Of a stretch of DNA of 64,000 bases, positions 1 to 64,000 are shown piece by piece. The notes beneath the pieces were generated by a model. That model did not search any database. It was given only the letters and a program-made list of their open reading frames with translations, and was not told the DNA's origin. Every line of letters starts with the position of its first letter. The stretch's first letter is position 1. Source of the stretch: Candidatus Omnitrophota bacterium (GTDB lineage Bacteria; Omnitrophota; Gorgyraeia; Aquiviventales; Aquiviventaceae). The position numbers and the translations under genes were made by a program. The DNA is taken from positions 5,475-69,474 of the forward strand of contig JAUYPJ010000080.1 of the NCBI GenBank assembly GCA_030697665.1. The letters run 5' to 3'.

Positions 1-785
1 ACCGAATCACACCCGTTCGCTTGGGCTACCTGGATGCGATGCTCGATGCCCACGATACGGGTTGGGACGCTTGGCGCTACCTCTCCTACGCGGTGCAAAC
101 TTACCCGACCCATCAATCCGTCCAACGCAAGTTGAAGAAGTTGAGTGAGAAAAGACCGGATACGTCGAGCGATATCTTCCAGCATAGGCGGTATGAGAGT
201 GAGTGGAAAGCTGCTCGGCTCGAGTTCCGAGCGCTGTATGCCTTAACAAGATTCTTTGGGTATCAATTCGTAGACTTCGATGGGAAAGCCCCCAGCGCTT
301 CAGGCAACGATGATTGCGACCTCGTGTTGTCGCGCAGTGGAGACAGGACCAAGTTCGTCTACGCAGAGGTAAAGTGTTGGTGTTTCCCCGAACGATCACA
401 GGTGCCAGATCCATCTTGCTCCATCCTCCGTCGTTATAATCCGGTACCGAAGGCCGATCCAGTGAACGTCTATTCCCCATTAGAAGATGGGGTGCCAGAT
501 GATCCAGGCAAGATTGGCAGGTGGCTTGAGGACCGACTTGAAGATGTAACGAAGAAGGGAGCTGAGGTCTTGGTTTGCGACCTTTCAGAGGATTGGACAT
601 GGGAGAACCTGGAGGTGGGGTGTTTAAGGGAGTACTGTGACCAGATACTTCCTGGAAAGTTACGATGGCAGAGCGATGGGCCGATCTGGGCCCACTCTGT
701 TCCAGTGACAACCGTGGAGAAGATTGTTGTTGTCCGGCGCATCGGTTGTTGGTCAATAGCTTTGAGGAATTCTAAAGCCGGTTAG
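1..785 (+). CDS. hypothetical protein (5' end probably outside window); possible PD-(D/E)xK nuclease fold
   Basis: ORF 21..785 (TTG) with the frame open back to nt 3. CDLVL-x13-YAEVKCW resembles a D..ExK core. Composition is AT-richer than the window average. Confidence 0.45.
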   Translation, partial: RITPVRLGYLDAMLDAHDTGWDAWRYLSYAVQTYPTHQSVQRKLKKLSEKRPDTSSDIFQHRRYESEWKAARLEFRALYALTRFFGYQFVDFDGKAPSASGNDDCDLVLSRSGDRTKFVYAEVKCWCFPERSQVPDPSCSILRRYNPVPKADPVNVYSPLEDGVPDDPGKIGRWLEDRLEDVTKKGAEVLVCDLSEDWTWENLEVGCLREYCDQILPGKLRWQSDGPIWAHSVPVTTVEKIVVVRRIGCWSIALRNSKAG

Positions 786-1084
786 GAGAGAGGCAGGCCT
801 TTGCGCAGGCTGCGAAAGACCTCATGTTGGCGAGGGCGAGCAAAGATCGTCAAGATCACGAGCGTCTTACCTTGCCAAAGGTGGAGGATACGAAAACGTC
901 CAGCGTCGGCTTGAAGCGGTTTTCCTGGAAGCGAGGCAATCGGTTTAATCTCTCCAGGGAGGGTCCTATGAGCCAATCGACTCAGGTCTTCAAGGAGTCG
1001 TTCTCGCTCAACAGGAGGAATGCGGTCGAGGTCGCGTTGGGCCCGACGAACGAGCCACAGATGTTCAGGGACTTCGCTTGCCAC
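782..1084 (-). CDS. type II toxin, RelE/ParE family
   Basis: 100 aa. The C-terminal FRILHLWQGKTLVILTIFARP pattern is typical of ParE/RelE. Overlaps the upstream Phd-like gene by 20 nt. GTG start. Confidence 0.75.
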   Translation of the reverse strand: MASEVPEHLWLVRRAQRDLDRIPPVERERLLEDLSRLAHRTLPGEIKPIASLPGKPLQADAGRFRILHLWQGKTLVILTIFARPRQHEVFRSLRKGLPLS

Positions 1085-1325
1085 GCAGGTAGTCCTTCAA
1101 CGTGACGTGGCGCTTGTGCCGCATGTCATCCAACGCTTCTTCGACTGCCTGCTTGACCAGCGCGCTGTCCTCGAAGAGCAACTGATCCAGCTCGTCGGGG
1201 GAGATCCGGATCACCGCGGCGCACGGCTTGCCGTGCCGCACGACCACGACCGGGCCATTGCGCTTGACTTCGCGGACGACACCTGACGTATCCTGCTTCA
1301 ACTCGCTGATACTGACAAACTTCAT
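1065..1325 (-). CDS. type II antitoxin, Phd/YefM family
   Basis: 86 aa. N-terminus MKFVSISELKQDTSGVVREVKRNGPVVVVRHGKPCAAVI is a classic Phd/YefM fold signature. ATG at 1323-1325. Confidence 0.8.
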   Translation of the reverse strand: MKFVSISELKQDTSGVVREVKRNGPVVVVRHGKPCAAVIRISPDELDQLLFEDSALVKQAVEEALDDMRHKRHVTLKDYLRGKRSP

Positions 1326-1369
1326 CGGCCCTCCTATTTCTAGACTAAATTATAGACTAAAATTACCCC

Positions 1370-2152
1370 CTATGTCAAGCGCAGGGCTAGGCACTTCGCG
1401 GAGCCGCCGGCTTTGAGGAATTCCGACAGGTCCAGCTCGTGGACGTCAAAGCCCCTCTTCGCCAACGTCTTGGTGAGCCTCGTGGAAATTCCCCGGTGGA
1501 GCACGATCGAACGGCTGGCCACGATGACGTTGCAGCAGAACTTCAGGGCATCGGCTTCTGAGACGGCAATCGGCTCTCGGACATACCGCTCGATGACCCG
1601 ACGCCCGTAGCGGTCGAACGCATGCGGAAACCATAAAGCGGTTTCCGCATTGAGTGGGCAAAAACAGGTGTCAAGATGATAAAAACGCTTGTCGATAAGC
1701 TCCAGTGGCAGCGCCCGGCAGTGCAAGATCCGTGCCAGATGCTCATGGGTGGTGGCGTCTGAGCGAAACCGAAAGCCCAGGAAGAGGTTCTCCCCGCACC
1801 ACAGCGCGTCCCCCTCACCCTCGAAGTTAAACGACCTGGGCAGTGTCACCACGCGCAAGCCCAGGCGCTTGAAATAGCGCTCGGTCACCGGCTCTTCCCC
1901 TTGACGCTCTGGATGCCGGAAATTGCTGCGGATGAACGTGCGGCCCGCCACCAGCCCCGCGTTGGCGGTGAAGGGCAGGTCGGGCAATCCGTTGACGGGC
2001 GGCAACAGCGCGACCGCCACCTTGAGCCGTTCGGTGAGCAGCCCGTGCAGCGCCTGCCACTGCGCCATGGCCCGCCGGGGCGCGACCTGACGCCTCCGGC
2101 TCATCCACGGGTTGATCTCGTAGGCGATGGTGTAGTGCGTCGGACGACACAT
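1370..2152 (-). CDS. amidinotransferase-fold (guanidino-group modifying) enzyme, DDAH/arginine dihydrolase-like
   Basis: MCRPTHYTIAYEINPWM N-terminus, HLDTCF, and C-terminal GGSAKCL (catalytic Cys). The track ORF extends to 2230, but that extension is encoded by tandem simple repeats, so the start is set at ATG 2150-2152. Confidence 0.8.
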   Translation of the reverse strand: MCRPTHYTIAYEINPWMSRRRQVAPRRAMAQWQALHGLLTERLKVAVALLPPVNGLPDLPFTANAGLVAGRTFIRSNFRHPERQGEEPVTERYFKRLGLRVVTLPRSFNFEGEGDALWCGENLFLGFRFRSDATTHEHLARILHCRALPLELIDKRFYHLDTCFCPLNAETALWFPHAFDRYGRRVIERYVREPIAVSEADALKFCCNVIVASRSIVLHRGISTRLTKTLAKRGFDVHELDLSEFLKAGGSAKCLALRLT

Positions 2153-2160
2153 TAAAAACG

Positions 2161-2225
2161 ATTGCGGAATGCGGATTGCGGATTGCGGAATTGGCTGTGG
2201 ACTATTGACTGTGGACTGTGGACGA
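2161..2225. repeat. tandem short-unit repeat block (ATTGCGGA-type units followed by CTGTGGAC-type units)
   Basis: Read directly: attgcggaatgcggattgcggattgcggaattggctgtggactattgactgtggactgtggac, lying between two minus-strand genes. Confidence 0.85.
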
Positions 2226-2236
2226 GACATGGGGGT

Positions 2237-3460
2237 TTAACGAGCAACAAGCTTGAGGGCAAGACACAACTCCCGCAGGAATGAGGCGGTGTCCGAGACG
2301 ATGCCGATGCCCTGAAAGGTGCCGCGGTCGGCGAGCTTGGTGACGACGGCGGGATTGATATCGACGCAGACCGTCTTGACGGTGGCGGGCAGCATGTTGC
2401 CCGTCGCGATGGCGTGGAGCGTCGAGGCCATCATGAGCGCAAGCCCCACGTCGCGGAGGTGCCGGCGCATCGCCTCCTGGGCCTTGAGCGTGTCCGTAAG
2501 GACGTCGGGCAGTGGGCCGTCGTCCCGCACGGAGCCGCCGAGCACAAACGGCACCCGGCGCATGACGCAGGCGTGCATGACCCCTCTCGTGAGGAGGCCC
2601 CGCCGCACCGCCTGACGGATGCCCCCCACGCGCCGGATCGCGTTGATCGCCCGCATGTGGTGGTCGTGCCCGTCGAGGACCGCAATCCCCCGGTCCAGGC
2701 GGATGCCGAGCGAGGTGCCGTAGAGCGCGGATTCGATGTCGTGCGCCGCCAGCCCGTTGCCGGCGAACAGGACGTGGACGAACCCGGCCTTGATGAGCCG
2801 CTCCAGGGACGGCCCGCCGCCCGTGTGGATGAGGGCCGGGCCGGCGACGACCAGGATCTTCCGGCCCGCGCGCTTGATCGCGCGCATCTCTTCTGCGAGT
2901 CGTTGGATGAGCTGGGCCTTGGGTTTTTCCGAGGAGACCGCGCTGCCCATGAACTGGAACACCTCGGCGCGCCGCGCCCGCTCCAGGGGGGTGACCTTGA
3001 CGCCTTCCGCGCCGCACACCACCCGATCCCCCCGGCGGATGGAGGCCATCGGCGTGCACCGGGCCTTACCGGTGCGCGGATTGACGACAATGCCGCAGTC
3101 CATCTCGATGCCTGACACCTTCCGCCAGCGGCCCCTGATGCGGACCTCGGTGGGGAGGTTCGTCGTCGAGTAGAACGCGTCCGGGAAGACCCCGTCTTTG
3201 GGGGCGCGCTCAAGGCGGGCGTCCGTCAGGTGCAGCGGGGCCGCCCCCAGCCGGGCGAGCCGACGGAGGATGTGGTCGAGCCGGCGCGGCGAGGCGGCCT
3301 GGACCCGCAGGCGCACCATGGAGGTGTCGGTCTTGCGCTTGCCGATGGCGATGTCGAGGATCTCGAACGTCCCGTTGAGATCCATGATCTCATCGAGCAC
3401 CTTCGGCAGGATGAGCGAGTCGATGATGTGGCCGCTGAGGTGGATCAGTTCAGACGCCAT
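2237..3460 (-). CDS. LOR/SDH conserved-region protein (TIGR00300 family; C-terminal-module homologue of ArgZ/AgrE)
   Basis: 407 aa from MASELIHLSGHIIDSLILPKVLDEI (ATG 3458-3460). Carries a GNGLAAHD Rossmann-like segment. The upstream 260 codons of track ORF 2237..4240 are antisense to the SDR gene and were rejected. Confidence 0.8.
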   Translation of the reverse strand: MASELIHLSGHIIDSLILPKVLDEIMDLNGTFEILDIAIGKRKTDTSMVRLRVQAASPRRLDHILRRLARLGAAPLHLTDARLERAPKDGVFPDAFYSTTNLPTEVRIRGRWRKVSGIEMDCGIVVNPRTGKARCTPMASIRRGDRVVCGAEGVKVTPLERARRAEVFQFMGSAVSSEKPKAQLIQRLAEEMRAIKRAGRKILVVAGPALIHTGGGPSLERLIKAGFVHVLFAGNGLAAHDIESALYGTSLGIRLDRGIAVLDGHDHHMRAINAIRRVGGIRQAVRRGLLTRGVMHACVMRRVPFVLGGSVRDDGPLPDVLTDTLKAQEAMRRHLRDVGLALMMASTLHAIATGNMLPATVKTVCVDINPAVVTKLADRGTFQGIGIVSDTASFLRELCLALKLVAR

Positions 3461-3523
3461 TCCGCAGATAGTATACCACCAGCCGTGCTTTCCAACGTCG
3501 TGGGGTTCTGTTATGCTGTGGAC

Positions 3524-4444
3524 ATGGAGATCTTGGTGAGTGGGTCGCACGGGTTCATCGGCTCGGCCTTGGTGGCGTCGCTGCGGGCGAGCGGCCATCG
3601 CGTCACGCGGCTCATCCGCTCCAGCCGGCCGTCTGGAGCGAACGAGGCGGCGTGGGACCCGGCGACCGGCGCCGTCGATCTCGCAAGGCTGCAGGCGATC
3701 GACGCGGTGGTGCATCTGGCAGGGGCGAGCATCGTCTCTGGGAGGTGGACCCCGCGCAGGAAGTCGCTCATTCGCGACAGCCGCGTCCGCGGCACGCGGA
3801 CGCTGTGCGAGGCGCTGGCGACGCTCACGACGCCGCCCCGCGCGCTCCTGTGCGCCTCGGCGATCGGCTACTACGGCGACCGGGGAGATGAGGTGTTGAC
3901 AGAAGACAGCCCGGCCGGCGCCGGCTTCCTGTCGACGGTGTGCCGGGAGTGGGAGGGGGCGAGTGCCTCCGCCGCGCAGCGAGGGGTTCGCGTGGTCCAC
4001 CTGCGATTCGGGATGGTGCTGAGCCCCGCCGGCGGGGCGCTGGCCAAGATGCTTCCCCCCTTCAGGCTGGGCCTCGGCGGACCGCTGGGCGATGGCCGCC
4101 AGTACATGAGCTGGGTGTCGCTGGAGGATCTGCTGGGCGCGATCCATCACGCGCTGGCGACGGAGGCCCTGCGGGGCCCGGTGAATGTGGTGTCGCCTCA
4201 GCCGGTCACCAACCGAGACTTCACCCGGGCGCTCGGCCACGTCCTCTCGCGCCCGACGCTGCTGCCGGCCCCCGCGCCGCTGTTGCGCCTACTCTTGGGG
4301 GAGCTGGCCGATGAGGTGTTGCTGGCCAGCACTCGCGTGATGCCCACGCGGCTGCAAGCGACCGCCTATGCCTTTCGCCATCCTGAGCTGGAGGGCACCC
4401 TTCGTCATCTGCTGGCGTCCGCAGCCGCGCAGGGCCACGCATGA
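3524..4444 (+). CDS. NAD-dependent epimerase/SDR family protein (YfcH/TIGR01777-like, DUF1731 C-terminus)
   Basis: MEILVSGSHGFIGSAL glycine-rich NAD motif. ATG at 3524 is in frame with track ORF 3230..4444. Confidence 0.8.
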   Translation: MEILVSGSHGFIGSALVASLRASGHRVTRLIRSSRPSGANEAAWDPATGAVDLARLQAIDAVVHLAGASIVSGRWTPRRKSLIRDSRVRGTRTLCEALATLTTPPRALLCASAIGYYGDRGDEVLTEDSPAGAGFLSTVCREWEGASASAAQRGVRVVHLRFGMVLSPAGGALAKMLPPFRLGLGGPLGDGRQYMSWVSLEDLLGAIHHALATEALRGPVNVVSPQPVTNRDFTRALGHVLSRPTLLPAPAPLLRLLLGELADEVLLASTRVMPTRLQATAYAFRHPELEGTLRHLLASAAAQGHA

Positions 4445-6210
4445 GGGAGAGGGCTGCTCAGTCCAGCCGAGCCGCGCTCGGAACAGCATGCCATCTGATT
4501 GTTTATCTGACGTTCTTGACTTGCCTGCCCCTTGCCCCCTTCCCCTTGCCCCCTGTTGTTGCTGCGGCATCGAGTGCTGAGCGCATCCCGCCTGACGCGC
4601 TGGCCACCCTGCGGCACGTGGCGATTCAGCACGCGGGGCGCCACAAGCCCTTCGACAGCTTCGCCCGCGAGACGCTCAAGCGCATCACGGGCCGCTTTCG
4701 ATTCCGCGATCAGGATCCGGTGGCAACGGTTCTCTCCATGGCGGCGGAGCCGGAGCGGTGGCAGGATGAGCCGATCCTCCACGTGCCGTCCGGCCCCTTG
4801 CAGGAAGCGCTGGGGCTTGAGCGGGGCGTCACGCGCGTCTCGTACAACAGCCTCATCGAGACCCGGCGCCTCATGCGGCTGCTGCCGCCGATCGTCGAGA
4901 AGCAGCGGCGCGATGAGAAGCTGTCGATGCGCGAGGAAGAGACGATGGATCTGTACGAGCGGTTCGTGTCGCTCAACAGCGTCTTCGAGCAGCGGCTGGA
5001 GCTTGTTCCCCCCGCCAAAGGCGGGGCGACCCAGTCCTGGCTGCCCATCCTCCAGCCGGCAGGCTATCCTGAGGGTCGGCAGGAGGTGTTGCGCAGCGCA
5101 TGGACCGCCTTCGTGACGGCGGTGCGCGAGCATCAGCCGCAGGCCATCAGCGCCTCCGCCCATGCGCTGGCGGATCTGCTCAGGAGCGCTCAGCCGGCCG
5201 CCTACCCCGCGCCGTGGCGACTTGGCGCGGAGGTGTGGTACAACCGGCTCAGCCCGTTTCAGGCGGCGCGGATGCTCTACCTCCTCGCCGCGCTGGGGCT
5301 CGTCTTCAGCCTGGGGGCCTGGCGGCGAGTCGTCCTCCTCGGCCGGACAGCCCTGTGGCTCGCGTTGCTCCTCCACGGGCTCGGCATCCTGACGCGCGTG
5401 ATTCTCGGCGGGCGTCCCCCGGTCTCGAATTTCTATGAGACGATGCTCTGGCTGCCGTTCGTCACGGTGGCGCTGGCGTTGGTGTTGGAGCGGATCCACC
5501 GGGCGCGCGCCGTGGCGCCGGCGGCCGCGGTCCTGGCGGGGGCCATTCTCTGGCTGGCGGACGTCCTCCCTCTTGATTCGAGCATCGTCCCCGTGGTGGC
5601 GGTGCTACGCAGCCACCTCTGGCTGACGATCCACGTGCTGACGATCGTCGCCAGTTACGGCGTGCTGACGTTGGCGACCGGCCTGGCGCACGTCTACGGC
5701 GGGCTGTACGTGGCGCGGCGCGGTGGGCATCCGACGCTGCGCCTCCTGGATGCGGTGCTGTATCGCGCCATCCAGGCCGGCGTCGTGCTCTTGGCCGCCG
5801 GCATCATGCTGGGGGCGGTGTGGGCGAACGCCTCCTGGGGGCGCTACTGGGGGTGGGACCCGAAAGAGACATGGGCGCTCATCACCTTGCTGTGGTTCCT
5901 GGCGATTCTTCACGGCCGCTTCGCCGGTTGGCTGCATGGCATTGGGGTGGCGCTGAGCACCATCGGCGGCTTCCTCCTGCTCTTGATGACCTACTACGGG
6001 GTGAGTTTCTACTTGGTGGGCCTGCACAGCTACGCCGGCGGGCATGCGACCCCGGTCCCGCCCCTCCTCATCGCCTTCCTCGTGGCGGAAGGCGCATTCG
6101 TCGGACTGGTCGGCGCGACGGCGCTGTCTAGGCGGCGGCATCAGCAGGTAACCCTTTTTGCGGACGCGGCGTCTAATAGGGTAGGAGAACAGAGGAGGAT
6201 GCCGCGATGA
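4441..6210 (+). CDS. ccsA: cytochrome c biogenesis (system II) heme-handling protein, CcsA/ResC type with N-terminal extension
   Basis: W-rich heme motif WANASWGRYWGWDPKETWA and multiple TM helices. The start ATGA overlaps the stop of the upstream SDR gene. Confidence 0.8.
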   Translation: MRERAAQSSRAALGTACHLIVYLTFLTCLPLAPFPLPPVVAAASSAERIPPDALATLRHVAIQHAGRHKPFDSFARETLKRITGRFRFRDQDPVATVLSMAAEPERWQDEPILHVPSGPLQEALGLERGVTRVSYNSLIETRRLMRLLPPIVEKQRRDEKLSMREEETMDLYERFVSLNSVFEQRLELVPPAKGGATQSWLPILQPAGYPEGRQEVLRSAWTAFVTAVREHQPQAISASAHALADLLRSAQPAAYPAPWRLGAEVWYNRLSPFQAARMLYLLAALGLVFSLGAWRRVVLLGRTALWLALLLHGLGILTRVILGGRPPVSNFYETMLWLPFVTVALALVLERIHRARAVAPAAAVLAGAILWLADVLPLDSSIVPVVAVLRSHLWLTIHVLTIVASYGVLTLATGLAHVYGGLYVARRGGHPTLRLLDAVLYRAIQAGVVLLAAGIMLGAVWANASWGRYWGWDPKETWALITLLWFLAILHGRFAGWLHGIGVALSTIGGFLLLLMTYYGVSFYLVGLHSYAGGHATPVPPLLIAFLVAEGAFVGLVGATALSRRRHQQVTLFADAASNRVGEQRRMPR

Positions 6211-6881
6211 AGACGGTCTGTGGTGTCGGAGGAGCCCTGATCGGGGCTGTGGTGTTGGGGGCTGTCGGGACGTGGCAGGGGATCGCGTGGGCCGAGCGCG
6301 AGCAGGGAGAAGCGGCCGACCCGGTTGAAGTGGTTGAGGGTACGCCGGCGGGGACGACGGCTGGCCCAGTCGTGGAGGAGGCCCAGCGCCTCCGACGGCT
6401 GAAGGAGGAAGATCCTGAGGCGTTCCACCGGGCGGTCCAGGAGCGCAAGGCGCAACTGCGCCAGCGGATGGCGCGCCTGAAGGAGACCGACCCCGAAGCG
6501 CATCAGTGGGCCAAGGAGCGTCTCAAGGCGCAGCGGCGCGAGTACCTGAGATCCTTTCGGGAACGCGACCCTGAGCGGTTTCGAGAGCTGACGCAGCGTC
6601 ACCGGGCCAAGGTGCAGGAGAAGCTGGCGCACATGAAGGAGCACAACCCGGAGCGCTACGAGGCGTTGATGCGGCAGCGGCAGACGTGGCGGCAGCAGCG
6701 GCTTGAGGAGTTCAAGCAGAGTCACCCCGAAGCGGTCGAGCGGTTCAAGGCGAACCACCCTGAGTGGTCGGCGCGTCACCCGGAGCATCGTCGGGACAAG
6801 GCGCATGTCGATCACGGGGTCCGTGACCACGGGCAGGGCGTCGGCCGCGGCAAGGGACAGGGTGGCGAGCACCGACGGTAG
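6207..6881 (+). CDS. secreted charged repeat protein (about 7 repeats of a D/N/H-P-E motif in helical heptad-like context)
   Basis: N-terminal hydrophobic signal/anchor. DPEAF, DPEAH, DPERF, NPERY, HPEAV, HPEW and HPEH are spaced about 15-25 aa apart. Sits directly upstream of the ECF sigma gene. Confidence 0.6.
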   Translation: MKTVCGVGGALIGAVVLGAVGTWQGIAWAEREQGEAADPVEVVEGTPAGTTAGPVVEEAQRLRRLKEEDPEAFHRAVQERKAQLRQRMARLKETDPEAHQWAKERLKAQRREYLRSFRERDPERFRELTQRHRAKVQEKLAHMKEHNPERYEALMRQRQTWRQQRLEEFKQSHPEAVERFKANHPEWSARHPEHRRDKAHVDHGVRDHGQGVGRGKGQGGEHRR

Positions 6882-6892
6882 CCTTGTCGTAG

Positions 6893-7492
6893 ATGCCGGA
6901 TGAGTCGGGGATCATTCGCGCCGTCCTGGATGGGCAGCCGGACCGCTACGCGGAGTTGGTGGACCGATACCAGGGCCGAGCGATCCGGCTGGCGTTCAGC
7001 TTGTTGGGAAACGACGACGACGCCAGGGAGACCTCTCAGGAAGCGTTCCTGAAGGCGTACCGCTCCCTGGGCCGGTTTCGGGGCGAGGCGGCCTTCTCCA
7101 CATGGCTCTTCCGGATCGTGATCAACGAGTGTCGCAGTCGCTGGCGACGTCGGGCCAGAGAGCCGGTCGCGACGGCGCGCATCGGCGGCTCACCTGCCGC
7201 CGATGAGGAGAGCGAAGGGTCGCTCTTCGTGGATCCTGAGGATCCCGGCGCCGATCCCGCCGAGCAGCTTGCGCAACGAGAGCTGGCGCGGCGGCTCAGC
7301 CGTGAGATCGCGCGGCTGCCGATGCAACAGCGCATCGCGTTTGTGTCGCACCACCTCCACGGCTGTTCGCTGGAGGAGACCGCCGCAGTCATGCGCCGCC
7401 GCGTCGGGACGGTGAAATCCCACCTCTTCCGCGCCACGGAGCGCCTCCGGCGCACGCTGGGGCCGTGGCTGACACAGGAGCAACAGGAATGA
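6893..7492 (+). CDS. RNA polymerase ECF-type sigma-70 factor
   Basis: Region 2 (FSTWLFRIVINECRSRWRR) and region 4 (SLEETAAVMRRRVGTVKSHLFRA) signatures. Confidence 0.9.
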   Translation: MPDESGIIRAVLDGQPDRYAELVDRYQGRAIRLAFSLLGNDDDARETSQEAFLKAYRSLGRFRGEAAFSTWLFRIVINECRSRWRRRAREPVATARIGGSPAADEESEGSLFVDPEDPGADPAEQLAQRELARRLSREIARLPMQQRIAFVSHHLHGCSLEETAAVMRRRVGTVKSHLFRATERLRRTLGPWLTQEQQE

Positions 7493-7648
7493 TCCCACCA
7501 CCTGCCGGAGGCGGCACTTCTGTGGATGCTCAGATGCGTCGGATTCGCATGAGGTGGGGGGAGGCGTGCCGCCTGGCCAGCGGTGCAGCGCAAGCGCCTG
7601 TTCGCTGGCCGTCCCGCCGATTGGCGGGACACCGACAGGTGGTGGGAT
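7492..7648. repeat. inverted-repeat clamp: ATCCCACCACCTG (7492-7504) / CAGGTGGTGGGAT (7636-7648), flanked by ATGA on both sides
   Basis: Perfect 13-nt inverted repeat read directly. The right arm contains the SD-like purine tract and the ATG of the downstream gene. The left arm starts in the sigma-factor stop codon. Confidence 0.85.
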
Positions 7649-8192
7649 GAGTTTCACGACGTGGTTGCAGGGGTGGCTGACCCGTCATCCGCTCCGCGAG
7701 CCGTCCGACGGCGAGCGGGCCCGCTATACCGCTGAGGTGATGGCCCGCGTGGAAGCGCTGCGGCCGTCTGCAGCGCCCCGCGACGGATTGGCCCGCTGGG
7801 CCAAGCAGCAGGTGGTGGGATGGCCCCGCCTCGCGCTGGCCATGGCGACCGCGGCCGCCGGAGTGGCGCTCCTCGTCGGACCGATCCACCAGCGCTGGCT
7901 TGCTCAACGCGTGGTCCGTGACGCTGCCGTCTTGGCGAGCCTGGGTGAGGCGATGGCCGAACCGCTTGTCATCGACGACGACGAATCGCTCCGTGAAGCG
8001 CTGGAGGAGCTCGACGCGCTCGTGGTGGCCGAGGCCTCCTCCATTGACGATAGCCAGTGGATCGCCCAGACGCTGGAGCTGCTGGGACAACTTGAGGAAT
8101 GGCCTCCGGGCGGCGACCTCGATCCCTCAAGCGGAGCTGAGGAGTGGATCGACGAGCTTGAGCTGTTGGACGAGAGCGATCTGAACGCCTGA
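7647..8192 (+). CDS. putative anti-sigma factor (single TM, acidic C-terminal domain)
   Basis: Position after the ECF sigma gene. One TM helix (WPRLALAMATAAAGVALLVGPI). Start ATG 7647 is preceded by CAGGTGGTGGG. No recognisable ZAS motif, so the function is inferred from context. Confidence 0.5.
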   Translation: MSFTTWLQGWLTRHPLREPSDGERARYTAEVMARVEALRPSAAPRDGLARWAKQQVVGWPRLALAMATAAAGVALLVGPIHQRWLAQRVVRDAAVLASLGEAMAEPLVIDDDESLREALEELDALVVAEASSIDDSQWIAQTLELLGQLEEWPPGGDLDPSSGAEEWIDELELLDESDLNA

Positions 8193-8200
8193 TCCACGAC

Positions 8201-8818
8201 ATGCTCGCCGCGCGCTACAAGCCCCTGTTCAACCGGCTCCTCCATCCAGTCGCCGCGTGGATCGCCCGCAGCGGCATCCCCGCTTCCGCCGTGACGCTGT
8301 CCGCGCCGCTCCTGGGCCTTGTGGCCTGCGTGGCGTTCATCCGAATGCGAGCGGTGCTGCCGTTCTGCGTGGCCATGACGGTGGTGGCTTCCCTCGACGG
8401 GCTCGACGGCGCGGTCGCCCGCGCGAGCGGCCGCGTGACGAAGCGGGGGGCCTACCTCGACGCGATGGGCGACCGGTACGTGGAGGCGATGGCGCTGATC
8501 GCCGCCGCCTGGGTCAGCGGCTATTGGCTGTTGTCGAGCCTCGTGCTGGCGGGATCGCTGCTCGTCAGCTACGCGAAGGCGCGGGCCGCCATGGAGGTGG
8601 CGGTCTCCAATGCCGAGTGGCCCGATCTCATGGAACGCACCGAGCGTCTGGTCCTCTTCCTGGTGGGGCTGGCGGCGAGCGCCGTGATGCCCTGGCGGCC
8701 GTTCGGACGTGATCTGTTCTGGTGGACGTTGCTGTTGCTGGCGGTCTTGGCGCACCTGACGGTGGCGCAGCGGCTGGTGCGGGCGTGCCGGTTGATCGAC
8801 GAGCGCGCCGCCCGATAG
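8201..8818 (+). CDS. CDP-alcohol phosphatidyltransferase family protein
   Basis: DGLDGAVARASGRVTKRGAYLDAMGDRYVE matches D-G-x2-A-R-x8-G-x3-D-x3-D. Multi-TM protein. Confidence 0.85.
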   Translation: MLAARYKPLFNRLLHPVAAWIARSGIPASAVTLSAPLLGLVACVAFIRMRAVLPFCVAMTVVASLDGLDGAVARASGRVTKRGAYLDAMGDRYVEAMALIAAAWVSGYWLLSSLVLAGSLLVSYAKARAAMEVAVSNAEWPDLMERTERLVLFLVGLAASAVMPWRPFGRDLFWWTLLLLAVLAHLTVAQRLVRACRLIDERAAR

Positions 8819-8924
8819 CGTTGCCGCAACGTGTGGCAGCCCCCCATACGTTCATCAAGGTTGAACTACCGTTGGGTTTTAATCGCTTGACTCTCATGTA
8901 ACAAGATGATATAAGGTGATTAAC

Positions 8925-9134
8925 ATGGACCTCATAGAATCCCTCCGCTTGTACCGACTTGAACACCGGCTCACACAGCAAGAGCTTGCCAAGACACTCG
9001 GCGTCTCCTTTATCACCATCAACCGCTGGCTCAATCGGCGCGTCAAACCCAGCCCTCTATTGGAGCATCAGATCAGAAAATTGCTCCACCAGAGCAATAC
9101 GAGGCCGCGGAAGTCTTGGCAGGCAACTCCATGA
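8925..9134 (+). CDS. XRE-family HTH protein (controller/C-protein-like, upstream of methylase)
   Basis: LTQQELAKTLGVSFITINRWLN HTH. AAGGTGA SD lies 6 nt before ATG 8925. The stop overlaps the methylase start (ATGA at 9131-9134). Confidence 0.7.
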   Translation: MDLIESLRLYRLEHRLTQQELAKTLGVSFITINRWLNRRVKPSPLLEHQIRKLLHQSNTRPRKSWQATP

Positions 9135-10609
9135 GCACGCTGGCAGTCGTCGAAAAGAGCCAGGATCAACTGAAGCAGATCGGACGGGAAGACGCTGCTT
9201 TAACAGATCACTTTCGACCGAAACTCAAGGTCAATTATGACCTGACAAGGGCGCTGGTCAGCTTTCAAGCAAACAAGACAGTAGCGGGCTATCGGTGGTT
9301 TAAGTTCAAAGAGGGCTTCTCATCCACTCTGGTCAATTATGTGTTCGATCGATTGCGTATTAGCAGCGGCAAGGTCATTGACCCGTTCACAGGCAGCGGG
9401 GCAACTCTCTTCTCAGCGAGCGGGCGAGGGTTGGATGCCCTGGGCATTGAGCTTCTGCCAGTCGGCTGTGAGATCATCCGAGCGAGGAAGGCAGCCCTTC
9501 AACACCCTGATCGGGTGATCAGTACACTGCGCAACTGGGTGGGGCAAAAACCCTGGCAGACTTCCAATGGCCGACAGGTTCCATTCCAACATCTCAGAAT
9601 TACCGAAGGCGCTTTCCCTCAAAAGACGGAGCGTCGTCTGAAGTCATACGTCGGCGCCCTGAGCGATGTTCGTGATACTGCCTCAGCATCTGTCCTGCGG
9701 TTGGCGCTTCTCAGTATCCTTGAGGAGATCAGCTACACAAGGAAAGACGGCCAATATCTCCGCTGGGATGACAGGTCAGGGAGACGTCAAGGCACCAAAC
9801 TGTTCAACAAAGGCCTGATCCGAGACTTCGATATTGCCATCCTGGACAAGCTGGTCCATATCCTAGACGACCTCGATAGCCCACCCGACCTCTTTGGCAA
9901 TGCTTCAAGGCTAAAACTTTCAGGTCAGGTAGAGGTCGCCTGCGGCTCCTGCTTGGAGGAGCTTCCGAAGCTTCCGACCAATTCTTTCAGTGTACTGATG
10001 ACGTCTCCGCCCTACTGTAATCGCTATGATTACACTAGGACGTATGCCCTTGAACTGGCCTTGCTGGGCATTCATGAGGCCGGCATCCGCCAATTACGAC
10101 AACAGATGCTTTCCTGCACAGTTGAGAACAGGGAGAAGGGCGGTCTTGCTGACTTGGTAGGCGTACAAAACTTTGAGAGGGGCAAACAGATTTTTAATGA
10201 ACAAGTGCTCCTCTCGGCCATTTGTCACCACCTCGACTACTTGAGGGATGAACACCAATTGAACAACTCAGGAATAGCCCGCATGGTGCGCAACTACTTT
10301 TGGGAAATGACCCTTGTCATACTTGAGTGCGCGAGGGTATTACAACCTGGCGCGCCCTTCATCATGGTGAACGATAACGTCCGGTACGCAGGGATTCCTA
10401 TTCCGGTAGACTTGATTCTCTCGCGGATTGCGGAGTGTGCAGGCTTCGAGGTGGAGACGATTTGGGTTCTACCGAAAGGCAAGGGGAACAGCAGCCAGCA
10501 GATGGGTGAGCATGGGCGCGAGGAACTGCGGAAATGCGTGTATGTCTGGAGAGCGCCTACAAGGACACAAGCCAAGCAACAAGTTCCTCTACTTGGTCAT
10601 CAACGGTGA
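9131..10609 (+). CDS. site-specific DNA methyltransferase (N4-C or N6-A, alpha-type motif order)
   Basis: Motif I VIDPFTGSGATL (about aa 85) and motif IV MTSPPYCNRYDY (about aa 290), with about 200 aa between them. Confidence 0.85.
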   Translation: MSTLAVVEKSQDQLKQIGREDAALTDHFRPKLKVNYDLTRALVSFQANKTVAGYRWFKFKEGFSSTLVNYVFDRLRISSGKVIDPFTGSGATLFSASGRGLDALGIELLPVGCEIIRARKAALQHPDRVISTLRNWVGQKPWQTSNGRQVPFQHLRITEGAFPQKTERRLKSYVGALSDVRDTASASVLRLALLSILEEISYTRKDGQYLRWDDRSGRRQGTKLFNKGLIRDFDIAILDKLVHILDDLDSPPDLFGNASRLKLSGQVEVACGSCLEELPKLPTNSFSVLMTSPPYCNRYDYTRTYALELALLGIHEAGIRQLRQQMLSCTVENREKGGLADLVGVQNFERGKQIFNEQVLLSAICHHLDYLRDEHQLNNSGIARMVRNYFWEMTLVILECARVLQPGAPFIMVNDNVRYAGIPIPVDLILSRIAECAGFEVETIWVLPKGKGNSSQQMGEHGREELRKCVYVWRAPTRTQAKQQVPLLGHQR

Positions 10610-11297
10610 GATTTGCTGCTCGCGTCAACTCACCAGTTTGAAGCTGACGAAACAGCTCATCGGCCATCGAAGGGACGATGGCAGCACCCGCAAAAAACAG
10701 TTTTGGGCAGTTCTTGGGAAATCGTTCACGGATTCTGCCCAAAGCGCTCCTGGCCGTTTTCCAGTGCTCATCTGCGCCAGCCGGATCAATCCCTCCTTTC
10801 AGCTCTCCGCAGGCAAGATATCGGGAGTGATCTTCGAGAAGCTCTCGAGCTGATCTTTGGTCGATACGTTTCAGGAGAATGACGTCGATGTTCTTCCCAA
10901 CCAGCCTCGGTGTTCGGTCGAACAGTATCAGGCGTTCATCCCATGAAACACGAGTGATCTTGTCTCCCCTCCGCTCATGTTGGACGGCGATACCTCTGCT
11001 TCGTAAGGCCTTGACGAGGGCGCTCGTAAACTTCCCCTGAGCGAGTGCGCCTGTCATGTTTCGCATCTTCCCGCCAAGCGTGTCACCCCTCGTGAGCAAG
11101 TACCGGTAGAGGAGTTCCTCACGAAAATGATCGTCCGCCTGTTCTCTGATCGTGTTCAGCACAGAACGGACACTCTCTCGAAGCTCATGATCAGCGAAGT
11201 AGCGTTGTGCCTTGTCGGAAAATCCGACGGCGCTTACAAGCGTCTTCAGAGGGACGACTGTTATCACGTCATCAACAGAAGTAGATTTGCGAAGCAT
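10557..11297 (-). CDS. putative type II restriction endonuclease (cognate to adjacent methylase)
   Basis: Convergent with the methylase and overlapping it by 53 nt. KNIDVILL...CGELKGG fits a D..ExK core. The start is uncertain: ATG 11297, or GTG 11399. The track extension to 11738 overlaps the neighbouring gene and was rejected. Confidence 0.55.
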   Translation of the reverse strand: MLRKSTSVDDVITVVPLKTLVSAVGFSDKAQRYFADHELRESVRSVLNTIREQADDHFREELLYRYLLTRGDTLGGKMRNMTGALAQGKFTSALVKALRSRGIAVQHERRGDKITRVSWDERLILFDRTPRLVGKNIDVILLKRIDQRSARELLEDHSRYLACGELKGGIDPAGADEHWKTARSALGRIRERFPKNCPKLFFAGAAIVPSMADELFRQLQTGELTRAANLTVDDQVEELVAWLVSL

Positions 11298-11454
11298 CTC
11301 CCACAATTGGGTGGCCTCCTTGATGAAGGGTGACGTGCGCTGACCCTTCGCTTTGGCCTGTGCGAGGAAACCTGCACACGTCGCTTCTCTGGATGTCACG
11401 AGACTGTTCGCACTGGGAACTCTGTTGGTCACTCGACGGTCTCCGATAACGGAT

Positions 11455-12891
11455 CTACTGGACGGGGGGCGTGGGGGAGGGAAGCCCAGGCGGGCCTGCA
11501 GGGGCGTCGGCTGCGACTCGGAAGCGCTCGGGGCTGACGAGGAGCTCCATGACCTGTTGGGGCAGCTGCACAATGACCTCGCGCCCTTCGATCTGGCCGT
11601 AGCGATTCGTGGATCCCTCGATCGGCGCGCCGACCAGGAGGCGTTGGGGCGGCTGCTCAGGCGTCGTCCAGGCGGCGATCGATCCCACAGGCGGCTGCAC
11701 GCCATAGCGAGCTGGATCTGAGGATGCCTCATCCACAAAGCCGGCGACCTTGAGGCCGGCGAGCTCGCCGAGCCAGTCGTCGACCCGCGAACGGTCCAAC
11801 GCCGTCGCGGAACCCGCTTCGCGCCATTCGCTCTCGGTCCGCTCCATCGTCCAGGGCCGTCCTTCCCGCGTTACCTCGATCTTCGTCACCTGGCCCGTGA
11901 AGAACTCGAAGCAGGAGGTGGCACGCAGCGACGACGGGTCGCTCCACAGCGACTCCACGTCGGCCTTCGCCACGGCATAGAGCGACGGCTCATCGCTGCG
12001 TTTGGCGTAGACCAGCGCCGCGTCGTCAGGAAGCGGGCGGCCAAAGAACAGCGTGATCGACGCGGGGGGCTCCTGCCGGAGCCGAATGGTCAGCTCTGCA
12101 GACGGCTGATCAAACCCCCACGTGGAGAGCGCTTCGACCTGCGGGGCGTCGTCCACAAACCGCGTGATGCGCAGCGCCCGCAGGCGGCTCAGGAACGCCT
12201 CGACCTGGGCTCGATCCGCGTGATCGGTCAGGGCCGGCAGCCCCGGCTGCGCGGGGCTGAGGGCAAGCGTCCAGGTGCCCTGGTCGCGCGTCAGGCTGAA
12301 CGATGACGCGGGGGAGACCGCCGCGAGGCGCTCGACCAGCCAGCTATCGAGTCGGATGAGCAGCGGATCGCGGAACGCCTCGGGGGGATGCTGGGCCGCC
12401 TCGAAGAGGCTGTCCGGGACGACGAAGATCTCCGGGCGGGTGGCGACCTTGACGTAGCGGTTGCTGTGAACCGGCGTCGCTTCACCCAGCAACAGCGTGG
12501 CGGGCGTCCCATTGGCGACGACGGTGAGCTGTCCGACGACCGGATCCAGGCCGAAGGCGCTCGCCTCGAGGGGCCGCTCCGCAGAGCCCGACAGGATGCG
12601 CTCAGCCGTCAGGGGAGCCAACTGGTCCAGGAGTCGATGGACGAGATCGTCATCCGCCCGGACGTTCGCGGGGCTCACGCGCCAGGAGTCCGCTTGGCGG
12701 GTGAGGGTGAGCTTGACGTCGGGCAGATCGAGCAACAGCTGGCTCACCGAGTCCGGAGCGATGTTGAGCACTTCCTTCGAGAGCCGCTGGCGCTCCTCCG
12801 GCGACGGCCGCCGGATCTCATAGCGCGAGAGGTAGGTGCCGATCCCCACGGTGAGAATGAGGAGGGCCGTCGTCGTCTTCCAGTGGCGCAT
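11455..12891 (-). CDS. DUF4340-like protein of GldG-type ABC exporter operon
   Basis: N-terminal TM anchor. Sits last in the ATPase / ABC-2 permease / GldG / DUF4340 gene order. Confidence 0.7.
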   Translation of the reverse strand: MRHWKTTTALLILTVGIGTYLSRYEIRRPSPEERQRLSKEVLNIAPDSVSQLLLDLPDVKLTLTRQADSWRVSPANVRADDDLVHRLLDQLAPLTAERILSGSAERPLEASAFGLDPVVGQLTVVANGTPATLLLGEATPVHSNRYVKVATRPEIFVVPDSLFEAAQHPPEAFRDPLLIRLDSWLVERLAAVSPASSFSLTRDQGTWTLALSPAQPGLPALTDHADRAQVEAFLSRLRALRITRFVDDAPQVEALSTWGFDQPSAELTIRLRQEPPASITLFFGRPLPDDAALVYAKRSDEPSLYAVAKADVESLWSDPSSLRATSCFEFFTGQVTKIEVTREGRPWTMERTESEWREAGSATALDRSRVDDWLGELAGLKVAGFVDEASSDPARYGVQPPVGSIAAWTTPEQPPQRLLVGAPIEGSTNRYGQIEGREVIVQLPQQVMELLVSPERFRVAADAPAGPPGLPSPTPPVQ

Positions 12892-12924
12892 CGGTTCTTC
12901 CTATCGACTACGGACTATTGACCG

Positions 12925-14376
12925 CTAGGTGCGCCGGAGCCACCACACGACCGCCCCGAGCAGCCCCAGGACGGCGGGCAGGGCGAGGAAGCTGAACCAG
13001 GAGAGCGCCAAGAGCTGCCCGCCCGTCAGTTGCAGCTTGATCGACTCAATCGACTTGGGGCCGATGCCGATCAGGTGTTCTTGCTCCAGCAGCCAGCGGA
13101 TCGCGCCGAGCGCCATGTCCTTGTTGCCGGCGTTGCTCAACTGGGCGTTGATGACGAAGTCCGAGTCGCCCACCACCACCAGGCGGCTGCGCAGCGGAAG
13201 CGTGCCCTCCTGGGCCGGCTGGACCCGTTCGGCGGCGGCGGCAATCGACACCGGTCCCGGCAGATCGGTCTCTTTCGTGAACTCGAAGGCCTCTGTCGCA
13301 GTCTGCGTTTCTCCCCAGCCGTCCGCCGTCGTCAGGGCGAGGGGTTGGACGGAGAGGCCCTCGGGGACCGGCTGGGTCGGCCGCACCGAGCGGGCCAGCG
13401 GGTAGAGCGTGACGAAGGTCTTCATCTTCTCGACGATCGGGTGCTGGGTGTACGTCGTCACGAGCAGGTTAGCGGCCGACACAAACGGAAGCTGTCGCGA
13501 CGGATCCACCACGATGTCGAGCCCCAGGACGATGCCCCAGCGTTCGAGGAGGCCGTCAAGCCCGGAGTCGTCCAGCGGATCGATCAGGAGCAGGAGGCGC
13601 CCGCCTCCCTGGAGATACGCCTCCAACAGCGCCACCTCGGACTCCAGGAACCGGCGCGTCGGTCCCGGGATGATGATCAACTTGACCTCCGGGTCGATCG
13701 CGGGGCGCTCCGCCACGGTGACGGTCTGAACCGACACGTTCTGTTGCTCCAGTGCCCGCTTCAGATCGGAGAGTCCTGAGGGGTCCTCTCCCTCGAGCGA
13801 TTTTTCGCCGTGGCCGCTGGTGACCCACACCAGCGACGAGTTCGCCTGGGTGACGCTGATGAGGGCCGAGGTGAACGCCTCTTCCCCGGTAAAGGCCTTG
13901 ACGCGGGGCTGTCCCCCGTAGGCCATGCCGCCGTAGTCGTACTCCGCCAGGTCGGTGTCCGAGAGATACTTGTGCCGGGCGCCGGATTTGAAGATGACGA
14001 GGTTCAGGGCGTCCGGGTCGGCGACGTCGATCTGGAATTCCTGCACGAGCTGACGGGCGCGCGCGACGTCTTGCTCCGGATCGACCCGCTCGATGGCGAG
14101 CTGCGGGCTCGCACGCGCGTATTCGTTGAGGAGGTCGTTGACGAATCCGTAGAGCCGATGATTCGGCTGGTAGAAGATGACGACCGAGGCCGGCTCCTTG
14201 AGGCTCTTGAGGGTCTGGAGCGTTTGGTCCGACAACGCGGTGAGCTGCTGGCGCGTCAGATCCCACCGGGCGTAACGGCGGCTCGCGATGAAGTTGACCA
14301 TGATGAAGAGCACCCCCAGCAACGCGAGCGTCGTAAGCAGGTTGACCGAAGAGAGGAGGCGCTTTGTCTTCTTCAT
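12925..14376 (-). CDS. GldG-family ABC-transporter auxiliary protein
   Basis: N- and C-terminal TM anchors. ARWDLTRQQLTALSDQT start is typical of the GldG/ABC_transp_aux family. Confidence 0.75.
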   Translation of the reverse strand: MKKTKRLLSSVNLLTTLALLGVLFIMVNFIASRRYARWDLTRQQLTALSDQTLQTLKSLKEPASVVIFYQPNHRLYGFVNDLLNEYARASPQLAIERVDPEQDVARARQLVQEFQIDVADPDALNLVIFKSGARHKYLSDTDLAEYDYGGMAYGGQPRVKAFTGEEAFTSALISVTQANSSLVWVTSGHGEKSLEGEDPSGLSDLKRALEQQNVSVQTVTVAERPAIDPEVKLIIIPGPTRRFLESEVALLEAYLQGGGRLLLLIDPLDDSGLDGLLERWGIVLGLDIVVDPSRQLPFVSAANLLVTTYTQHPIVEKMKTFVTLYPLARSVRPTQPVPEGLSVQPLALTTADGWGETQTATEAFEFTKETDLPGPVSIAAAAERVQPAQEGTLPLRSRLVVVGDSDFVINAQLSNAGNKDMALGAIRWLLEQEHLIGIGPKSIESIKLQLTGGQLLALSWFSFLALPAVLGLLGAVVWWLRRT

Positions 14377-14410
14377 GGGAGGCCTCCCAGGGCAAGTCGG
14401 GGGAAAATTG

Positions 14411-14491
14411 GAAATTGCGGATTGCGAATTGCGGATTGCGGATTGAAAAGCCAGGTCAATCCGAAATCCACAATCCGAAATCCGAGATTTC
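14411..14491. repeat. hairpin built from tandem ATTGCGG-type units (left arm) and CAATCCG/AAATCCG units (right arm)
   Basis: gaaattgcggattgcgaattgcggattgcggattg - aaaagccaggt - caatccgaaatccacaatccgaaatccgagatttc, intergenic. Confidence 0.85.
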
Positions 14492-14509
14492 TGCGGTTCT
14501 TCTGTCGCA

Positions 14510-15256
14510 TTAAGAGCGCCAGCGGGGGTTGCTGATGACGCGTCCCGTGAGGAACAGGCAGATCAGGCTCAGGCTCAGGTAGAAGCAGATCGGACGCGTG
14601 TCCAGCAGCCCCTTCGAGAAGTGCTGGAGGTGCTCGATGAGGGAGAGGTACTTGATGATGACGCTCGTCTGGGGATCGCGGACGAAGACATCGAGGATGC
14701 CGACGGAGAAGAGGAGCAGGATCGCGACGAAGGTGAGGACTGCGGCGATCACCTGGTTGCGCGTCAGGCTCGAAGCGAGCAGCCCGACCGCCACGAGGAC
14801 CCCGCCCAACAACGCGGTGCCGAGGTAGCCGGTGAAGACCGGGGCCCAGTCGAAGCGCGTCAAGGCGCGCAGGACCACGAAGAAGACGACGGTGGGCGCC
14901 CAGAGCAGGAGGTAGACCAGCCACGCACCGAGGAACTTGGCGACGACCACCTGGAGGTCCGTGACCGGCGCGGTAAGGAGCAGCTCGATGGTGCCGGTGC
15001 GCTTCTCCTCGCTGAACGTCCGCATCGTCAGCAGCGGGACCATGATGAGCACCGCGAACCAGTAGTAGAAGGTGGCCCCGAAAAACATCTCCGCCATCGT
15101 GAGGGACGGGTCCACCCGCGGGTCGTTCAAGACCAGCAGGAGCGTTTGGAAGACGAAGCCTTGCAGGAAGAGGAAGAGCCCCCCGACGACGTACGCGATG
15201 GGGGAGTACCAGAACGCCTTCAGCTCCCGCGTGGTCAACGCCCACAGCGCCGTCAT
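14510..15256 (-). CDS. ABC-2 type transporter permease (GldF-like)
   Basis: Six hydrophobic segments. The start MTALWALTTRELKAF at ATG 15254-15256 overlaps the ATPase stop (ATGA). Confidence 0.8.
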   Translation of the reverse strand: MTALWALTTRELKAFWYSPIAYVVGGLFLFLQGFVFQTLLLVLNDPRVDPSLTMAEMFFGATFYYWFAVLIMVPLLTMRTFSEEKRTGTIELLLTAPVTDLQVVVAKFLGAWLVYLLLWAPTVVFFVVLRALTRFDWAPVFTGYLGTALLGGVLVAVGLLASSLTRNQVIAAVLTFVAILLLFSVGILDVFVRDPQTSVIIKYLSLIEHLQHFSKGLLDTRPICFYLSLSLICLFLTGRVISNPRWRS

Positions 15257-16209
15257 CCCACCACCTGTTGCTCGTGCGTCGTCAGGTGGATGAAGACGTC
15301 TTCCAGGGACGCCTGGGCCTGCGACAGCTCCCGCAGGGCCCACCGGCGCTCCACCGCGAGCCGGAAGATCGCTTCGCGCACGTCGGCGTCCGCGCGGCTC
15401 TGCACGTCGAAGGCGACGAACCCATCGAGGCGGCCCTGCACGTTGACCGAGGTGACCCCGGGCAGCTGCGTCAGCGCCGGCTCGATCTCCGCCGGCTCCC
15501 CCCGCAGTTGCACCCGGACGATCTGCATCCCCTGCAGGCGCTGACGCAGCTGGGCCGGCGTGTCGACTACGACAATCCGGCCCTTGTCGATGATGGCCAC
15601 CCGCTGGCAGATCATCTCGACCTCCGGCAGGATGTGGGTCGAGAGCAGCACCGTGGCGGTTTGGCCCATCGCCATGATCAGCTCGCGGGTCTGGCGGATC
15701 TGGTGCGGGTCGAGTCCAACGGTGGGTTCGTCGAGGATCAGGATCTTCGGGGAGCCCAGCAGGCAGTCGGCGAGCGCCACCCGCTGGCGATAGCCCTTCG
15801 ACAACCGTCCGATGAGTTGGCGCACGGCATCCGTGAGGGCGCAGCGCTCGATGACCGACTCCGCCTGCCGCCGCCGCTGGGCCCGCGCCACCCCTTTGAT
15901 GGCGGCGCGGTAGTGCAGGTACTCTTGGACGCGCAGCTCGGGGTAGAGGACCACGTGTTCCGGCAGGTAGCCGATGCGCCGACGCACCTCCACAGAGTGC
16001 TCGGCGACATCGAGCCCGTCGATGCGGACCGTCCCGTCGGTCGGGCTCAGCATGCCGGTGAGGAGGCGGAGCATCGTCGTCTTCCCCGCGCCGTTGGGGC
16101 CGAGGAAGCCCATGATCTCACCGGCCTGGACGCTGAAGGAGACGTCGCTCAGCGCCGTGACGGTATCGTAGCGCTTGGTGAGGTTCACGACGTCGATCGG
16201 CGTGGACAT
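15253..16209 (-). CDS. ABC transporter ATP-binding protein
   Basis: Walker A GPNGAGKTT, signature LSKGYRQR, Walker B ILILDEPTVGLD. Confidence 0.9.
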   Translation of the reverse strand: MSTPIDVVNLTKRYDTVTALSDVSFSVQAGEIMGFLGPNGAGKTTMLRLLTGMLSPTDGTVRIDGLDVAEHSVEVRRRIGYLPEHVVLYPELRVQEYLHYRAAIKGVARAQRRRQAESVIERCALTDAVRQLIGRLSKGYRQRVALADCLLGSPKILILDEPTVGLDPHQIRQTRELIMAMGQTATVLLSTHILPEVEMICQRVAIIDKGRIVVVDTPAQLRQRLQGMQIVRVQLRGEPAEIEPALTQLPGVTSVNVQGRLDGFVAFDVQSRADADVREAIFRLAVERRWALRELSQAQASLEDVFIHLTTHEQQVVG

Positions 16210-16219
16210 CTCGGGAATC

Positions 16220-16234
16220 TGGTATCGTGCTGGC
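16220..16234 (+). promoter_or_regulatory. candidate sigma-54 promoter (TGGTAT-N5-TGGC)
   Basis: GG at 16221-16222 and GC at 16233-16234 have the canonical 12-nt register. Lies about 90 nt upstream of the lipoprotein gene. The match is degenerate. Confidence 0.3.
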
Positions 16235-16322
16235 TGACGACTTCTGTGTGCAGCAGCCCTATTGTTTCTCGATCTGGTAGACTTGTCAAGAAGAGCCTTT
16301 TAGAGTAGCATAGTTTCTGCGG

Positions 16323-16691
16323 ATGCAAACACGCCTTCTCACTGGGACACTCCTCAGCCTGCTGTTGACGAGCGGGTGCGCCGGCGTCTCGCCCGCGCAA
16401 GTGGGACAGACGGCCGGCACGGTCGCCGGCATGGCGATCGTGCCCGGGGTGGGGGCGCCGGTGGGCGCGCTCCTCGGCCTGCTGGCGGGCATGGTCGTCC
16501 AGGGGCAGGTGGACAAGGCGACGGAACGACATGAGCGCAAGGAGCTCGGTGAGCAGCTCCGGACCGCCGATGCCGCGAGCGAGGACGGGCTCATCCCGTC
16601 GCTGGGAGAGCCGAGGCGGGTGTGGGTGGATGAAGCCGTCCAAGACGGGCGGCTGGTGGCCGGCCATTTCGAGGCGCGTCCCCTTCCTTAG
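16323..16691 (+). CDS. lipoprotein, glycine-zipper type
   Basis: Signal peptide plus lipobox LLTSGC, and a G/A-rich segment GMAIVPGVGAPVGALLGLLAGMVV. Confidence 0.6.
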   Translation: MQTRLLTGTLLSLLLTSGCAGVSPAQVGQTAGTVAGMAIVPGVGAPVGALLGLLAGMVVQGQVDKATERHERKELGEQLRTADAASEDGLIPSLGEPRRVWVDEAVQDGRLVAGHFEARPLP

Positions 16692-16711
16692 CTTCCAGCC
16701 TACCGCGGAAT

Positions 16712-18418
16712 GTGAGCGGGATGCCGTTGACCGATTTCCCCCAGTTTCTCCACGACGTGACTCGTCGCTATCGCGCCAGCCTCATGGCGCGCACCGGCCT
16801 GACGGCGGCGCTCAGCCTCGGCGTCTGTGGGGCGTTGGCGTGGCGGCTCCATCGTCTCCACCGCTCGATGATCTGGAGCGCCGGCCTGCCCGTCACCCTC
16901 GCCCTCCTCGCCATCGGCCTCCTCGTGTGGCGGCTGCGGCGGCGATGGCTGTTTGCCGCCACGGCCGTCGCGCAGCTTGACCGCGCGTTGGGGCTGCAAC
17001 AGCGGTTCATCACCGCAGAGGAGTTCGCGCGCGCCCAGGAGAAGCCCGCGCTGTACCCGCTCCTGCTGGAAGACCTCGCCCGCCGCGCCTCGGAGGCGCG
17101 CGTGCGATTCCCTCGGCCGCTTGATCGCTCCGCCGGCACGCTGCTCGTCGCGTTGATGGTGTTGCTGCTGTGGCCGCATCTCCACGAGGCTTCGCGCGGC
17201 GTCCTGACCCAGCGCCCGTCCATGGCGTCCTCCCAGCGCCCTCGTCATGAGGAGCCCCCGCCGGTTCCTGGACCCGAAGAGGAACGTCAATCGGGCGGCT
17301 CGCCGAGAGAAGGGGATTCCTCCGGGACCGACCAGTCCGCCGCCGCTGGTGCCGGAGCCTCGCAGGACGGATCATCCGGAGCGTCCGGCGATCCCGCAAC
17401 TCGTCCCGCCCGCGCCGGCTCTGGCGAGAGCCGGGCCGGGGAGCAAAGCGAGACCGGATCGAGGGACGACGGACGAGGTCACGCCGGCCGCTCCAAGGAC
17501 CGCTCTGCACAGACCGACTCACAGGGGCAGGGCGGGACCGCTGCGCAGGATGAAGGATCCGCTCAGCGCGATCTCAACCAGGCAACCGGCCGACAACCCA
17601 AAGCAGCGGATCACGGCTCTGATCTGCAGGAGTCACCCGCCTTCGCCGGAAGCCCCGGGCGTCAGCCCGGTGAGGAAGGCGAAGCGGGTGTTGCTGCGAA
17701 GCCGGGCCGACAAGGCACCGGCGAAGCAGAACACGCCTCGCAGTCAACGGACGCCCGGGCGCAGGACGCCGAAGAGGAGGGGGCGCAGTCAGAATCTCAT
17801 GCGCAGCCGTCGCCTTCGAGCCAAGCCGACGCTGGTGGTCAGCAGAAGACGTCACAGCGCGCCGCGCAATCTTCTCATCAGAAGGGAGCAGGTACCCAGC
17901 AAGTTGCTCGCGCCACCTCCGCGCCCGATGCGTCGTCCTCCGTGCGAGCCGGTCAACCATCAGATCAGACCTCGCAGGGTCGTGCGGCAGCGCCTCGCGC
18001 AGGCGGACAAGGGCAATCTGGCGGAGAGGATGCGCTGAAAGCGGAGATCCAGCAGTTGCTCAAGGAAGTGTCGGGCGAGCTTCAGCGGCTGGAGACGCAG
18101 TTGGCCGCAACGTCGAATGACGCCAACCCGACCGCGGGAACGAGCACCGATCCCAACCTCTACGAATCGGCGATGCCGCTCGATGGAACCCCACAGGGGT
18201 CGTTGCCGATTCAATTGCGCACGGACCAGGCCCCTACGCGCGCGCAGCGGCCGGGCAGCGGCGTCGGAGCGCCGTCGGGTGAGGTGGCGCGCGCAAGTCC
18301 CCAGACCGCGCCGACAGAGGCGCAGTTGGCCGAGGCGCCGCTCGAGGAGCCTCCGGTCGCCCGCCAGACGGTCCCCCGCGAGTATCAGAGCGTGTTTGAT
18401 CGACTTCACCAACGATGA
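16712..18418 (+). CDS. membrane protein with about 300-aa low-complexity S/G/A/Q/P-rich region
   Basis: Two N-terminal TM helices, a long disordered middle and a coiled C-terminus (EIQQLLKEVSGELQRLETQLAA). Its stop overlaps the MoxR start. Confidence 0.6.
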   Translation: MSGMPLTDFPQFLHDVTRRYRASLMARTGLTAALSLGVCGALAWRLHRLHRSMIWSAGLPVTLALLAIGLLVWRLRRRWLFAATAVAQLDRALGLQQRFITAEEFARAQEKPALYPLLLEDLARRASEARVRFPRPLDRSAGTLLVALMVLLLWPHLHEASRGVLTQRPSMASSQRPRHEEPPPVPGPEEERQSGGSPREGDSSGTDQSAAAGAGASQDGSSGASGDPATRPARAGSGESRAGEQSETGSRDDGRGHAGRSKDRSAQTDSQGQGGTAAQDEGSAQRDLNQATGRQPKAADHGSDLQESPAFAGSPGRQPGEEGEAGVAAKPGRQGTGEAEHASQSTDARAQDAEEEGAQSESHAQPSPSSQADAGGQQKTSQRAAQSSHQKGAGTQQVARATSAPDASSSVRAGQPSDQTSQGRAAAPRAGGQGQSGGEDALKAEIQQLLKEVSGELQRLETQLAATSNDANPTAGTSTDPNLYESAMPLDGTPQGSLPIQLRTDQAPTRAQRPGSGVGAPSGEVARASPQTAPTEAQLAEAPLEEPPVARQTVPREYQSVFDRLHQR

Positions 18419-19458
18419 GACCTCAGACCCACACGGACTCCGCGTCACAGGAGATTACACTGAGCCCAGAGGCATTCCGCAAGACCGCGCTGGCGCTCAA
18501 GGAGGAGCTTGGCCGCGTCATCGTGGGGCAGGAGGAGGTCATCGAGCGTCTCCTCGCCGCCTTTTTCGCCGGTGGGCATGTCCTCTTCGAGGGGCTGCCC
18601 GGCTTGGGTAAGACGCGGCTCGCCAAGTCGTTTGCCCAGGCGCTGGGCCTCCAGTTCAAGCGGATCCAGTGCACCCCGGATCTCATGCCCGCGGATATTC
18701 TGGGCACGCAGCTCGTCGTCGAGCGCGATGGACGCAAAACCTTTGAGTTTGCCAGGGGCCCCGTCTTCACGCACCTCCTGCTTGCGGATGAAGTGAACCG
18801 GGCGACGCCGAAGACCCAGTCCGCGTTGCTTGAGGCGATGGAAGAGCACCAGGTCACCATGGCGGGGACGACCTTTCAGTTGGAGGAGCCGTTCTTCGTC
18901 ATGGCGACCCAGAACCCGATAGAAATGGAGGGGACGTTCCCCCTCCCTGAGGCCCAACTCGACCGGTTTCTCTTCAGGCTCTTCGTGACCTCTCCCTCTC
19001 CGGAGGAGCTCTCCCGGATCCTGCGGCAGACGACCGGCAGCGACGTCGCCTCCGTCAACCCGGTCCTGCCTGTAGATCGTGCGCGGGCGTGGATTCTCAG
19101 CGCGCGCCGGCTGGTCCGGGAGGTGTTGGTGGCCAGCCCCGTTGAGGCGTACGTCGTCCGTGTGGTGACGGCGACCCGCCCGGGTGACGACGGCTCCGCA
19201 AGTCCTGCGCAGCGGTTTTTGCGCTACGGCGCCTCGCCGCGGGGCGCCCAAGCGATCCTCATGGGGGCCAAGGTCCTCGCCCTACTCAACGGGAGGGTCC
19301 ATGTCAGTCTGGAGGATGTCGACCGCATGGCGCTGCCGGCGCTCAACCACCGCGTGATTCTGTCGTTTGAGGCGGAAGCCGACAAACGCACCTCCACGGA
19401 CATCCTGACCGAGATCATCGAGCCCCTCCTCCGGAGCCGCACCGCTTCGACAGGATGA
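18415..19458 (+). CDS. MoxR-family AAA+ ATPase
   Basis: Walker A GLPGLGKT and LLADEVNRATPKTQSALLEAMEEHQVT. Confidence 0.9.
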   Translation: MRPQTHTDSASQEITLSPEAFRKTALALKEELGRVIVGQEEVIERLLAAFFAGGHVLFEGLPGLGKTRLAKSFAQALGLQFKRIQCTPDLMPADILGTQLVVERDGRKTFEFARGPVFTHLLLADEVNRATPKTQSALLEAMEEHQVTMAGTTFQLEEPFFVMATQNPIEMEGTFPLPEAQLDRFLFRLFVTSPSPEELSRILRQTTGSDVASVNPVLPVDRARAWILSARRLVREVLVASPVEAYVVRVVTATRPGDDGSASPAQRFLRYGASPRGAQAILMGAKVLALLNGRVHVSLEDVDRMALPALNHRVILSFEAEADKRTSTDILTEIIEPLLRSRTASTG

Positions 19459-19492
19459 CCCTGAGGGATCCGGAGACGCCATCCTGTCGAAG

Positions 19493-19583
19493 CAGTCCAT
19501 AGTCCATAGTCGATAGTCCGACGAAACCGTCAGGGCTACAACGCAGGGTTTGCTATGGACTACGGACTATGGACTATCGACTG
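19493..19583. repeat. hairpin built from tandem GTCCATA/TATGGAC-type units
   Basis: cagtccatagtccatagtcgatagtccg ... ctatggactacggactatggactatcgactg. Related arms occur at 12901-12923 and 39818-39884. Confidence 0.85.
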
Positions 19584-19597
19584 CTCCGAAGCTATTG

Positions 19598-20482
19598 ATG
19601 AGTCCCACGTGGTTGACCCCGAAGTTCATCAGTCAACTGGAAGCGCTCGAGTTATCCATCAGATGGGTTCGGAGCGGGAACACGCTTGGCGGACGCTTCC
19701 CCATCAACCGTCGGGGCTCCTCGATTGAGTTCGCCGATTACGCCGCCTACTCCGCCGGCGACGACATCCGGTCGATCGACTGGAACCTGTACGCCCGCCT
19801 TGAGCGGCTCTTCATCAAGACCTACCACGAGCAGATCGAGCTGTCGGTCGAGCTCATCATCGATGCGACCGGTTCGATGGGATTGCCGACGCCGGAGAAG
19901 TTTGAGCGCGCCAAACGCCTGGCCGTCAGCCTCGGTTACGTCGGGCTCGCCGGGCGCCATCACGTGCGGCTCAGCTGGGTCACGCCGGGACGCGTGACGG
20001 CCAGCCCCTGGTTCCACCGACGGAGCGATCTGGCGCGGATGGCCGAGCAGGCGCAGCCCCTCCATGCCGGCGGGCAAGTCGCGTTCGATGAGTGGATGCG
20101 CCGCGCGGCGGCGGCCCTCCGGGTGCGCGGCGGCCAGGCCGTCGTGATCACCGACGGGATGGTGCCGCCGGCCGAGCTGTTCCGTGCGCTGCACACCCTC
20201 CTCGTGCGCAACCTCGAAGTCAAGCTCATCCAGGTGTTGACGCCGCAGGAGCTGCACCCGGCCAGGCTCTTGCGGGGCGGCCTGCTCGTCGACGTGGAGA
20301 CGGGACGCACCCACCAGTTGGCGCACAGCCCCGCGGAGCTTGAGCGGGCGGTGGCCGAGCACAACGAGGGGTTGGCCCGTTTCTGCAAGCGACGCGGGAT
20401 TGCCTTTGCCCAGCACCGGCTGGATGAGTCACTCGAGACGTTTGTGCTCAAGACGCTTCCCGTCCACGGCTTCCTCGAGTAA
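19598..20482 (+). CDS. DUF58 domain protein (vWA-like, MoxR partner)
   Basis: DDIRSIDWNLYARLERLFIKTYHEQ and IIDATGSM motifs. ATG 19598 was chosen because the TTG 19550 extension is encoded by the repeat hairpin. Confidence 0.8.
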   Translation: MSPTWLTPKFISQLEALELSIRWVRSGNTLGGRFPINRRGSSIEFADYAAYSAGDDIRSIDWNLYARLERLFIKTYHEQIELSVELIIDATGSMGLPTPEKFERAKRLAVSLGYVGLAGRHHVRLSWVTPGRVTASPWFHRRSDLARMAEQAQPLHAGGQVAFDEWMRRAAAALRVRGGQAVVITDGMVPPAELFRALHTLLVRNLEVKLIQVLTPQELHPARLLRGGLLVDVETGRTHQLAHSPAELERAVAEHNEGLARFCKRRGIAFAQHRLDESLETFVLKTLPVHGFLE

Positions 20483-20494
20483 CAATCCGACATG

Positions 20495-20645
20495 ATCCCC
20501 CCACCTACGCCAGCTTGCCGGAGGCAAGCTCGAATGCGCGTGCTCGGAGAGTCCGGGTGGAGGATGTGGCCTCAGGCCGTCGCATTCGTCACGGCGGCTC
20601 AGGGCGCGACCACCACCAGCCGCCGTGAGGCGCAGGTGGGGGGAT
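20495..20645. repeat. inverted-repeat clamp: ATCCCCCCACCT (20495-20506) / AGGTGGGGGGAT (20634-20645), flanked by ATGA
   Basis: Perfect 12-nt inverted repeat. The right arm includes the SD-like tract and ATG 20644. Relative to the copies at 7492 and 47384, the A-to-C change in the left arm is matched by T-to-G in the right arm. Confidence 0.85.
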
Positions 20646-22461
20646 GACGCTCCTCGCCCCCCTGGCCCTGCTGTGGCTCGGCAGCATCCCCGTGCTGGTG
20701 TGGCTCTGGCGCAGGACGTCGACCCACCGCCAGATCCGCGTGCCGAGCCTCGTCCCCTTCGAGCATCTGCTCCGGCGCCCTCCTCGGCGCCGCAGCCGCC
20801 TGGTCGTGAACGCGCTGTTCTGGTTGCAGCTCGGCGCGCTCCTCGGCCTGACGCTCGCGATGGCGCAGCCCGTCCTCTTCACGCGCCGTGGCCGCATGAC
20901 CCTCGTCATTCTGGATACCTCCGCGAGCATGAGCGCGCGTCTGGGGAGTTCCAGCGCGTTGGCGCGCGCCCAGCGCGCGCTGGCGGATCGGATCGCGCGC
21001 GCAGCCCACGCCGAGCAGTTCTTCCTCGTGACGACCTCTCCGGTGACCGCCCTCACGCCGCGGCCGACGAGCGACCGGCTGGCGCTGCAGCGGGCGATCC
21101 AGGCCTCGCAGGTCAGCCACCTGAGTGGGAACCTGGCCACCGCCGCGCGGATCGGCCGGGCCCTGATGGGCAGCGAGCCTGACGCGGTGTTGGTGGTGAC
21201 CGATGAGCCAGAGTCGCTTCCCACAGGCGCTGAGCACGTCCAGTGGGTGACGGTCGGCGCGACACTCCCGAACGTGGCGTTCGTCGGGCTCGATGCGTCA
21301 GGGCCGTTGTGCGAGTCGGCCGCGCCGCATCTGCTGGCCACGGTGCAGAACTTCTCGGAGGAGTCGATTCCCGTGACGGTGAGCGCTCACCAGGGCATGC
21401 AGGTGCTTGCGCAGGCCGCCGCCAAGATCGCCCCGCGCGCCCGGCAAGCGATTGCCCTTGCGCTGCCTGAAGGGACGGAAGGGTGGCTTGAGCTGGCGAT
21501 GGCCGGCGCGCCAGACCACCTCAGCGTGGACAATCGGGCGTGGATGATGCTCCGGCGGAATGCGCGGCTGCCGATCGTGGTGCGCTCACAGCGCGAACCG
21601 TTCCTGCGCGCGGTCTCCACGTGGCTCGACGCCTGCGAGGCCTTGAGGTGGACCACCGATCCCGCCGCCGTACAGGGGCCCTTCGTGCTCCTCACCGATC
21701 GCGAGGAAGAGCCGTTGCGCTCATCCGAGGCCACGATGGCGTTCCTGCCGCCGGCCGGCGCCTCACCGAGGCTCAGCACATGGGTGCGCTCATCAGACCA
21801 CCCGGTCAGCGCCTATCTCTCGCCGGTGGAGTCCGTGGCGGCCACCCTCAACCTATCGACGGCGGCGGGCCTCTCGGGAGCGCCGGTGGTCTCCGGCCTG
21901 ATCGACGGCCGCCGCGTGCCGATTGTGCTGGCGGAGGAGCACGACGGTCGACGGCGGCTCACCATGCGCTTCGATCCGGCCCAGAGTGGGGACTCGACGG
22001 TCGCGGTGCTGACCTTTTTGAACGGCGTGCGGTGGCTCATGGGACAGGCGGAGGCCGTCACGACGGGCCAGTCGCTGAGCGCGGGAGGGTTCGGCCCAGA
22101 CGCGGTGACGGTGCATCGCCCCGACGGCTCCACCGCGACGTCGTCGGTCGAGGCCGGCGCTGTCCGCTATGACGAGACGACGCTGGCCGGGCGGTACCGG
22201 CTGGTGCAGGGCGCGACAGAGGTCGTCGCGGCGGTGAACTTCTTTGATCCGCTGGAATCCAATCTGCTGGATCGCGTCTCGACGTGGGATCCATCCCTCC
22301 GCCTGCTGGGTTCGCCAGAGGCGAACGCTCCGAAACAGACCAGCCGCCTGCATCAGCGCCAGCAGGTGGTGGGGGCCTACCCGTTGGCCCACGGCGCGAT
22401 CCTGCTCCTGCTGCTCCTCGTGCTGGTCGAGTGGCGCCTCTATACCCTCAAGCGATCATGA
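20644..22461 (+). CDS. BatA-like protein (aerotolerance-regulator N-terminal TM domain + vWA)
   Basis: N-terminus LLAPLALLWLGSIPVLVWLW...VPSLVPF, then the vWA MIDAS start LVILDTSASMS. Confidence 0.75.
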   Translation: MTLLAPLALLWLGSIPVLVWLWRRTSTHRQIRVPSLVPFEHLLRRPPRRRSRLVVNALFWLQLGALLGLTLAMAQPVLFTRRGRMTLVILDTSASMSARLGSSSALARAQRALADRIARAAHAEQFFLVTTSPVTALTPRPTSDRLALQRAIQASQVSHLSGNLATAARIGRALMGSEPDAVLVVTDEPESLPTGAEHVQWVTVGATLPNVAFVGLDASGPLCESAAPHLLATVQNFSEESIPVTVSAHQGMQVLAQAAAKIAPRARQAIALALPEGTEGWLELAMAGAPDHLSVDNRAWMMLRRNARLPIVVRSQREPFLRAVSTWLDACEALRWTTDPAAVQGPFVLLTDREEEPLRSSEATMAFLPPAGASPRLSTWVRSSDHPVSAYLSPVESVAATLNLSTAAGLSGAPVVSGLIDGRRVPIVLAEEHDGRRRLTMRFDPAQSGDSTVAVLTFLNGVRWLMGQAEAVTTGQSLSAGGFGPDAVTVHRPDGSTATSSVEAGAVRYDETTLAGRYRLVQGATEVVAAVNFFDPLESNLLDRVSTWDPSLRLLGSPEANAPKQTSRLHQRQQVVGAYPLAHGAILLLLLLVLVEWRLYTLKRS

Positions 22462-22462
22462 G

Positions 22463-25075
22463 ATGTCCGTAGTCCACTGGGTGATCCTCCTCGCGGGCAT
22501 CGCGCTGATCGGTTGGTGGGGTCGGCGCATGCCCCTGACGGGTTGGCGCAGACGGCTCGCCATCGGGTGCCGGATGCTCGCCCTCGTGGCGTTGGGGATG
22601 GCCCTGTGGGGATCGCCCGCGCGACGGATCCACCAGGCGGCGCGGCGCGTGGTCTACCTCCTCGACGGCTCCGCCAGCATCGACGCGGCGCAGCAGGCGT
22701 GGATGGCGCGTCGCGTCGCGTCGCTGGAGGCGCTGCGTCCCCCGTCCGTGGAGCGCGCGCTCGTCGTGTTCGGTCAGGAGGCGCAGCCCATCGTCCCCTT
22801 TGGGCGCGCGCCGCTGACCGACCCTGAGGCGATCCAGCGGATGGTGGACGGCGCGACGGTTCCGCGAGGGCAGACGAACCTCGAAGGGGCGCTCTTGACC
22901 GGCCTCGCCCTGCTGACGCCTCAGCATCCGTCGAGCATCGTGGTGCTCAGCGACGGCCGGGAAACGGTCGGCAACGTCACCGGCTTGCTGGCCTACAGCC
23001 GGCGCTCCGGGGTGGGTCTCTTTCCCGTCCCGACGCCCCTCTCCGGGAAGTCGAAGACGGTGTGGGAGGAGCTGGCCGTCGCGCCCGTGGTCCGGTACGG
23101 TTCACCGATTCCGGTGCAGGTGGTGGCGTTCAACGGATCGCCCGCGGTCAGGCGGGGTGAGGTCGCCATCGCCGTCCAAGGGGTCCCCATCACCCATCAG
23201 CGCGTGGCGCTGCGTCCCGGATGGCAGGTGCTCTCCCTCTCGGTCCCCGCGTTCCAACGGGGCTCCATGGCGCTGGAGGTGCGGTTGACGATCCCCGAGG
23301 AGGGGTTTTCAGAGCGCCGCGAAGCCTACACCGAGGTCGAAGGACCGCCCCAGGTGCTGCTGGTGAGCGATCGGACGTCGACGCTGCCGGTCCTTGCGAC
23401 AGCCCTCAAGCGGCGAGAGATGGAGATCGTCCCCCTCCCGCCGGCGGAGCTCCCGCTGGAGGCCGAGAAGCTGCTCGACTACGATGCGGTGGTGCTGTTC
23501 AATCTGCCGAAGTCGTCGTTGTCGGCGGAGCAGGTGAGCGCGTTGCGGACCTACCTGGAGGAGTTCGGCGGCGGGCTGGTGATGGTCGGCCTGGGTGGGG
23601 ATCTGGCGTTTGAGCTGGAGCACCCGGCACCGCTGGATCCGTTGCTGCCCGTGCAGTTTGAAGCGCGGGGGCTCCAGCAGGCCCAGCGCCGGGTGTGCAT
23701 GATGCTGCTCATCGATCGCTCCGCCTCCATGCTGGGGCCGCGCATCGCGGCCACCAAGCGCGCGGCGGTCGCCCTGGTCAAGCAGCTTGCTCCGGAGGAC
23801 CTCGTGGGCGTGCTGGCCTTCGACACGAAGCCCTATGTCGTGGCCGAGGTCCAGCCGGCGGGACAGATCGGCGACTGGCTGGTCGAAAAACTGGTGAAGC
23901 TCCGATCCACCGGCGGGACCGACGTCTATCCCGCGCTCGAAGCCGCCGCCCAGCGGCTGGGGCTGACGGGCGCCGCCCTCACGCACATCATCCTGCTCTC
24001 GGACGGCAACACCCCGTTCCACGCGGAGGCGTACCAGGATCTCCTGCGCGCGTTGAAACAGCAGGGGACGACGGTCAGCACGATCGGCATCGGGGCGGCC
24101 TTCGTGAATACCGACTACCTGAAATGGCTGGCCGGCTCGACGGGCGGGACGTTCTATCCGTTGCGCGCCCTTGAGGAGTTGCCGCAGCTGATGGCGCGCG
24201 ACGTCGATCGGCAGTTGGGCCGGCTGCCGTTTACCGAGGGCATGTTCCGTCCGAGGAAGACGCCCGCCACGACGTGGTTTCCGGAGATCGACGACTGGCC
24301 CCCCCTGCGGGGCTACTTCACGACGACGGCAAAGCCTGGAGCGCTCGTGGAGCTGGCGCTCCCGGACTCCGCGGCGCCCGCGCCTTCGGCGGAGCCGTCG
24401 AGCGACAGCCCCCTGCTGGCGCGGTGGTCTCTCGGCCAGGGGCGCGTGGCGGTCTTTACCTCCGATGCGGACAGGCGCTGGTCCCCGGACTGGATTCGCT
24501 GGAGCGGATTCGAGGGCACGTGGGCGCACGTGGTGCGCTGGGCGATGCGGCCTCGGTTCACCGAAGAGCTGTTCGCGTGGGTGGAGGAGCGCGGCGGCAC
24601 GCCGCACCTCATCCTCGCGGGGGAGCTCCACGATCCGCGCGCGCAGCTCATCGATGCCGCAGGCGCATCGGCACGGCCGCTCTCGTTGGTCCAGACGGGG
24701 GCGTGGCGGTGGGAGAGCTCGCTTGAGCAACTGCCCAGTGGGTGGTACCGGCTTCTGCTCCAGTCGCACCCGCCGAGTCCGGGTGCCGATCAACTGGAGG
24801 CCGCGGCCTCCACCGCGCCGGTGATTGCGACGCGGTGGGTGCAGGTCGGCACCCCCCCGGTGGCCTCCGAAGTGACAGGCCAGCCGCCTCGCGAGGCGCT
24901 CCTGCGCCAACTGGCGCAGGTGACGTCGGGCGCCTACGAGGCGCCGGATCGCGCGTTCCTGCCCCCCACGGCCTCTGCGACGACGACGGAACCCGCCCTG
25001 ATGTGGTGGCTGCCGCTCGTCGTCATGGCGCTGCTGGTGGACATCGCGCTGCGCGGCAGCTCGATGCTGTCATGA
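22463..25075 (+). CDS. large membrane-anchored protein with two vWA domains
   Basis: VVYLLDGSASID and MLLIDRSASMLG MIDAS motifs. ATG 22463 follows the upstream stop by 1 nt. C-terminal TM. Confidence 0.75.
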   Translation: MSVVHWVILLAGIALIGWWGRRMPLTGWRRRLAIGCRMLALVALGMALWGSPARRIHQAARRVVYLLDGSASIDAAQQAWMARRVASLEALRPPSVERALVVFGQEAQPIVPFGRAPLTDPEAIQRMVDGATVPRGQTNLEGALLTGLALLTPQHPSSIVVLSDGRETVGNVTGLLAYSRRSGVGLFPVPTPLSGKSKTVWEELAVAPVVRYGSPIPVQVVAFNGSPAVRRGEVAIAVQGVPITHQRVALRPGWQVLSLSVPAFQRGSMALEVRLTIPEEGFSERREAYTEVEGPPQVLLVSDRTSTLPVLATALKRREMEIVPLPPAELPLEAEKLLDYDAVVLFNLPKSSLSAEQVSALRTYLEEFGGGLVMVGLGGDLAFELEHPAPLDPLLPVQFEARGLQQAQRRVCMMLLIDRSASMLGPRIAATKRAAVALVKQLAPEDLVGVLAFDTKPYVVAEVQPAGQIGDWLVEKLVKLRSTGGTDVYPALEAAAQRLGLTGAALTHIILLSDGNTPFHAEAYQDLLRALKQQGTTVSTIGIGAAFVNTDYLKWLAGSTGGTFYPLRALEELPQLMARDVDRQLGRLPFTEGMFRPRKTPATTWFPEIDDWPPLRGYFTTTAKPGALVELALPDSAAPAPSAEPSSDSPLLARWSLGQGRVAVFTSDADRRWSPDWIRWSGFEGTWAHVVRWAMRPRFTEELFAWVEERGGTPHLILAGELHDPRAQLIDAAGASARPLSLVQTGAWRWESSLEQLPSGWYRLLLQSHPPSPGADQLEAAASTAPVIATRWVQVGTPPVASEVTGQPPREALLRQLAQVTSGAYEAPDRAFLPPTASATTTEPALMWWLPLVVMALLVDIALRGSSMLS

Positions 25076-25184
25076 GTGACGAGTGATGAGTGGCGAGTGA
25101 CGAGTGGGATGCGACGCGCGAGTCTCGCAACGTCCGTGGCGTTCTTTGTGATGCTCCTCACTCCTCACTCCTCACTCGTCACTG
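25074..25184. repeat. hairpin built from GAGTGAC-type units (25074-25107) and CTCACTC-type units (25154-25184)
   Basis: gagtgacgagtgatgagtggcgagtgacgagtgg ... ctcctcactcctcactcctcactcgtcact. The two arms bracket the ATG at 25109. Confidence 0.85.
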
Positions 25185-25888
25185 CCATTGCGGCGTCGAG
25201 GCCGTCGCTCTTCCGCGGCGTCGTGGTCGCCGACGGTCCGGGCGGGGTCCACGTCGTCAGCGTGGAAGAATCCTCCCAGGCCTACCAGGCCGACCTGCGA
25301 GCCGGCGACCTCATCCTGCGCGTCGATCAGACCGAGCTCCATTCCATCGATGAGTTTGCGACGCTCTCCACCGCGCTGAAGGGGCGTGAGCTCTCCGCCA
25401 CCGTGCTCGTGTTCCGCCAGGGGATGCCCCGGTCGCTCCTGCTCCACTTGTACAGCTATCCCATTCTGCGCGAATGGAAGATCGAGCACGTGCCGGATCA
25501 CGACATCCGCTTCGCTGAACCGGAGACCGGGCGGGCCTACTGGGTGCGGATGGGGCGAGGGTTTGAGGAGGCGGGCAATCCCCGCGAGGCGCTGCACGCC
25601 TATCTGAACGCCCTGCACCACGCGCCGTCGGATGCGGCGACCGCGCTCACGATCATCGCGCTGGTGTCGCAGCTCAGCCGTGAGCGGCTGGAGGCCGGCG
25701 ATCTCGCCGAGGGGATGCGCCGGTTGCGCAATGCCCTGACGATGATGGACCGCCTCTTCGAGTATCCGCTGAGCGAGGAGGCGTTGGAGGCGCTCCGGCG
25801 CCAACTCCGCGACACCCTCGCCGTCCTCCGTCAGGTCTCAGCGTCCACGTCCGCCTCGCGCCGGTCATCACGGCCCGCCGACAACTGA
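25109..25888 (+). CDS. PDZ domain-containing protein with C-terminal helical repeats
   Basis: GVHVVSVEESSQAYQADLRAGDLILRVDQ is a PDZ-like core. N-terminal signal/anchor. Confidence 0.7.
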   Translation: MRRASLATSVAFFVMLLTPHSSLVTAIAASRPSLFRGVVVADGPGGVHVVSVEESSQAYQADLRAGDLILRVDQTELHSIDEFATLSTALKGRELSATVLVFRQGMPRSLLLHLYSYPILREWKIEHVPDHDIRFAEPETGRAYWVRMGRGFEEAGNPREALHAYLNALHHAPSDAATALTIIALVSQLSRERLEAGDLAEGMRRLRNALTMMDRLFEYPLSEEALEALRRQLRDTLAVLRQVSASTSASRRSSRPADN

Positions 25889-25901
25889 TCCAGTCGCTCG
25901 A

Positions 25902-26093
25902 TCAGTGCTCATCGTGGAACCCGGTTCCTCGTCCAACGTCTTTGAGAGCCTTCCCGGCCTCTCTCCTGCCGTAGACCTTGGCGATTTGACTCAGCACGAG
26001 GCCCATGACTTGGGAGGCGTAGGGCTTCCGGCCGATGAGCCGCCGATAGCGGCAGAGCGTCCGCCGCAACTCGTCAAGGCTGGCGGTGGCCAT
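25902..26093 (-). CDS. hypothetical small basic protein
   Basis: 63-aa ORF whose start overlaps the end of the response-regulator gene by 20 nt. No recognisable motif. Confidence 0.3.
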   Translation of the reverse strand: MATASLDELRRTLCRYRRLIGRKPYASQVMGLVLSQIAKVYGRREAGKALKDVGRGTGFHDEH

Positions 26094-26448
26094 TGACGAC
26101 TTGCATCGCGCGGAGCAACTCCCCGAGGTTCACCGGTTTGTCGAAGAATGTGGTCGCGCCCAGCCGGAGGGCTTCGGCTTTCTGTTCCACATTCGCTGAG
26201 CCGCTCCACATCAAGACGGTGATCGCCGGCCACTGCGTCCTGATCTGCCGGAGCATCTCAAATCCTTGGAGGCGGCCTGCCCCCAGGCACATGTCCAGCA
26301 GGACGACCTCGGGCCGGTGGGTCTGGATGAGGGGGAGGGCTTCTTCCCCAGCGCTGGCCGTCCAGACCTGAAAGCCCCTGGGGGTGAGGAACTCCTTCAG
26401 CACCTCAGCCAGCTTGACTTCATCATCCACGATCAACACGCGCACCAT
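26074..26448 (-). CDS. single-domain response regulator (CheY-like receiver)
   Basis: VLIVDDE, phospho-acceptor LLDMCL, and KP in FFDKPV. Confidence 0.85.
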   Translation of the reverse strand: MVRVLIVDDEVKLAEVLKEFLTPRGFQVWTASAGEEALPLIQTHRPEVVLLDMCLGAGRLQGFEMLRQIRTQWPAITVLMWSGSANVEQKAEALRLGATTFFDKPVNLGELLRAMQVVNGHRQP

Positions 26449-26503
26449 GGGGGGTTCCTCGTTCTCTGTAGTGGGAGTATACCATAAACACGCCTTGTAA
26501 GTC

Positions 26504-26764
26504 GTGTTCAGCCAATCCCCCTCACCCTACAATGCGGTCGTGGACAAGGACGTCCGGGTTCAATTCGCCAAGCACTTGCGGAAACTCCGCAGGCAGAAGG
26601 GCTGGACGCAAGAGGAACTCGCCGAGCGGGCGGACCTGGCCTACCGCCACGTCCAGCGTCTGGAGAGTCTGAAGACTCCCCCACCCGCCAAGATCGACAC
26701 ACTGCACAAGCTGGCGAAAGCCTTCAAGACCTCACCTTCCAAGCTGCTGGATTTCTCCTCGTAA
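26504..26764 (+). CDS. XRE-family HTH transcriptional regulator
   Basis: LRKLRRQKGWTQEELAERADLAYRHVQRLE. Confidence 0.75.
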   Translation: MFSQSPSPYNAVVDKDVRVQFAKHLRKLRRQKGWTQEELAERADLAYRHVQRLESLKTPPPAKIDTLHKLAKAFKTSPSKLLDFSS

Positions 26765-26951
26765 GCAAACTCAGTCGTTCAGACGTTTGGGAGTTGACCT
26801 GCCTCGTGGTATCGTCATCCCTCAGACACCAGTGGTGGAGGAAGTTCTTCTATGTGATCAGCGGGCGGGTGCGGCGCTCAATCGGGCACTAGCCCCCTCG
26901 GCTTGTTTTCGACCCCCACGGAGGCAAGAACTTCACGAAACCGTACCAAAG

Positions 26952-27305
26952 TTACGGTGGGGAGCCGGGGTCTCTCGGCGCCAGGGTCTCCAAGGTGGGC
27001 AGGAGACGAGGGATGTCGATCGTCGCGGTCTTCCAGACCTCTTCAAGATCGACTTCATCGTAGGCATGAATCAGCTTGTCGCGCATCCCGGCCATGAGTG
27101 TCCAGGGAATCGCGGAATGGTGGGCCCGAAACGCGTCCGACAGCCGCTTCGCGGCTTCGCCGAAGATCAGGAGCTGGTGGAGGATGGCGGACTGGGTCTT
27201 GAGGTCGGTCAGGAAGGCGGGCTTCTCAAGGTTGCTTCGGAACTCTACGACCAACCGGGCGGCTCGGACGAGGTCCAGCACGCTCGCCTGGTCATTGCGC
27301 GACAT
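26952..27305 (-). CDS. hepT: HepT-type HEPN toxin (DUF86)
   Basis: R-x4-H motif in MRDKLIHAY. Overlaps mntA by 14 nt. Confidence 0.8.
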   Translation of the reverse strand: MSRNDQASVLDLVRAARLVVEFRSNLEKPAFLTDLKTQSAILHQLLIFGEAAKRLSDAFRAHHSAIPWTLMAGMRDKLIHAYDEVDLEEVWKTATIDIPRLLPTLETLAPRDPGSPP

Positions 27306-27600
27306 AGTAGGGCTTGGCACTGTCCAGAATGGCCCGGCGGCGAATCCAGTTGGGACTGCGCTCAATCGCGCGCCGGCTCACGAGCTCGACCTTGCGGCCC
27401 AGCAGCGCGCTCAACTCCGCTTCCATCTGGAGATGGTCCAAGAGGCCCCAGTTCGCCTCCGGCGCGAAGCTGACCAGGACATCCACATCGCTGCTGGGCC
27501 CGAAGTCCTCCCGGAGGACGGAGCCGAAGAAGTCCAGCTCGCGGACCTTCCAGCGCTGACAGAGCTCAGCAAGCTGTGTCTCGTCCACTGCAATGCGCAT
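27292..27600 (-). CDS. mntA: MntA-type nucleotidyltransferase antitoxin
   Basis: FGSVLREDFGPSSDVDVLV matches the GS-x10-DxD minimal nucleotidyltransferase motif. Confidence 0.8.
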   Translation of the reverse strand: MRIAVDETQLAELCQRWKVRELDFFGSVLREDFGPSSDVDVLVSFAPEANWGLLDHLQMEAELSALLGRKVELVSRRAIERSPNWIRRRAILDSAKPYYVAQ

Positions 27601-27770
27601 CTTCAACCTCTCCCTCGCCCCCCTAGCGTACCATCCCAAGAATCCAAAAACAAGCACACGAAGCGCACCAGGGCGATCTCCGGGTGGGTTGTGAGATAGG
27701 CCGCCACGGTGCGCAGGGCACTGTGGAGCCAACGATTTACTCAGTCAATTGAGTCAATTGTCTCCTCGAC

Positions 27771-27890
27771 GAACGTCCTCTGCGTCGCCGTGCCGCTGTC
27801 GCTTTGATCCTGCGCTCCCCCTCAACGTGTCCCTTCGAACCCGGTACGGCCACCGTGCAGACTACAGGACGAAGGGGGGTTGCGACAGAC
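27771..27890. repeat. copy A of about 100-nt composite repeat (block Y 27771-27809, block X 27825-27849, degenerate tail)
   Basis: Y = gaacgtcctctgcgtcgccgtgccgctgtcgctttgatc and X = acgtgtcccttcgaacccggtacgg. Both recur at 29567-29707. Confidence 0.8.
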
Positions 27891-27899
27891 GCTGGACGG

Positions 27900-28217
27900 T
27901 TAGGCGTGAGCGTAGCGGGGTGCCCGCTGCCTGATCTTGATGACGAGTTCCCCGTTGAGGGCTTCGACGACTTTCAGGAGCGTATCGAGCGTGAAGTTGT
28001 GCGTCTCGGCGCGTTCCAGCTTGGCAATGAACGGCTGGTTCACCTTCAAGCGCTTGGCCAGGGCAGCTTGCGTGAGGCCCTGCCGCTGCCGTAAGCCCAC
28101 GAGGGCCTCCACCAGCCGCAGCTTGTGCAGCTCCTCCTCGTACCCCTGGCGGAAGCCGGGCCGCTTGAGCAGCCGATGCACAACCTCCCGATGGGGGATG
28201 GCCCGTACGTTCTTCAT
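27900..28217 (-). CDS. HigA-like XRE-family antitoxin
   Basis: GLTQAALAKRLKVNQPFIAKLE HTH. ATG at 28215-28217. Confidence 0.7.
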   Translation of the reverse strand: MKNVRAIPHREVVHRLLKRPGFRQGYEEELHKLRLVEALVGLRQRQGLTQAALAKRLKVNQPFIAKLERAETHNFTLDTLLKVVEALNGELVIKIRQRAPRYAHA

Positions 28218-28332
28218 CGCTGATGTAGGCGAACGCCTTTTGTTGGTCATCCTGGCCCAGCGCCAACAGGAACGCCAAGGCCGGGGCTTCGCCCCTGGCA
28301 TCGGGGTAGTAGAAGACGGGTTTGCCAGCCAT
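28218..28332 (-). pseudogene. truncated Gp49/HigB-like toxin stub
   Basis: MAGKPVFYYPDARGEAPALAFLLALGQDDQQKAFAYI resembles only the first 35-40 aa of RelE/Gp49-type toxins. The frame then runs into the antitoxin gene. Confidence 0.4.
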
Positions 28333-28356
28333 ACAGAGTATATAACCTACAAGTTA

Positions 28357-29460
28357 TTGAGTCCTGCATAAACAATGGAACATCCTGACCGGTTCCGCGA
28401 TCATGGGAGGCATGCGACCTCCTGGCAGCCCCAGCCAGCTGGAGCGGCGTCGCCGACGCGCCCTCGAGCTGCTGAAGAGGGGCCTGACGCAGTCGGCAGT
28501 GGCGGAGCAGCTCGGCTGCGCCAAGAGCTCGGTGTCCCGCTGGCATCACACCTTCGAGCGGGCGGGGCCCAAGGGGCTGGCGCCCAAGCCGATTCCCGGC
28601 CGCCCGTCCAAGCTCTCCAGCGCTCAGAAGCAGCGCCTGGTGCGGCGGTTGGTGAACGGCCCCATGGCCTGTGGCTATGGGACCGACCTCTGGACATTGC
28701 CCCGCATTGCCGACCAGATCGCCCGCCAGTTCCACGTCCGCTATCACCCCGCCCATGTCTGGCGGCTCTTGCGCGGGCTGGGGTGGAGCTGCCAGAAGCC
28801 GGAGCGCCGAGCGCTGCAACGGAACGAAGCCGCCATCGCCTACTGGCGGCGGGCCGTCTGGCCGCAGCTAAAAAAAGGCTCAACGGCTGGGCGCCCACCT
28901 CGTCTTCCTCGACGAGAGCGGGTTCTCGCTTACTCCCACGGTCAAGCGGACCTGGGCACCCCAAGGCCAAACGCCGTACCTCTACCATATGTTCAAGCGC
29001 GACAAGTTCTCCGCCATCAGCGCCCTCACGGTCTCGCCCCGGCACCGCCATCTGGGGCTCTATCTCCGTCTGGCCACCAACCGAGCCTTCACCGGCCTGG
29101 ATGTCCGTGCCTTCCTCCGGGCTCTGCTGCGGCATCTGCGGGGGGCGGTGGTCCTGCTGTGGGACCGCGGCACCATTCACACGCGGCGGGCGGTCCAGGT
29201 CTATCTGGCGGCCCATCCCCGGGTGGCCCCCTACGACTTCCCGCCCTATGCCCCAGAGCTTAACCCGGCCGAGCATATCTGGAACCAGGCCGATGCGGCC
29301 CTGGCCAACGGCGCCCCGCTGCACCTGGCGCAGCTGCGCGGGAGGCTCCGGCGGACCACCCACAGGCTCCGCCGCTCGCCACGACTCCTGTGGGCGTGCA
29401 TCGAGGCGTCCGACCTGCCGTGGGAACCCTGAGATGTTCCATTATTTATACAATTCTCAA
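28357..29460 (+). mobile_element. IS630-family insertion sequence with TA target duplication
   Basis: TIRs are TTGAGTCCTGCATAAACAATGGAACATC (left) and TTGAGAATTGTATAAATAATGGAACATC (right, reverse complement). TA flanks at 28355-28356 and 29461-29462. Confidence 0.85.
28403..29432 (+). CDS. IS630-family DDE transposase, split in two frames at an A7 run
   Basis: The N-terminal HTH part is in frame 28403. The DDE part (FLDESG, WDRGTIH, PPYAPELNPAEHIW) is in the frame of ORF 28989..29432. The frames join only if one A of 28870-28876 is skipped. Confidence 0.8.
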
Positions 29461-29566
29461 TATTTCGTCAAGACCACCCGCAATCCGATTCACCCGTTTC
29501 CGTGAACCTGAGGCGTTCCAAACGAGCTAGCTCCCGCGGCGTTGATTTGCCCATCCAGGAAAATCA

Positions 29567-29707
29567 GCGTGGGGCGACAGCTCAGATCAGCTAGGAACGT
29601 GTCCCTTCGGAACCCGGTACGGGTCTTTCCCTACTTCCCTGTCCGCCGAAGGCGGAAACAGCCTCCGCGAACGTCCTCTGCGTGGCGGTGCCACTGGCGC
29701 TTTGATC
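29567..29707. repeat. copy B of about 100-nt composite repeat (degenerate Y, X 29597-29622, spacer hairpin, Y 29669-29707)
   Basis: X = acgtgtcccttcggaacccggtacgg and Y = gaacgtcctctgcgtggcggtgccactggcgctttgatc. The spacer contains the gtccgccgaaggcggaaac hairpin. Confidence 0.8.
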
Positions 29708-29771
29708 TACCATTAAGTCTGACGCCACCATGACCGCCTAACTTTCGGTAACGCCTTCGGCCTCTCCCCCG

Positions 29772-30734
29772 TTATAAGCCAAAACTTGTAAAAGGTGGTC
29801 TCCTGCCTGTGAAGATATTCCTTACAGTATCAAGGTTGTGCCCGAGCTTCTCGCTCTTTTTAGTCACCAATTCCGTTGTGCTGGAGAGCTCTTCTGAATC
29901 TGCCATCAGGTTAACAATTTTGTATCGCCTTGTATGTGGAGGAACCGAAACGATGACAACATCTCCCGTCTTCGTCGTATACAAAGGAATCTGATACTTG
30001 TGGAGAAGCTCTCGTATCTCGGGTTTAGGATGCTCAAACTGACTGTCATAATTTGATGAGGCAATCGCTACTGATGGCTGTACGCTTCGAAGGAAGGCGC
30101 TTGTTGTAAAACCGTTATCGGCTCCGTGGTGCGCGAGGATCATAATATCCACTTCCTCGCGGAAAGCCCGATGATTCCTTAAATACGAGCTTATCCCAAC
30201 ATCCTCTACATCTCCTAGACTGGCTATATTGAAGCATCCAGTGCGGAATAGTTTCACTGTCGAGTTATTATTAGAATCCTCCGACAGGTATTTAGGATGG
30301 TAGAAGATATCGTGATAACCCCAACTCTCAGCAGGCTCCAAAGATTTGATATACGGTGGGTCCACACGCTGTACCACGCAGGCAGGGTTGCGTTCCTTAA
30401 AGCTTAAAATCCTTCCAAGGCATTTCTCAGCAGTCTCCGTGTGCGGAGGATAACCTGGATATTCGATTTTGGCTGGATTTAACTTCGCTAGGGTCTCCTC
30501 GAGGTCGACTTCAGCACAATGGTCGGCATCCCAGCTTGTTATGTGGAGGCAGCCAATTTTGTTTACCCCACATGCTCGTAGTTCTGCCTGCAAGGTTCGC
30601 CGATTCACATCGTTAAGGCGAGCTTCTATTAGAGTGAACCGAAAACCGTCAAAATAACTGAAGGAAGATCCCTCGCATCCAAGCTGGTATGCTCTGAATC
30701 TGGTGTGCTTTGCCTGTAACCCCGTTCTCATCAT
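29772..30734 (-). CDS. metallo-beta-lactamase-fold hydrolase, ComEC/Rec2-like subtype
   Basis: HITSWDADHC, SLGDVE and LAHHGADNG metal-ligand motifs. AT-richer island. Last gene of the minus-strand array. Confidence 0.8.
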   Translation of the reverse strand: MMRTGLQAKHTRFRAYQLGCEGSSFSYFDGFRFTLIEARLNDVNRRTLQAELRACGVNKIGCLHITSWDADHCAEVDLEETLAKLNPAKIEYPGYPPHTETAEKCLGRILSFKERNPACVVQRVDPPYIKSLEPAESWGYHDIFYHPKYLSEDSNNNSTVKLFRTGCFNIASLGDVEDVGISSYLRNHRAFREEVDIMILAHHGADNGFTTSAFLRSVQPSVAIASSNYDSQFEHPKPEIRELLHKYQIPLYTTKTGDVVIVSVPPHTRRYKIVNLMADSEELSSTTELVTKKSEKLGHNLDTVRNIFTGRRPPFTSFGL

Positions 30735-30840
30735 ATTACTTTGTCTTTAGTGATGGCAGAAGACGTTCCTCTTCGTGTCGTCTAAAGTCCCTACCTGGTA
30801 CGTGGGGGGGGACGCCTCCGGTTTTCCGAACCGTGACAGC

Positions 30841-31479
30841 TCATTTTGCATGCGATTCCTCTGTCAAGACGTTTAAGACAAAGCGCGTCCCGTAGTTGCG
30901 TGCTGATGTGGAAAGGATTAAATATTGAGCGATGAGGGTAGCTCCGTAGAGGGCTACGATCTTCAAGCTGGCCAGCGCCACGAAAATACCGATGGAAAAC
31001 AGCACGGCGAAAACTGCTGATAGCGCCGTCATGTCACGGGTCAATAGGTATGCCCTGTGCGCCTCGATCACCGTCACGCTTTCGGTGTGCTTCTTGTAGA
31101 GTTGATACCAAAGGGCATTCTGTTCCTTCGGATCCTCCGGAAACCGACCACATTTCGTTTTCAAAACCTTGACAGCAATCCGGGGATCTGTACCCATGAG
31201 CTTCGAAAAAGCACGGCAGCCGGGTAAGGGGTTCTGCCAGCGCCAGAAAACGAGTCGGGCCTTTGCCAGATCACCGAGAAAGCCGTTCAAGACGACGGCG
31301 GCCAGTGGCATGCAGATTGTAGCAAGTCCGTCTTTCGCGGATACGCGTTGCCAGAAGTGCTCAATGGATGAACTGGTCAATTGCTTGCTCACGGATACCG
31401 AAAGAAACACCGCGAAGTTGACCCCGATAAAAATCCAGAGTCGCCAGGCGTTCTTGCTTTTTAGATATTCTTGTCCCAT
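30841..31479 (-). CDS. four-TM membrane protein, unknown family
   Basis: 212 aa from ATG 31477-31479. Layout is 2 TM, about 85 aa of basic soluble segment, then 2 TM. Starts 16 nt downstream of the upstream MBL gene. Confidence 0.6.
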   Translation of the reverse strand: MGQEYLKSKNAWRLWIFIGVNFAVFLSVSVSKQLTSSSIEHFWQRVSAKDGLATICMPLAAVVLNGFLGDLAKARLVFWRWQNPLPGCRAFSKLMGTDPRIAVKVLKTKCGRFPEDPKEQNALWYQLYKKHTESVTVIEAHRAYLLTRDMTALSAVFAVLFSIGIFVALASLKIVALYGATLIAQYLILSTSARNYGTRFVLNVLTEESHAK

Positions 31480-31495
31480 TGCGATATCATCCGGT

Positions 31496-32590
31496 TCACT
31501 CCTCGACCTCGCTATAGAACGGTAAAGGTGTTGATGTAGTCCAGCCGCGGTCGGGCGCATTGTTTCGCTGACATTTTGTTTGACCCGCTGTAGCATGAAC
31601 AGGAGCGCCGCGCCGCAGAAACGCATTTGTGACTTTCTTTGCCGGGTGCTTAGGTGCCCCGTCAGGGGAGACGGAAACAAAGGCCGTCTTAAGTTTGTTT
31701 TCCGAGGACAATTTGTTGCCTATAAGTACGTTGAGAAGCGTCGGCCCGATATTCCTTTGGCTTCCATGATGAGGAACTTGAACGAAATTGAGCTTTGAGA
31801 AATCGAAACCCTCTTGCTGAAGCCGTGACACCGCCTCGGTGAAAGCTGGAATGCCAGCATCACCTGTAAAAAGCATGGAATGGTCACCGATGGTGAAAAG
31901 AAGGATAGCGCTAGAATTATTCTCTGCGGATGTCTCGCCGGAATCATCTAGCGTTTCAAATCCCCAACTCTCAGCAATTTTCTTGACGGTCTCTTTCGCC
32001 TCTTTCATAAATTGCGCAAGAGGGCTAAGTCCTTGTTTGGGTTCTGGCGTCCCTCGATAGCCGGGCAAGAGTTGTTTGTAGAAATCTTCCGATGGCCCAA
32101 GGACGCGCATGACCTTGTTGTAACCGTGTACACCCCAAAACGGTTCAACGATCTTGATGCCTTTCTGCTTGGCGATTGTCTCAAGGGTTCGGACTGTCTC
32201 AAGGGATTCGCGCAAAGCCTTCTTGACGCTTTCATCGGTAACGCGGCTGTCCTCAAAGAGGTGGGAGATGTCGTCCGTGTGGTTCCAAGGTTGGTGCATC
32301 ATCAGATGGGCAACCTTCATTTCGTTCAAAACCACCTCAAGACCGGATGCGTGGTCGTTGTCGGGGTGGGTAGAGATGACGACATCAACATGGTCTGTCT
32401 TGTAGTATTTCTGGATATGTGAGACCAAGGTTTTGCCCGAATCCTGAAAACCGCCATCGATCACAAAGACCGTTTGCTGCGGCGGATCTGCCAAGAGGTT
32501 ACCAAATCGTAACGCAATAGCGTCTCCAGACTTTTCGCCTTCGCCGACAGGCAGGAAGTCAACTTCATAGCCGATGTGGTTCGTGTTCAT
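31496..32590 (-). CDS. metallo-beta-lactamase-fold hydrolase, ComEC/Rec2-like subtype
   Basis: ISTHPDNDHASG, FTGDAG and VPHHGS motifs. The start overlaps the S-subunit stop (ATGA 32587-32590). Confidence 0.8.
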   Translation of the reverse strand: MNTNHIGYEVDFLPVGEGEKSGDAIALRFGNLLADPPQQTVFVIDGGFQDSGKTLVSHIQKYYKTDHVDVVISTHPDNDHASGLEVVLNEMKVAHLMMHQPWNHTDDISHLFEDSRVTDESVKKALRESLETVRTLETIAKQKGIKIVEPFWGVHGYNKVMRVLGPSEDFYKQLLPGYRGTPEPKQGLSPLAQFMKEAKETVKKIAESWGFETLDDSGETSAENNSSAILLFTIGDHSMLFTGDAGIPAFTEAVSRLQQEGFDFSKLNFVQVPHHGSQRNIGPTLLNVLIGNKLSSENKLKTAFVSVSPDGAPKHPAKKVTNAFLRRGAPVHATAGQTKCQRNNAPDRGWTTSTPLPFYSEVEE

Positions 32591-33987
32591 ACTTTGGCTT
32601 TCCGCCCGTCGCCAGCAATGCTTGATTCAACAAGCCGTTTGGCTTCCTCAAGTTTCGCCCGGGCTTCGACCTTCGCGCGGGCTGCTATTCGTACCTTGTC
32701 CGCGAGCTTCCTTTGCCACCCAAGGTCAACCCTTCCGTTGCTGTTTTTGGGAACGTAGATCAGAAATTGCTGGATGTGTGCCGGGTAGAGGTGCAATTGC
32801 CCGGATGACCCCGTTTGATACTGTTCGCTTTGTGCGATACCCACCGACGAGTTTAGGAAGAGCGACAGGTAGTCAGGATCGACAAGCTCCGGCTTAGCGC
32901 GAAGAATCAGCAGGTCAACGGAAGCGACAATCTTTTGACCATTGCAGTGAATCACGCCAGCACGGCCAAGCGTCCCCCTACCTGTCGAGTTGATGACCAC
33001 ATCGTTTTCCTTCAACCGGGCGAATTCATCCGCCCAGGCCCGCAATGAAGTCCGCTCACAAGAAGCAAGTTCAATGCCTCGGCCGAACACATTCTTGCTT
33101 TTAACCACGATGACTTCACCCTCCTCCACGTATTCGTCGGGTTGCGTACCCTTACCGGGCGGCATGGCCAGTAGTTCCTCCAATGGAATCGCGCCGAACT
33201 TCTCTAGCCGCTTGGCAAGGCGGTCGTACTTGGGTTGATAGTGCTCGGCGTCAATCCGCTCGCGTTCGGTGAGAGTCTTAAAGTCCTCCGTGTAGTAGAG
33301 TTCACAAGGTTTCTCGCCCAGTTCCTTCCATCCGATTCGTTCAAGAAGTTCCGCTTCAGCTTTGGGGTACTGCTCCACAGAAATTGAATCAAGTCGGTCG
33401 ATTTCTGAGAACAATTTTCGGCACTTGTCCTCAATATGAGATAAATCAGGAAGGTAAAGGGTTCTCAGCGAAAAGCCGTTAAGTTGTCCATGGGTCCCGC
33501 CAGTTTTTAGACTCAATAAAACACGACGCCCAATATCCGACGCAAAGAAAGCACTCAGAGCAAATATCGGTGTGCGCGGCTTAGGTACAAGCCGCAAAGT
33601 ATGGGAGCTGACGAGTGCTCCACTGTGTGCCTTGGGGACTCTTGCAGCATCGGCTAAATTCGCCCCTGTTCTGACAAGGAGAAGGTCGTCTTCTTGCGCT
33701 ACCGCTTCGGGTAATGCGTTGTAGATTGCATCAGAGACAAAAACCGGTGACTCAACTTTAATCTGTCCTGGTCTTACGTTTTGTGCTCGTAGGAACAAGT
33801 GCCCAGCAGCCTCGTAAGTACGTGTGAATTCCCCAGGATGGATGATCCGCGCAAACCAATGGTCAAAGGGCTTGCCGGTTTTCTTGAAACCTTCGCGGTC
33901 TTTAGCCCCTTCGCCGATGTAGTAGTCCGGATCGAAGCGTAGGTCCTGGGGAAACAAGTCGAATTGCGCCTGACCGATGATCGCCAT
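32587..33987 (-). CDS. restriction-modification specificity (S) subunit with two target-recognition domains
   Basis: 466 aa with an internally duplicated architecture, a central helix (CRKLFSEIDRL) and a C-terminal helix (KVEARAKLEEAKRLVE). TAATG overlap with the methylase gene. Confidence 0.85.
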   Translation of the reverse strand: MAIIGQAQFDLFPQDLRFDPDYYIGEGAKDREGFKKTGKPFDHWFARIIHPGEFTRTYEAAGHLFLRAQNVRPGQIKVESPVFVSDAIYNALPEAVAQEDDLLLVRTGANLADAARVPKAHSGALVSSHTLRLVPKPRTPIFALSAFFASDIGRRVLLSLKTGGTHGQLNGFSLRTLYLPDLSHIEDKCRKLFSEIDRLDSISVEQYPKAEAELLERIGWKELGEKPCELYYTEDFKTLTERERIDAEHYQPKYDRLAKRLEKFGAIPLEELLAMPPGKGTQPDEYVEEGEVIVVKSKNVFGRGIELASCERTSLRAWADEFARLKENDVVINSTGRGTLGRAGVIHCNGQKIVASVDLLILRAKPELVDPDYLSLFLNSSVGIAQSEQYQTGSSGQLHLYPAHIQQFLIYVPKNSNGRVDLGWQRKLADKVRIAARAKVEARAKLEEAKRLVESSIAGDGRKAKV

Positions 33988-35978
33988 TATTCAGTTCTCA
34001 AGAACGCAAGGCCTTGTTCTTTGCCCCACTTGACGAACGCCTCGGCGATCTCGTCGAGGTCATGGTCAATCGCCGGGGATTTGCCGGACTGCGTGATGGG
34101 CGTTCCGCCTTCATCCACGATGTGGCCTGCAACGGTCTTATAAACATATTCGCCGCCGTTGTCCTTCCCACTCTTTTGACTCGTCGCCATGAAGACAGGA
34201 TAACTCTTGATCGGTCCCCCGGATTTCCCACCCCATTTTTGAAGGAAAACAACGCTCGTTTTCGTACCCGTGAATGGTTTGAAGGTGTTCACGTGTAGGC
34301 CGACCACGGCCAGCAGGCGGGCGCGGTTGTCGATGTAGGCGCGAAGGCCGCGCGTGCCGAGGTTGTTCAGGTTGCCTTGGGGCAGCACGATCGCCATACG
34401 GCCACCCGGTTTCAGGAAGTCGAGGCACCTTTCCACGAACAGAATGTCGCGCTTCATGCCTGCCACTTTGCGCGCAGCTCTCTTTTTCCCGTTGTCCTCA
34501 CCGGTTTCGTCTTCCCAGTTCTCCTCCTCATCCTTCAACGCCCCGGTCATGGCGAGCTCGTACAGGTCAAAGGCAGCAAGCTGAGTCTTGCCTGTGACCT
34601 TTCCAGCAAACGGCGGATTCGTCAGCACCACGTCAAAGTCGCCATCGCGCACGTTCTTGGAAAATTCGCCGATGGCTCTGGCGGTACCGTTCTGCCACTC
34701 GCGCACATCAAGGGAATTGACGCAATGGACATTCGCCTTCCCGTCCCCGGCAATGATCATCATGGTCTTGGCCACCTTCTTCAACCGGTCGTCGAAGTCG
34801 ACAGCGTACAGGTGCTCGTTGGCATACCTGTAGAGCTGCTCGCGACTCCAGCCGTACAGTGTTTGGACGTGCCGGATCGTGTGAATGAGGAACCCACACG
34901 AGCCGCAAGCTGGGTCAATCACCTTCTCGCCATCCTGTGGGTTGAGCATCTTGACCGCCATTTTGACCACGGGGCGCGGCGTGAAGTATTGGCCTTTCTG
35001 CCCTTTCTGTTCGGGATTGATCAAGTATTCAAAGGCGGCGTCCACCACCTCAAGATCGGTGCGGGCCAGGGTGAACGGTTCAATGGCGCTTGCACAGAGT
35101 TTCAGGGCGTCGCCTTGGAGTTTGAGCTTTTCGCCTTCATCAAAAATCTCGCCCCAGTGAGGTCGTTGTTTGGCCGCCTGGAACAGGTCATTGAACCGTC
35201 GGGAGACATCTTCAGGGGATCCGACAGGAACGCGGAACTCAACTGGATCTGTGGGCTTCGTCTTCGGTTGAAACTCGTCGTGTAGCTTGGCAAAGAATAG
35301 TTTGAACAGCTCATCGAACGCATTGACGCCTGCGTTTGCCAGGGCATCGTGCTCCAGTTGTTCAATCAGGGCGCGCAGATCCGGCACCGGCTGAAGCTCG
35401 GCGTACGTCAACGGCTTGAGGATGTCTTTCAAATCCTCGCCTAGCTTCGGCAACCGAGAAATGGTGCGGTATTTATAGGGGGCTTTCTTGGTGGTCTTGT
35501 CTTCCTCACGGAGTTGGAAGCTGTACTCGTTCCCGTTTGACCAGCCACCGAAAAAGCAACCCGTCCAGTTCAAATAACTTCGGAGCTGCTCAAGACCTTC
35601 TTTCGATTCCGGCTTCTTGAGCTCGAAGAGCATGTACGGATCGGTGCACGCGTGATCACTGAACACGGCGATATCGGCTCGTTCCTTCTCAGCCGCTTCA
35701 CCCATTTGCACCGGCCATTCGACTTGGATGCGGGTGAGTGGGTAGCGCAGCGTTTCTTGAATCCAGACGAGGAACAGTTGACGGACTACCTCCTCCGGTC
35801 TGGCGCGGAGCCACCTCTGGCGCTTAGCGCACCAGATTTCGTTTTTGTCCTCCCCGATCTCACGGAGCTTGACCTTGTTCCGCTCACCTCTCGTGAAAAA
35901 CTTTAAACCTTGTTTCGTGTTTGGATCGCCGAAAATACGATCAAGAAGTTCATGCTGCGTTGAAGATCTCATGTCCAC
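33987..35978 (-). CDS. N6-adenine DNA methyltransferase fused to N-terminal HSDR_N-type PD-(D/E)xK nuclease domain (BcgI-A-like)
   Basis: ADIAVF-x17-LFELKKP nuclease core. Motif I VIDPACGSCGFL and motif IV VLTNPPFAG. Confidence 0.85.
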   Translation of the reverse strand: MDMRSSTQHELLDRIFGDPNTKQGLKFFTRGERNKVKLREIGEDKNEIWCAKRQRWLRARPEEVVRQLFLVWIQETLRYPLTRIQVEWPVQMGEAAEKERADIAVFSDHACTDPYMLFELKKPESKEGLEQLRSYLNWTGCFFGGWSNGNEYSFQLREEDKTTKKAPYKYRTISRLPKLGEDLKDILKPLTYAELQPVPDLRALIEQLEHDALANAGVNAFDELFKLFFAKLHDEFQPKTKPTDPVEFRVPVGSPEDVSRRFNDLFQAAKQRPHWGEIFDEGEKLKLQGDALKLCASAIEPFTLARTDLEVVDAAFEYLINPEQKGQKGQYFTPRPVVKMAVKMLNPQDGEKVIDPACGSCGFLIHTIRHVQTLYGWSREQLYRYANEHLYAVDFDDRLKKVAKTMMIIAGDGKANVHCVNSLDVREWQNGTARAIGEFSKNVRDGDFDVVLTNPPFAGKVTGKTQLAAFDLYELAMTGALKDEEENWEDETGEDNGKKRAARKVAGMKRDILFVERCLDFLKPGGRMAIVLPQGNLNNLGTRGLRAYIDNRARLLAVVGLHVNTFKPFTGTKTSVVFLQKWGGKSGGPIKSYPVFMATSQKSGKDNGGEYVYKTVAGHIVDEGGTPITQSGKSPAIDHDLDEIAEAFVKWGKEQGLAFLRTE

Positions 35979-36018
35979 CTCCGCAACTCTTGCTCTCTGT
36001 CGTCTACACCCATCCGCT

Positions 36019-36642
36019 CTAACTCACCGATGGGATGACTCTTACCACGACCCCCTGGATGGAGAGATCCTGGTTGAGCACGATCGGTTGATGCGCGGGG
36101 TTGCTTGATCTTGGCTTGAGCAAGATCAGGTCAGCGGTTCTATGGAATTCTTTAATCGTGGCTTCTCCGTCAACAAGAGCGACGACCCAATCACCGTTTC
36201 TCGCCGTGACCTGCTGGCGCACCAGAACGAGGTCCTGATCTTTGATCCCCTTTTGGTCCATCGAGTCACCCTTCGCGCGTAGCATGAAGTACCGGTGGGG
36301 TGGACGCGCCACATCCGTCGAAACGCGTAGAGCGGCCTCGATATTTTCCTCCGCTAACATGGGGGTCCCGCACGCGACCGTTCCTACCAGAGGCACATCA
36401 ACCGTTCGAGCGCCGGCCAGTGCGTTTTCTGAGCTCCTCACGATCTGAAGGCCGCCGTTCTCCCGACGCCTCACCAGTTTCAGATCCATCAAGCGACTGA
36501 TAATGAGGGCGGCGGACCGCGGAGACTTATAGCCTAACGCTCCCATCAATTCCCGCACCGAAGGCGCGCGTCCTTTGTGGACCAGCCCGTTGCGGATATG
36601 GCGAAGCGCAGCGAGCTCTTTGTTCGAAAGCCGGCGTTTCAT
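36019..36642 (-). CDS. LexA-like S24 peptidase repressor (island-borne paralog)
   Basis: N-terminal winged HTH (PSVRELMGALGYKSPRSAALIISRL), cleavage-site-like VACG, Ser nucleophile in KGDSM and Lys in ATIKEF. AT-richer than host lexA. Confidence 0.85.
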   Translation of the reverse strand: MKRRLSNKELAALRHIRNGLVHKGRAPSVRELMGALGYKSPRSAALIISRLMDLKLVRRRENGGLQIVRSSENALAGARTVDVPLVGTVACGTPMLAEENIEAALRVSTDVARPPHRYFMLRAKGDSMDQKGIKDQDLVLVRQQVTARNGDWVVALVDGEATIKEFHRTADLILLKPRSSNPAHQPIVLNQDLSIQGVVVRVIPSVS

Positions 36643-36654
36643 TGAATACGATAT

Positions 36655-36669
36655 TATACGGATCGTATA
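36655..36669. promoter_or_regulatory. candidate operator: perfect palindrome TATACG-gat-CGTATA (plus extra half-site ATACGAT at 36647-36653)
   Basis: Read directly, 13-27 nt upstream of the island LexA-like start codon. Confidence 0.4.
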
Positions 36670-36709
36670 TTTGATGTCAAGGTTCTTTCAGCTTGCCGTC
36701 CAGACGCCT

Positions 36710-36725
36710 GTTGAGTATAGTTGAG
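36710..36725. promoter_or_regulatory. direct repeat GTTGAG-tata-GTTGAG immediately upstream of lexA ATG (candidate SOS box)
   Basis: Read directly. Its position suggests autoregulation. The LexA-box consensus of this lineage is unknown to me. Confidence 0.3.
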
Positions 36726-36727
36726 CC

Positions 36728-37360
36728 ATGACAAAACAGTTGACCAAGCGCCAGCACACCGTGCTGGAGATCATCCGCAGTTGGATCAGGGAACGCGGCT
36801 ACCCTCCCACCATCCGCGAGCTGGGCAGCCGGTTGGGGATCAAGAGCCTGCGGGGGGTGACCACCCATCTCGATGCCATCGCCAAAAAGGGGTTTCTGAA
36901 GCGGGAGCCCAAGGCGCGCAGCATCAGCCTCCAGGAGCTGGTCGCGCCGTTTGAGCGGGCGATGCGCATTCCCATTATCGGAAGGATCAGGGCGGGGCAG
37001 CCGCTGTTGGCGCAGGAGCAGGTGGAAGATCACGTGGTCATCGATGGGGCGTGGGTTGGAGCGACGAAGGACCCCGCCGCCCCGGAGCACTTTGCGCTCA
37101 AGATCCAGGGCGACAGCATGATCAACGCCGGGATCCTGGACGGCGATTTTGTGATCGTGCGCCAACAGCCGGTGGTGCAGGATGGGGAGATCGTCGTCGC
37201 GCTCCTGGGGGATGAGGCGACGGTCAAACGGTTTTTCAAAGAAGAAGATCGCATCCGGCTTCAGCCGGAGCACCCCACGATGGAGCCTATCCTCGTCGAG
37301 AAGTCCCAGCCGATGACGGTGTTGGGCAAGGTCGTGGCGGTCTTTCGTCAGTTGGCCTGA
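36728..37360 (+). CDS. lexA: LexA repressor
   Basis: LTKRQHTVLEIIRSWIRERGYPPTIRELG, AG cleavage site in RIRAGQPLLA, QGDSM and ATVKRF. Confidence 0.9.
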   Translation: MTKQLTKRQHTVLEIIRSWIRERGYPPTIRELGSRLGIKSLRGVTTHLDAIAKKGFLKREPKARSISLQELVAPFERAMRIPIIGRIRAGQPLLAQEQVEDHVVIDGAWVGATKDPAAPEHFALKIQGDSMINAGILDGDFVIVRQQPVVQDGEIVVALLGDEATVKRFFKEEDRIRLQPEHPTMEPILVEKSQPMTVLGKVVAVFRQLA

Positions 37361-37364
37361 GCGC

Positions 37365-38693
37365 TCAAGGCGCGCCGCCCAACAGCCAGCGGCAGAGTCC
37401 CGCCGAGAACAGCCCGAGGTACGTTCCCACCGCGTTGCCGGCCATTGCCAGCAGCAGCCCCACCGGGGCCAGTGACGTGTGGTACAGCGCCCCGACCAGC
37501 GGGGCGGAGACGAGCCCTCCGACGTTGGCTTGGCTGGCGGTGGCCAGCACCCCGAACGGAATTCTCGCCAGGCGTCCCGCCACCAGCAATAGCAGCCCGT
37601 GCAGCAGGAGGGTTGCGGCTCCGACGAGCAGCCACGCGGGGGCTGACCACAACGCCTGCAGGCTTGCCTGCGCCCCCGTGGCGGCGAGGACGAGATACAA
37701 GCAGGGATACCCCACGGCGCCGCCGCGCTCGGCTATGCGTCGGACCGCTGGGAGGAGGGAGAGCCCCAGCGCCGCTGTCGTGACCAGGAGGACCGTCCAT
37801 CCTGTGGCGGAGCTGACGAAGCGGGACGCGGGGAGGTGCGCGGCGGCCAGGCGGGCGGCGACGGTCAGCCCCAACGCGCTCACCCCGCAGGCGATCAAGG
37901 CCCGCAGGTGACGTGTGTAGTGTTCTACATTCCCCCTCGACACCACAGAGGCCACAGAATTCCACAGAGACACGGAGAAATCCTTGAGGAGTCGTCTCCG
38001 TGCTTCCGTGGCGCTTCCGTGGTTCCGTGGTGTGAACAGGCAATGTAAGGCAGTACCGTGACGCGAGGGGAGCTGTGCTGCGCCGCTCGATGCCGTCGCC
38101 TCGCTGCCGCCGGGTGCAGGGTGCATCGCGGAAGAGGCGCGGAGCCATCGGTTCAGCGGTTCGCGAAATCCGGAGGCGGCCACCAGGCACGCCATCCAGC
38201 CATAGGCCACCACCGCATCGACGACGACGAGGGACGCGAAGAGCGTGTCGGGCGTCGCCAGGATTGTCCTCACGGCGAGCAGGTTCATCGTCCCGCCGGT
38301 CCAGGTGGCCGCAAGCGCCCCCGCCCCTTTCCACGCCTCAGGACCTAGCGCGCGCTGGAGGCACCACACGCCAAGCGGGGTGCCGATGACGACGCCGAGC
38401 GCGCCGATCGCCATCGCCATGACCGCGGGTCGTCCCGTGCGGAGGAATGACGGCAGGTCAGCGCCGAGCAGCAGGCACCCCAGCGCCAGCGGCAGCAGGT
38501 GCGTGGTGAGGGCGGAGTAGATCGCGGGGTCAGGCGAGATCCACCCCAGCGCCTGCGCGGCCAGCGGCAGCAGATAGCACCACAGCGGGATGGGCAGCCA
38601 CCGAAAGAGCCCTCGAAAGATGTCCTGGCGGCTCGCGCCCACGACCGTCACGACAATCGCCGCCAGGAAGGCGAGCGACCACGCCTCGCTCAT
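37365..38693 (-). CDS. DUF819-family membrane protein (central loop encoded by a repeat hairpin)
   Basis: Two multi-TM halves. The frame stays open through the repeat at 37941-38032. Confidence 0.7.
   Translation of the reverse strand: MSEAWSLAFLAAIVVTVVGASRQDIFRGLFRWLPIPLWCYLLPLAAQALGWISPDPAIYSALTTHLLPLALGCLLLGADLPSFLRTGRPAVMAMAIGALGVVIGTPLGVWCLQRALGPEAWKGAGALAATWTGGTMNLLAVRTILATPDTLFASLVVVDAVVAYGWMACLVAASGFREPLNRWLRASSAMHPAPGGSEATASSGAAQLPSRHGTALHCLFTPRNHGSATEARRRLLKDFSVSLWNSVASVVSRGNVEHYTRHLRALIACGVSALGLTVAARLAAAHLPASRFVSSATGWTVLLVTTAALGLSLLPAVRRIAERGGAVGYPCLYLVLAATGAQASLQALWSAPAWLLVGAATLLLHGLLLLVAGRLARIPFGVLATASQANVGGLVSAPLVGALYHTSLAPVGLLLAMAGNAVGTYLGLFSAGLCRWLLGGAP
37941..38032. repeat. 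hairpin built from CCACAGA / CCGTGG-type units, inside a coding frame
   Basis: caccacagaggccacagaattccacagagacacggaga ... tctccgtgcttccgtggcgcttccgtggttccgtggtg. Shares the 21-mer cacagaattccacagagacac with the reverse complement of 39702-39722. Confidence 0.85.
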
Positions 38694-39622
38694 CAGGGCA
38701 GGTACGTTCCGAAGGAGACCGTCTGGCCCTCCACGACCGTCCCAGGGGCGAGTGAGTCCGCGTCGTGTCCGAGTCGCTGGGCGATGGGCAGGCGCCGCAC
38801 GGTGAGCCCGGTCCCCGGTCCTTCAATGACCGCGCCGTCGCCGGCGTAGAGCATCACATGGACGACGGCGCGAGGATTGGCGCGCTCAGACAGGAAGATC
38901 AGATCGCCCGGTTGGAGGGCGTTGACGGGCCGCGCGCGCAGGAACTGCTCATGGGCATCCCTGGGGATGTCGATGCCGGCGGCACGGTACGCCAGGTTCA
39001 CCAGTCCGGAGCAATCCACGCCCGTCTGGGTTTCGTCCCCGTTCGCCGCCGGCGAACGTCCGCCCCAGAAGTAGACGTCACCCACCATCAGCTCCGCGCT
39101 GCGGAGGATCAGCCGCCGCTTCTGTGTCGAGGAGAGCCGGCGCAGCTCCTCCAGCGGTCGGGCCGCCTGGCGCGGCATCCAGACGGTCGCGCCGTCCCAC
39201 AACTCCACCTTCCAGAGCTGTCCTCCCATGTCGGTCGCCAGCAGATGGGTGCCCAGCGCGAAGCGCCACGGGGATGGGTGCAGGCCGTACGCATCCTGCC
39301 AGGCGGCGGCCCATTTCTCCGTCACGACGACGGTCGGCGCCAGCAGCGGTTCCCACCGGAGGAGCGCCGATCGCGGCAGCCATCCGGGGTAACCTTGCCA
39401 GCGCTTGGCATGGGTGAATTCCGGCTGCTCCAGCGCTTCCACGTAGGCCCACCCATCGGCGTGGGAGAGGAGTCGGACCTGCTCGCCGTAGAGCAGTTGG
39501 GTTTCTTGGAGCGGGTCGTGGGGAGGACCGACGGGCGTGCCGTCGGCGGGGTGGGCTGAGGAGCGCTGGACGATGGTGTGCGGCTGCGCCCTGAGGTCGG
39601 CCACCGGAACGGCGATGGCCAT
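38693..39622 (-). CDS. NlpC/P60 (C40) peptidoglycan endopeptidase with SH3-like N-terminal domains
   Basis: Catalytic DCSGLVNLAY and HVMLY. ATG 39620-39622 was chosen because the track extension to 39802 is encoded by the repeat hairpin. Confidence 0.8.
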   Translation of the reverse strand: MAIAVPVADLRAQPHTIVQRSSAHPADGTPVGPPHDPLQETQLLYGEQVRLLSHADGWAYVEALEQPEFTHAKRWQGYPGWLPRSALLRWEPLLAPTVVVTEKWAAAWQDAYGLHPSPWRFALGTHLLATDMGGQLWKVELWDGATVWMPRQAARPLEELRRLSSTQKRRLILRSAELMVGDVYFWGGRSPAANGDETQTGVDCSGLVNLAYRAAGIDIPRDAHEQFLRARPVNALQPGDLIFLSERANPRAVVHVMLYAGDGAVIEGPGTGLTVRRLPIAQRLGHDADSLAPGTVVEGQTVSFGTYLP

Positions 39623-39649
39623 CAACGGCTTCGGTCCGGCGCAGCCCGT

Positions 39650-39741
39650 TCCACAGAGGCCACAGAAGCCACACAGAAGCACAGAGCACGGCTCGATGAG
39701 AAATCTTCTGTGTCTCTGTGGAATTCTGTGATGCTGTGGTG
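39650..39741. repeat. hairpin built from CCACAGA/TCTGTGG-type units
   Basis: tccacagaggccacagaagccacacagaagcacagagcac ... cttctgtgtctctgtggaattctgtgatgctgtggtg. Confidence 0.85.
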
Positions 39742-39892
39742 TCAACAAGCGTCGTGGCAATACTTCAGTCCTGAAGAGGCTGCTGAGCGACGAGGAACGC
39801 ATCCGGTGCTATACTATCAGTCCATAGTCGATAGACCATAGTCCATAGTCAAGGCGTTGTGTCTAAACTATCGACGGAGACTGCGTGTTGAT

Positions 39893-41725
39893 ATGGTATC
39901 CTCTTCGCCTCTATTCCTCAAGCCTGCCGATGCGCCCGCGCCCTCACAGAGGAGCCTGAAGCGCTTCCTCGGATTCGTCCGCCCCTACCGCGCGGTGTTG
40001 GTCGCGGCGGTGGCGTGCGGCGTGGTGCGCTACCTCATCCCGCTGGCCCTGCCCTGGACGGTGAAGATCCTCGTGGATGAGTTCTTCTCGCCGGCCCGCG
40101 CCCAGCCGCCGCTGTCGCTCCACCTGCTCATGGGAGGCCTGTGCGCGCTGTACGGCTTCTACGCCGTGGCCAGCTACTGGCGGTCGTATCTCGCCGGCTT
40201 GGCCGGGCACCGCGTCATCTTCGACCTGCGCCAGGCGCTCTACCTCCACGTGCAGCGGATGAGCCTCAGCTTCTTTGACCGGCAGCGGATCGGCGCGGTC
40301 GTCTCGCGCATGACCACCGACATCGCCTCGGCCCAGAACTTCGTCGGGGCCGCCTTCGTGAACACCGTTATGGACCTCTCCTGCGTGGCGATCATCATCG
40401 GCGTGCTCTTCGTCGCCGACCCGCGCCTGGCGCTGGTCTCGCTCTCGGTGCTGCCGTGCTACGCGCTGATCAGCTACCGCCTTCAGAAGCGCATCCGGGA
40501 GAAGAGCCGGGCGATCCATCACCAGCTCCAGGAGATATCCGGCGATCTGCACGAGCAGTTCGCGGGCATCTCGACGATCCAGGCGTTCACGCAGGAGGAG
40601 GCCGAGGCGCAGGCGTTTCGAGCGCAGAGCGAGACCTATTTCGACACCGTGATGGGCAACGTCAAGCTCCAGTCCATCGCCCTGGGGCTGACCGGCTTCC
40701 TCACGGCCTTAGGTCCGATCCTCGTCTTGTGGTTTGGGGCGACCGCGGTCCAGTCGGGACGGCTCACCGTCGGCACGCTCATGGCGTTCTACGGCTACCT
40801 GGGGATGCTCTACCAGCCCATCCAGCGACTCACCGAGCTCAACCTGATCCTCGCCAACAGCCTGGCGGCCATGGATCGGATCTTCGAGGTGTTCGACACC
40901 TATCCCGACGTGCAGGAGCGCAAGGGGGCGAAGCGCTTGGCTCGCGCGCGGGGTGAGCTGCTGTTTGACGAGGTGACGTTCCGCTACGAGCATCGTGAGC
41001 CGGTGCTGGAGGGATGCTCGCTGGCGATCCCGGCCGGAACGACCGTGGCGCTCGTCGGCCCCAGCGGGGCGGGCAAGTCGACGCTGGTGAAGCTGCTGCC
41101 GCGTTTTTACGAGGTGACGGACGGGCGGATCACGATGGACGGCGTGGACATCCGGGACATCACGCTCAACTCGCTGCGCCGGCAGATCGCCATCGTCTCG
41201 CAGGATCCGATCCTGTTCAGCGGCACGATTGCCGAGAATCTCCGCTACGGCCAGCCCAGCGCGACCGAGGAGGCGCTGCGAGCAGCCGCTGGGGCGGCCT
41301 TTGCGGATGCGTTCATCGAGCAGTTGCCGGAGGGCTACGCCACGGAAGTCGGGGAACGGGGCCTGCGGCTGTCAGGCGGGCAGAAGCAGCGGCTGGCAAT
41401 TGCGCGCGCCTTCCTTAAAGATGCCCCGATCCTGATCCTCGATGAGCCGACCTCCGCCCTGGACGCGGAGTCGGAGGAGCTCATCAAGCGGGCGCTCCAA
41501 CGACTCCTCAAGGGACGCACGGCGCTGATCATCGCGCACCGGCTCTCCACGATTGAGCACGCCGATCGGGTCGTGGTCATGGACGAGGGCCGCATCGTCG
41601 AGCAGGGCCGTCACGAGGAGCTGCTCGGGCATCCCAACGGTCTCTACCGTCGATACGCCGAGCGCCAACTGACGGCGCGCCTCCAGCCGCCGGACGATCA
41701 GTCCTTGGACGTAAGGCTGGTGTAG
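39893..41725 (+). CDS. ABC exporter, fused permease/ATPase (MsbA-like)
   Basis: Six-TM domain, Walker A GPSGAGKST, LSGGQKQR and ILILDEPTSALD. Confidence 0.9.
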   Translation: MVSSSPLFLKPADAPAPSQRSLKRFLGFVRPYRAVLVAAVACGVVRYLIPLALPWTVKILVDEFFSPARAQPPLSLHLLMGGLCALYGFYAVASYWRSYLAGLAGHRVIFDLRQALYLHVQRMSLSFFDRQRIGAVVSRMTTDIASAQNFVGAAFVNTVMDLSCVAIIIGVLFVADPRLALVSLSVLPCYALISYRLQKRIREKSRAIHHQLQEISGDLHEQFAGISTIQAFTQEEAEAQAFRAQSETYFDTVMGNVKLQSIALGLTGFLTALGPILVLWFGATAVQSGRLTVGTLMAFYGYLGMLYQPIQRLTELNLILANSLAAMDRIFEVFDTYPDVQERKGAKRLARARGELLFDEVTFRYEHREPVLEGCSLAIPAGTTVALVGPSGAGKSTLVKLLPRFYEVTDGRITMDGVDIRDITLNSLRRQIAIVSQDPILFSGTIAENLRYGQPSATEEALRAAAGAAFADAFIEQLPEGYATEVGERGLRLSGGQKQRLAIARAFLKDAPILILDEPTSALDAESEELIKRALQRLLKGRTALIIAHRLSTIEHADRVVVMDEGRIVEQGRHEELLGHPNGLYRRYAERQLTARLQPPDDQSLDVRLV

Positions 41726-42375
41726 AGGAAGGCGGCCAGGATCCCGCCGAGGAGCGGGCCGATCCAGTAGACGACGTGGTGATCCCAGAAGCCTGAGGCC
41801 AGGGCCGGGCCAAAGGTTCGTGCGGGGTTCAGGGCCGCCCCCGTCAACGGTCCTCCGACGAGGATCCCGAAGAGCAAGGCCGTTCCAATGCCGAATCCCG
41901 CGACGGCGCCCCAGCTTCCCTTGGGATCCACCGCGGTGCCGAAGACCGCCAGCACTAGGAAACACGTGAGCACCAGCTCAATCAAGATCCCCTGCGCGAC
42001 GCCGACGCCGGCGCTCAACGCCGGGGTGCCGAGATGCACCGGCTGCCAGACCGATGCCGGGAAGATCCAGGTGAGGAGAAACCCCGCCGAGGCGGCGCCG
42101 GCGAGTTGGGCCAGGACGTAGCCCGCGGCGCGCCGGCCGTCGATCTTGCGGGCGGTGAGGACGCCGATGGTCACCGCGGGGTTGAAGTGGCCGCCGGAGA
42201 TGTGGCCGAGGGTGGAGATCATGACGGCCAGGACGGCGCCGTGCGCGATGGCGATGCCGAGGAGTCCGAGGGAGCCCTCCGTCCACTGATTGGTGCAGAT
42301 CGCTCCCGCGCCGATCACGCACAACGCGAACGTTCCCAGGAACTCCGCGACCAACGGCTTCCAAGCGGTTTTCAT
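41698..42375 (-). CDS. aqpZ: aquaporin (MIP family)
   Basis: Two NPA boxes (HFNPAVT and ALNPART). Confidence 0.9.
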   Translation of the reverse strand: MKTAWKPLVAEFLGTFALCVIGAGAICTNQWTEGSLGLLGIAIAHGAVLAVMISTLGHISGGHFNPAVTIGVLTARKIDGRRAAGYVLAQLAGAASAGFLLTWIFPASVWQPVHLGTPALSAGVGVAQGILIELVLTCFLVLAVFGTAVDPKGSWGAVAGFGIGTALLFGILVGGPLTGAALNPARTFGPALASGFWDHHVVYWIGPLLGGILAAFLYTSLTSKD

Positions 42376-42450
42376 CCACCCCTCCTGATCATCGGCTGCA
42401 CTCACGCGGCAGTTTGACAACCCCAACGGCCACGCCTATTATAACAGGCG

Positions 42451-42732
42451 ATGTGGGCGAAGATCGCGTTGGTAAGTGTGCTCTGCCTGCTCGTGAACAT
42501 CCCCATGGGGATGCGGCGCGAGCGGAGCCGAAAGTTTTCGTGGCAGTGGTTCGTGTGGATTCACGCCTCCATCCCCTTCATCATCGCCCTGCGCATCTGG
42601 CTCAAGCTCCATCCCGTGGCCATCCCGCTCAACATCGCCGCCGCGGTGCTCGGCCAGTTCCTCGGCGGGACCCTCGAAAGAAAGAAGCGGCACGTGACCT
42701 CACCTGCCGCCTCCCCACTGAGCGATCAGTAA
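42451..42732 (+). CDS. small membrane protein, unknown function
   Basis: 93 aa with 3 hydrophobic segments. Confidence 0.5.
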   Translation: MWAKIALVSVLCLLVNIPMGMRRERSRKFSWQWFVWIHASIPFIIALRIWLKLHPVAIPLNIAAAVLGQFLGGTLERKKRHVTSPAASPLSDQ

Positions 42733-42814
42733 ATATTCCACACGCACTCGTCTCGTTGCTTCACAACGCCTGTTCTTTCTCCGTTCTTCACTGGTCACTC
42801 GCCACTGATCACTG

Positions 42815-43963
42815 TCAATAGCGGGGCATCGTGGGATCCACCTCGCAGGCCCAGGCGTCGATCCCGCCGTGCAGGTGCTTGAGCTTCTTGAAGCCGAACT
42901 GCTCAAGCACCTTCAAGGCTTGCCGGCTTCGCGGGCCGTGGTGGCAGTGGACGACGATCGTATGGGCCGTATCGAGCTCATTGGCGCGCAGGTGCAACTC
43001 TGAGAGCGGAATGAGCTTCGCGCGGTCGATGTGGACGATCTCGTATTCATGCGGCTCACGCACGTCCAGCAGGACGGCGTTGCGATCGCGCTCGAGCAGC
43101 GCCTTGGCCTCCTGCGGGCTGAGATCGTAGGCCGTTGCCTCACCCGCTCCCTCCTCGCCACGCCCTAATCCGCAGAACTGCTCGTAATCGATCAGCTCCT
43201 TGATCGTTGGGCGATCCCCGCAGACCGGACAGTCGGCGCTGCGCCGGATCTGAACCTCGCGAAACTCCATGTTCAGCGCGTTGAACAGCAGCAACCGGCC
43301 GATGAGCGGCTTACCCCGCCCCATCACCAGCTTGATCGCCTCGGTGGCTTGGATCGTGCCGACGATGCCCGGCAGCACGCCCAACACCCCGCCCTCGGCG
43401 CAGCTTGGCACCATCCCGGGCGGGGGCGGCTCCGGAAAGAGGCAGCGGTAGCAGGGCCCTTTGAAGGGGGAAAAGACCGTTGCCTGGCCGTCAAACCGGA
43501 AGATCGAACCGTAGATGTTCGGCTTCTTCTGGAAGACACAGGCGTCATTGACCAGATAGCGGGTGGGGAAGTTGTCGGTCCCGTCAATCACCAGGTCGTA
43601 GCCCTTGATGATGTCCAGGACGTTGTCCCGCGACAGCTTGGTGTTGTAGGTGTTCACGGTGAGGTCGGGATTGATGGACAGGATGCGCTCCTTGGCCGAC
43701 TCGACCTTCAGGCGCCCGACGTCTTGATTGCGATGGATGATCTGCCGCTGGAGATTCGTGAAATCCACGGCGTCAAAATCCACGATGCCTAACGTCCCGA
43801 CGCCCGCCGCCGCCAGATAGAGCCCTAGCGGTGAGCCCAGCCCCCCCGCTCCAATGAGCAGGATCTTGGCGGCAAGAAGCTTCTCCTGCCCCGCGACGCC
43901 GATCTCCGGCATGATGAGGTGCCGGCTGTACCGTAGGATTTGGTCACGTGTTAAGCTTGCCAT
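42815..43963 (-). CDS. moeB: MoeB/ThiF-type adenylyltransferase fused to C-terminal rhodanese domain
   Basis: LLIGAGGLGSP nucleotide loop, CYRC...CPVC zinc motif, and rhodanese active-site loop VHCHHGPRS. Confidence 0.9.
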   Translation of the reverse strand: MASLTRDQILRYSRHLIMPEIGVAGQEKLLAAKILLIGAGGLGSPLGLYLAAAGVGTLGIVDFDAVDFTNLQRQIIHRNQDVGRLKVESAKERILSINPDLTVNTYNTKLSRDNVLDIIKGYDLVIDGTDNFPTRYLVNDACVFQKKPNIYGSIFRFDGQATVFSPFKGPCYRCLFPEPPPPGMVPSCAEGGVLGVLPGIVGTIQATEAIKLVMGRGKPLIGRLLLFNALNMEFREVQIRRSADCPVCGDRPTIKELIDYEQFCGLGRGEEGAGEATAYDLSPQEAKALLERDRNAVLLDVREPHEYEIVHIDRAKLIPLSELHLRANELDTAHTIVVHCHHGPRSRQALKVLEQFGFKKLKHLHGGIDAWACEVDPTMPRY

Positions 43964-44017
43964 GTGTCGGGTGTGAGGTGATAGGTGTGAGAGTATCCCT
44001 CTCACCTCGCACCTCCT

Positions 44018-44431
44018 TTAGAAGGTGAGCACCTTGTCGGCGGTCGCCACGTCCTCCAACAGAAACGCCGGCAGCCCTCGCACCTCGTCGATCTCCGGGA
44101 TGAGATCTTCCCGTTTCAGTCCCCAGATCGCCAACGAGGAGCTGCAGACGTAGTACTTGACGTCGCCCGACGCCTTGATCTGCCGGCAGAGCGCGTGCAG
44201 GTCGAGCAGGTCCAGCTTGCGCAAGCGCTCGCGAACGCCCGAGCTCTCCTGGGCATAGGCGGCGGAGAGCTCCAGGGCGTTGATCCGCCCAGGCGTCAGC
44301 CGGCCGATCGACTCATCCCGGAAGAAGACGCGCGCTGTGATCTCGGAGTGGACCGCGGCCATGAGCACCGTCAGCACCTGGATCAGATTGTTGGTGCTTC
44401 CCCCAGAAACAATGACAGCCAGTGACCTCAT
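44018..44431 (-). CDS. DsrE/DsrF-like sulfur-relay family protein
   Basis: About 137 aa. LAVIVSGGS N-terminus and VCSSS cysteine region. Sits between moeB and sulfite reductase. Confidence 0.65.
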   Translation of the reverse strand: MRSLAVIVSGGSTNNLIQVLTVLMAAVHSEITARVFFRDESIGRLTPGRINALELSAAYAQESSGVRERLRKLDLLDLHALCRQIKASGDVKYYVCSSSLAIWGLKREDLIPEIDEVRGLPAFLLEDVATADKVLTF

Positions 44432-44443
44432 CACAGTTCAGAG

Positions 44444-44524
44444 GAGGTTAAAGGTGAAAGGTTATAGGTAAAAGGGGATCTCTTGCCGTACTTCCCTTTT
44501 ACCTTTCACCTATGACCTTTGACC
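44444..44524. repeat. hairpin built from AGGTGAA/AGGTAAA-type units
   Basis: gaggttaaaggtgaaaggttataggtaaaagggga ... tcccttttacctttcacctatgacctttgacc. A related element lies at 43964-44017. Confidence 0.85.
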
Positions 44525-46180
44525 TTAATAGACGGGTCCATCCGACTCCGGCACTTTCGGGGTCGGGAGCTCATCAGCGTCCGGATCGCCGAGCGGATGG
44601 CCATCCCCGCCCGTCAGGAGCTTGGCGAGTTCCTGATCGCCCACCCGCGCGCACCAGGCATTGAACGACTCTCCCACCTGGCGTTGCCGCGTGAAGCCGA
44701 GGAGCAGCGCTTCGAGCCGTTTGGCGCAGTCGGCCGCCGGGACCTTCCGCAGGACGGGGTGATTGAAGGCCGCCCCTCGGCCCATCTGTCCCCCGACGAA
44801 GATGTCGTAGGCGTCCACGATCTGCCCGTTCACCTTGGTCTTGGAGCCCATCATCCCGATGTGCGCGATCTGGTGCTGGGCGCAGGCATTGGGGCACCCG
44901 TTGAGGTGGAGGCGCAGCGGCTCATCCAGCAGCACCCGGTGCTCGAGGTACTCGACGATCTGCCGGGAGCGCGCCTTCGTCTCCGTGATGGCCAACTTGC
45001 AGAACTCTGTGCCGGTGCAGGTCACGACGCTGCGCCGGATCGGGTGCGCGTTGATCGAGAGGCCCACGTCCGCCAGACCGGCCAGCACCTTCTCCACATG
45101 CGCTTCCGGGATGTTCAGCAGCAGGATGTTCTGCCGGTTGGTCAGGCGGATCGTCTTGCCGTCGCCGCAGCGGCGGCACAGCTCCGCCACCCGTTTCATC
45201 TGCGCGCTCGTGATGCGGCCGACGAGGACCGGGGCGCCGACGTAGTAGAGGCCGGGTTGTTTCTGCGCGTGAAGTCCGACGTGGTCCCGGTAGGTGTCGG
45301 GCGGCTCCTGGAACTCGGCCGGGGCCTCCGCCAGCTTGCGTCCCAACCGCTCCTCGAGCGCCTGGCGAAACTTCGCCACCCCCCAGTCGTGGATGAGGTA
45401 TTTGAGACGGGCATGGTGGCGCTTCTCCCGGTACTCCGGGCTGTCGCGCCAGATCTCCGTGATGTGCCGGATGACCTCGACGACCTCCTCGGGTGTGACG
45501 AAGGCGTTGAGCCGTTGGCTGAGGAACGGCTGCGTGGAAAGCCCTCCGCCGACCCGAAGGTCGAAGCCGGCTTCGGTCCGGCCATCGAGCGTACGGGTGG
45601 CGCCCACCAGGGCCACGCACTGGATCTCTGGATGCACGCAGGCGGTCTTGCAGCCGGAGATGCTGATCTTGTATTTTCTTGGCAGATTGGCATACGCCGG
45701 GTTGCCCAGGAAATAGTGACTCACCTGCTGCACGACGGGACCGGCATCGAGCAGCTCGTCTTTGTCCACGCCGGCCACGGGGCAGCCGATCACGTTGCGC
45801 ATGATGTCGCCGCACGCCCCGAGGGTTTTGACCCCCACGGCGTCCAACCGCTTGACGATGGCCGCTGCCTCGGTGTAGTGCAACCAGTGGAGCTGGAAGT
45901 CCTGTCGGGTCGTGATGTCGGCGAACCCTTTGTTCTGCCGCTCCGCGATGTCGGCGATCGTCTCCAGTTGCTCAGGTGTCACGAAGCCGTTGGGCTGTTT
46001 CGTGCGCAGCATGAAGTAGCCCTTGTCATGGCGATGGGTGTAGAGTCCCACCCATTTGCACATGAACAGGTCATCTTCCGAGAGGCTCTCGTAGCCTTGG
46101 GTCGCGGCGCGCTCGACCGCCCGGAGGACCTCAAATGGGTCGCCGTAGCGCGCTTTGATCAACTCGGATGTATTCGGCAT
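44525..46180 (-). CDS. ferredoxin-type sulfite/nitrite reductase (siroheme-[4Fe-4S])
   Basis: CTGTEFCKLAITETK and NGCPNACAQHQIAHIG cluster/siroheme cysteines. ATG 46178-46180. Confidence 0.9.
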   Translation of the reverse strand: MPNTSELIKARYGDPFEVLRAVERAATQGYESLSEDDLFMCKWVGLYTHRHDKGYFMLRTKQPNGFVTPEQLETIADIAERQNKGFADITTRQDFQLHWLHYTEAAAIVKRLDAVGVKTLGACGDIMRNVIGCPVAGVDKDELLDAGPVVQQVSHYFLGNPAYANLPRKYKISISGCKTACVHPEIQCVALVGATRTLDGRTEAGFDLRVGGGLSTQPFLSQRLNAFVTPEEVVEVIRHITEIWRDSPEYREKRHHARLKYLIHDWGVAKFRQALEERLGRKLAEAPAEFQEPPDTYRDHVGLHAQKQPGLYYVGAPVLVGRITSAQMKRVAELCRRCGDGKTIRLTNRQNILLLNIPEAHVEKVLAGLADVGLSINAHPIRRSVVTCTGTEFCKLAITETKARSRQIVEYLEHRVLLDEPLRLHLNGCPNACAQHQIAHIGMMGSKTKVNGQIVDAYDIFVGGQMGRGAAFNHPVLRKVPAADCAKRLEALLLGFTRQRQVGESFNAWCARVGDQELAKLLTGGDGHPLGDPDADELPTPKVPESDGPVY

Positions 46181-46332
46181 CTGTGCTCTCTGAGCCGCTA
46201 AATGCGCCCACGAATGCAATTGAACATTGGAGCGCATTTACCCCGAGCGCTAGCGAGGGGTAACCCCTCGTCGCATAGCTCCTCGGGGTAAATGGAACCA
46301 CCTCGAATGTTAACGTGCATAGGTGGTTCCAT

Positions 46333-47385
46333 TTAGAGGCGGACCTTGCTGCCGACTTCGCTCCACCATCGGTCCAGCTCAGGGGTGAAATACTTGAGCC
46401 GGGTCTTCTTATATTCTTTCGTGCTGAAGAGATTTTTGTGCGGGAACTGCCCGGCGCGCTCCTCGATGCGCCGCACGACGTCCATGCAGGCGGGATACGT
46501 TTCCGCGTGGATCATCGTGAACAGCGCGTAGGGCCAGCTGGGGTAGACGGGCCGACGGTAGCAATGGCTCACTTCCCTGAAGCGCGCCATCTGTTCCCCC
46601 GCCCGGTCCACCTCCTCGGGCGGCGCCTGCCACACCACCATGGCGTTCGCTTTGAAGCCGGCGTTGCGATGGTACAAGATCGCGGCGAACCGCCGCATGT
46701 AGCCCAGGTGCTCCATCTTCTTGGCCCACGCGAACAGCTCCTCTTCGGTCATCCCGGCCTGCTCCGCCCAGACGGCATACGGCAGCTCCAGCAGCGGGAG
46801 GTCTTCCTGGAGGATCCGGATCAACCGGACGTCCTGCTCGGTCAGCGGCGGTTTCGGCGCCATCCGGCGGGCTTCGTCGTAGATCTCCTCCGGGTTTTCC
46901 AGCGCCGCCTCCTGGCCGGTGAGGTCCAGCTTGACCCCGATCTTGTAGAGCCGCAGGGTGGGGAGCATGATCGTCTCCTCCGCCTTGCCCAGGGTATGGA
47001 GGATCCTGACGATCTGCTCCAGCGAGTCCTGCGGGGGCATGGCGATCGTGAACCAGATGTTGAAGGAATCGTTGCGCTTGTAATTATGGCTGACGCCGGG
47101 ATGCTGGTTGACGACCTCTGCAGCCTCATCGACCCGGGCCGGATCGACGCGCATGGCGACGAGGCTGCTCTGGTAACCCAGGGCGCGGGTGTCGAAAATC
47201 GCGCAGAGCTGCCGGATGACCATGGTCGCCTTGAGCCGGGCGATGCGCTCGAGGCACTCCTGTTCCGTAACGCCTAGGAGCTCCCCCAGCCGTTGAAACG
47301 GGCGATGGTCGATGGGGAACTGTTTTTGGAGCTCGGTGAGGAGCGCCTTGTCGACATCGTCAAACGTCTGGGTGGCTGTCGTCAT
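46333..47385 (-). CDS. fused AsnC/Lrp-like siroheme decarboxylase (AhbA/AhbB or NirDL-like)
   Basis: Two tandem modules, each an HTH plus a VSHNYKR / VSHCYRR signature. Start ATG 47383-47385. Confidence 0.75.
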   Translation of the reverse strand: MTTATQTFDDVDKALLTELQKQFPIDHRPFQRLGELLGVTEQECLERIARLKATMVIRQLCAIFDTRALGYQSSLVAMRVDPARVDEAAEVVNQHPGVSHNYKRNDSFNIWFTIAMPPQDSLEQIVRILHTLGKAEETIMLPTLRLYKIGVKLDLTGQEAALENPEEIYDEARRMAPKPPLTEQDVRLIRILQEDLPLLELPYAVWAEQAGMTEEELFAWAKKMEHLGYMRRFAAILYHRNAGFKANAMVVWQAPPEEVDRAGEQMARFREVSHCYRRPVYPSWPYALFTMIHAETYPACMDVVRRIEERAGQFPHKNLFSTKEYKKTRLKYFTPELDRWWSEVGSKVRL

Positions 47386-47498
47386 CCCACCACCTGTCGC
47401 TGGGTCTGCCTTCGGCAGACCCGGTGCCAGGTCCTCAACGGCCCTGTCCGCCTCGTCATGGCACACCAGCCTTCGGCTGGTGCGACAGGTGGTGGGAT
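47384..47498. repeat. inverted-repeat clamp: ATCCCACCACCTGTCGC (47384-47400) / GCGACAGGTGGTGGGAT (47482-47498), flanked by ATGA in transcript orientation
   Basis: Perfect 17-nt inverted repeat. The interior holds two GAA/TTCG-looped hairpins. On the minus-strand transcript the 3' arm carries the SD-like tract and the ATG of the decarboxylase gene. Confidence 0.85.
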
Positions 47499-48517
47499 CA
47501 TGACGCTTGCGCGGCCGGCGCCGGCAGTCCGAACTCATGGGCGGCGAGGTCGCGGAGGCGCATCAGCTCATCCGGGGTCAAGCCCGTGAGGTCTGGGGCT
47601 GCCGCGAACTCGCGCAGCGCCTCTTCGGTGGTGATGTTCGGCAGGACCGAGGCCACGGATGGCTCCGCGAGGATAAACTGGAGGGCCGCCTGACCGAGGG
47701 TGCGGCCCGTCTGCTCCGTGAGGAATGCCAGCTGGCGGACCTTCCTGAGGCCGTCGATCTGCCATTGGCGCTTGCGCTCCTCCGTGGAGACGCGATGATA
47801 GCGATGGTCTTGTTCGGTGAACGAGGTCTGTTCGGTCACCGACCCGTCAAGGAGGCCCGAGGCGTGGGGGACCCGGATCAGGAAGCTGCACGGCCGGCGG
47901 CGTCCCATGGCGAAGAGGGCTTCCCCCAGCATCTGCTCCAGGAGGTTGTAGATGATGTAGACCACATCGACGCCGCGGTGGGTGATGGCGTACGCCCCCT
48001 CCTCGATCTGTCGCGGCGCGATGGCGGGGCCCAGCGCCGGACCGTAGGCGCGGATCTTGCCCTCCTGCTTGAGCGTCTCGAGCGTCGCGAAGAGATCGTC
48101 CCGCTGCAGGGCGTCCAGGCGCGGGTTGTGGAGCTGGTAGAGGTCGATCACGTCCGTCTGCAGGCGCCGGAGGCTTTCTTCCAGGGCGCTCCGGACGTAG
48201 TCGGGCCGCCAGTCTTGCGGCAGCTCTTCGTGGCCGCGCCGGGCGTTGTGGTGCGAGACATCGTAGCCGAATTTCGTGCCGATGGTCAGGCGGCGGCGCT
48301 GAGGACCCAACGCCTTGGCCAGGATCGTCTCGCCCAGGCCGTTGCCGTAGGTGTCCGCGGTATCGAAGAAGGTGATGCCCGCCTCGTACGCCTGCTGGAG
48401 CAGCCTAACCCCCACCGCCTCCTCGGTGATGCCCCACCAGGTGGTGGCGACGGTCCAGACCCCGAAGCCGATCTCGGAGACGGTCACATCGGTTGTCCCA
48501 ATGTTTCGATATCTCAT
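47498..48517 (-). CDS. aldo/keto reductase
   Basis: FFDTADTYGNGLGE and the overall AKR pattern. Start MRYRNIG. Confidence 0.9.
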   Translation of the reverse strand: MRYRNIGTTDVTVSEIGFGVWTVATTWWGITEEAVGVRLLQQAYEAGITFFDTADTYGNGLGETILAKALGPQRRRLTIGTKFGYDVSHHNARRGHEELPQDWRPDYVRSALEESLRRLQTDVIDLYQLHNPRLDALQRDDLFATLETLKQEGKIRAYGPALGPAIAPRQIEEGAYAITHRGVDVVYIIYNLLEQMLGEALFAMGRRRPCSFLIRVPHASGLLDGSVTEQTSFTEQDHRYHRVSTEERKRQWQIDGLRKVRQLAFLTEQTGRTLGQAALQFILAEPSVASVLPNITTEEALREFAAAPDLTGLTPDELMRLRDLAAHEFGLPAPAAQAS

Positions 48518-48637
48518 GGAGGGACCGCCCATCGTCCACGGTCGACAGTCCACCGTACCAACTGAGGGTCACGTGATACTGTGGACAGTGGTCGGTGGAC
48601 AGTGGACGAGTTTCTGGATTTCTGTGACAACACAGTG

Positions 48638-49408
48638 TTAGTCATAGACGTCGGCGGGAATGCCGGTGGCCGTCGTGAGCCGGTTGGCAATCTGCTGGAG
48701 CGTGGCGCGCGGGACCTTCACAATGCCGGACGCGGCGGTGCCCCGGTCCACCGTATAGACCTGCACCGACAGGGGACGGATCGAGCCCACGACCTGGATC
48801 CATCGCTGGAGGTGCGGCGCATCCGTATTGTCATGACTGCCCTGGATGAACATGCTCTGGAGGATGATCTCGGGCAGCCGGCGCAGCGCCTCGACCATCG
48901 CCTGGAAGTCCGTCTTCCCCAGCGGGTCGTTGATCCGCCTCCAGGTGGCCTCATCGGCCGCGTCGAATTTCATGTACCGGACATCCAACAGCCCCAGCGT
49001 CTCCCGGACCCTCGGGCGGGTCAGTTGGGTGGAGTCGGTGAGGATGCCCACGCGGGCGCCAGGGAAGTGGCGATCGCGCAGCATCTTGATGCCGACGACC
49101 AACTCCAGCAAGTCGGGATGGAGCGTCGGCTCTCCGTTGCCGGCCAGCGTGACGCAGTCAACCGGGGTGCCCCGGTCTACATGGTCGGCAAAGGCGGCGT
49201 CAATGTCTTGCAGCAGCTCCGGCGCGCGCCTCAGTCGCTCGGCTGTTCCCTCGGGGAGCGTCCAGCCGTACTGGCAGTAGACGCAGTTGGACGAGCAGAC
49301 CTTGTGGCTGAGGGGCAGGACGTTGATCCCCAGGGAATGGCCCAGTCGTCTGGAATGGATCGGGCCGTACACGACGCTGTCTTGAAGCGGAATCGTCTCG
49401 GAGCGCAT
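48638..49408 (-). CDS. radical SAM protein
   Basis: CSSNCVYC matches the CxxxCxxC cluster motif. Also GNGEPTL. Confidence 0.8.
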   Translation of the reverse strand: MRSETIPLQDSVVYGPIHSRRLGHSLGINVLPLSHKVCSSNCVYCQYGWTLPEGTAERLRRAPELLQDIDAAFADHVDRGTPVDCVTLAGNGEPTLHPDLLELVVGIKMLRDRHFPGARVGILTDSTQLTRPRVRETLGLLDVRYMKFDAADEATWRRINDPLGKTDFQAMVEALRRLPEIILQSMFIQGSHDNTDAPHLQRWIQVVGSIRPLSVQVYTVDRGTAASGIVKVPRATLQQIANRLTTATGIPADVYD

Positions 49409-49469
49409 GAGACCATTGTACGGGAGGCGCTCACCAGCGTCAATGCATCCATGGAGGCCGGTCTTCTCA

Positions 49470-49499
49470 TTGCGATCGACGGGACAGATGGGATATAAT
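49470..49499 (+). promoter_or_regulatory. candidate sigma-70 promoter TTGCGA-N18-TATAAT for rpoN (very short leader)
   Basis: -10 TATAAT at 49494-49499 lies only 7 nt before ATG 49507. Confidence 0.35.
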
Positions 49500-49506
49500 T
49501 CACCCT

Positions 49507-50895
49507 ATGACAGCAGTACAAGTCCATCAAGGACTTCGGCAACTTCCCTCCCTTGCCCCCTCCCTGCGGTTCGCTCTTGAAATCCTCCAGATGCCGCTTG
49601 CTCAGCTTCAACGCTATGTCGTGGAGCAAGTCGAAGAGAACCCGTTATTGGAACTCGTGGAGGCCTCATCGGCTCCTGCCGAGTCAACGTCCGCGCCTTC
49701 CGGAAATGAACAGTCCGAAGAACCTGATGCCGGGCTCCCAGGCTCCTTTCACGATGCTTCCGACAGGGAGGGGGTGCGCGATGAGGAACTCTCCTATGAC
49801 GGCCCCGCACGGGCTGTCTCCTTGCATGAACATTTGCTGTTTCAGCTTCATTGTCTGCCGGATGACACTCCAGGCCTCACACCTGCGGAGGCCCTGATCG
49901 AATGGCTCGACCCCGACGGGTATCTACGAACTCCGTTGGAGGACATTGCGCAGACGGAAGGCCTGTCAGTCGCGGTGCTGAAACAAGGTCTCGCTGTGCT
50001 CCACCGGCTCGATCCGCCGGGCGTTGGAGCGCGGAGCCTGTCGGAATGTCTCCTGATCCAGTTGGCTCATCGCAACCAATCAGCGAGTCTGGCGGCGCGC
50101 ATCATCCGGGATCATTTCGAGACGTTCACCAAACGCCGGCTGAACGAGCTCGTTGGAACACTCCATGCCAGCCCTTCCGAGGTCCGGGCAGCTTGCGAGG
50201 CCATCGCCCGCCTCGATCCAAAGCCGGCTGGAAATTTCTCCGCAGACCCTGCGCTTCCGCTCATCCCGGACCTCATCGTGAGGAAAGTGGGGGAACAGTA
50301 TGAAGTTGAGCTGAATGAGGAGGCATTGTCCCGCGTCAGGCTGAACCCGCGCTACCGGAACCTCCTGCGCGACCCATCCGCGCCTGCTGATGCCAAGCAG
50401 TTCCTCAGAGAACGGCTTCAGCAGGCTCTGTGGCTCCTGAAGGCCCTTGAACAGCGCAGCGCCAGATTGCTTGGCATTGGCCGGTGCCTCGTTGAACTGG
50501 AACGGGACTATCTTGAAAACGGGGTGTCACACCTTCGGGCTCTCACCCAAGACGAAGTTGCCAGCGCAGTCGGCTGTCACGCCTCTACAATCAGCAGGGG
50601 CATCGCCCACAAGACCCTCCAGACCCCGTATGGGATCGTGCCGTTGGAGCAATTCTTTGGCGGTGGGATTGCCGATGGCCAGCATCCGTCGAGCCGTCTT
50701 TCCGCCCACAGTATCCGTGCCGAGCTCACACAGTTGATTGCGAGTGAAGACTCCGCTCATCCCCTGAGCGACCAGGCCTTGATGGAAGACCTCCGCACTC
50801 GCGGCTACCCCGTTGCCAGGAGAACGGTCGCCAAGTACCGTGAACAGTTGAACATCCTATCTGCCCATCTCAGACGGCAACTCCCAGCATCATGA
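49507..50895 (+). CDS. rpoN: RNA polymerase sigma-54 factor
   Basis: Gln/Leu-rich region I, acidic linker, and C-terminal RpoN box ARRTVAKYREQL. Confidence 0.9.
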   Translation: MTAVQVHQGLRQLPSLAPSLRFALEILQMPLAQLQRYVVEQVEENPLLELVEASSAPAESTSAPSGNEQSEEPDAGLPGSFHDASDREGVRDEELSYDGPARAVSLHEHLLFQLHCLPDDTPGLTPAEALIEWLDPDGYLRTPLEDIAQTEGLSVAVLKQGLAVLHRLDPPGVGARSLSECLLIQLAHRNQSASLAARIIRDHFETFTKRRLNELVGTLHASPSEVRAACEAIARLDPKPAGNFSADPALPLIPDLIVRKVGEQYEVELNEEALSRVRLNPRYRNLLRDPSAPADAKQFLRERLQQALWLLKALEQRSARLLGIGRCLVELERDYLENGVSHLRALTQDEVASAVGCHASTISRGIAHKTLQTPYGIVPLEQFFGGGIADGQHPSSRLSAHSIRAELTQLIASEDSAHPLSDQALMEDLRTRGYPVARRTVAKYREQLNILSAHLRRQLPAS

Positions 50896-52253
50896 AACCG
50901 TCCATTGTGAAGCCCGTGTCTCTCAACGCCAAGATACTGGCCGGATCCCTCGCATTGGGGGTCCTGATCGTGGCCATTGGTGCGCTGGCGGTGCATATGA
51001 GTCATACGGTTGCTCGTTCCTCGACGGCGATCCTGGTTGAAAACGTCTCCAGCCTCAAGGCGGCTGAAGAGCTGGAAATCGCCTTACTGGATCAGAAAGG
51101 GGTTGTGGGCAGCTACCTGTTGGATGGCGATGAGAAGTGGCTGCGGCTCCTGGAGGAGAAGCGCAAGAAATACGACGAGTGGTTTGCCCGGGCGAAAGAC
51201 GTGGCGCTCACGGGTCACGAGCAGCGCATCCTTGAGCGGATCCGACTCCTCTATCAGGAGTATGACCGCCTGCGATTCCAGGTCATCCGGCTCGCTCAGG
51301 ACGGCAGCCGCTTCGCAGCCCAGCAGCTGTTGCTGAACCGCGTCCGTGAGATCGTGGAGTCGCTCTATGACGCCTGCGAGGAACTCCTGTTCTTCAACGA
51401 GCAGTTGATCGCCGAGTCACAGAAGAAAAGCCAGCAGCAGCTTACCTGGTTCCAAGCTGTGCTCTGGAGCAGCATCGCGGTGGCGATCTTCCTGGGCCTG
51501 CTCGGAGGATGGATGGTCGCTCGGGGCATGACGAAGCGGCTGGTGCAATCCGAGAAACTGGCGTCCCTGGGACACATGGCAGGTCTGGTCGCCCATGAGG
51601 TGCGCAATCCCCTCACGGCAATCAAGATGCGGGTTCACTCGCTTCAGGAGGAACTGGTTGCTTCTGTCTCAAGCCAGGATGATGTGGAAGTCATCCGGCA
51701 GGAAATCGAGCGACTGGAGCGGATCGTCCAGAACTTCCTCGACTTCGTGCGGCTCCCAGAACCTAAGATTCAACCGCTCTCACTGAGCGACGTCATCAAA
51801 CGAGCTCTTGAAGTTCTGAGGCCGAATCTGGAGGAACACGCGGTTCAGGTCACGATGCGCTTGTCTGATGGGCTTCCCGCTATTCAGGGTGACGCCGAGC
51901 AGTTGGAGCAGGTGTTCTTGAACCTGCTCCTGAACGCCATCCAGGCGATGCCGGGAGGGGGCGCCATCGAACTGGCGGCATCCTGGATCAAAGGCCGCAC
52001 GGAGACGGACGGCTCGATAGAAGTGGCCGTGAACGACACAGGACCTGGTATTCCAAAGGAGCTACGCGAAAAGATCTTTGACCCCTTCTTCACCACCAAG
52101 GCCAATGGCATCGGCCTGGGGCTTTCGCTGGCCAAAAAAGTCGTGGAGCAGCATCGAGGGGTCATTGAAGTGCAGGACCGCAATGGATCGGGCACGGCGG
52201 TGACCATCCGGCTTCCTGCCCGACAGCCTGTTGAGGCGCAGGTGGTAGGATGA
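50892..52253 (+). CDS. sensor histidine kinase (NtrB/AtoS-like)
   Basis: Two TM helices, H-box [10 protein letters not shown], and N/G boxes LLLNAIQAM and DTGPGI. Confidence 0.85.
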
Positions 52254-53677
52254 GCCGCATCCTGGTGGTTGATGATGAACGCAACGTCCTGACCTCCTTC
52301 CAGAAGCTCCTCGGTAAAGAGGGTCACGAAGTCGTCACGGCTCGCAGCGGCGAACAGGCCCTGTCGCTGCTCGGATCACAGGTGCCGGACCTCATCCTGA
52401 TGGATATCCGCATGGCAGGTCTCTCCGGCCTGGAAACCTTCCAGCGTGCCAAGGCTATCGTGCCGAAAGTCCCGGTCATCATGATGACCGCCTATGGCAC
52501 GACCGAAACGGCCATCGAAGCGATGAAGCTGGGAGCTTTTGAGTACACCCTGAAGCCGTTCGATATCCCGACGCTGAAGACACTCATTGAGAAAGCGCTG
52601 GCGATGGGACAGCTCATGCGCACGCCAGTGACCTATGGGGCCGCCGACACCGATACCCGTGTGCAGCGAATGGTCGGGAAATCCCCCAGGATGTATGAAG
52701 TCTATAAGCTTATTGGCCAGGTGGCGCCGTCCAATGTCACCGTGCTGATTCGGGGAGAAAGCGGCACGGGAAAAGAACTCGTGGCGCGAGCCGTCTACCA
52801 TCACAGCCAGCGGGCGGAGCAACCGTTCCTCGCCGTCAATTGCGCCGCCATCCCCGAAACGCTCTTGGAGAGTGAGCTCTTCGGCTACGAGAAAGGGGCC
52901 TTTACCGGGGCGATGGCCCGCAAGCCGGGCAAGTTCGAGCAGGCCAACGGCGGGACTATTTTTCTGGATGAAATCGGGGATATGAGCCCCTCAACGCAAG
53001 CGAAAGTGCTGCGGGTCCTTCAGGAAGGCGCCTGTGAGCGCCTCGGCGGTCAAGAGACCATTCGAGTGGATGTGCGGCTGTTGGCGGCCACCAACAAAAA
53101 TCTGGATGCGCTGATTCATGATGGCCGATTTCGGGAGGATCTCTACTACCGGCTCAACGTCGTGAGTGTCACGGTTCCTTCGCTGCGGGAACGCAAGGAA
53201 GACATCCCGTTGCTGGCCGAGTATTTCCTGAAGCGGTACAGCCGGGAATTCAAGAAAGACGGCATGCGGTGTTCCCCTGAGGCCATTGAGCACCTGAGTG
53301 CCTATGACTGGCCCGGGAATGTCCGTGAGCTTGAGAACTGCATCAAGCAAGCCGTTGTCCTTGGCAAAGGTGAGGTGCTGATGCCGGAGCACTTGCGCCT
53401 TGGACAGGGTTCGGCGGTTCAGGTGCGATCCTCGCCGGAGAGTCTGACTGTCCTACGCGAGCTGGCACGGCAGCATCTGGAACGTGCCCCAGGAAGCGCC
53501 TACCAGCAGCTCATCGAGCAGGTGGAGGCGCAACTCATCCTCGAAGCACTCAAGCAGAGCCAGGGAAATCTGGCGCAGGCCGCAAAGTTACTTGGGATCA
53601 CCCGGCCCACGCTCAGAGAGAAAATCTCCAAGTACCGTATCCAGCGCAGTGTCCAACTCAATCAGGAGGAGGGCTAG
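52250..53677 (+). CDS. sigma-54-dependent response regulator (NtrC family)
   Basis: Receiver domain, AAA+ [14 protein letters not shown] loop, and C-terminal Fis-type HTH. Confidence 0.9.
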
Positions 53678-53678
53678 A

Positions 53679-53759
53679 GGCACCCATAGGTTTGCCTCAC
53701 ATGTTTCGCATTTCACTGGATAAAGCAGAGCCATGGGGGCAAACCTAAGCATGGGTGCC
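53679..53759. repeat. long imperfect inverted repeat GGCACCCATAGGTTTGCC / GGCAAACCTAAGCATGGGTGCC
   Basis: Starts 2 nt after the regulator stop. About 41-nt loop, and no U tract follows. Confidence 0.7.
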
Positions 53760-53936
53760 CCCAGGTTCAGATTTGGCACCCTGCAGGCGCTAAATCTTTG
53801 GGGGCAAGACGTTTTCCTCAGCGGCAAGTCATTAACCAGTCAGAGATCGTGATCATCTAAGTACGTTATTTAGGTGCGTGTTTGTAACATGGCCTCGTAG
53901 CGAGAGTTACGAGGCAATTTATTTTTGTCAGGACGT

Positions 53937-53951
53937 TGGCACAGTTCCTGC
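53937..53951 (+). promoter_or_regulatory. candidate sigma-54 promoter TGGCAC-agttc-CTGC
   Basis: GG (53938-53939) and GC (53950-53951) are in the canonical -24/-12 register, 45 nt upstream of amidase ATG 53996. Confidence 0.55.
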
Positions 53952-53995
53952 GCCTTTATCTTGAGTAGAAGCATGCCATCCAGTCTGTCGGTGTC

Positions 53996-54715
53996 ATGAG
54001 GGGAATGCGATGGGGCGCGGTGGCCCTCACGTTGGTCGTTGCCGGCTGTGCCACACCGGGGGTCTATGCGCCGCCTCGCATGCCGCCTGCGCGCCTGCCT
54101 GGCAGGCCGGCAGGCTGGGATGTGGTCTTGGACCCGGGCCATGGCGGCCAGCAATTCGGCGCACGGGGCAGACGCGGCACCGCTGAGAAAACGGTCACGC
54201 TGGATATTGCGAAGCGATTGAAACGCCAATTGGAGCAGGCGGGTCTGCGCGTGATGCTGACACGAACGACAGACCAGACGGTCACGCTCGCCCAGCGAAG
54301 CGACCTCGGGAAACGCTCAGGGGCCTGGGCCTTCCTGAGCATTCATGCCAACGCGGCCAAGAACCGTGCCGCGTCCGGGTTTGAGGTGTACTACCTGCCC
54401 GCCTACGAGCGGTTCGGCCGCGGCGTCGCGTATGCCGGTGCTCCGCCAGCGACTGACCGGAGCTATCGGCTGGCGAGACTGATTCAGCAGGAGTTTCGAC
54501 GTGACTGGCCCCTCAGGGATCGTGGCATCAAGCAGGCGCGCTTTCATGTGCTGCGGCATACGCCCATCCCTGCGGTTCTCGTGGAGACCGGCTTTCTCAC
54601 CAACGCCAGGGACGAATCGCTGCTCAACGATCCCGCAATGCGTGAAGAGATTGCCAGGCGTCTTGCCAACGCTCTGCTCGTATTCCGGCGGCAGGGGGGT
54701 AGGGATCAACGATGA
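53996..54715 (+). CDS. N-acetylmuramoyl-L-alanine amidase (Amidase_3), lipoprotein
   Basis: Lipobox VVAGC. VVLDPGHGG and LSIHANA zinc-ligand motifs. Confidence 0.85.
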   Translation: MRGMRWGAVALTLVVAGCATPGVYAPPRMPPARLPGRPAGWDVVLDPGHGGQQFGARGRRGTAEKTVTLDIAKRLKRQLEQAGLRVMLTRTTDQTVTLAQRSDLGKRSGAWAFLSIHANAAKNRAASGFEVYYLPAYERFGRGVAYAGAPPATDRSYRLARLIQQEFRRDWPLRDRGIKQARFHVLRHTPIPAVLVETGFLTNARDESLLNDPAMREEIARRLANALLVFRRQGGRDQR

Positions 54716-55452
54716 AACGGCTGCTGATCATTCTGGGAATCGGAGCCACCGTGCTATGGCTTGTGGGGCCGCTTCACGAAGGCATCGGGGAATTCTTTCA
54801 ACGTGCCATGAGCGCATCGCCAGAGAGACAGACATCGAAGTCCGCATTCCCTCCGCCGTTGGCCGATGTCCAGCTTGCCTTGCAGGAAGCGGGGTTTCAT
54901 CCAGGGCCGATTGATGGCCGGATGGGTCGCCGGACACGGAATGCGCTTAACGCGTTTCAGTCCGCCAATAATCTCAAGCCGACGGGCGAGGTCAATGCCC
55001 AGACATGGGAAGCCTTGCAGACCCGCAGCCGCACCCGCGTCATGCCGGAAGCCCAAGCGACCCAACGTCTCGCTTCTTCCGCCATGCCTGGGATCGCTCC
55101 ACCTCCGGGACGAACATCCGCTGCCCCTGAAATCCCTGAAGCGACTGAGGCGGATGAGACTTCTCCTTCAGCGGGTCAGAAGGATGAAGTGCGCGCAGTC
55201 ATCATGGAGTACCGCCTGCGCTCCCCGGATCGCATCAAGAAAGTCCAGCTCGCCCTTAAAGAAGCTGGCTTCGATCCTGGGCCCATTGACGGAGAACCGG
55301 GCCCGCGGACGGACCAGGCGCTGCTGGCGTTTCAAAAAGCCCAGGGGTTGGAACCGGACGGAATTGTCGGCGTGAAGACGTGGACGGCGTTGAGCGAGTA
55401 CCTGGAGCCGGGAAGCCTGCGTTTTCAGGAGCGGGTGGCACTTCAGGATTAG
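54712..55452 (+). CDS. protein with two peptidoglycan-binding (PG_binding_1) domains
   Basis: LQEAGFHPGPIDGRMGRRTRNAL and LKEAGFDPGPIDGEPGPRTDQAL repeats. Confidence 0.8.
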   Translation: MKRLLIILGIGATVLWLVGPLHEGIGEFFQRAMSASPERQTSKSAFPPPLADVQLALQEAGFHPGPIDGRMGRRTRNALNAFQSANNLKPTGEVNAQTWEALQTRSRTRVMPEAQATQRLASSAMPGIAPPPGRTSAAPEIPEATEADETSPSAGQKDEVRAVIMEYRLRSPDRIKKVQLALKEAGFDPGPIDGEPGPRTDQALLAFQKAQGLEPDGIVGVKTWTALSEYLEPGSLRFQERVALQD

Positions 55453-55468
55453 CGAAGAGGGGGGAGCG

Positions 55469-55870
55469 ATGCGTCAGCATTTGGTTGTTGCGATGGGGCT
55501 GGCTATTGCCAGCATCTTCGTGATCGGTTCACTGGCATCGGCGATGGGAAAGAAACCGCCCACAGCATCATTTGCCAGCGGCAAAGTGACCATTGTGAAC
55601 GTCAAGGACAGCAAACGCCCATCGGTGACAGTGAAGCCCACACAAGGCCAGGCGGTGACCCTCCAGATTGACCCGAAGAAAACGCTCATTATGAAGAACG
55701 ACAAGGTGATCCCCGCGTCAAACATCCGCCTGGGCGATCTCCTCCGAGCCGACTACGAAGTCAGGCGGGGCAACAACGTTGCGAAGCGCATGTTCGTTGA
55801 GACGCCCAAGGCCGTGCAGCCAGCAGCAAAGCCGTCGGCAATCCAGACCAAGAAGAAAGCAAGGCGGTAA
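55469..55870 (+). CDS. secreted hypothetical protein
   Basis: Signal peptide and a Lys-rich C-terminus. Confidence 0.55.
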   Translation: MRQHLVVAMGLAIASIFVIGSLASAMGKKPPTASFASGKVTIVNVKDSKRPSVTVKPTQGQAVTLQIDPKKTLIMKNDKVIPASNIRLGDLLRADYEVRRGNNVAKRMFVETPKAVQPAAKPSAIQTKKKARR

Positions 55871-55937
55871 CACGTCGAAAGAATGTCAGTCGCGCAGACG
55901 GCTACGGACGGATGAGCCGCAAAGGAGGTGAGAAGGC

Positions 55938-56384
55938 ATGCACGGATGGTACATGGGTTTGCTGGGTCTGATAGCGGTCACCCTGACGGGATGCGCCGGC
56001 CATCGGGCAGCGCAGACGCAGAATCTGAATATGCAGGTGGCCCGGCTTGATGGCCGGGTCAGCATGTTGGAGAACCACCTGGGACTCATCGAAGGCAAGG
56101 CCTGGAACCAGCGGGAGGATGTCTCCTACCTTCGGGGTCGGGTTGAGGGGATGCAGGGAGGGTTTAGCCAGTCAGCACGAGCCGCTGCCGTCAAATCCAC
56201 CCCAAGGCGGATCCAGACGGCGCTGAAGAACGCCGGCTACTACACGGGGAGCGTCGATGGCAAGGTTGGTTCACAGACCAAGCAGGCCATCAAGGAGTTC
56301 CAGCGCACACACGGACTCTCAGCCGATGGCAAGGTTGGGCAGAACACGTGGACCCAACTTGCGCAGTATCTGCCGGCGGAGTAG
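55938..56384 (+). CDS. lipoprotein with coiled segment and PG_binding_1 domain
   Basis: Lipobox LTGC. LKNAGYYTGSVDGKVGSQTKQAIKEFQ. Confidence 0.75.
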   Translation: MHGWYMGLLGLIAVTLTGCAGHRAAQTQNLNMQVARLDGRVSMLENHLGLIEGKAWNQREDVSYLRGRVEGMQGGFSQSARAAAVKSTPRRIQTALKNAGYYTGSVDGKVGSQTKQAIKEFQRTHGLSADGKVGQNTWTQLAQYLPAE

Positions 56385-56415
56385 GCATGAGGGCCCTGAT
56401 CGTTGAGGGAGGACG

Positions 56416-56871
56416 ATGCGGAGAAGCGAAAGGGAGGTCGCGATGTCTCGAGTGACGGTGGTCGTTCTGGCAGCTGTCGTCTGGTGTGCTGTGCCAATGG
56501 CAGCGTTTGCGAAAGATCAGCAGGTGCAGCCAAGGAAAAAGGCAACTCAGGCTTCTACGTATCAACCAAGGACCGCCGGGACTGTCAGAGGGTCAGGGAG
56601 CCCGTGGACGAGAGAACGCGGGTGGGCCAACCGAGCTAGTGGGAAACTCCTCTTCGGGTTGAAAAATGTGCTGCTTGGCTGGACAGAGCCGTTCACCCGG
56701 TCTTATGAAGCGGGCAAACGGAACCGGAGAATTGTGCCGGGCGCGTTAGGATTCCTCGAAGGGGTGGGGTACGGGGTGATCGATACGATTGGCGGCGCCC
56801 AGCACGTGCTGACGTTTCCGGTGACCCGGCTTGACATTCCGCTGCCTGAGGGAGGGGTTAAGCTGCTGTAG
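56416..56871 (+). CDS. secreted hypothetical protein (possibly TIGR04073-like)
   Basis: Signal peptide. The KLLFGLKNVLLGWTEPF motif resembles that family from memory only. Confidence 0.45.
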   Translation: MRRSEREVAMSRVTVVVLAAVVWCAVPMAAFAKDQQVQPRKKATQASTYQPRTAGTVRGSGSPWTRERGWANRASGKLLFGLKNVLLGWTEPFTRSYEAGKRNRRIVPGALGFLEGVGYGVIDTIGGAQHVLTFPVTRLDIPLPEGGVKLL

Positions 56872-56896
56872 ACCGGGGGTGTCAGGGAGGTGGTCA

Positions 56897-57370
56897 ATGC
56901 GGGTCGGTAGTCTGCTGACATTGGCAATGGGGTTGGTCCTCATCAGCGGATGCGCGGGTCCGCGCTATGCCCGGGAGATTACCCGGCTTCAAGCTGATGT
57001 CGGGCTCCTTGACCAGCGGGTGAACCAACTGGAGCGGGCCAGCCTCCACACACCTCAATCACGCTGGCCAAGTGAGTCGTGGAGGCAGCCGTTAACTCCA
57101 GCAGCCAGGATACCGGCCAGACCTGCAGCGGCACCAGTCCAACCCTCGACGAGGGACATCCAGGGAGCCCTCAAGAATGCCGGGTTCGACCCAGGGCCGA
57201 TTGATGGCAAGCTCGGGTCTCGGACCCGCCAGGCTATCCGGGAGTTCCAGGGCGTCAACGGCCTGCAAGTGGATGGGGTTGTCGGCAAGGGGACATGGGC
57301 AAAGCTCGCCCCATTTCTCGACCTGGAAGCGTCCGATGACAAAGCGTGGGCTGCCAGACCGGCCAAGTAG
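56897..57370 (+). CDS. lipoprotein with coiled segment and PG_binding_1 domain
   Basis: Lipobox LISGC. LKNAGFDPGPIDGKLGSRTRQAIREFQ. Confidence 0.75.
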   Translation: MRVGSLLTLAMGLVLISGCAGPRYAREITRLQADVGLLDQRVNQLERASLHTPQSRWPSESWRQPLTPAARIPARPAAAPVQPSTRDIQGALKNAGFDPGPIDGKLGSRTRQAIREFQGVNGLQVDGVVGKGTWAKLAPFLDLEASDDKAWAARPAK

Positions 57371-57431
57371 TCATCCTTGATCCAACGCATCATTTCCCGT
57401 AGAATGAGCGGCACAATTCAGTGCGCCACCT

Positions 57432-57510
57432 AAGGGTCTGGGCATTGTGCCCGGAGGATACTTTCTAGTGGTCGGGCCGCCACCTAGCGTTTGCTGGATG
57501 GCGGCTTTTT
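57432..57510 (+). promoter_or_regulatory. structured-RNA-like element, copy 1 (AAGGGTCT - stem-loop - GGAGGA - GTGGTCGGGCCGCCA - terminator hairpin + T5)
   Basis: Shares four conserved blocks with 60416-60505, while the first stem differs in sequence but stays paired. Confidence 0.4.
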
Positions 57511-57541
57511 ATTGTGCAGTTCCCGTCACGGAGCTATCGCA

Positions 57542-57667
57542 ATGGATGACCCGGCGAATTGGGTAGTGCTTGTCCTTGTAGGCGGTGTCCTATCTTTCTT
57601 CGCCTACGTCGTCATCAAGAGCCGCCAGGAAGATCGGAAGGAGAAGAAAGAAGGCCATGATCGGTGA
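57542..57667 (+). CDS. hypothetical 41-aa single-TM peptide
   Basis: MDDPANWVVLVLVGGVLSFFAYVVIKSRQEDRKEKKEGHDR, translated by hand. Below the track length cut-off. Confidence 0.3.
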   Translation: MDDPANWVVLVLVGGVLSFFAYVVIKSRQEDRKEKKEGHDR

Positions 57668-57790
57668 CCTCCATCCTGTTCGACGAGGCTGATATTAATA
57701 CTTGCGATTGTTTGACAAAATATAACCATTGACGTATACTTGAACGTAAAACGAGCGTATTAACAGGCAAAAGTACGATATAAACTAATT

Positions 57791-58624
57791 ATGGCAATAG
57801 AGCATCTTATACATACGACCGTTGGGGTCGAGTTGGTCAGGAAGCTGTCCTCGGACGGGGTGCGTATCTTCACCGCTGAGGAGGCCCGCAGATTGGCTCC
57901 TTCCGTCGGTCTTTCGTCGAGCTACTTTCGCCAAGCCATGTACCACCTCGTCCGATCCGGCTGGATCGCCCGGTTGAAGAAGGGGCTCTACGCGCTCTCG
58001 GGCGCGGTGCCGGGGACCACCTCACTCCACGAGTTCGAGATCGCGATGGCGCTGGTCCAGCCGGCAGCCGTCAGCCATTGGTCCGCCCTGAGCCACCACG
58101 GACTGACGGACCAGGTGCCGCGCCGCGTCTTCGTGCTCACCACCGCGCGCTCGGTACCTCGCCGGCGTGGTGTGAAGCCTAAGGGGGTTGAGACCGGTTA
58201 TCGGGTGGGTGAGACCGTCTATCAATTCGTTCAAGTCAAGCCCGAGCGATTCTTCGGCGTCGAGGACGTCTGGGTCAACGAATCCCGCATCAAGATCACG
58301 GATCAGGAGCGCACGCTGCTCGACGGCTTGATGGCCCCACAGCACTGCGGCGATTTCGCGGAGGTACTCCATGCCTTCGAGGTTCGTGCTCCCAAGCTCG
58401 ACGTAGAGCGGATCATCGGCTACGCCCTCAAGTTGGATGCGGCGACGGCCAAGCGGCTGGGGTGGATTTTGGAGCGGCAGGGGATGGCGCCTGAGCGGCT
58501 GGCGGCACTGCGGCAGTTGCCCATCAAGGGCTATCGCGTACTTGATCCAACCGGTCCGCGCCACGGACCCCACGAAGCCCGCTGGATGATCCAGGTGAAT
58601 CTTCCAGGCACTGAACAGCCATGA
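57791..58624 (+). CDS. AbiEi-type (type IV TA) antitoxin/transcriptional regulator
   Basis: N-terminal wHTH pattern IFTAEEARRLAPSVGLSSSYFRQAMYHLVRSGWIARLKKGLYAL. The stop overlaps the downstream ATG. Confidence 0.8.
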   Translation: MAIEHLIHTTVGVELVRKLSSDGVRIFTAEEARRLAPSVGLSSSYFRQAMYHLVRSGWIARLKKGLYALSGAVPGTTSLHEFEIAMALVQPAAVSHWSALSHHGLTDQVPRRVFVLTTARSVPRRRGVKPKGVETGYRVGETVYQFVQVKPERFFGVEDVWVNESRIKITDQERTLLDGLMAPQHCGDFAEVLHAFEVRAPKLDVERIIGYALKLDAATAKRLGWILERQGMAPERLAALRQLPIKGYRVLDPTGPRHGPHEARWMIQVNLPGTEQP

Positions 58625-59015
58625 AGCCGCTGCGCACGCGCCTGCAGGAGGCCCGCACACGGCTCGGGCTGCCCTGGGATGTGCTTGAGCGAGACTATCT
58701 GCTCTCGCGCTGGAACGGCGGGGGTGGGTGCGCTCGCGCGCGCGGGACTACTACGACCTGTGGCGGATCCTCGACGCCCATCGGGACCACCTCGACCTCA
58801 TGGACTTTTCCGCCTTCCTGCGCGAGAAGTGCGCGATTCGGGAGGTGACGTTCTCGGGTCCCGACAGCTTCTTTTCCGACGCCATGCTGACGCTCGTGGA
58901 GAAGACATGGACGCAATGGCTCGGGCCGGTGGTGCCAAAGCTCCCACTCTACACGACGGTGATCGAGGTGCTCCGTCCGCAGGTTGCCGCGCTGCTTGTT
59001 TCCAGTGCCGTCTGA
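58621..59015 (+). pseudogene. AbiEii/DUF1814 nucleotidyltransferase toxin, internally deleted and frameshifted
   Basis: The N-terminal 30 aa (LPWDVLERDYLLS) and the C-terminal about 95 aa (RARDYYDLWRIL...) lie in different frames, joined near 58705-58730. The catalytic middle is absent. Confidence 0.7.
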
Positions 59016-59038
59016 CATGCCGGAATTAGTCTTTCTAT

Positions 59039-60353
59039 CACAAGTGTCCGGTTATAACTCGAACAAAGTCAATTGGTTATCGGAGTCGCCAGCTTCATGT
59101 GGCAGGCCGATCATGGTAAGTGCTTCATGCACATCGAGTTTCTCGAACAGGGTCACGCTGAGAATTTGCAGAATTTCGCCGAGACTGCGGGTGAGCTTCA
59201 ACTCCTTCTTGAGGATCGCCACGAGCACAGAGACGCTGATGGCAATCCAGATTTGGGTCTTCACGGCGTTCTCCGAGGTCCCGTAGAAGGTGTTGATCCG
59301 CAGATAGTGCTTGATCCATTTGAAGAACAGCTCGACACGCCAGCGGCACTTGTAGAGTTGCGCGATGGTCAAGGCCGGGAGCGTGAAGTTGTTCGTCAGG
59401 AAGACGAACCGTTTGTCGGTCTGGGCATCGAAGTAGCTGATGCGTCGCAGAGGCGTTGGATACACGGTGGAGGTCTTGCGGCCTTCGAGGCGGATCGTCT
59501 GGTCGCTGCGCAGACCGGTCGCCTTGTCGACCGGACGGTAGGTCCCTCGGCTGTAGTCGAGGTTGCGTTTGGCGCGCACCACGAAGGAGGCCAGGTGTTG
59601 CGTGAAGGTGTACAGCTGGCGGTAGTCGATGTAGCCCCGATCCATCACATAGCAGGCGCCTGGCTCGAGGAGCAGTTCCGGCAGGAGGCGGACGTCCGGT
59701 GTTTTCCCGTCGGTGATCCGGATGAAACACGGGATGTTCCCGCGCAGATCCAGCAGCGTGTGCAGCTTGACCGCGGCCTTGTGCTTCCGAAAGCGTGCCC
59801 AGGGAAAGAGCGAGAGACACAAATCGATCGTCGTCGAATCGAAGGCGTAGGCCGTCTGCTCCAAGACGACCCCGAAGTCCTCGTTGGCATACAGCTTCCT
59901 GGCGGTGCCGATGAGCACGTGGGCGAAGTCGGCATAGATGCGCCAGTCGCGGTGCTCGTTCGCGTCGGCCAGCGTGCTCCGAGAGACGTTCCCACGGATG
60001 CCGACATGGTAGAGCTTGGGCTGCAGGGCTCTCAGGCAGGTCTCGATGTCCCGCAGACTCTCGCGATAGGTGAGTTGGGCAAACGCCATGCACAAGAACT
60101 GATCCATACAGGAGAAGGTCATCTTGTAATGCCCGCGATAGCGACTGACGCACGTACGGAAGTCGTGCAGCGGGAGGAAGTCCATCACTTGGGCAAAGAC
60201 GGTGCGTCCCGTGTTCATCGGCCATTCCCTCCGGCGTTCTGGAATGGCCAAAGTCTACAATCAATTTCAAATCGATCACAGGCATTATCGGCTATAACTC
60301 ATTGGACTAGACTCTGTTGTGAAAACGTTCAGACCTAACAACCGGACAGCAGT
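59039..60353 (-). mobile_element. IS4-family insertion sequence with 10-bp target duplication
   Basis: GTCTTTCTAT at 59029-59038 and 60354-60363. Terminal inverted repeats contain TGTCCGGTT. Boundaries are good to about 1 nt. Confidence 0.8.
59052..60218 (-). CDS. IS4-family DDE transposase (DUF4372 N-terminus)
   Basis: MNTGRTVFAQVMDFLP start and the YKCRWRVELFFKWIKH Y-x2-R-x3-E-x6-K signature. Confidence 0.85.
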   Translation of the reverse strand: MNTGRTVFAQVMDFLPLHDFRTCVSRYRGHYKMTFSCMDQFLCMAFAQLTYRESLRDIETCLRALQPKLYHVGIRGNVSRSTLADANEHRDWRIYADFAHVLIGTARKLYANEDFGVVLEQTAYAFDSTTIDLCLSLFPWARFRKHKAAVKLHTLLDLRGNIPCFIRITDGKTPDVRLLPELLLEPGACYVMDRGYIDYRQLYTFTQHLASFVVRAKRNLDYSRGTYRPVDKATGLRSDQTIRLEGRKTSTVYPTPLRRISYFDAQTDKRFVFLTNNFTLPALTIAQLYKCRWRVELFFKWIKHYLRINTFYGTSENAVKTQIWIAISVSVLVAILKKELKLTRSLGEILQILSVTLFEKLDVHEALTMIGLPHEAGDSDNQLTLFEL

Positions 60354-60415
60354 GTCTTTCTATAGGAAATACCTCTTGATTTTTTTGTGCACACCAGTAG
60401 ACTGAAAGCACTATC

Positions 60416-60505
60416 AAGGGTCTAAGAAGGATGGCGCGTGCCCCTTCTTAGAGGACGTTCGGTGGTCGGGCCGCCATCCGAGTGACATCACGGATGGCGG
60501 CGTTT
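60416..60505 (+). promoter_or_regulatory. structured-RNA-like element, copy 2, ending in perfect 10-bp hairpin GCCGCCATCC/GGATGGCGGC
   Basis: Same block order as 57432-57510. Lies 23 nt upstream of the MscS start codon. Confidence 0.4.
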
Positions 60506-60527
60506 CATTAAGGAATCGGCCAGGTCC

Positions 60528-61649
60528 ATGATGACAATGTCGTGGGCGACTCAGTTACCACCGTGGGTGGGTGACGCGATCTTCTCCATGGTGGCGTTGC
60601 TGGGCAGCTACCTGGTGGGCCAATTCATCAAGGGGGTGGTCTGCCGGAAGCTGGCGGCCGTCGCAAAAAAGACGACCTGGCAGTGGGACGAGGTCGTCAT
60701 CGAGGGGATCCGAACAGGGATCCCGTTCTGGAGCGTCTTGCTCGGTCTCTACATCGCGTTCGGATTCTGGCCGTTGCCAGACCACCTGTCCCATGCGCTG
60801 ACCAACATCCTCTTTGTGTTGGTCGCGCTCTCAGCCACCCTCCTCTTTGCAGGCATCGCCGGCAAGCTGATCGTGCTCTACGGCAGTACCATCCAACAGG
60901 CCCTGCCGGTGACCAGCCTGACCCAGCATATCATCCGGATCATCATCGTCACCATTGGGCTGTTGATGATCCTCAACGGGTTGGGGATCTCCATTGCGCC
61001 CATCCTGACGGCATTGGGCGTTGGCGGGCTGGCGGTGGCCCTGGCGCTTCAGGACACCCTTTCGAACCTGTTTGCCGGTTTCTACGTGACCATGTCCAGG
61101 CAGATCCGGATCGGCGATTACGTCAAGCTGGAGTCCGGCGAAGAAGGCTATGTCACCGACATCGGCTGGCGGGCCACGAAGATCAAGATGCTCCCCAACA
61201 ATGTCGTGCTGGTTCCCAACGTGAAGCTGGCCTCTGCGATCATCACGAACTACTATCTGCCGGACAAGGAGCTTGCCGTCCTGGTGCAGGTGGGGGTGGA
61301 CTATGCGAGCGATCTGGAACACGTCGAGCGCGTCACGGTCGAGGTGGCCAGAGAGGTGATGCAGACGGTGCCAGGCGGCGTGCCCGCCTTCGAGCCCTTC
61401 ATCCGCTATCACACGTTTGCCGACTTCAGCATCAACTTCACCGTGATCTTGCGGGCCAAAGAGTTCGTCGACCAGTACCTCCTCACGCATGAGTTCGTCA
61501 AGCGGCTCCACACGCGGTATGACCAAGAAGGCATTACGATTCCGTTTCCCATCCGCACGATCCACATGCAACCGGCCGAGCGGTCTCAGGCAGCACCACC
61601 TGCCAGCGATTCGCGCTCAGGCCAACAAACGGAGGTGACGCGTGGCTGA
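60528..61649 (+). CDS. mechanosensitive ion channel (MscS family)
   Basis: TM helices followed by the LSNLFAGFYV...IRIGDYV MscS beta-domain signature. Confidence 0.9.
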   Translation: MMTMSWATQLPPWVGDAIFSMVALLGSYLVGQFIKGVVCRKLAAVAKKTTWQWDEVVIEGIRTGIPFWSVLLGLYIAFGFWPLPDHLSHALTNILFVLVALSATLLFAGIAGKLIVLYGSTIQQALPVTSLTQHIIRIIIVTIGLLMILNGLGISIAPILTALGVGGLAVALALQDTLSNLFAGFYVTMSRQIRIGDYVKLESGEEGYVTDIGWRATKIKMLPNNVVLVPNVKLASAIITNYYLPDKELAVLVQVGVDYASDLEHVERVTVEVAREVMQTVPGGVPAFEPFIRYHTFADFSINFTVILRAKEFVDQYLLTHEFVKRLHTRYDQEGITIPFPIRTIHMQPAERSQAAPPASDSRSGQQTEVTRG

Positions 61650-62622
61650 CTTCGAGTCCCCTGAAGACATCCTGAGGAGCGGCCAAGTCCAGCGGCTGCT
61701 GAAAGGGCTGCCGGCGATTGGGGCGCTGGTGCTGCTGCTCTCGGCGGCGTTGACGAGCTTTTACTCGATCGGGCCGGATGAAGCCGGCGTGGTGTTGCGA
61801 TTCGGCAAGTATGTGCGGACGACCACGCCAGGCCTCCATGTGAAGATGCCGCTGTTGGTGGAGCGGGCCATCCCCATCAAGGTCAAGCGGATCTTCAAGG
61901 AGGAGTTCGGGTTTCGCGCGGAGGCTCAAGGGACGCGGCAAGCGCGCTCAGACTTCTACCGGGACGAATCCCTGATGCTCACCGGGGACCTGAACGTCCT
62001 GGAGGTCCGCTGGATCGTCCAGTTTCAGATCAAGGACCCGGTGCAGTTTTTGTTCCGGGTCCGAGATCCGCGCGACACCATCCGGGACATCTCCGAGGCG
62101 GTCATGCGGCGGGTCACCGGCGACTACGCGGTGGATGAGGTCCTGACGATCAAACGGGCTGAGATCGACGTGGAGGCGCAGGAGGAGCTCCAGCGGATCC
62201 TCGACAGCTATGGGGCGGGACTGCAAATCATCACGGTGAAATTACAGGATGTGACTCCTCCCGATCGGGTGCAACCGGCGTTCAATGAGGTCAACGAGGC
62301 CAAGCAGGAAAAAGAGCGGGTGATCAACCAGGCCTGGGAAGCCTACAACAAGGTCATCCCCAAGGCCAAAGGCGAGGCCGAAAAGACGATCCGCGAGGCG
62401 GAAGGCTACGCCGTGGATGTGGTCAATCGCGCCAAGGGGGAGGCGCAACGCTTCCTGGCCACCTGGGAGGCGTACCGCCAGGCCCCGGAGGTGACCCGCA
62501 AGCGCCTCTATCTCGATGCGATGGCGCAGGTGCTGGCGACCTCGAAGCAGAAGTACATTATCGATCCCAGCCAACAGGCGTTACTTCCACTCTTGCAGTT
62601 TCAGAAGGGAGGAGCGGAATGA
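61642..62622 (+). CDS. hflK: FtsH protease modulator HflK
   Basis: SPFH/band-7 domain. GTG start after GGAGGTGA. Paired with hflC. Confidence 0.9.
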   Translation: MADFESPEDILRSGQVQRLLKGLPAIGALVLLLSAALTSFYSIGPDEAGVVLRFGKYVRTTTPGLHVKMPLLVERAIPIKVKRIFKEEFGFRAEAQGTRQARSDFYRDESLMLTGDLNVLEVRWIVQFQIKDPVQFLFRVRDPRDTIRDISEAVMRRVTGDYAVDEVLTIKRAEIDVEAQEELQRILDSYGAGLQIITVKLQDVTPPDRVQPAFNEVNEAKQEKERVINQAWEAYNKVIPKAKGEAEKTIREAEGYAVDVVNRAKGEAQRFLATWEAYRQAPEVTRKRLYLDAMAQVLATSKQKYIIDPSQQALLPLLQFQKGGAE

Positions 62623-63584
62623 TGCGATTCGTCTCTGTGCTGATGGTGATCGGCATCTTCGGAGCCCTGGTGCTGGCCGGCGGGGTGTTCTACGTCGTGA
62701 ACGAAGCTCACCAGGTGGTCATTACCCAGTTCGGCGAGCCCATCGGGGAGCCGGTCACGAAGGCGGGCCTCCATCTGAAAACCCCCTTCATCCAGCAGGC
62801 GCATTACTTTGACAAGCGGCTCATCGAATGGGACGGGATCCCGACGCAGATTCCGACGAAGGACAAGAAGTTCATCTTCATCGATGAGCTGGCCCGCTGG
62901 CGCATCACCGATCCGCTGCTCTTCATGCAGACCGTTGGCAACGAGCTGGGCGCCCAGGCCCGGTTGAACGACATCATCGCCTCCGCCACCCGCGACGTCG
63001 TCACCGGCCACATCCTGCAGGAGATGGTCCGCTCCTCCAACCGGCTGCTGGATGAGCCCCTCGAGACGGGCGAGGACATCATCCTGCCGGCCGAGGTGGG
63101 GGAGCGCATCACGAAAGGACGTAACGAGCTCACGCGCCTGATCCTGGCGCGGGCCTCTGAGCTGGTCCCCAGCTACGGGATCGAGCTGGTCGATATGCGG
63201 ATCAAGCGGGTCAACTACATCGAGGAGGTCCGCCAGAAGATCTACGACCGGATGATCGCCGAGCGCAAGCAGGCGGCCGAGAAGTCCCGCTCCGAAGGCC
63301 AGGGCAAGCGGGCCGAGATCGAGGGCCAGATGGAGAAGGAGCTGAAGCGGATCACCTCCGAGGCGTACCGCACCGCCCAGGAAATCAAAGGCCAGGCCGA
63401 TGCGGAGGCCACCCAGGTCTATGCCGAGGCGTTCAACAAGGATCCTGAGTTCTACACGTTTGTGAAGACCCTGGAGACCTACCGGTCCACCGTGGACGAG
63501 CACAGCACGCTCATCCTCACCACCGACAGCGACTACTTCCGCTACCTCAAACGACTGACCGGCAGCGCTTCCGACGCCAAGTAA
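62619..63584 (+). CDS. hflC: FtsH protease modulator HflC
   Basis: SPFH domain. ATGA overlap with hflK. Confidence 0.9.
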   Translation: MMRFVSVLMVIGIFGALVLAGGVFYVVNEAHQVVITQFGEPIGEPVTKAGLHLKTPFIQQAHYFDKRLIEWDGIPTQIPTKDKKFIFIDELARWRITDPLLFMQTVGNELGAQARLNDIIASATRDVVTGHILQEMVRSSNRLLDEPLETGEDIILPAEVGERITKGRNELTRLILARASELVPSYGIELVDMRIKRVNYIEEVRQKIYDRMIAERKQAAEKSRSEGQGKRAEIEGQMEKELKRITSEAYRTAQEIKGQADAEATQVYAEAFNKDPEFYTFVKTLETYRSTVDEHSTLILTTDSDYFRYLKRLTGSASDAK

Positions 63585-63611
63585 GGCCCACCGTGAAGCA
63601 GACGACGCTGC

Positions 63612-63791
63612 ATGACCGGTCCTCCATTCGCCGACAGCGAGGAGCCGCCGTCTGAGGGGCCGGAGGGCTGGCGGCCTCCGGTGCCGTGCCCGCAGTGCGG
63701 CCAGACGCAGACCCGGTTTGTGGAGATGCGCTACGAGATGTCCGTGTACGAGTGCGAGCTCTGTCAGCTTCAATTCGAGGCGGATGCGTAA
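63612..63791 (+). CDS. hypothetical 59-aa zinc-ribbon protein
   Basis: Hand translation gives CPQC-x19-CELC, a pair of CxxC motifs. Confidence 0.4.
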   Translation: MTGPPFADSEEPPSEGPEGWRPPVPCPQCGQTQTRFVEMRYEMSVYECELCQLQFEADA

Positions 63792-63806
63792 GGACATGTC
63801 GTCATC

Positions 63807-64000
63807 ATGCGGATCACGCTCCGGCTGATTCTTTCACTCGTGGTGGCGGCCTCTGCGGTCGTCTTCGTCTCCGCAGGCTACCAGGCCCGGCAGGAACAGG
63901 CGCGTCTCCAGGAAGAGTTGGAGCGGAGAGCGGCGATCTTAGCCGACACCTTGCAGGAACTGGCCGAACCGCTGATCGTTGGCAGCGAGCGGTTGGCTGA
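63807..64000 (+). CDS. hypothetical membrane-anchored protein, 3' end outside window
   Basis: MRITLRLILSLVVAASAVVFVSAGYQARQEQARLQEELERR stays open to the window end. This is a different frame from track ORF 63686..64000. Confidence 0.4.
   Translation, partial: MRITLRLILSLVVAASAVVFVSAGYQARQEQARLQEELERRAAILADTLQELAEPLIVGSERLA

Follow-up and report, generated by a model that had tools for sequence, protein, structure and literature searches.

The sequence that separates the ECF sigma factor gene from the gene downstream of it is an inserted, non-autonomous MITE-like element, and not a riboregulator that evolved in place. It is probably best understood as a translationally "transparent" transposon, which relays coupled ribosomes from one gene of an operon to the next. 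A locally evolved riboregulator was rejected because relatives carry an empty ATGA at the same junction and because interiors of the element are found in either orientation. Three full copies, with several solo arms, occur in the window, which is the whole 64,000-nucleotide stretch of DNA that was analysed. Its features are the following.

6893-7492, plus strand: upstream ECF sigma factor gene (Pfam Sigma70_r2 and Sigma70_r4_2); its stop TGA at 7490-7492 doubles as the left target-duplication copy
7489-7650, plus strand: mini-ORF of copy 1, 53 aa, MIPPPAGGGTS...RQVVG*, from the original ATG to the TGA that overlaps the rebuilt ATG
7492-7508, plus strand: 5' strand of the predicted closing helix (putative anti-SD arm; I-P-P-P in the mini-ORF)
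7493-7647, plus strand: inserted element copy 1 from TIR to TIR, TCCCACCACCTG to CAGGTGGTGGGA, 155 bp; orthologous junctions have a plain ATGA
7632-7648, plus strand: 3' strand of the predicted closing helix; SD-like AGGTGGT tract with the A and T of the downstream start
7647-8192, plus strand: downstream gene, 181 aa, no Pfam family; its ATG is the terminal A of the element plus the duplicated TG
7648-7650, plus strand: right copy of the 3-bp target duplication TGA, which doubles as the mini-ORF stop
7809-7821, plus strand: solo right arm inside the 181-aa downstream gene, in frame as Q-V-V-G-W
15253-15267, minus strand: solo right arm CAGGTGGTGGGATGA at the ATGA overlap of an ABC ATPase (15253-16209) and an ABC-2 permease; the ATPase ends ...QVVG*
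20492-20647, plus strand: mini-ORF of copy 2, 51 aa; element proper at 20496-20644
47382-47501, minus strand: mini-ORF of copy 3, 39 aa; element proper at 47385-47497
52239-52253, plus strand: solo right arm with one mismatch, CAGGTGGTAGGATGA, at the ATGA overlap of a histidine kinase (50892-52253) and a sigma-54 response regulator; the kinase ends ...QVVG*

In copy 1, the left arm ATCCCACCACCTG at 7492-7504 has its exact reverse complement, CAGGTGGTGGGAT, at 7636-7648 of the window sequence, and ATGA stands on both flanks (7489-7492 and 7647-7650). The left arm begins on the final A of the sigma stop, TGA at 7490-7492. The right arm supplies the SD-like tract and ends in the first two letters, AT, of the ATG at 7647-7649, with which the 181-aa downstream ORF starts. 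The 131 nt between the arms contain the hairpin gtcccgcc-gatt-ggcgggac. The arms, the ATGA flanks, the SD-like tract, the AT of the ATG, the interior and the hairpin had been given in the original prediction and are exact. The NCBI protein P0001 is 100% identical to the downstream ORF and is annotated with the same start. This gene occupies the place where an anti-sigma factor would be expected, and the gene order of sigma factor, downstream gene and CDP-OH_P_transf is kept in related contigs. A longer ORF in the same frame (7465-7650) is listed around the mini-ORF of copy 1.

Orthologous junctions show that copy 1 was inserted. The same junction is empty in four related contigs (L111-L114), whose downstream proteins are 68-81% identical to that of the window. 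There, a plain ATGA replaces the whole insert and the flanks align base for base: the window reads ..caacagga ATGA, then the element (TCCCACCACCTG..CAGGTGGTGGGA), then TGA gtttcacgacg, and L111 and L112 read ..caacacgc ATGA gcttcacgacg. Further pairs of empty and occupied sites include aATGAgcg in L087 versus cATGA[..]TGAgcg in L050, L076/L077, L102/L098, and window positions 38681-38696 versus L093. It is unlikely that the empty sites are secondary precise deletions, because four contigs share the plain ATGA. Moreover, the duplicated triplet covaries between the two sides of the element across 121 copies, with TGA/TGA in 115, TAA/TAA in 6 and no other triplet; of the TAA-type copies that were examined, three read GGGATAATG. 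The element duplicates 3 bp of target, T(G/A)A, and has TIRs of 12 bp with perfect 12/13-bp arms, and the flanks have only a weak palindromic preference, GGA-TGA-TCC. A MITE-like element had been one of two readings offered originally, and it is borne out by the empty sites, the triplet covariation and the unrelated loci, but the duplication is the 3-bp TGA and not a 4-bp ATGA, and the TIR is 12 bp and not 12-17 nt.

The design had also been predicted at 20495-20645 and 47384-47498, and both copies are real, although the arms of copy 2 (20495-20507 and 20633-20645) are imperfect: they are 2 and 1 bases off the consensus, and 12/13 positions are mutually complementary. Copy 2 lies between a DUF58 gene (19550-20482) and a BatA/VWA gene (20644-22461), and the ORF opened by its right-arm ATG matches the BatA Pfam profile from residue 1 onwards. 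Placement between consecutive genes holds at the three sites, but the left TGA of copy 2 is not the stop of the DUF58 gene, whose TAA (20480-20482) is located 9 nt before the left ATGA. Copy 3 has exact arms (47384-47396 and 47486-47498), and its flanking genes, for an aldo/keto reductase (47498-48553) and a NirDL-like siroheme decarboxylase (46333-47385), are on the minus strand.

Sites matching the arm 13-mer with up to two mismatches number 13 in the window compared to 1.75 expected, and 0/100 shuffles reached 13; the paired-arm pattern has exactly three window sites compared to 0 expected. The 13-mer is found only in element contexts or as solo remnants. Three solo right arms are also present in the window, at 7809-7821, 15255-15267 (minus strand) and 52239-52251. 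Orthologues read CAATGGCTCGCGTGG where the first of these lies, and the window carries 12 additional nt immediately before it. Beside the second, ATCCACCTG was considered as a degenerate partner arm and rejected, as it encodes I-H-L in the conserved C-terminus of the ABC ATPase.

Beyond the window, about 27 assemblies, most of them with the label Omnitrophota, yielded over 120 further copies. They lie at no fewer than 109 loci, with a locus GC of 0.36 to 0.71. The elements are 102-172 bp in size and contain no transposase gene, their sole ORF being a mini-ORF of 34-56 codons. Copies share their arms, and their interiors are mostly unalignable. Where interiors are 70-93% identical, the flanking genes are non-homologous in all pairs of copies but one, as expected of a mobile sequence. 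Interiors are found in both orientations relative to the gene, and 4/5 of the junctions that are occupied in two species have unrelated interiors. Occasional tandem copies have a single common TGA, which gives a 12-3-12 site, CAGGTGGTGGGA-TGA-TCCCACCACCTG (L039, L028 and L010). The set of 121 copies was gathered by a pattern that requires near-perfect arms, and decayed copies, for example in neutral intergenic sequence, are under-sampled in it. No copies were found in the viral contigs searched. The phylum-wide scale of the family had been missed in the original prediction, as had the frame-preserving mini-ORF that spans the element.

The copies are concentrated at start codons. In 110/121 copies, from about 27 assemblies, an ORF of 60 codons or more (or one cut off by the end of the locus) begins at the right-arm ATG, the start codon of a real gene. 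This ATG is made of the terminal A and the duplicated TG, directly after the SD-like AGGTGG tract of the arm. The left TGA ends an ORF of this kind in 90/121 copies, leaving about a quarter without one, and long ORFs are found on both sides in 85/121. The median in-frame ORF is 215 codons upstream and 235 codons downstream, compared to 0-42 in control frames. On the left side, position -3 is A in 95/117 copies and positions -15 to -9 are G-rich, as would be expected for a relic SD. The left arm was also considered as a likeness of the 16S 3' tail or as a universal SD, which was rejected, as empty junctions use ordinary AGGAG-type SDs.

The arms are predicted to close a 17-bp helix around the interior, in which the four inner pairs covary. 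In the helix alignment, 97.7% of cells are paired and the covariation score is 0.270 versus 0.064 in shuffles (0/500 as high). Columns 14-17 have 31-65 double changes each, and position 18 is Watson-Crick in only 5/121 copies. The invariance of the outer 13 bp is in part a matter of ascertainment, because the search pattern demanded near-perfect arms. In copy 1, a single C/A mismatch separates the outer 13 bp of the helix from the inner 3 bp. As had been proposed, the arms pair when the RNA is folded: the closing stem is present in the MFE fold of 121/121 copies, and three inner hairpins are present in 82/121. The helix over the SD and AUG has a predicted energy of about -25 to -30 kcal/mol. 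Element interiors are more structured than shuffles, with folding z scores of -3.2, -3.2 and -4.8 for the window copies and -6.1 for copy 1 with its flanks. In the folding model, with support from covariation, the downstream SD and AUG are predicted to be base-paired with the upstream arm.

These structural findings are also what a host-selected regulatory clamp would display, that is, a riboregulator or thermosensor in which a signal or trans factor opens the RBS and tunes the ratio of upstream to downstream protein. The covarying helix is predicted in every copy, the arms are conserved while the interiors diverge, and the interiors are structured. However, arm conservation is partly due to the search pattern, the element is missing at the same junction in close relatives, and the occupied junctions are functionally unrelated (sigma, BatA, siroheme decarboxylase, rplN, ABC transporters). 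In addition, interior orientation is arbitrary, the sequence is mostly unalignable, and Rfam gave no match at or near the gathering score, with a permissive E-value search returning sub-threshold miRNA/snoRNA hairpin noise. A regulatory clamp is thus considered very unlikely. The anti-SD/SD clamp of the original prediction stands as a predicted structure, supported by the folds and the inner covariation, but not as a regulated riboswitch-like device.

The strongest sign of translation is the length of the element: 99/121 copies, of 21 distinct lengths, measure 1 mod 3 (p=6.7e-28), and most indels inside subfamilies come in steps of 3. Therefore, the original start codon opens a mini-ORF, MIPPP...QVVG*, whose TGA stop overlaps the rebuilt ATG. 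This mini-ORF is open from end to end in 92/115 TGA-type copies compared to 0/6 TAA-type copies (p=1.2e-4). The six TAA-type copies are without the left start codon, and it is there that frame and openness are lost. Frame 0 is free of stops in 98 copies and the other forward frames in 45 and 49. Reverse-strand frames are also stop-free in 41-50% of cases, the sequence being GC-rich and palindromic, and because of this it is the length periodicity, and not ORF openness, that carries most weight. Conservation of the frame is what suggests that the mini-ORF is translated. In 29/121 copies, it is broken or out of frame.

It is hardly credible that the mini-ORFs are real small-protein genes, a MIPPP...QVVG peptide family with its own function to which the inverted repeat is secondary. 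In favour are the open frame kept in 92/121 copies, the start codon and a plausible SD in front of it. However, variable columns are spread evenly over codon positions 1, 2 and 3 (125/131/119, or 0.48/0.50/0.46), the peptides cannot be aligned between subfamilies, and the conserved N- and C-termini are simply the TIRs read in frame. The peptide had no Pfam hit, and a word search of 5.8 billion proteins found no homologue. Selection is apparent on the frame only, with none visible at the amino acid level.

The even codon-position variability is in keeping with a purely selfish MITE without any relay, whose start-codon copies survive through the SD and ATG of the TIR, with the mini-ORF an untranslated or irrelevant by-product. 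Insertion, target duplication and mobility are all as such an element would have them, and GC-rich sequence leaves many frames open by chance. Yet this reading, which we regard as quite unlikely, does not account for a length of 1 mod 3 over 21 distinct lengths, for subfamily indels in multiples of 3, or for the loss of frame and openness in exactly the six copies that are without a left start codon. Moreover, an unopened 17-bp helix over the SD and AUG should silence the downstream genes, rplN among them.

In the preferred reading, a relay of coupled ribosomes, the element has landed on the ATGA in which the stop of the ECF sigma gene overlaps the start of the gene after it, and the left copy of TGA still terminates the upstream gene. 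From the right TIR, the terminal A joins the duplicated TG to restore the ATG(A) of the downstream gene, and the same TIR sets an SD-like AGGTGGT tract 3 nt upstream of it. The relay would then proceed as follows. First, the TIRs and the four covarying inner pairs would form the 17-bp helix around, as a rule, three hairpins, and the new SD and AUG would be buried. Second, the old start codon and old SD, kept at the left edge, would open the mini-ORF M-I-P-P-P ... Q-V-V-G-stop. Third, this mini-ORF would cross the whole element, its TGA overlapping the new AUG by 4 nt. Fourth, ribosomes arriving from the upstream gene or from the old RBS would translate the mini-ORF and melt the helix. Finally, termination on AUGA would allow the downstream start by termination-reinitiation, by the freed SD, or by both. 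Copies at start codons would persist because the element is nearly transparent to operon expression. The sequence comparisons show the insertion, the target duplication, mobility, the placement at start codons, the covariation of the helix and the conservation of frame, and from them we infer translation of the mini-ORF, formation of the helix in vivo and coupling by this route. The same coupling cannot work in copies whose mini-ORF is broken or out of frame, or in which no long ORF ends at the left TGA. It also counts against the relay that, in a random-library screen, structure just downstream of the upstream stop lowered coupling efficiency (as noted in the review PMC12548453).

How the element is mobilized is a separate step. 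A search for an autonomous partner, which looked among the solo arms in 843 kb of loci for TSD-matched pairs more than 220 bp wide, gave one 226-bp element (L051) and nothing IS-sized. No transposase domain turned up in the 10 low-GC3 window ORFs that were scanned with Pfam; restriction-modification genes were seen. IS5 and PIF-Harbinger-type transposons and Tourist-like MITEs make 3-bp TNA duplications. The duplication here is likewise a 3-bp T-N-A (TGA/TCA and TAA/TTA only) and the TIRs are short, which is a lead only; no transposase was found in the 843 kb of loci or the 10 window ORFs. To our knowledge, the TIR sequence resembles no IS end, and a strong ATGA start-codon bias is not a property of the IS5/PIF-Harbinger group. 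The mover might instead not be of DDE type but be a site-specific recombinase or ssDNA (HUH) enzyme that acts on the 12-3-12 palindrome, with TGA/TAA as crossover core. The tandem copies with one TGA give exactly this site, the covarying inner pairs and the conserved hairpins point to a role for a folded single strand, the same junctions are repeatedly hit, and no DDE partner was found in the loci and ORFs above. However, the duplication of both TGA and TAA and the weak flank preference fit a staggered cut at TNA equally well, and no recombinase candidate was identified either. A non-DDE mover is considered unlikely. It would concern the mobilization step only and is compatible with the relay.

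Several known systems share parts of this architecture. MIRUs are direct tandem units of 40-100 bp (VNTRs) without terminal inverted repeats. They are the closest precedent, being short, apparently mobile, and located at start codons in operons with an internal ORF coupled at -4 nt. It has been reported that MIRUs are mobile, insert at start codons and have this -4 nt coupling (review PMC12548453, citing Supply et al. 1997), and that coupling by ATGA spacing probably keeps the disturbance of host genes small (PMC12548453). In contrast, the elements here have ATGA overlaps at both ends, 12-bp TIRs, a 3-bp duplication, a 17-bp clamp and three inner hairpins. Their terminal base goes into the rebuilt start codon, they occur in a different phylum, and they are analogues by architecture.

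Correia/NEMIS (Neisseria), ERIC/IRU, RUP, BOX and RPE (Rickettsia) elements are likewise small, with TIRs or long palindromes, many copies and no transposase, and these bacterial MITEs also insert in transcription units and fold into stable RNA hairpins. RPEs lie inside ORFs and are tolerated since they are inserted in frame, whereas Correia elements have a TA duplication and contain promoters or RNase III sites. We know of no bacterial MITE described as landing on a stop/start overlap, donating the SD and the A of the ATG, and keeping the overlapping ORF in frame. A literature search found no specific report of Omnitrophota repeats or of MITEs at stop/start overlaps. Coupling by RNA unfolding or termination-reinitiation is described for rpmI-rplT, MS2 coat-lysis and ATGA/TGATG overlaps (PMC12548453 and, in part, PMC6728339). 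The predicted arrangement here resembles these in that the downstream RBS is locked with upstream sequence and opened by ribosomes, and in the 4-nt stop/start overlap, but it differs in that a mobile element brings the helix and both overlaps and that a mini-ORF of 34-56 codons is intermediate.

With three full copies in 64 kb, a genome would by extrapolation contain some hundred copies or more. In Omnitrophota MAGs, gene callers and operon predictors will report spurious intergenic gaps or spurious small ORFs, and solo arms seem to have turned into the C-terminal QVVG tails of real proteins. Presence or absence at orthologous ATGA junctions could serve as a strain marker, as MIRUs do for mycobacteria. 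The element would also be a natural "bicistronic design" part of the kind that synthetic biologists build, in which a leader ORF delivers ribosomes through a locked RBS.

That the family is more than a tolerated parasite, being either an RBS-targeting transposition system or a phylum-wide gating module, seems rather unlikely. In the former, the element's own end (SD-like tract, A and TGA) would mimic an RBS-plus-ATGA site, and the same junctions are indeed hit repeatedly. In the latter, translation of hundreds of genes inside operons would depend strictly on that of the gene upstream, through the 17-bp clamp and an N-terminal Pro-Pro-Pro stall peptide, and it might also require EF-P. If the relay is correct, a mobile element can be translationally invisible, restoring the stop, SD and start of the genes that it splits, and its in-frame length would hand coupled ribosomes across 110-170 nt of structured insert. 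This would explain insertions in essential operons, including the rplN start, of an uncultured phylum with compact genomes.

The left arm of copy 1, ATCCCACCACCTG at 7492-7504, has its exact reverse complement at 7636-7648. The stop TGA of the ECF sigma gene (6893-7492; Sigma70_r2/r4_2 in Pfam) supplies the A that opens this arm, while the AT of the downstream ATG (7647-7649) forms the final two bases of the right arm. This ATG opens a 181-residue ORF, and the NCBI start is identical in a Candidatus Omnitrophota MAG (P0001, 100% identity). Complementary arms between the sigma gene and the next gene, with two recurrences, were claimed in the original prediction, and the layout of copy 1 is indeed repeated at 20495-20645 and 47384-47498. 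The 13-mer occurs 13 times in the window at up to two mismatches (1.75 expected; 0/100 shuffles), and the paired-arm pattern is found at three sites only, with 0 expected.

Full elements in the window and their flanking genes
7492-7648: copy 1, from ECF sigma to an unknown protein in the anti-sigma position
20495-20645: copy 2, from DUF58 to BatA/VWA
47384-47498: copy 3, from aldo/keto reductase to NirDL-like siroheme decarboxylase

Homologues of the copy 1 downstream protein (68–81% identical) are present on four metagenomic contigs, and in all four the sigma/downstream junction is a bare ATGA overlap with no insert. The flanks align base for base, the occupied junction reading ...ggagcaacagga ATGA[TCCCACCACCTG...CAGGTGGTGGGA]TGA gtttcacgacg and the empty one, on contig L111, ...ggagcaacacgc ATGA gcttcacgacg. 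This alignment sets the element proper at 7493-7647, with 12-bp terminal inverted repeats (TIRs) and a 3-bp target duplication (TGA). The terminal A of the element and the duplicated TG rebuild ATG(A), so that both reading frames are untouched. One further orthologous pair is occupied in L050 (cATGA[..]TGAgcg) and empty in L087 (aATGAgcg). In addition, window positions 38681-38696 (-) are the empty orthologue of a junction holding a 133-nt element in locus L093; here TGATGA lies between an NlpC/P60 gene (38693-39802) and a DUF819 gene (37365-38693). The duplicated triplets are TGA...TGA in 115 of the 121 orientable copies and TAA...TAA in the other six; among the TAA cases examined, three are GGGATAATG, the other common stop/start overlap. 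Such left/right covariation is a prediction of genuine target duplication. The MITE-like reading of the original prediction is thus borne out by empty orthologous junctions and a covarying duplication: the element is mobile, is bounded by TIRs and duplicates T(G/A)A, and its insertion and mobility are nearly certain.

The paired-arm scan covered species-representative genomes, and the 121 orientable copies come from the matches listed. Among these matches are at least 109 loci in about 27 assemblies, mostly labelled Omnitrophota/Omnitrophica, with some Planctomycetales and one Auribacterota; the GC of the loci ranges from 0.36 to 0.71. A search of viral contigs returned zero copies. Element interiors are mostly unalignable, and blastn clusters are small (at most six members). 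Within clusters, copies 70–93% identical adjoin non-homologous genes, bar one pair, and interiors in inverted orientation also occur. At four of five junctions occupied in two species the elements are unrelated, so the same junctions have been hit repeatedly. The minimal form consists of two arms and a 5-nt loop (L063, about 4128-4169). Tandem arrays (L039 3135-3437, L028 62-343, L010 about 3830-4110) have one TGA common to neighbours, which produces the 12-3-12 palindrome CAGGTGGTGGGA-TGA-TCCCACCACCTG. The family agrees with a MITE in every property tested, with the sole exception of an autonomous partner: a search of 843 kb of loci for wider pairs of solo arms with matching duplications and a Pfam scan of 10 low-GC3 window ORFs turned up no mobilising partner.

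Other features of the window are as follows.
57434-57485 (+): nhaA-I riboswitch family (RF03057), 43.5 bits, above gathering score
60418-60479 (+): nhaA-I riboswitch family (RF03057), 40.5 bits, above gathering score
10557-11738 (-): BsoBI-like restriction endonuclease, adjoining a weak DNA-methylase ORF (region 9116-11738)
33987-35978 (-): N6_Mtase/HSDR_N/Eco57I-type ORF in the low-GC3 block (about 26700-36000)

The low-GC3 block also contains a metallo-beta-lactamase-fold ORF and several ORFs without a Pfam match, and is probably an acquired defence island. In GCA_016187645.1 (L115, 896-1501) the orthologous ECF sigma gene is split into two called ORFs of 88 and 105 residues, probably a frameshift or pseudogene.

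Copies were oriented by the duplicated triplet before their positions at genes were counted. Arms placed at random relative to genes, the outcome set against the original prediction, are clearly not what is seen: in 110/121 copies an ORF that is at least 60 codons long, or that continues past the end of the locus, starts at the right-arm ATG, and in 90/121 such an ORF ends at the left TGA. The median in-frame ORF is 235 codons downstream and 215 upstream, compared to 0–42 in control frames, and in copy 2 the BatA Pfam profile begins at residue 1 of the right-arm-ATG ORF. An A directly precedes the left TGA in 95/117 copies, a left start codon (ATG, GTG or TTG) is present in 110/121, and the left flank is rich in G between -15 and -9, which fits a relic SD belonging to the original start. 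The element is located on start codons, where it restores the ATG and contributes an SD-like tract. Its flank preference is weak and palindromic (GGA|TGA|TCC). The rplN start (ribosomal protein L14, ATGATCC...) holds unrelated elements in two MAGs, at L020 and L095, and is empty in another two, at L101 and L017; the empty L101 site, GGAGTGGTGGGATGATCC, closely resembles right TIR + TGA + start of left TIR, which hints that the element prefers targets similar to its own ends.

Of the 121 copies, 99 have an arm-to-arm length of 1 mod 3 (p=6.7e-28), a bias that spans 21 different lengths and by which the left ATG is read in phase with ATC CCA CCA CCT ... CAG GTG GTG GGA TGA. The resulting mini-ORF reads M-I-P-P-P...Q-V-V-G-stop, and its stop shares 4 nt with the rebuilt ATG; this frame-conserved ORF has an ATGA overlap with the gene downstream and, in the majority of copies, with the one upstream too. 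It is fully open in 92/121 copies, in 12/19 at loci below 50% GC, and in all three window copies (53, 51 and 39 aa). All open cases are of the TGA type (92/115 versus 0/6 for TAA, p=1.2e-4), and TAA-type copies lack a left start codon. Subfamily indels are mostly multiples of 3, and one cluster's TAA-type member is 7 nt short. The three codon positions contribute evenly to the variable columns (125/131/119 of about 261 each), and the peptides have no Pfam match and no database homologue, so selection is on the frame and not on the protein.

The arms extend into a 17-bp helix. Invariance of the outer 13 pairs is partly ascertainment, since the search pattern fixed or nearly fixed them. The four inner pairs, free of sequence constraint, are Watson-Crick in 102–117 of the 121 copies, each of them occurring in three or four pair types, and the position beyond 17 bp is so in only 5/121. 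By a formal covariation count, 97.7% of cells are paired and the score is 0.270 versus 0.064 shuffled (0/500), with 16 A-U to C-G double changes at position 6. The helix is in the predicted MFE fold of 121/121 copies, most commonly enclosing three hairpins (82/121). Window interiors are more stable than dinucleotide shuffles (z = -3.2, -3.2, -4.8), and copy 1 with flanks reaches -110.9 kcal/mol (z = -6.1). Subfamilies keep stems through compensatory changes, while loops are hypervariable; no Rfam family matches the element. The anti-SD/SD clamp originally proposed as a translational-coupling or riboregulator device is upheld as a predicted structure by fold and covariation, but not as a regulator; the covarying clamp coexists with the frame-conserved ORF.

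Solo and degenerate arms also occur in the window.
7809-7821 (+): exact solo right arm CAGGTGGTGGGAT within the coding region downstream of copy 1, in frame as Q-V-V-G-W
15253-15267 (-): solo right arm, the ATGA overlap of ABC ATPase/ABC-2 permease
52239-52253 (+): solo right arm, the ATGA overlap of histidine kinase/sigma-54 response regulator
22293-22375 (+): degenerate pair of arms, each with 2 mismatches and 83 nt apart, within the 3′ portion of the coding sequence of BatA/VWA (ORF 20644-22461), its right arm reading QQVVG

At the position of the first, CAATGGCTCGCGTGG or a close variant stands in four orthologues, and immediately upstream the window carries an additional 12 nt; with seven changes in a stretch of 15 nt, an element remnant or conversion from an element is suggested rather than point mutation. 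The ABC ATPase and histidine kinase both terminate ...QVVG*, the same as the mini-ORF C-terminus, and these two arms look like elements truncated at the 5′ end, the upstream gene having captured the tail. The L020 solo arm (around 2862) retains 13 nt of subfamily interior. The degenerate pair may derive from an old element that has since become coding sequence.

A translational relay can be proposed from these features. Ribosomes ending the upstream gene, or loading at the relic SD, would translate the mini-ORF and thereby open the 17-bp helix (about -25 to -30 kcal/mol predicted) that would otherwise hide SD and AUG. Termination on AUGA would then lead to the downstream start by reinitiation and/or the exposed SD. 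AGGUGGU could base-pair, one pair being G-U, with AUCACCU, the conserved 3′ tail of 16S rRNA, if this phylum has that tail; the spacing would correspond to about 7 nt from a GGAGG core. The Pro-Pro-Pro of the mini-ORF is a stall motif of the EF-P-dependent kind and, if it acts so in this phylum, would keep the ribosome on the 5′ arm. RNA-unfolding and reinitiation models are both described as established for natural gene pairs in a review (PMC12548453).

The closest precedent in logic is the mycobacterial MIRU, described as a mobile element inserted at start codons whose internal ORF is coupled with -4 nt spacing, which keeps the effect on the host gene to a minimum (PMC12548453, citing Supply et al. 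1997). In architecture the Omnitrophota element is no MIRU: it is bounded by TIRs, duplicates its target, carries a clamp and completes the start codon with its own end. A literature search returned no account of this family, nor of any MITE with such properties. The relay mechanism is reasonably probable, and the combined statement of mobile insertion and translational relay is likely. The main interest of the element would lie in this translational-relay design and in the scale of the family.

Follow-up and report, generated by a model that had tools for sequence, protein, structure and literature searches.

A mobile repeat of Candidatus Omnitrophota that probably keeps an interrupted gene translationally coupled through a bridge ORF

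Positions 20493-20647 of the window, as we call the whole stretch of 64,000 nucleotides that was analysed, are a copy of a non-autonomous, MITE-like family of Candidatus Omnitrophota which has the structural features of a MITE, an autonomous partner aside. It is likely that this mobile element carries a translated "bridge ORF" by which the translational coupling of the interrupted gene is kept, with ribosomes being relayed across the element to the gene behind it. The frame in question runs from the ATG at the left end exactly to the TGA at the right end and is conserved throughout the family, a feature that was absent from the preliminary description of this locus.

The element lies between a DUF58 gene and a BatA/VWA gene (Table 1). 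The preliminary description had reported complementary arms at this place, carrying C and G where the two other copies in the window carry A and T (both of these have the arms ATCCCACCACCT and AGGTGGTGGGAT), and had read the exchange as compensatory. Both points are correct, C 20500 and G 20640 forming one base pair so that pairing is preserved. It was also right in stating that the left ATGA does not hold the stop codon of the DUF58 gene, whose ORF terminates at a TAA 10 nt ahead of the left ATG, and that the interior holds a hairpin with a GGA loop and a ggcggct...agccgcc hairpin, both of which are in the minimum-free-energy fold. The two-arm pattern occurs three times in the 64-kb window and not once in 100 shuffles. 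Solo right ends, kept as SD-plus-ATGA cassettes, are present at other junctions (52240-52253, and 15253-15266 on the minus strand).

The left repeat is the anti-SD strand and codes for the Pro-Pro-Pro of the bridge ORF. The right repeat has inside it an SD-like AGGTGG, 7 nt upstream of the rebuilt ATG, to which the left arm is the exact complement, and the final A of this repeat completes the ATG of batA, which the TGA of the bridge ORF overlaps. The alignment to the Pfam BatA profile begins at residue 1 of the downstream ORF, and an NCBI protein from a Candidatus Omnitrophota MAG (P0001) is identical to its product in sequence and length. In a relative with 83% identity (L111) the element is absent and batA starts with GTGACG, in which the TGA target is present; in two further relatives (L110 and L112) there is a decayed remnant at the DUF58/batA junction. 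The left ATGA is best explained as the original start codon of batA plus an A and not as a mere boundary, and the ATG of the bridge ORF would then be the codon from which batA was started before the insertion. There is no clear SD before this left ATG, and the route by which the bridge ORF would be initiated in this copy is uncertain.

Table 1. Features of the element at the DUF58/batA junction and its sister copies in the window.
Feature	Coordinates	Strand	Basis
TAA stop codon of the upstream DUF58 gene (ORF 19550-20482)	20480-20482	+	ORF list; Pfam PF01882, E 1.3e-19
Putative bridge ORF, 156 nt (51 codons and stop), MIPPPTPACRRQARMRVLGESGWRMWPQAVAFVTAAQGATTTSRREAQVGG*	20492-20647	+	Translation; family-wide frame conservation
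Left ATGA	20492-20495	+	
Left copy of the 3-bp target-site duplication (TGA)	20493-20495	+	Filled and empty orthologous sites; tally of target-site duplications
5' arm, ATCCCCCCACCT	20495-20506	+	
Left terminal inverted repeat, TCCCCCCACCT, variant base C at 20500	20496-20506	+	Arm pattern and covariation
Inner 5 nt of the 17-bp closing helix (ACGCC), partner 20629-20633	20507-20511	+	Family pairing; pair counts; fold
Hairpin H1, 8-bp stem, GGA loop, GCC-NNN-GGC apex	20512-20530	+	Fold; family architecture
Hairpin H2, variable middle arm (CGAATGCG...CGCATTCG)	20531-20588	+	Fold
Hairpin H3 (CACGGCGGCT...AGCCGCCGTG)	20590-20627	+	Fold
Inner 5 nt of the closing helix, 3' side (GGCGC)	20629-20633	+	Family pairing; pair counts; fold
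3' arm, AGGTGGGGGGAT	20634-20645	+	
Right terminal inverted repeat, AGGTGGGGGGA, variant base G at 20640	20634-20644	+	Arm pattern and covariation
Right ATGA	20644-20647	+	
Right TGA of the target-site duplication, also the stop of the bridge ORF	20645-20647	+	
Downstream BatA/VWA gene, 605 aa, starting at the rebuilt ATG	20644-22461	+	Pfam BatA profile
Sister copy c1, 162 nt, A-T variant	7489-7650	+	Flanked by the ECF sigma factor gene (6893-7492) and the ORF after it
Sister copy c3, 120 nt, A-T variant	47382-47501	-	Between the aldo/keto reductase gene and the NirD/L-like gene

One genome per prokaryotic species was scanned with the pattern ATCCCNCCACCT-(76-136 nt)-AGGTGGNGGGAT, and at least 109 loci matched. 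Among the matches listed nearly all are in Candidatus Omnitrophota MAGs, some of them labelled Planctomycetales, and the few listed from outside the phylum (Sutcliffiella, Lachnospiraceae, and Patescibacteria) are without the flanking signature. The matched loci and the window together gave the family sample of 108 distinct oriented copies. Eleven of the 12 arm positions were set beforehand by the scan pattern; in a relaxed, unbiased re-scan of these loci, all the fixed arm positions are intact in about 123 of 133 elements. The copies measure 100-175 bp. A search for shorter versions turned up a single mini copy of 36 nt in the right context, which reads MIPPPVLQVVG*, and occasionally two copies stand in tandem and share one TGA (L036 and L049). 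Within one MAG, loci whose flanks are unrelated can have interiors that are 80-99% identical (as L005:1741 and L036:60 do).

The element proper is delimited by an 11-bp terminal inverted repeat, TCCCNCCACCT...AGGTGGNGGGA, and is flanked by matching triplets, which are TGA/TCA in 111 cases, TAA in 5, and TTA in 4, indicating a 3-bp TNA duplication. The copies that do not have the ATG/GA flanks carry TAA/TAA or TTA/TTA instead. Filled sites can be compared with empty ones. The site that is filled in L003 and L094 (...TTATGA[TCCC...GGGATGA]CCAAA...) is empty in L074 at 'TTATGAATAAG' (...CTTATGAATAAGACA...), and the site that is filled in L001:2882 is empty in L094 at 'ATCATGAAACC' (...AAATCATGAAACC...). 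A third site is filled in L061 (...CCG TGA [tccc...ggga] TGA TGCC...) and empty in L067 (...CCGC TGA TGTCG...), and from this pair it follows that the duplicated unit is TGA and not ATGA. Of the two origins that had been suggested for the flanking ATGA, a target-site duplication or a conserved element boundary, it is therefore the former that holds, with the correction that the unit is the 3-bp TGA, or TNA generally. In some orthologous comparisons (sets 3 and 4) the empty sites are a TAA plus a spacer and not ATGA, so that the ancestral target cannot always be reconstructed.

From the copies, the duplications, and the empty sites we infer that the element has been mobile. It is too small to code for a transposase, and no transposase and no full-length partner of IS size with the same ends was found in 847 kb of related loci. 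Every pair of arms up to 4 kb apart with matching TNA flanks turned out to be the left end of one element and the right end of the next small copy. A diverged candidate for an autonomous element (L088:3942-5915) was rejected, as it encloses a fumarase gene. In the literature, searches on Omnitrophota repeats, SD, MITE, and in-frame MITEs at stop/start codons gave no description of a MITE-like element of this kind, and searches with the arm strings gave only unrelated primers.

The arms close a helix of 17 bp, made up of the 12 nt of the arm and exactly five further pairs. Positions 13-17 are paired in 91-97% of the copies vs 42-70% in a control with shuffled partners, and position 18 is paired in just 13%. 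Each of positions 13-17 shows three or four types of pair (at one position CG 37, UA 37, GC 22, and AU 4), and these five inner pairs covary strongly. For the 17-pair helix as a whole, 97.7% of cells are paired vs 84.7% in the shuffles. The preliminary description had proposed that the two arms be tested for covariation, and such a test supports it: the covariation score of the 17-pair helix is 0.306 vs 0.066 for the shuffled control, none of 500 shuffles reaching the observed value, and controls in which the helix was slid score 0.03-0.08. At the pair equivalent to 20500/20640, an alignment of 107 copies, taken from the window and from public genomes, has AU in 87, CG in 14, and no pairing in 6. 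It had been cautioned that the shared ancestry of the terminal repeats might account for such a correlation. The correlation goes beyond shared descent, since the C-G copies are spread over at least eight clusters of similar interiors, each dominated by A-T, and thus are not one inherited C/G subfamily. In an orthologous pair (L038:1109 and L046:1456) one genome has C·U where the other has C-G, and the relaxed re-scan gave more compensated doubles, namely, TCCCATCACCT/AGGTGATGGGA in L003 and CCCC.../...GGGG in L025.

The interior is also uniform in its architecture. In 88 of the 108 copies the fold is the 17-bp helix plus exactly three hairpins, which meet the helix in a four-way junction with 0-1 unpaired bases. 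The first and third hairpins are of about 8 bp with loops of 3-4 nt and often a GCC-NNN-GGC apex, and the middle one, H2, varies from 11 to 93 nt across the family. The RNA fold of the copy at 20492 has a free energy of -97.8 kcal/mol (z -3.6) and its bottom-strand DNA fold one of -59.9 kcal/mol (z -8.1). Across the family, there is no strand asymmetry of structure: the mean minimum free energy is -81.8 kcal/mol for the sense vs -81.7 kcal/mol for the antisense strand, and G-U pairs make up 4.9% vs 4.5%. The structure is therefore not demonstrably RNA-specific. Substitutions between related copies fall on 18% of stem bases vs 41% of unpaired bases, so that some constraint acts on the hairpins. 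Rfam, searched at gathering thresholds over the whole window and with E up to 10 on the locus, gave nothing better than chance for the element (E > 1). Above threshold the window has just two Rfam matches, nhaA-I riboswitches that lie elsewhere.

The three copies in the window are open from the left ATG to the right TGA over 162, 156, and 120 nt, all reading MIPPP...QV(V/G)G*. In the family the length is divisible by three in 92 of 108 copies (binomial p about 1e-28), and 86 of the 108 have open frames of 34-59 codons that read MIPPP...QVVG*. Stop codons occur at 0.69 per 100 codons in the frame of the ATG and at 2.36 and 2.26 per 100 in the remaining frames. The in-frame copies come in 23 distinct lengths and the out-of-frame ones in 12 (p 9e-5), and related copies always differ in length by a multiple of 3. 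In the nine copies that are flanked by TAA and lack a start codon at the left, frame bias is absent (3 of 9). At position 13 of the helix a left A is almost never faced by a right T, which is explained by the in-frame TAG that the T would create; the A·C mismatch of 20507 and 20633 in the closing helix of our copy is an example of this avoidance. These in-frame lengths, the depletion of stop codons, the loss of frame bias together with the start codon, and the avoidance of TAG argue for ongoing selection on translation and against inheritance from founders. Sixteen of the 108 copies are out of frame and six in-frame copies have an internal stop codon, which means that the relay is optional or that such copies are in decay.

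The left TGA is preceded by A in 92 copies, by G in 8, by T in 4, and by C in 4. It terminates a long upstream ORF in about 80% of copies (median of 205 open codons vs 23 in the other frames), and a long ORF begins at the right ATG in 99 of 108. In the copies without an overlapping upstream gene there is no enrichment of an SD before the left ATG (36% vs 39%). An exact-sequence look-up of five bridge peptides among 15 billion proteins found none of them present, which means that no gene caller predicts them. The peptides share nothing besides the translated repeats. The exchange of A-U for C-G is silent in the left arm, where CCA and CCC both code for Pro, and puts Gly in place of Val in the right arm; the latter change fits an ORF whose peptide sequence does not matter. 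The selected trait appears to be the passage of ribosomes and not the product.

Based on these observations, we propose that the element would insert into the TGA made up of the last two bases of a start codon and the next base (A-TGA), a site that is very often also the -4 stop/start overlap of two coupled genes. The old start codon, driven by an upstream SD or by a ribosome terminating nearby, would now open the ORF ATG-ATC-CCN-CCA-CCT (MIPPP), which would cross the whole element in frame and end at the right-hand TGA. This TGA would overlap the ATG rebuilt from the last A of the element and the duplicated TG, with the SD-like AGGTGG of the right repeat 7 nt before it. By translating the bridge ORF, ribosomes would unwind the helix that otherwise buries this SD and the rebuilt ATG, and they would then terminate and reinitiate on the downstream gene, or a new 30S subunit would bind there. 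In this way the expression and the coupling of the interrupted gene would be kept. A point against such a relay is that ribosomes would have great difficulty in translating through a structure of -80 to -100 kcal/mol, and the retention of three hairpins is left unexplained by the model.

The preliminary description had called the two arms an anti-SD/SD clamp. The pairing stands; that it works as a regulatory RNA device is unproven since the two strands do not differ in how well they fold or in how rarely they use G-U pairs, and since an SD on one end of an inverted repeat automatically brings an anti-SD on its other end. A host cis-regulatory RNA, in which the anti-SD arm would sequester the downstream SD and start codon until the clamp opens on a signal such as temperature, a ligand, a protein, or EF-P-dependent pausing at Pro-Pro-Pro, and which would have been spread or kept as useful regulation, is in our view unlikely. 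The exact complementarity of the left arm to the AGGTGG 7 nt before the ATG, the compensatory changes that maintain the helix, a fold more stable than its shuffles, and the persistence of the solo right ends would all suit it, but no Rfam family matches, the interior lacks any conserved sequence from which a ligand pocket might be built, and a G+C-rich helix of 17 bp is not physiologically meltable. Equal stability and G-U content of the two strands is the behaviour of a DNA palindrome and not of a strand-specific RNA, and the target-site duplications, the empty sites, and the scatter over unrelated operons point to insertion and not to evolution in situ. The lack of strand asymmetry is as expected of a plain selfish MITE, whose structure would serve transposition only and whose open frame would be inherited from its founders with no role in expression. 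The terminal inverted repeats, the duplications, the empty sites, and the symmetric architecture with similar sub-terminal GCC-NNN-GGC hairpins at both ends agree with this too. We nevertheless hold it to be quite improbable because the in-frame copies come in 23 lengths, the indels between related copies are multiples of three, the depletion of stop codons is confined to the frame of the ATG, the frame bias is gone from copies that have no left start codon, and T is avoided where TAG would arise.

If the frame is selected, it could be for the product, that is, genuine small proteins of the form MIPPP...QVVG, as the 86 open frames with common N- and C-termini and few stop codons might suggest. 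This is very improbable, since the common termini are the translated inverted repeats, the interiors are similar only in close copies and have their sequence dictated by the hairpins, and the variant base pair of the copy at 20492 turns Val to Gly. Judged by eye from the translations, the peptides are rich in Arg, Ala, Gly, and Pro with no recurring motif between the ends, and the five that were looked up are absent from protein databases. A compact folded insert that separates a stop codon from a restart site and has an SD-like sequence close to the point of landing also brings to mind programmed translational bypass, in which ribosomes hop over the insert as in T4 gene 60 or the mitochondrial byp elements. 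There is hardly any chance of this because the ORFs on either side belong to separate genes, each with its own start and in a different frame, no take-off codon has a matching landing codon, and an insert that selection keeps open for translation is the reverse of what bypass would lead one to expect.

The bridge-ORF reading has its closest parallel in the MIRUs. These are direct, often tandem (VNTR) units of 46-101 bp and, to our knowledge, they have neither terminal inverted repeats nor an SD/anti-SD helix. The Omnitrophota element differs from them in having inverted and not direct repeats, with an 11-bp terminal inverted repeat, a TNA duplication, a 17-bp helix, and three hairpins, and it is from another phylum and shares no sequence with them. 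Like a MIRU, it has an internal ORF whose start and stop overlap the flanking stop and start in the orientation of the operon. The mycobacterial MIRUs insert at start codons with an ORF coupled at -4 nt and are thought in this way to limit the harm to expression (PMC12548453), and the likeness extends to their being short, apparently mobile intercistronic repeats with a bridge ORF coupled to the downstream gene (PMC12548453). The Omnitrophota element is thus an analogue of the MIRUs and not a member of them. We also considered integron attC sites, REP/RAYT, and IS200/IS605 ends and rejected them, as they do not agree with the ends, duplication, and open-frame constraint found here.

Other repeats share some of these properties. 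Rickettsia palindromic elements (RPEs) are palindromic mobile repeats of similar size that survive by in-frame translation, and they sit within genes and are incorporated into the host protein, unlike the Omnitrophota element, which is a separate mini-ORF that leads from the host start codon to a rebuilt start codon. The Neisseria Correia elements, ERIC, and RUP are non-autonomous repeats of 100-170 bp with terminal inverted repeats and a short target duplication, which is TA; they are co-transcribed with operons and form long hairpins in the mRNA. As far as we know they lie in untranslated spacers under no open-frame constraint, and their ends do not rebuild a start codon and SD. The Omnitrophota element is like them in size, terminal inverted repeats, and hairpins, and unlike them in its TNA in place of TA duplication, its open frame, and its rebuilt SD and start. 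The pneumococcal repeats are treated in PMC3049150.

In translational coupling, ribosomes from the upstream frame open a buried SD and start codon, and 4-nt stop/start overlaps are involved (PMC12548453; PMC6728339). There are two current models of coupling, RNA unfolding and reinitiation (PMC12548453), and the relay proposed here fits both of them. The difference is that coupling at ATGA or TGATG has elsewhere evolved gene by gene, whereas here it would be delivered ready-made by a mobile element to many unrelated junctions. As for the source of this mobility, the IS5 / PIF-Harbinger (PHIS) superfamily makes 3-bp duplications of the type fixed-N-fixed such as TNA (PMC4482050). The Omnitrophota element shares this TNA-type duplication, and we regard the link as a lead only.

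If our proposal is correct, this would be the second, independent mobile repeat, MIRU being the first, to neutralise its own insertion by a relay ORF that connects a start codon with a rebuilt one. The solution would be built into the ends of the transposon, with SD and ATG encoded by one repeat and the opening of the ORF by its mirror image. The family is also a clean case in which helix covariation and a reading-frame constraint act on the same bases, as where the T that would restore pairing is avoided because of TAG. It provides a large natural set of junctions for the study of termination-reinitiation, the unwinding of very stable structures by ribosomes, and polyproline stalling at the N-terminus. 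A further possibility, which we put forward as speculative and not likely, is that the family has become a domesticated, phylum-wide coupling module, or else that the four-way junction marks an undescribed kind of folded-DNA transposition. In the former case many operon junctions in each genome would share one dependence because the copies start with Met-Ile-Pro-Pro-Pro and bury the SD of the next gene in the 17-bp helix. This dependence would be on the passage of ribosomes through a polyproline stall (EF-P) or on processing of the helix (for example, by RNase III), and would amount to a global post-transcriptional control point. In the latter case the conserved perfect four-way junction would be the mark of a transposition that recognises folded DNA.

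The elements are unannotated and lie between many Omnitrophota genes, three of them within the 64 kb of the window. They can mislead the calling of start codons and the prediction of operons in MAGs, in a phylum that has no standard genetic system. One Omnitrophota contig, L031, has 75-77% nucleotide identity to the window.

Three right-end cassettes of the element stand alone in the window, each lacking a left arm (Table). Two of them, at 52240 and 15253, encode the ...QVVG* in which the upstream gene now terminates, and the ATGA of the cassette is the start of the next gene. These two cassettes look like deletion remnants that have been retained as ribosome-binding sites. The cassette at 7810 has TGG in place of TGA and its motif is translated as QQVVGW within the ORF downstream of c1, a sister copy in the window. 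In the public locus L020 a left end with a degenerate right arm is read through in frame into the following ORF, which we take from its sequence alone to be that of ribosomal protein S17, rpsQ (...IGIVTSDKMQKTRVV...). This read-through would give the putative rpsQ product a MIPPP extension at its N-terminus.

Elements also occur in tandem with one ATGA in common (L036 and L049), and thus two bridge ORFs, the frames that run across the element, are linked head to tail. In the mini element of L078 the arms are only 7 nt apart and the frame is kept as MIPPPVLQVVG*, and at the same site a related genome carries a full copy of 138 nt. Arm-like sequences, AUCCCACCACAUU...AAUGUGGUGGGAU, were found within the variable middle hairpin at L069:5411, L084:5058, L050:3114, and L003:2469, which suggests nested or partial copies within copies.

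The DUF58-BatA junction, where the studied copy lies, is unlike that of the window in the close relatives L110, L111, and L112, and its turnover is fast.

Extended -10-like sequences (TGTGCTAGCATA, TATAAT) lie 8-12 nt upstream of the left ATG at L036:188, L081:2854, L096:3715, and L041:5506. These upstream flanks hint that some bridge ORFs are the start of leaderless or near-leaderless transcripts. Copies that are flanked by TAA are often found at junctions of the TAATG type (-1 overlap; GGGATAATG...), as at L046:5032, L089:3039, L096:3715, and L105:4396, and therefore insertion at stop/start overlaps is not confined to TGA. Elsewhere in the window the nhaA-I (Na+) riboswitch family is matched twice, and both scores exceed the Rfam gathering threshold of 37 bits.

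Table. Solo and degenerate ends, variant copies, junction spacers and riboswitch matches
Feature	Location	Strand	Remarks
Solo right end, CAGGTGGT[G/A]GGATG	window 52240-52253	+	no left arm
Solo right end, CAGGTGGT[G/A]GGATG	window 15253-15266	-	no left arm
Solo right end, CAGGTGGT[G/A]GGATG	window 7810-7822	+	no left arm
Left end ATGATCCCACCACCT with degenerate right arm	L020 1314-1420		no TGA
Tandem pair	L036 60-191 / 188-346	-	one ATGA in common
Tandem pair	L049 3133-3297 / 3294-3440	-	one ATGA in common
Mini element, 36 nt	L078, about 4130-4170	-	orthologous to L038:3845-3982
Decayed spacer, roughly 110 nt	L110 1390-1500		starts TAACGCCACCTG; no right arm
Decayed spacer, roughly 110 nt	L112 725-837		starts TAACGCCACCTG; no right arm
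Spacer of only 19 nt	L111 175-200		with ATGAGGTGAGAGGTGA
nhaA-I (Na+) riboswitch	window 57434-57485	+	43.5 bits, Rfam
nhaA-I (Na+) riboswitch	window 60418-60479	+	40.5 bits, Rfam

Follow-up and report, generated by a model that had tools for sequence, protein, structure and literature searches.

The question raised by this locus is whether six co-directional, tightly packed minus-strand genes, running from a LexA-type repressor through a restriction-modification (RM) pair to two genes for metallo-beta-lactamase (MBL) fold proteins with a membrane protein gene between them, belong to one functional unit or were joined from separate sources. In the window, which is the whole stretch of 64,000 nucleotides that was analysed, the open reading frames and associated features are as follows.

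36655..36669, no strand: putative operator, a perfect palindrome TATACG-N3-CGTATA overlapping the -10 hexamer
36653..36680, minus strand: array promoter, TTGACA, 16-nt spacer, TATAAT, with 12 of 12 consensus matches
36019..36642, minus strand: LexA paralogue, 207 aa, a winged-helix DNA-binding domain with an S24 autopeptidase domain
33987..35978, minus strand: Type IIB-like RM subunit, 663 aa, an N-terminal PD-(D/E)xK domain with a gamma-class N6-adenine methyltransferase
32587..33987, minus strand: S subunit, 466 aa, with two target-recognition domains
32627..32639, minus strand: recombination junction, a 13-nt microhomology AACGGCTTGTTGA
30841..32639, minus strand: mobile two-gene MBL1-TM cassette, comprising a 49-nt leader, MBL1 and the TM gene
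31496..32590, minus strand: MBL1, 364 aa, a ComEC-like MBL-fold hydrolase of the PDC-M48B family with motifs THPDNDH and VPHHGS
30841..31479, minus strand: 4-TM protein of an uncatalogued family, 212 aa counted from ATG, with two TM helices, a loop of ~75 aa, two TM helices and an ARNYGxRFV tail
30735..30840, minus strand: spacer of 106 nt between the cassette and MBL2
29772..30734, minus strand: MBL2, 320 aa, a ComEC-like MBL-fold protein of a separate ~320-aa family with motifs H-x3-WDADH and AHHGAD

The original prediction had placed these genes, nearly without gaps, in an AT-richer island. Its junctions are all exact (a 40-nt gap after the repressor gene, TAATG at 33987, ATGA at 32587-32590, a 16-nt gap and a 106-nt gap), and the GC content is 0.47-0.58 over 29.7-36.5 kb versus 0.63-0.72 on either side. 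Its domain assignments are likewise upheld by Pfam, PADLOC, NCBIfam, hydropathy and structure comparison. The ATG start of the 4-TM protein is backed by homologue lengths of 205-225 aa.

The array is best explained, with a probability of about 0.68, as a composite defence operon whose three modules, each mobile on its own, came together in a variable hotspot next to the chromosomal lexA gene. The first module would be the LexA paralogue together with a Type IIB enzyme (the RM and S subunits), the second a ComEC-like MBL hydrolase with its 4-TM protein, recombined into the last codons of the S gene, and the third another ComEC-like MBL, of a different family; the three joined modules probably form one operon.

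The genes are of defence type, as had been predicted. The single RM polypeptide carries both a PD-(D/E)xK nuclease (Pfam HSDR_N_2, residues 61-161, with a visible D...ELK motif) and a gamma-class N6-adenine methyltransferase (Pfam N6_Mtase, residues 311-583; PADLOC MTase_I, 7e-141), as is characteristic of Type IIB enzymes, and its closest solved structure is RM.BsaXI (8w0p, 1e-21). The S subunit is Type I-like (PADLOC Specificity_I, 1e-25), is encoded separately and has the two target-recognition domains of the Type IIB class, and Pfam detects no helicase or ResIII domain, and hence no HsdR motor subunit, among the six proteins. By sequence, the two proteins appear to constitute a Type IIB pair resembling BsaXI and BcgI, with two-sided cutting predicted from the class. 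The likeness extends to the fused nuclease-methyltransferase subunit and the separate two-domain S subunit, but in the array the gene ahead of the RM gene encodes a LexA-type repressor and not a C protein, and PADLOC files the pair under Type I M and S. The true start of the RM subunit is probably ATG 35972 rather than 35978, because GGAGG lies 5 nt upstream of the former. In NCBIfam the RM protein matches MAD2 best and the S protein MAD5, but the scores (306 bits versus a cutoff of 720, and 108 versus 400) fall far under the cutoffs and the other four proteins match no mad model in PADLOC or NCBIfam, so membership in the MADS system was rejected.

The LexA paralogue (Pfam LexA_DNA_bind and Peptidase_S24) passes the LexA model TIGR00498 (150.4 bits, cutoff 110.95). 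Its Ser/Lys dyad (S127 and K164) is invariant in the family alignment, and its Cys-Gly cleavage site reads VACG, like the Cys-Gly site of UmuD. It shares 93% identity with its counterpart in the sister contig L107, 51% with that of locus L081 and 29% with the divergent lexA at 36728; the label of host lexA previously given to the latter is reasonable, but both genes pass the NCBI LexA model. The earlier view of a LexA-type repressor, cleavable by sequence, is thus borne out, and the gene lies behind the only consensus promoter of the region, at which the putative operator is conserved. In a scan for sigma-70 consensus sites only, this promoter was the sole 12/12 site in 29.3-36.9 kb, and no internal site was convincing as a promoter; no convincing terminator turned up between the genes either. 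L107 retains the promoter. As 10 nt separate it from the LexA-like ATG, the mRNA would be effectively leaderless. The palindrome is unique in the window, allowing up to 2 mismatches; L107 keeps its arms with a different spacer, the identical motif occupies the identical position ahead of a homologous lexA in L110, and related GTATA-type palindromes precede the homologous lexA genes of L111 and L081. A single promoter bearing a palindrome upstream of the LexA paralogue makes damage-inducible co-transcription of the array plausible.

The LexA-like gene, the RM subunit and the S subunit can be compared with the same chromosomal site in L107, which is 86-89% identical to the window at the nucleotide level and has the same neighbours, including the divergent lexA. 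L107 carries the LexA-like gene, the RM subunit (92% amino acid identity) and S, of which only the C-terminal 364 aa align because the first target-recognition domain has been swapped, but the MBL/TM/MBL triad is absent: after S, its sequence passes directly into DNA matching the window at 27.5, 27.0 and 25.9-24.1 kb. Within this interval, TA modules, an IS630 element and the triad have been repeatedly gained or lost between the two genomes. L107 has the sequence AACGGCTTGTTGA at the 3' end of its S gene, and L081 and L049 share it in the leader of their MBL1-TM cassettes. Insertion of the cassette into the 3' end of S at this 13-nt microhomology created the ATGA overlap, and the last ~13 codons of S are derived from the leader of the cassette. 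The region found upstream of the cassette in other loci was lost on insertion here, so the cassette would now depend on upstream transcription.

An alternative that keeps the modules but not their regulation takes the lexA paralogue to be an ordinary SOS repressor with an integration hotspot downstream, co-transcription being incidental and each module obeying its own unrecognised control; it is considered less likely, although the gains and losses just described speak for it. In L111 a LexA of this family, whose promoter and operator are arranged in the same way, lies among trigger factor, ClpP and purA, with DpnI and KilA-N landed just downstream. The family thus appears to be an ordinary housekeeping LexA in other lineages, and the defence genes may simply have landed downstream of it without selected regulatory coupling. 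Against this stand the spacing of 5-40 nt after the LexA-like stop codon in the window and in L107, the strong SD sequence before the RM gene with no terminator-like site found in the 40-nt gap, the loss of the cassette's own upstream region, and the presence of a LexA-like gene at the head of five independent defence arrays. Other LexA-headed arrays are L081 (LexA-like, two methyltransferases, HNH, MBL1, TM), L108 (LexA-like, DUF2188, a 4-TM-like protein, MBL, methyltransferase) and L035 (LexA-like, TM, MBL1). The lexA2-imuA-imuB-dnaE2 genes form mobile SOS cassettes headed by lexA2. The array, its regulation being read from sequence, resembles them in being a horizontally mobile operon that begins with a second LexA, which would regulate itself, but its cargo consists of restriction and MBL/TM genes rather than translesion polymerases. 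Known damage-responsive defence regulators include CapH/CapP and CapW/BrxR (bioRxiv 10.1101/2022.04.27.489752), and operons of MBL, TM and patatin genes related to the array have CapH/CapP-like (MqsA-type HTH plus M78) or WYL/BrxR regulators in the same position.

The original prediction went further and read genes coupled to the S subunit as part of the same functional unit. All six genes would then be a single co-evolved system, in which an SOS- or infection-inducible Type IIB enzyme needs the triad as a second-line effector. Tight packing, one consensus promoter and the lack of a clear terminator favour this arrangement, as do the recurrence in L081 of the order LexA-like gene, methylase or nuclease genes, MBL1-TM, the order of LexA-like, TM-like, MBL and methyltransferase genes in L108, and the union of MmeI, helicase, T5orf172, TM and MBL1 in L024. 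It is nonetheless improbable: L107 carries the first three genes at this site but lacks the triad, the RM types of the window, L081 and L024 are wholly different, MBL2 is unlinked to MBL1-TM in every close relative, and the overlap of S and MBL1, formerly taken as functional coupling, is a by-product of the insertion. The blastn homology of five other contigs (L049, L048, L050, L051 and L081) ends exactly at the cassette limits 32639 and 30841. At most other loci the two genes MBL1 and TM form a cassette complete in itself, with no RM or LexA neighbour; in the context-A loci conservation is confined to MBL1 and TM, and the flanking genes often lie on the opposite strand.

The original prediction recognised no named system in the combination of repressor, RM and triad and held that a match of the triad to one would refute it; MBL1 makes such a match, aligning with the PADLOC PDC-M48B model PDLC04676 end to end (5e-94, residues 8-364 on profile 5-357 of 357), although PDC-M48 is only an unpublished candidate for which no published validation was found in the literature searched. 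The L081 orthologue matches the same model. PADLOC also returns weaker matches of MBL1 to LmuA, RTasMBL and Avs1a, Pfam assigns it to Lactamase_B, and in the PDB it comes closest to the ComEC MBL domain 9ic4. In PDC-M48 a small membrane protein (A) accompanies an MBL-fold protein (B), and in the array an MBL gene similarly lies directly beside a gene for a multi-pass membrane protein, but the TM protein of the array misses the PDC-M48A models, and an MBL of another family follows. The PDC-M48A models do behave as small membrane-protein models, with weak matches to the 4-TM partner of MBL2 in L090. PADLOC gives no match for the 4-TM protein of the window even at E 10, nor for five relatives at E 1, and this protein and nine tested relatives match no PADLOC model, so the partner represents a different membrane-protein family from PDC-M48A. 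Since PDC-M48 is unpublished, the designation of MBL1-TM as defence genes rests on their context and their relation to 6A-MBL. In support of the original prediction, MBL/TM genes repeatedly adjoin RM and other defence genes, their neighbours including MmeI, HerA/UvrD, DndB/DUF499, AAA_15, BrxR and a CapH/CapP-like pair, and they are patchily distributed and mobile, on plasmids and in islands.

The 4-TM protein has four hydrophobic helices by hydropathy, and alignments show the motifs WxNPLPGCRAF, DPRID and HRxYLLTRD in its loop, which is probably cytoplasmic. It has no match in Pfam, PADLOC or NCBIfam, and no fold match was found for its AF2 model (pLDDT 86), but the family comprises 1367 clusters at 50% identity. 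An MBL gene lies no more than 2.6 kb from the TM gene in 41 of 42 non-redundant well-flanked loci, and within 150 nt in 37 of 79 non-redundant loci when all loci are counted. The 6A-MBL system is an E2-E1-JAB fusion with an MBL (Iyer et al. 2006, row 6a), described there as an operon of "usually two genes", and this anti-phage system is reported to have been named and tested in P. aeruginosa (PMC13276650; bioRxiv 10.1101/2025.09.30.679545). The TM gene is found directly downstream of bona fide 6A-MBL genes that exceed the NCBIfam cutoffs (cap2_3, 599 bits versus 320; MBL, 426 versus 220) in at least 17 genome loci and many metagenome loci, and also in split E2/E1/JAB versions and in Polaromonas pPNAP01; NCBIfam has no model matching the TM protein. 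A patatin gene takes the equivalent place in L086, L102 and pGOX1, and a CHAT-TM fusion exists. The array itself was rejected as a member of 6A-MBL: none of its six proteins has an E2, E1/ThiF or JAB domain, and on the 6A-MBL enzyme model NF058524 (cutoff 220) MBL1 scores 38.7 bits and MBL2 has no match, whereas the true member L029 scores 426.

MBL2, the third module, belongs to a family with 1438 homologues. Its MBL fold is evident only through PADLOC, NCBIfam and structure comparison, in which its AF2 model (pLDDT 84.6) has the ComEC MBL domain 9ic4 as top match (E 4e-17), followed by phosphorylcholine esterases rather than nucleases. The NCBI gene call for MBL2 is shortened to 273 aa (P0121). 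Close relatives show no nucleotide linkage of MBL2 to the MBL1-TM cassette. Genes of the MBL2 family usually have another MBL gene and a gene for a membrane protein or patatin beside them, and they flank 6A-MBL plus patatin operons. The triad recurs elsewhere: L098 combines a TM gene at 38% identity, an MBL2-family gene at 50% and an MBL of the PDC-M48B type, with an overlap of 4 nt, and L002 has MBL1, TM and a 274-aa MBL. The 106-nt spacer before MBL2 contains no convincing terminator, operator or, by the scan for sigma-70 consensus sites only, promoter, and could hide an unrecognised promoter.

A ComEC/Rec2 identity was rejected, as only the MBL part matches (TIGR00361, 46 and 38 bits versus a cutoff of 190). 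It is very improbable that the triad serves ComEC-like DNA uptake or membrane phosphodiester turnover and lies in the island by chance, as the ComEC MBL domain and the phosphorylcholine esterase Pce among the closest solved structures, and the name "competence protein ComEC" that JGI gives to many MBL2 homologues, might suggest, because ComEC competence and OB domains were not detected (nor does the TM protein match the Competence domain in Pfam or NCBIfam), MBL1 matches PDC-M48B over its full length and resembles the MBL effectors of Lamassu, DRT and Avs, the TM family occurs within validated 6A-MBL anti-phage loci, the neighbours include RM, BrxR, patatin, HerA and a P2 prophage hotspot, and the distribution is that of mobile genes.

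If the array is a composite defence operon, we infer its regulation, joint transcription, enzymatic targets and role in immunity to be as follows. The LexA paralogue would shut off its own promoter and all genes reached by read-through, until DNA damage or phage replication led to RecA-stimulated self-cleavage of the repressor and raised expression. A cytoplasmic MBL phosphodiesterase or nuclease may then dock on the 4-TM protein at its conserved loop and tail in the cytoplasm. The 4-TM protein would act as a membrane effector or anchor, the counterpart of the patatin phospholipase in sister operons, and the two might provide an abortive-infection or DNA-degrading second layer. Beyond this locus, the 4-TM proteins are an uncatalogued family that almost always adjoins MBL hydrolases, including those of the validated anti-phage system 6A-MBL.

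All six minus-strand open reading frames of the original prediction are present in the ORF listing of 29772-36669, and every junction claimed between them is correct: 40 nt separate the first two genes, TAATG and ATGA overlaps follow, and the last two gaps measure 16 and 106 nt. The block is AT-richer as described (GC 0.47-0.58 over approximately 29.7-36.5 kb, versus 0.63-0.72 on both sides), on a contig labelled as a Candidatus Omnitrophota MAG. The protein identities were upheld by domain searches (Pfam, PADLOC and NCBIfam), hydropathy and structure comparison:

36019-36642, minus strand: LexA-like repressor (LexA paralogue), with Peptidase_S24 and LexA_DNA_bind
second gene, minus strand: methylase (RM subunit), with HSDR_N_2 and N6_Mtase
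third gene, minus strand: S subunit, Type I-like
31496-32590, minus strand: MBL1, with Lactamase_B
30841-31479, minus strand: 4-TM protein (TM), with four hydrophobic helices in the order two, loop, two
29772-30734, minus strand: MBL2, MBL-fold according to PADLOC and NCBIfam, without a Pfam match

The array is a layered and probably co-transcribed composite in a variable hotspot, and not one new system. It had been proposed as one, with MBL1 assigned to the functional unit of the S subunit by translational coupling, but the sister contig L107 (86-89% nucleotide identity, same flanking genes) has the LexA-like, RM and S genes without the triad of MBL1, TM and MBL2, and the MBL1-TM pair usually occurs alone elsewhere. 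L107 carries the divergent lexA, the LexA-like gene (93% amino acid identity), the RM subunit (92%) and S with a different first TRD, and continues after S straight into DNA matching 27.5, 27.0 and 25.9-24.1 kb of the window; MBL1, TM, MBL2, IS630 and the HigBA-like genes are missing from this site. The nucleotide homology of five unrelated contigs with MBL1-TM corresponds exactly to 32639-30841, a span that starts 49 nt ahead of the MBL1 start codon and ends with the stop codon of TM. In a four-way alignment, the junction (32627-32639) is a 13-mer, AACGGCTTGTTGA, common to the L107 side and to the cassette leader of two other contigs (L081 and L049): the window matches L107 up to the 13-mer and the L081/L049 leader from it onward, whereas approximately 45 nt shared by L081 and L049 beyond the 13-mer are missing from the window. 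With insertion at the 13-mer, the S frame now continues into the leader of the cassette and ends at a TGA overlapping the start codon of MBL1, and the apparent translational coupling is an insertion scar. A tempting inference is thereby corrected, in that the start-stop overlap of the S gene records cassette insertion and not a common function, and the window and L107, sister loci of which just one carries the triad, offer natural material for experiments.

The RM pair is an ordinary Type IIB-like system. The top PADLOC match of the methylase is the "Type I" methyltransferase family (end-to-end coverage, 7e-141), and its closest solved structure is RM.BsaXI, a Type IIB enzyme. The best-named NCBIfam family for the RM and S proteins is MADS, but membership was rejected at 306 of 720 and 108 of 400 relative to the curated cutoffs; with RM.BsaXI nearest and the MADS scores far below cutoff, the BcgI-like reading of the original prediction stands. 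The first TRD of S (33370-33987 in the window, 3190-3776 in L107) is completely different between the two contigs, against 80% identity over the second half, which looks like TRD swapping and would imply differing recognition sequences.

TM has no match in Pfam, PADLOC or NCBIfam, and a scan of diverse homologues with PADLOC and NCBIfam revealed no hidden family name. It nevertheless has hundreds of well-conserved homologues, and a profile search found 1367 clusters at 50% identity, nearly all of 205-225 aa. Its AF2 model is confident (pLDDT 86), and Foldseek comparison with PDB and BFVD returned nothing under an E-value of 1 and no fold relative; TM also has no match among sequenced phages. 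Homology to the 4-TM partners of MBL2-family proteins at two other loci (L086 and L090) was rejected on hhalign probabilities of only 0.2-1.3%, so the likeness is one of topology only.

Neighbourhoods of TM genes were sampled from 43 genome loci, 38 metagenome loci and several plasmids. An MBL-fold gene lies within 2.6 kb of the TM gene in 41 of 42 non-redundant loci with sufficient flank, and within 150 nt in 37 of all 79 non-redundant loci. Three contexts were seen repeatedly: (A) an MBL1-type gene and TM in either order, mostly alone and often flanked by opposite-strand genes; (B) E2, E2-like, E1, JAB and 280-aa MBL genes, then TM; and (C) a 390-aa MBL and a 760-aa E2-E1-JAB fusion with TM behind them. 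Context C clears the curated NCBIfam cutoffs for 6A-MBL, an anti-phage system (599 versus 320 bits and 426 versus 220 bits), and on curated NCBIfam cutoffs the window array itself is excluded from that system. The corresponding "row 6a" operon was given as "usually two genes" (Iyer et al. 2006); in context C, the TM family is also found downstream of these genes. None of the NCBIfam models searched covers TM, and two ubiquitin-system papers make no mention of MBL or TM partners. Xanthomonas citri and Polaromonas naphthalenivorans are both in the original "row 6a" list (Iyer et al. 2006). On X. citri pCuR (L115), a TM-family gene lies beside a WYL regulator adjoining the operon, and on P. naphthalenivorans pPNAP01 (L116), one is the fourth gene, after genes for an MBL, a ThiF-family fusion and a 269-aa protein. 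In sister 6A-MBL operons, the TM slot is filled by a patatin phospholipase, and one homologue (P0397, 594 aa) consists of a CHAT (caspase-like protease) domain fused to a full-length 4-TM family domain; no second clear domain fusion occurs among the 150 highest-ranking representatives of the family. Because patatin takes the position of TM and the CHAT fusion exists, TM may be a membrane effector or platform.

MBL1 matches the PADLOC candidate PDC-M48B across its entire length (5e-94) and, more weakly, the MBL effectors of Lamassu, DRT and Avs1; its motifs (THPDNDH and VPHHGS) and its closest PDB entry are ComEC-like. The MBL1-TM cassette is a PDC-M48-type pair, likewise an MBL and a membrane protein, but with a membrane partner from a different, new family that is common to 6A-MBL loci. 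No publication on PDC-M48 was found in the literature library searched.

MBL2 represents a third MBL family within the same neighbourhood network. The top fold match of its AF2 model (pLDDT 84.6) is the ComEC MBL domain 9ic4 (E-value 4e-17), and its only matches among phages are comEC fragments at prophage ends. At the putative metal site, the family reads TSWDADH in place of the classical HxHxDH, so that the first His is gone, and an invariant His lies four residues upstream; context-B MBLs (GFDSDH) have lost the first His likewise. Members of the family (1438 hits) typically lie beside another MBL of a different kind and a membrane-directed partner, the latter being an unrelated 4-TM protein (L086 and L090), patatin (L088, L103 and L105), or 6A-MBL with patatin (L086, L102 and pGOX1). 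In L088, a P2-like prophage of Aeromonas piscicola, patatin and MBL2-family genes form a two-gene insert (4847-6960) between the P2 replication gene and ogr/portal, a known prophage defence hotspot; neither protein matches a PADLOC model. The triad is a unit only partly, and in the window it was assembled from separate pieces: linkage of MBL2 and its 106-nt spacer to the MBL1-TM cassette was found in no close relative. Two different MBLs with a membrane partner are a recurring theme, as locus L098 has the triad families in another order (TM with 38% identity, a gene of the MBL2 family that is 50% identical and overlaps by 4 nt, and an MBL of PDC-M48B type) and locus L002 has MBL1, TM and a 274-aa MBL.

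The hotspot also houses toxin-antitoxin pairs just left of the array, MNT/HepT-like (26952-27732) and HigBA-like (27862-28332), and an IS630-family element (28355-29462) with 30-nt terminal inverted repeats. The transposase gene is broken into two ORFs that overlap (28403-29263 and 28989-29432), and is thus frameshifted or subject to programmed frameshifting. L107 keeps just two short MNT/HepT gene fragments (4819-5062), and the comparison marks the interval from the lexA-RM unit to the PDZ-protein gene as a fast-changing hotspot. The HigBA-like genes and IS630 are flanked by repeats of 46 nt (87% identity) and 27 nt (one 1-nt indel), each with one copy per side (27764-27854 and 29596-29707) and in swapped order (A-B versus B-A); the six-gene array is not bracketed by them. 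Only these two copies exist in the window and none in 112 other loci examined, and an old duplication or an att-like remnant may explain them. No tRNA and no meaningful Rfam match were found in the window.

Within 29.3-36.9 kb, a 12/12 match to the sigma-70 consensus occurs at a single promoter, 10 nt ahead of the LexA-like ATG, and terminator-like matches in this region are at background level. A perfect palindrome, TATACG-N3-CGTATA, unique in the window, overlaps the -10 hexamer; no further operator copies lie upstream of MBL1, TM or MBL2. L107 keeps its arms with a different spacer, the homologous lexA of locus L110 has this layout upstream too, and the lexA homologues of L111 and L081 have variants of it. 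The LexA paralogue retains the S24 Ser/Lys dyad, has a Cys-Gly site, and is 29% identical to the neighbouring lexA product and 58-68% identical to annotated LexA of Omnitrophica, Elusimicrobia and Scalindua. The two lexA genes diverge from an 85-nt spacer (36643-36727; second gene 36728-37360), which has a 35-nt insertion in L107; both pass TIGR00498 (217 and 150 bits), and a promoter-like site ends 7 nt before the second ATG. In L111 (7001-9667), a homologous lexA (60% identity) lies among housekeeping genes (trigger factor, ClpP and purA), followed by a co-directional small ORF, a DpnI-family methyl-dependent restriction enzyme and a KilA-N protein. Other arrays with a member of this LexA family at their head continue with two MTases, HNH, MBL1 and TM (L081), with DUF2188, a 4-TM-like protein, an MBL and an MTase (L108), or with TM and MBL1 (L035). 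In related MBL/patatin operons, the position of the LexA-like gene is held instead by an MqsA-type HTH and M78 protease pair (CapH/CapP-like) or by WYL/BrxR regulators. The promoter and operator layout, the LexA features, the other LexA-headed arrays and these counterparts make SOS-type control of the whole array plausible, although the array could instead simply reflect a hotspot that lies downstream of lexA. The locus offers a testable instance of restriction and effector genes with a LexA paralogue at their head.

The locus is of interest mainly for its uncatalogued TM family, for defence arrays headed by LexA and for an insertion junction that is cleanly resolved. The TM family (about 1,400 clusters at 50% identity) is widespread, absent from the domain and defence libraries searched, and a near-constant neighbour of MBL-fold defence proteins, including those of the validated 6A-MBL; it is therefore a candidate for inclusion in defence-finding tools and should be considered in studies of the mechanism of 6A-MBL. 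A tentative joint reading, with a probability of roughly 0.3, is that the 4-TM family is the missing membrane effector or platform of the whole MBL immune clade (PDC-M48-like pairs, two-MBL triads, and fused and split 6A-MBL), functionally interchangeable with patatin and at times fused to CHAT, and that a lineage-specific LexA with a TATACG-N3-CGTATA box has been repeatedly recruited to such cassettes and RM systems, bringing them under SOS control. If true, this would amount to damage-licensed layered immunity.
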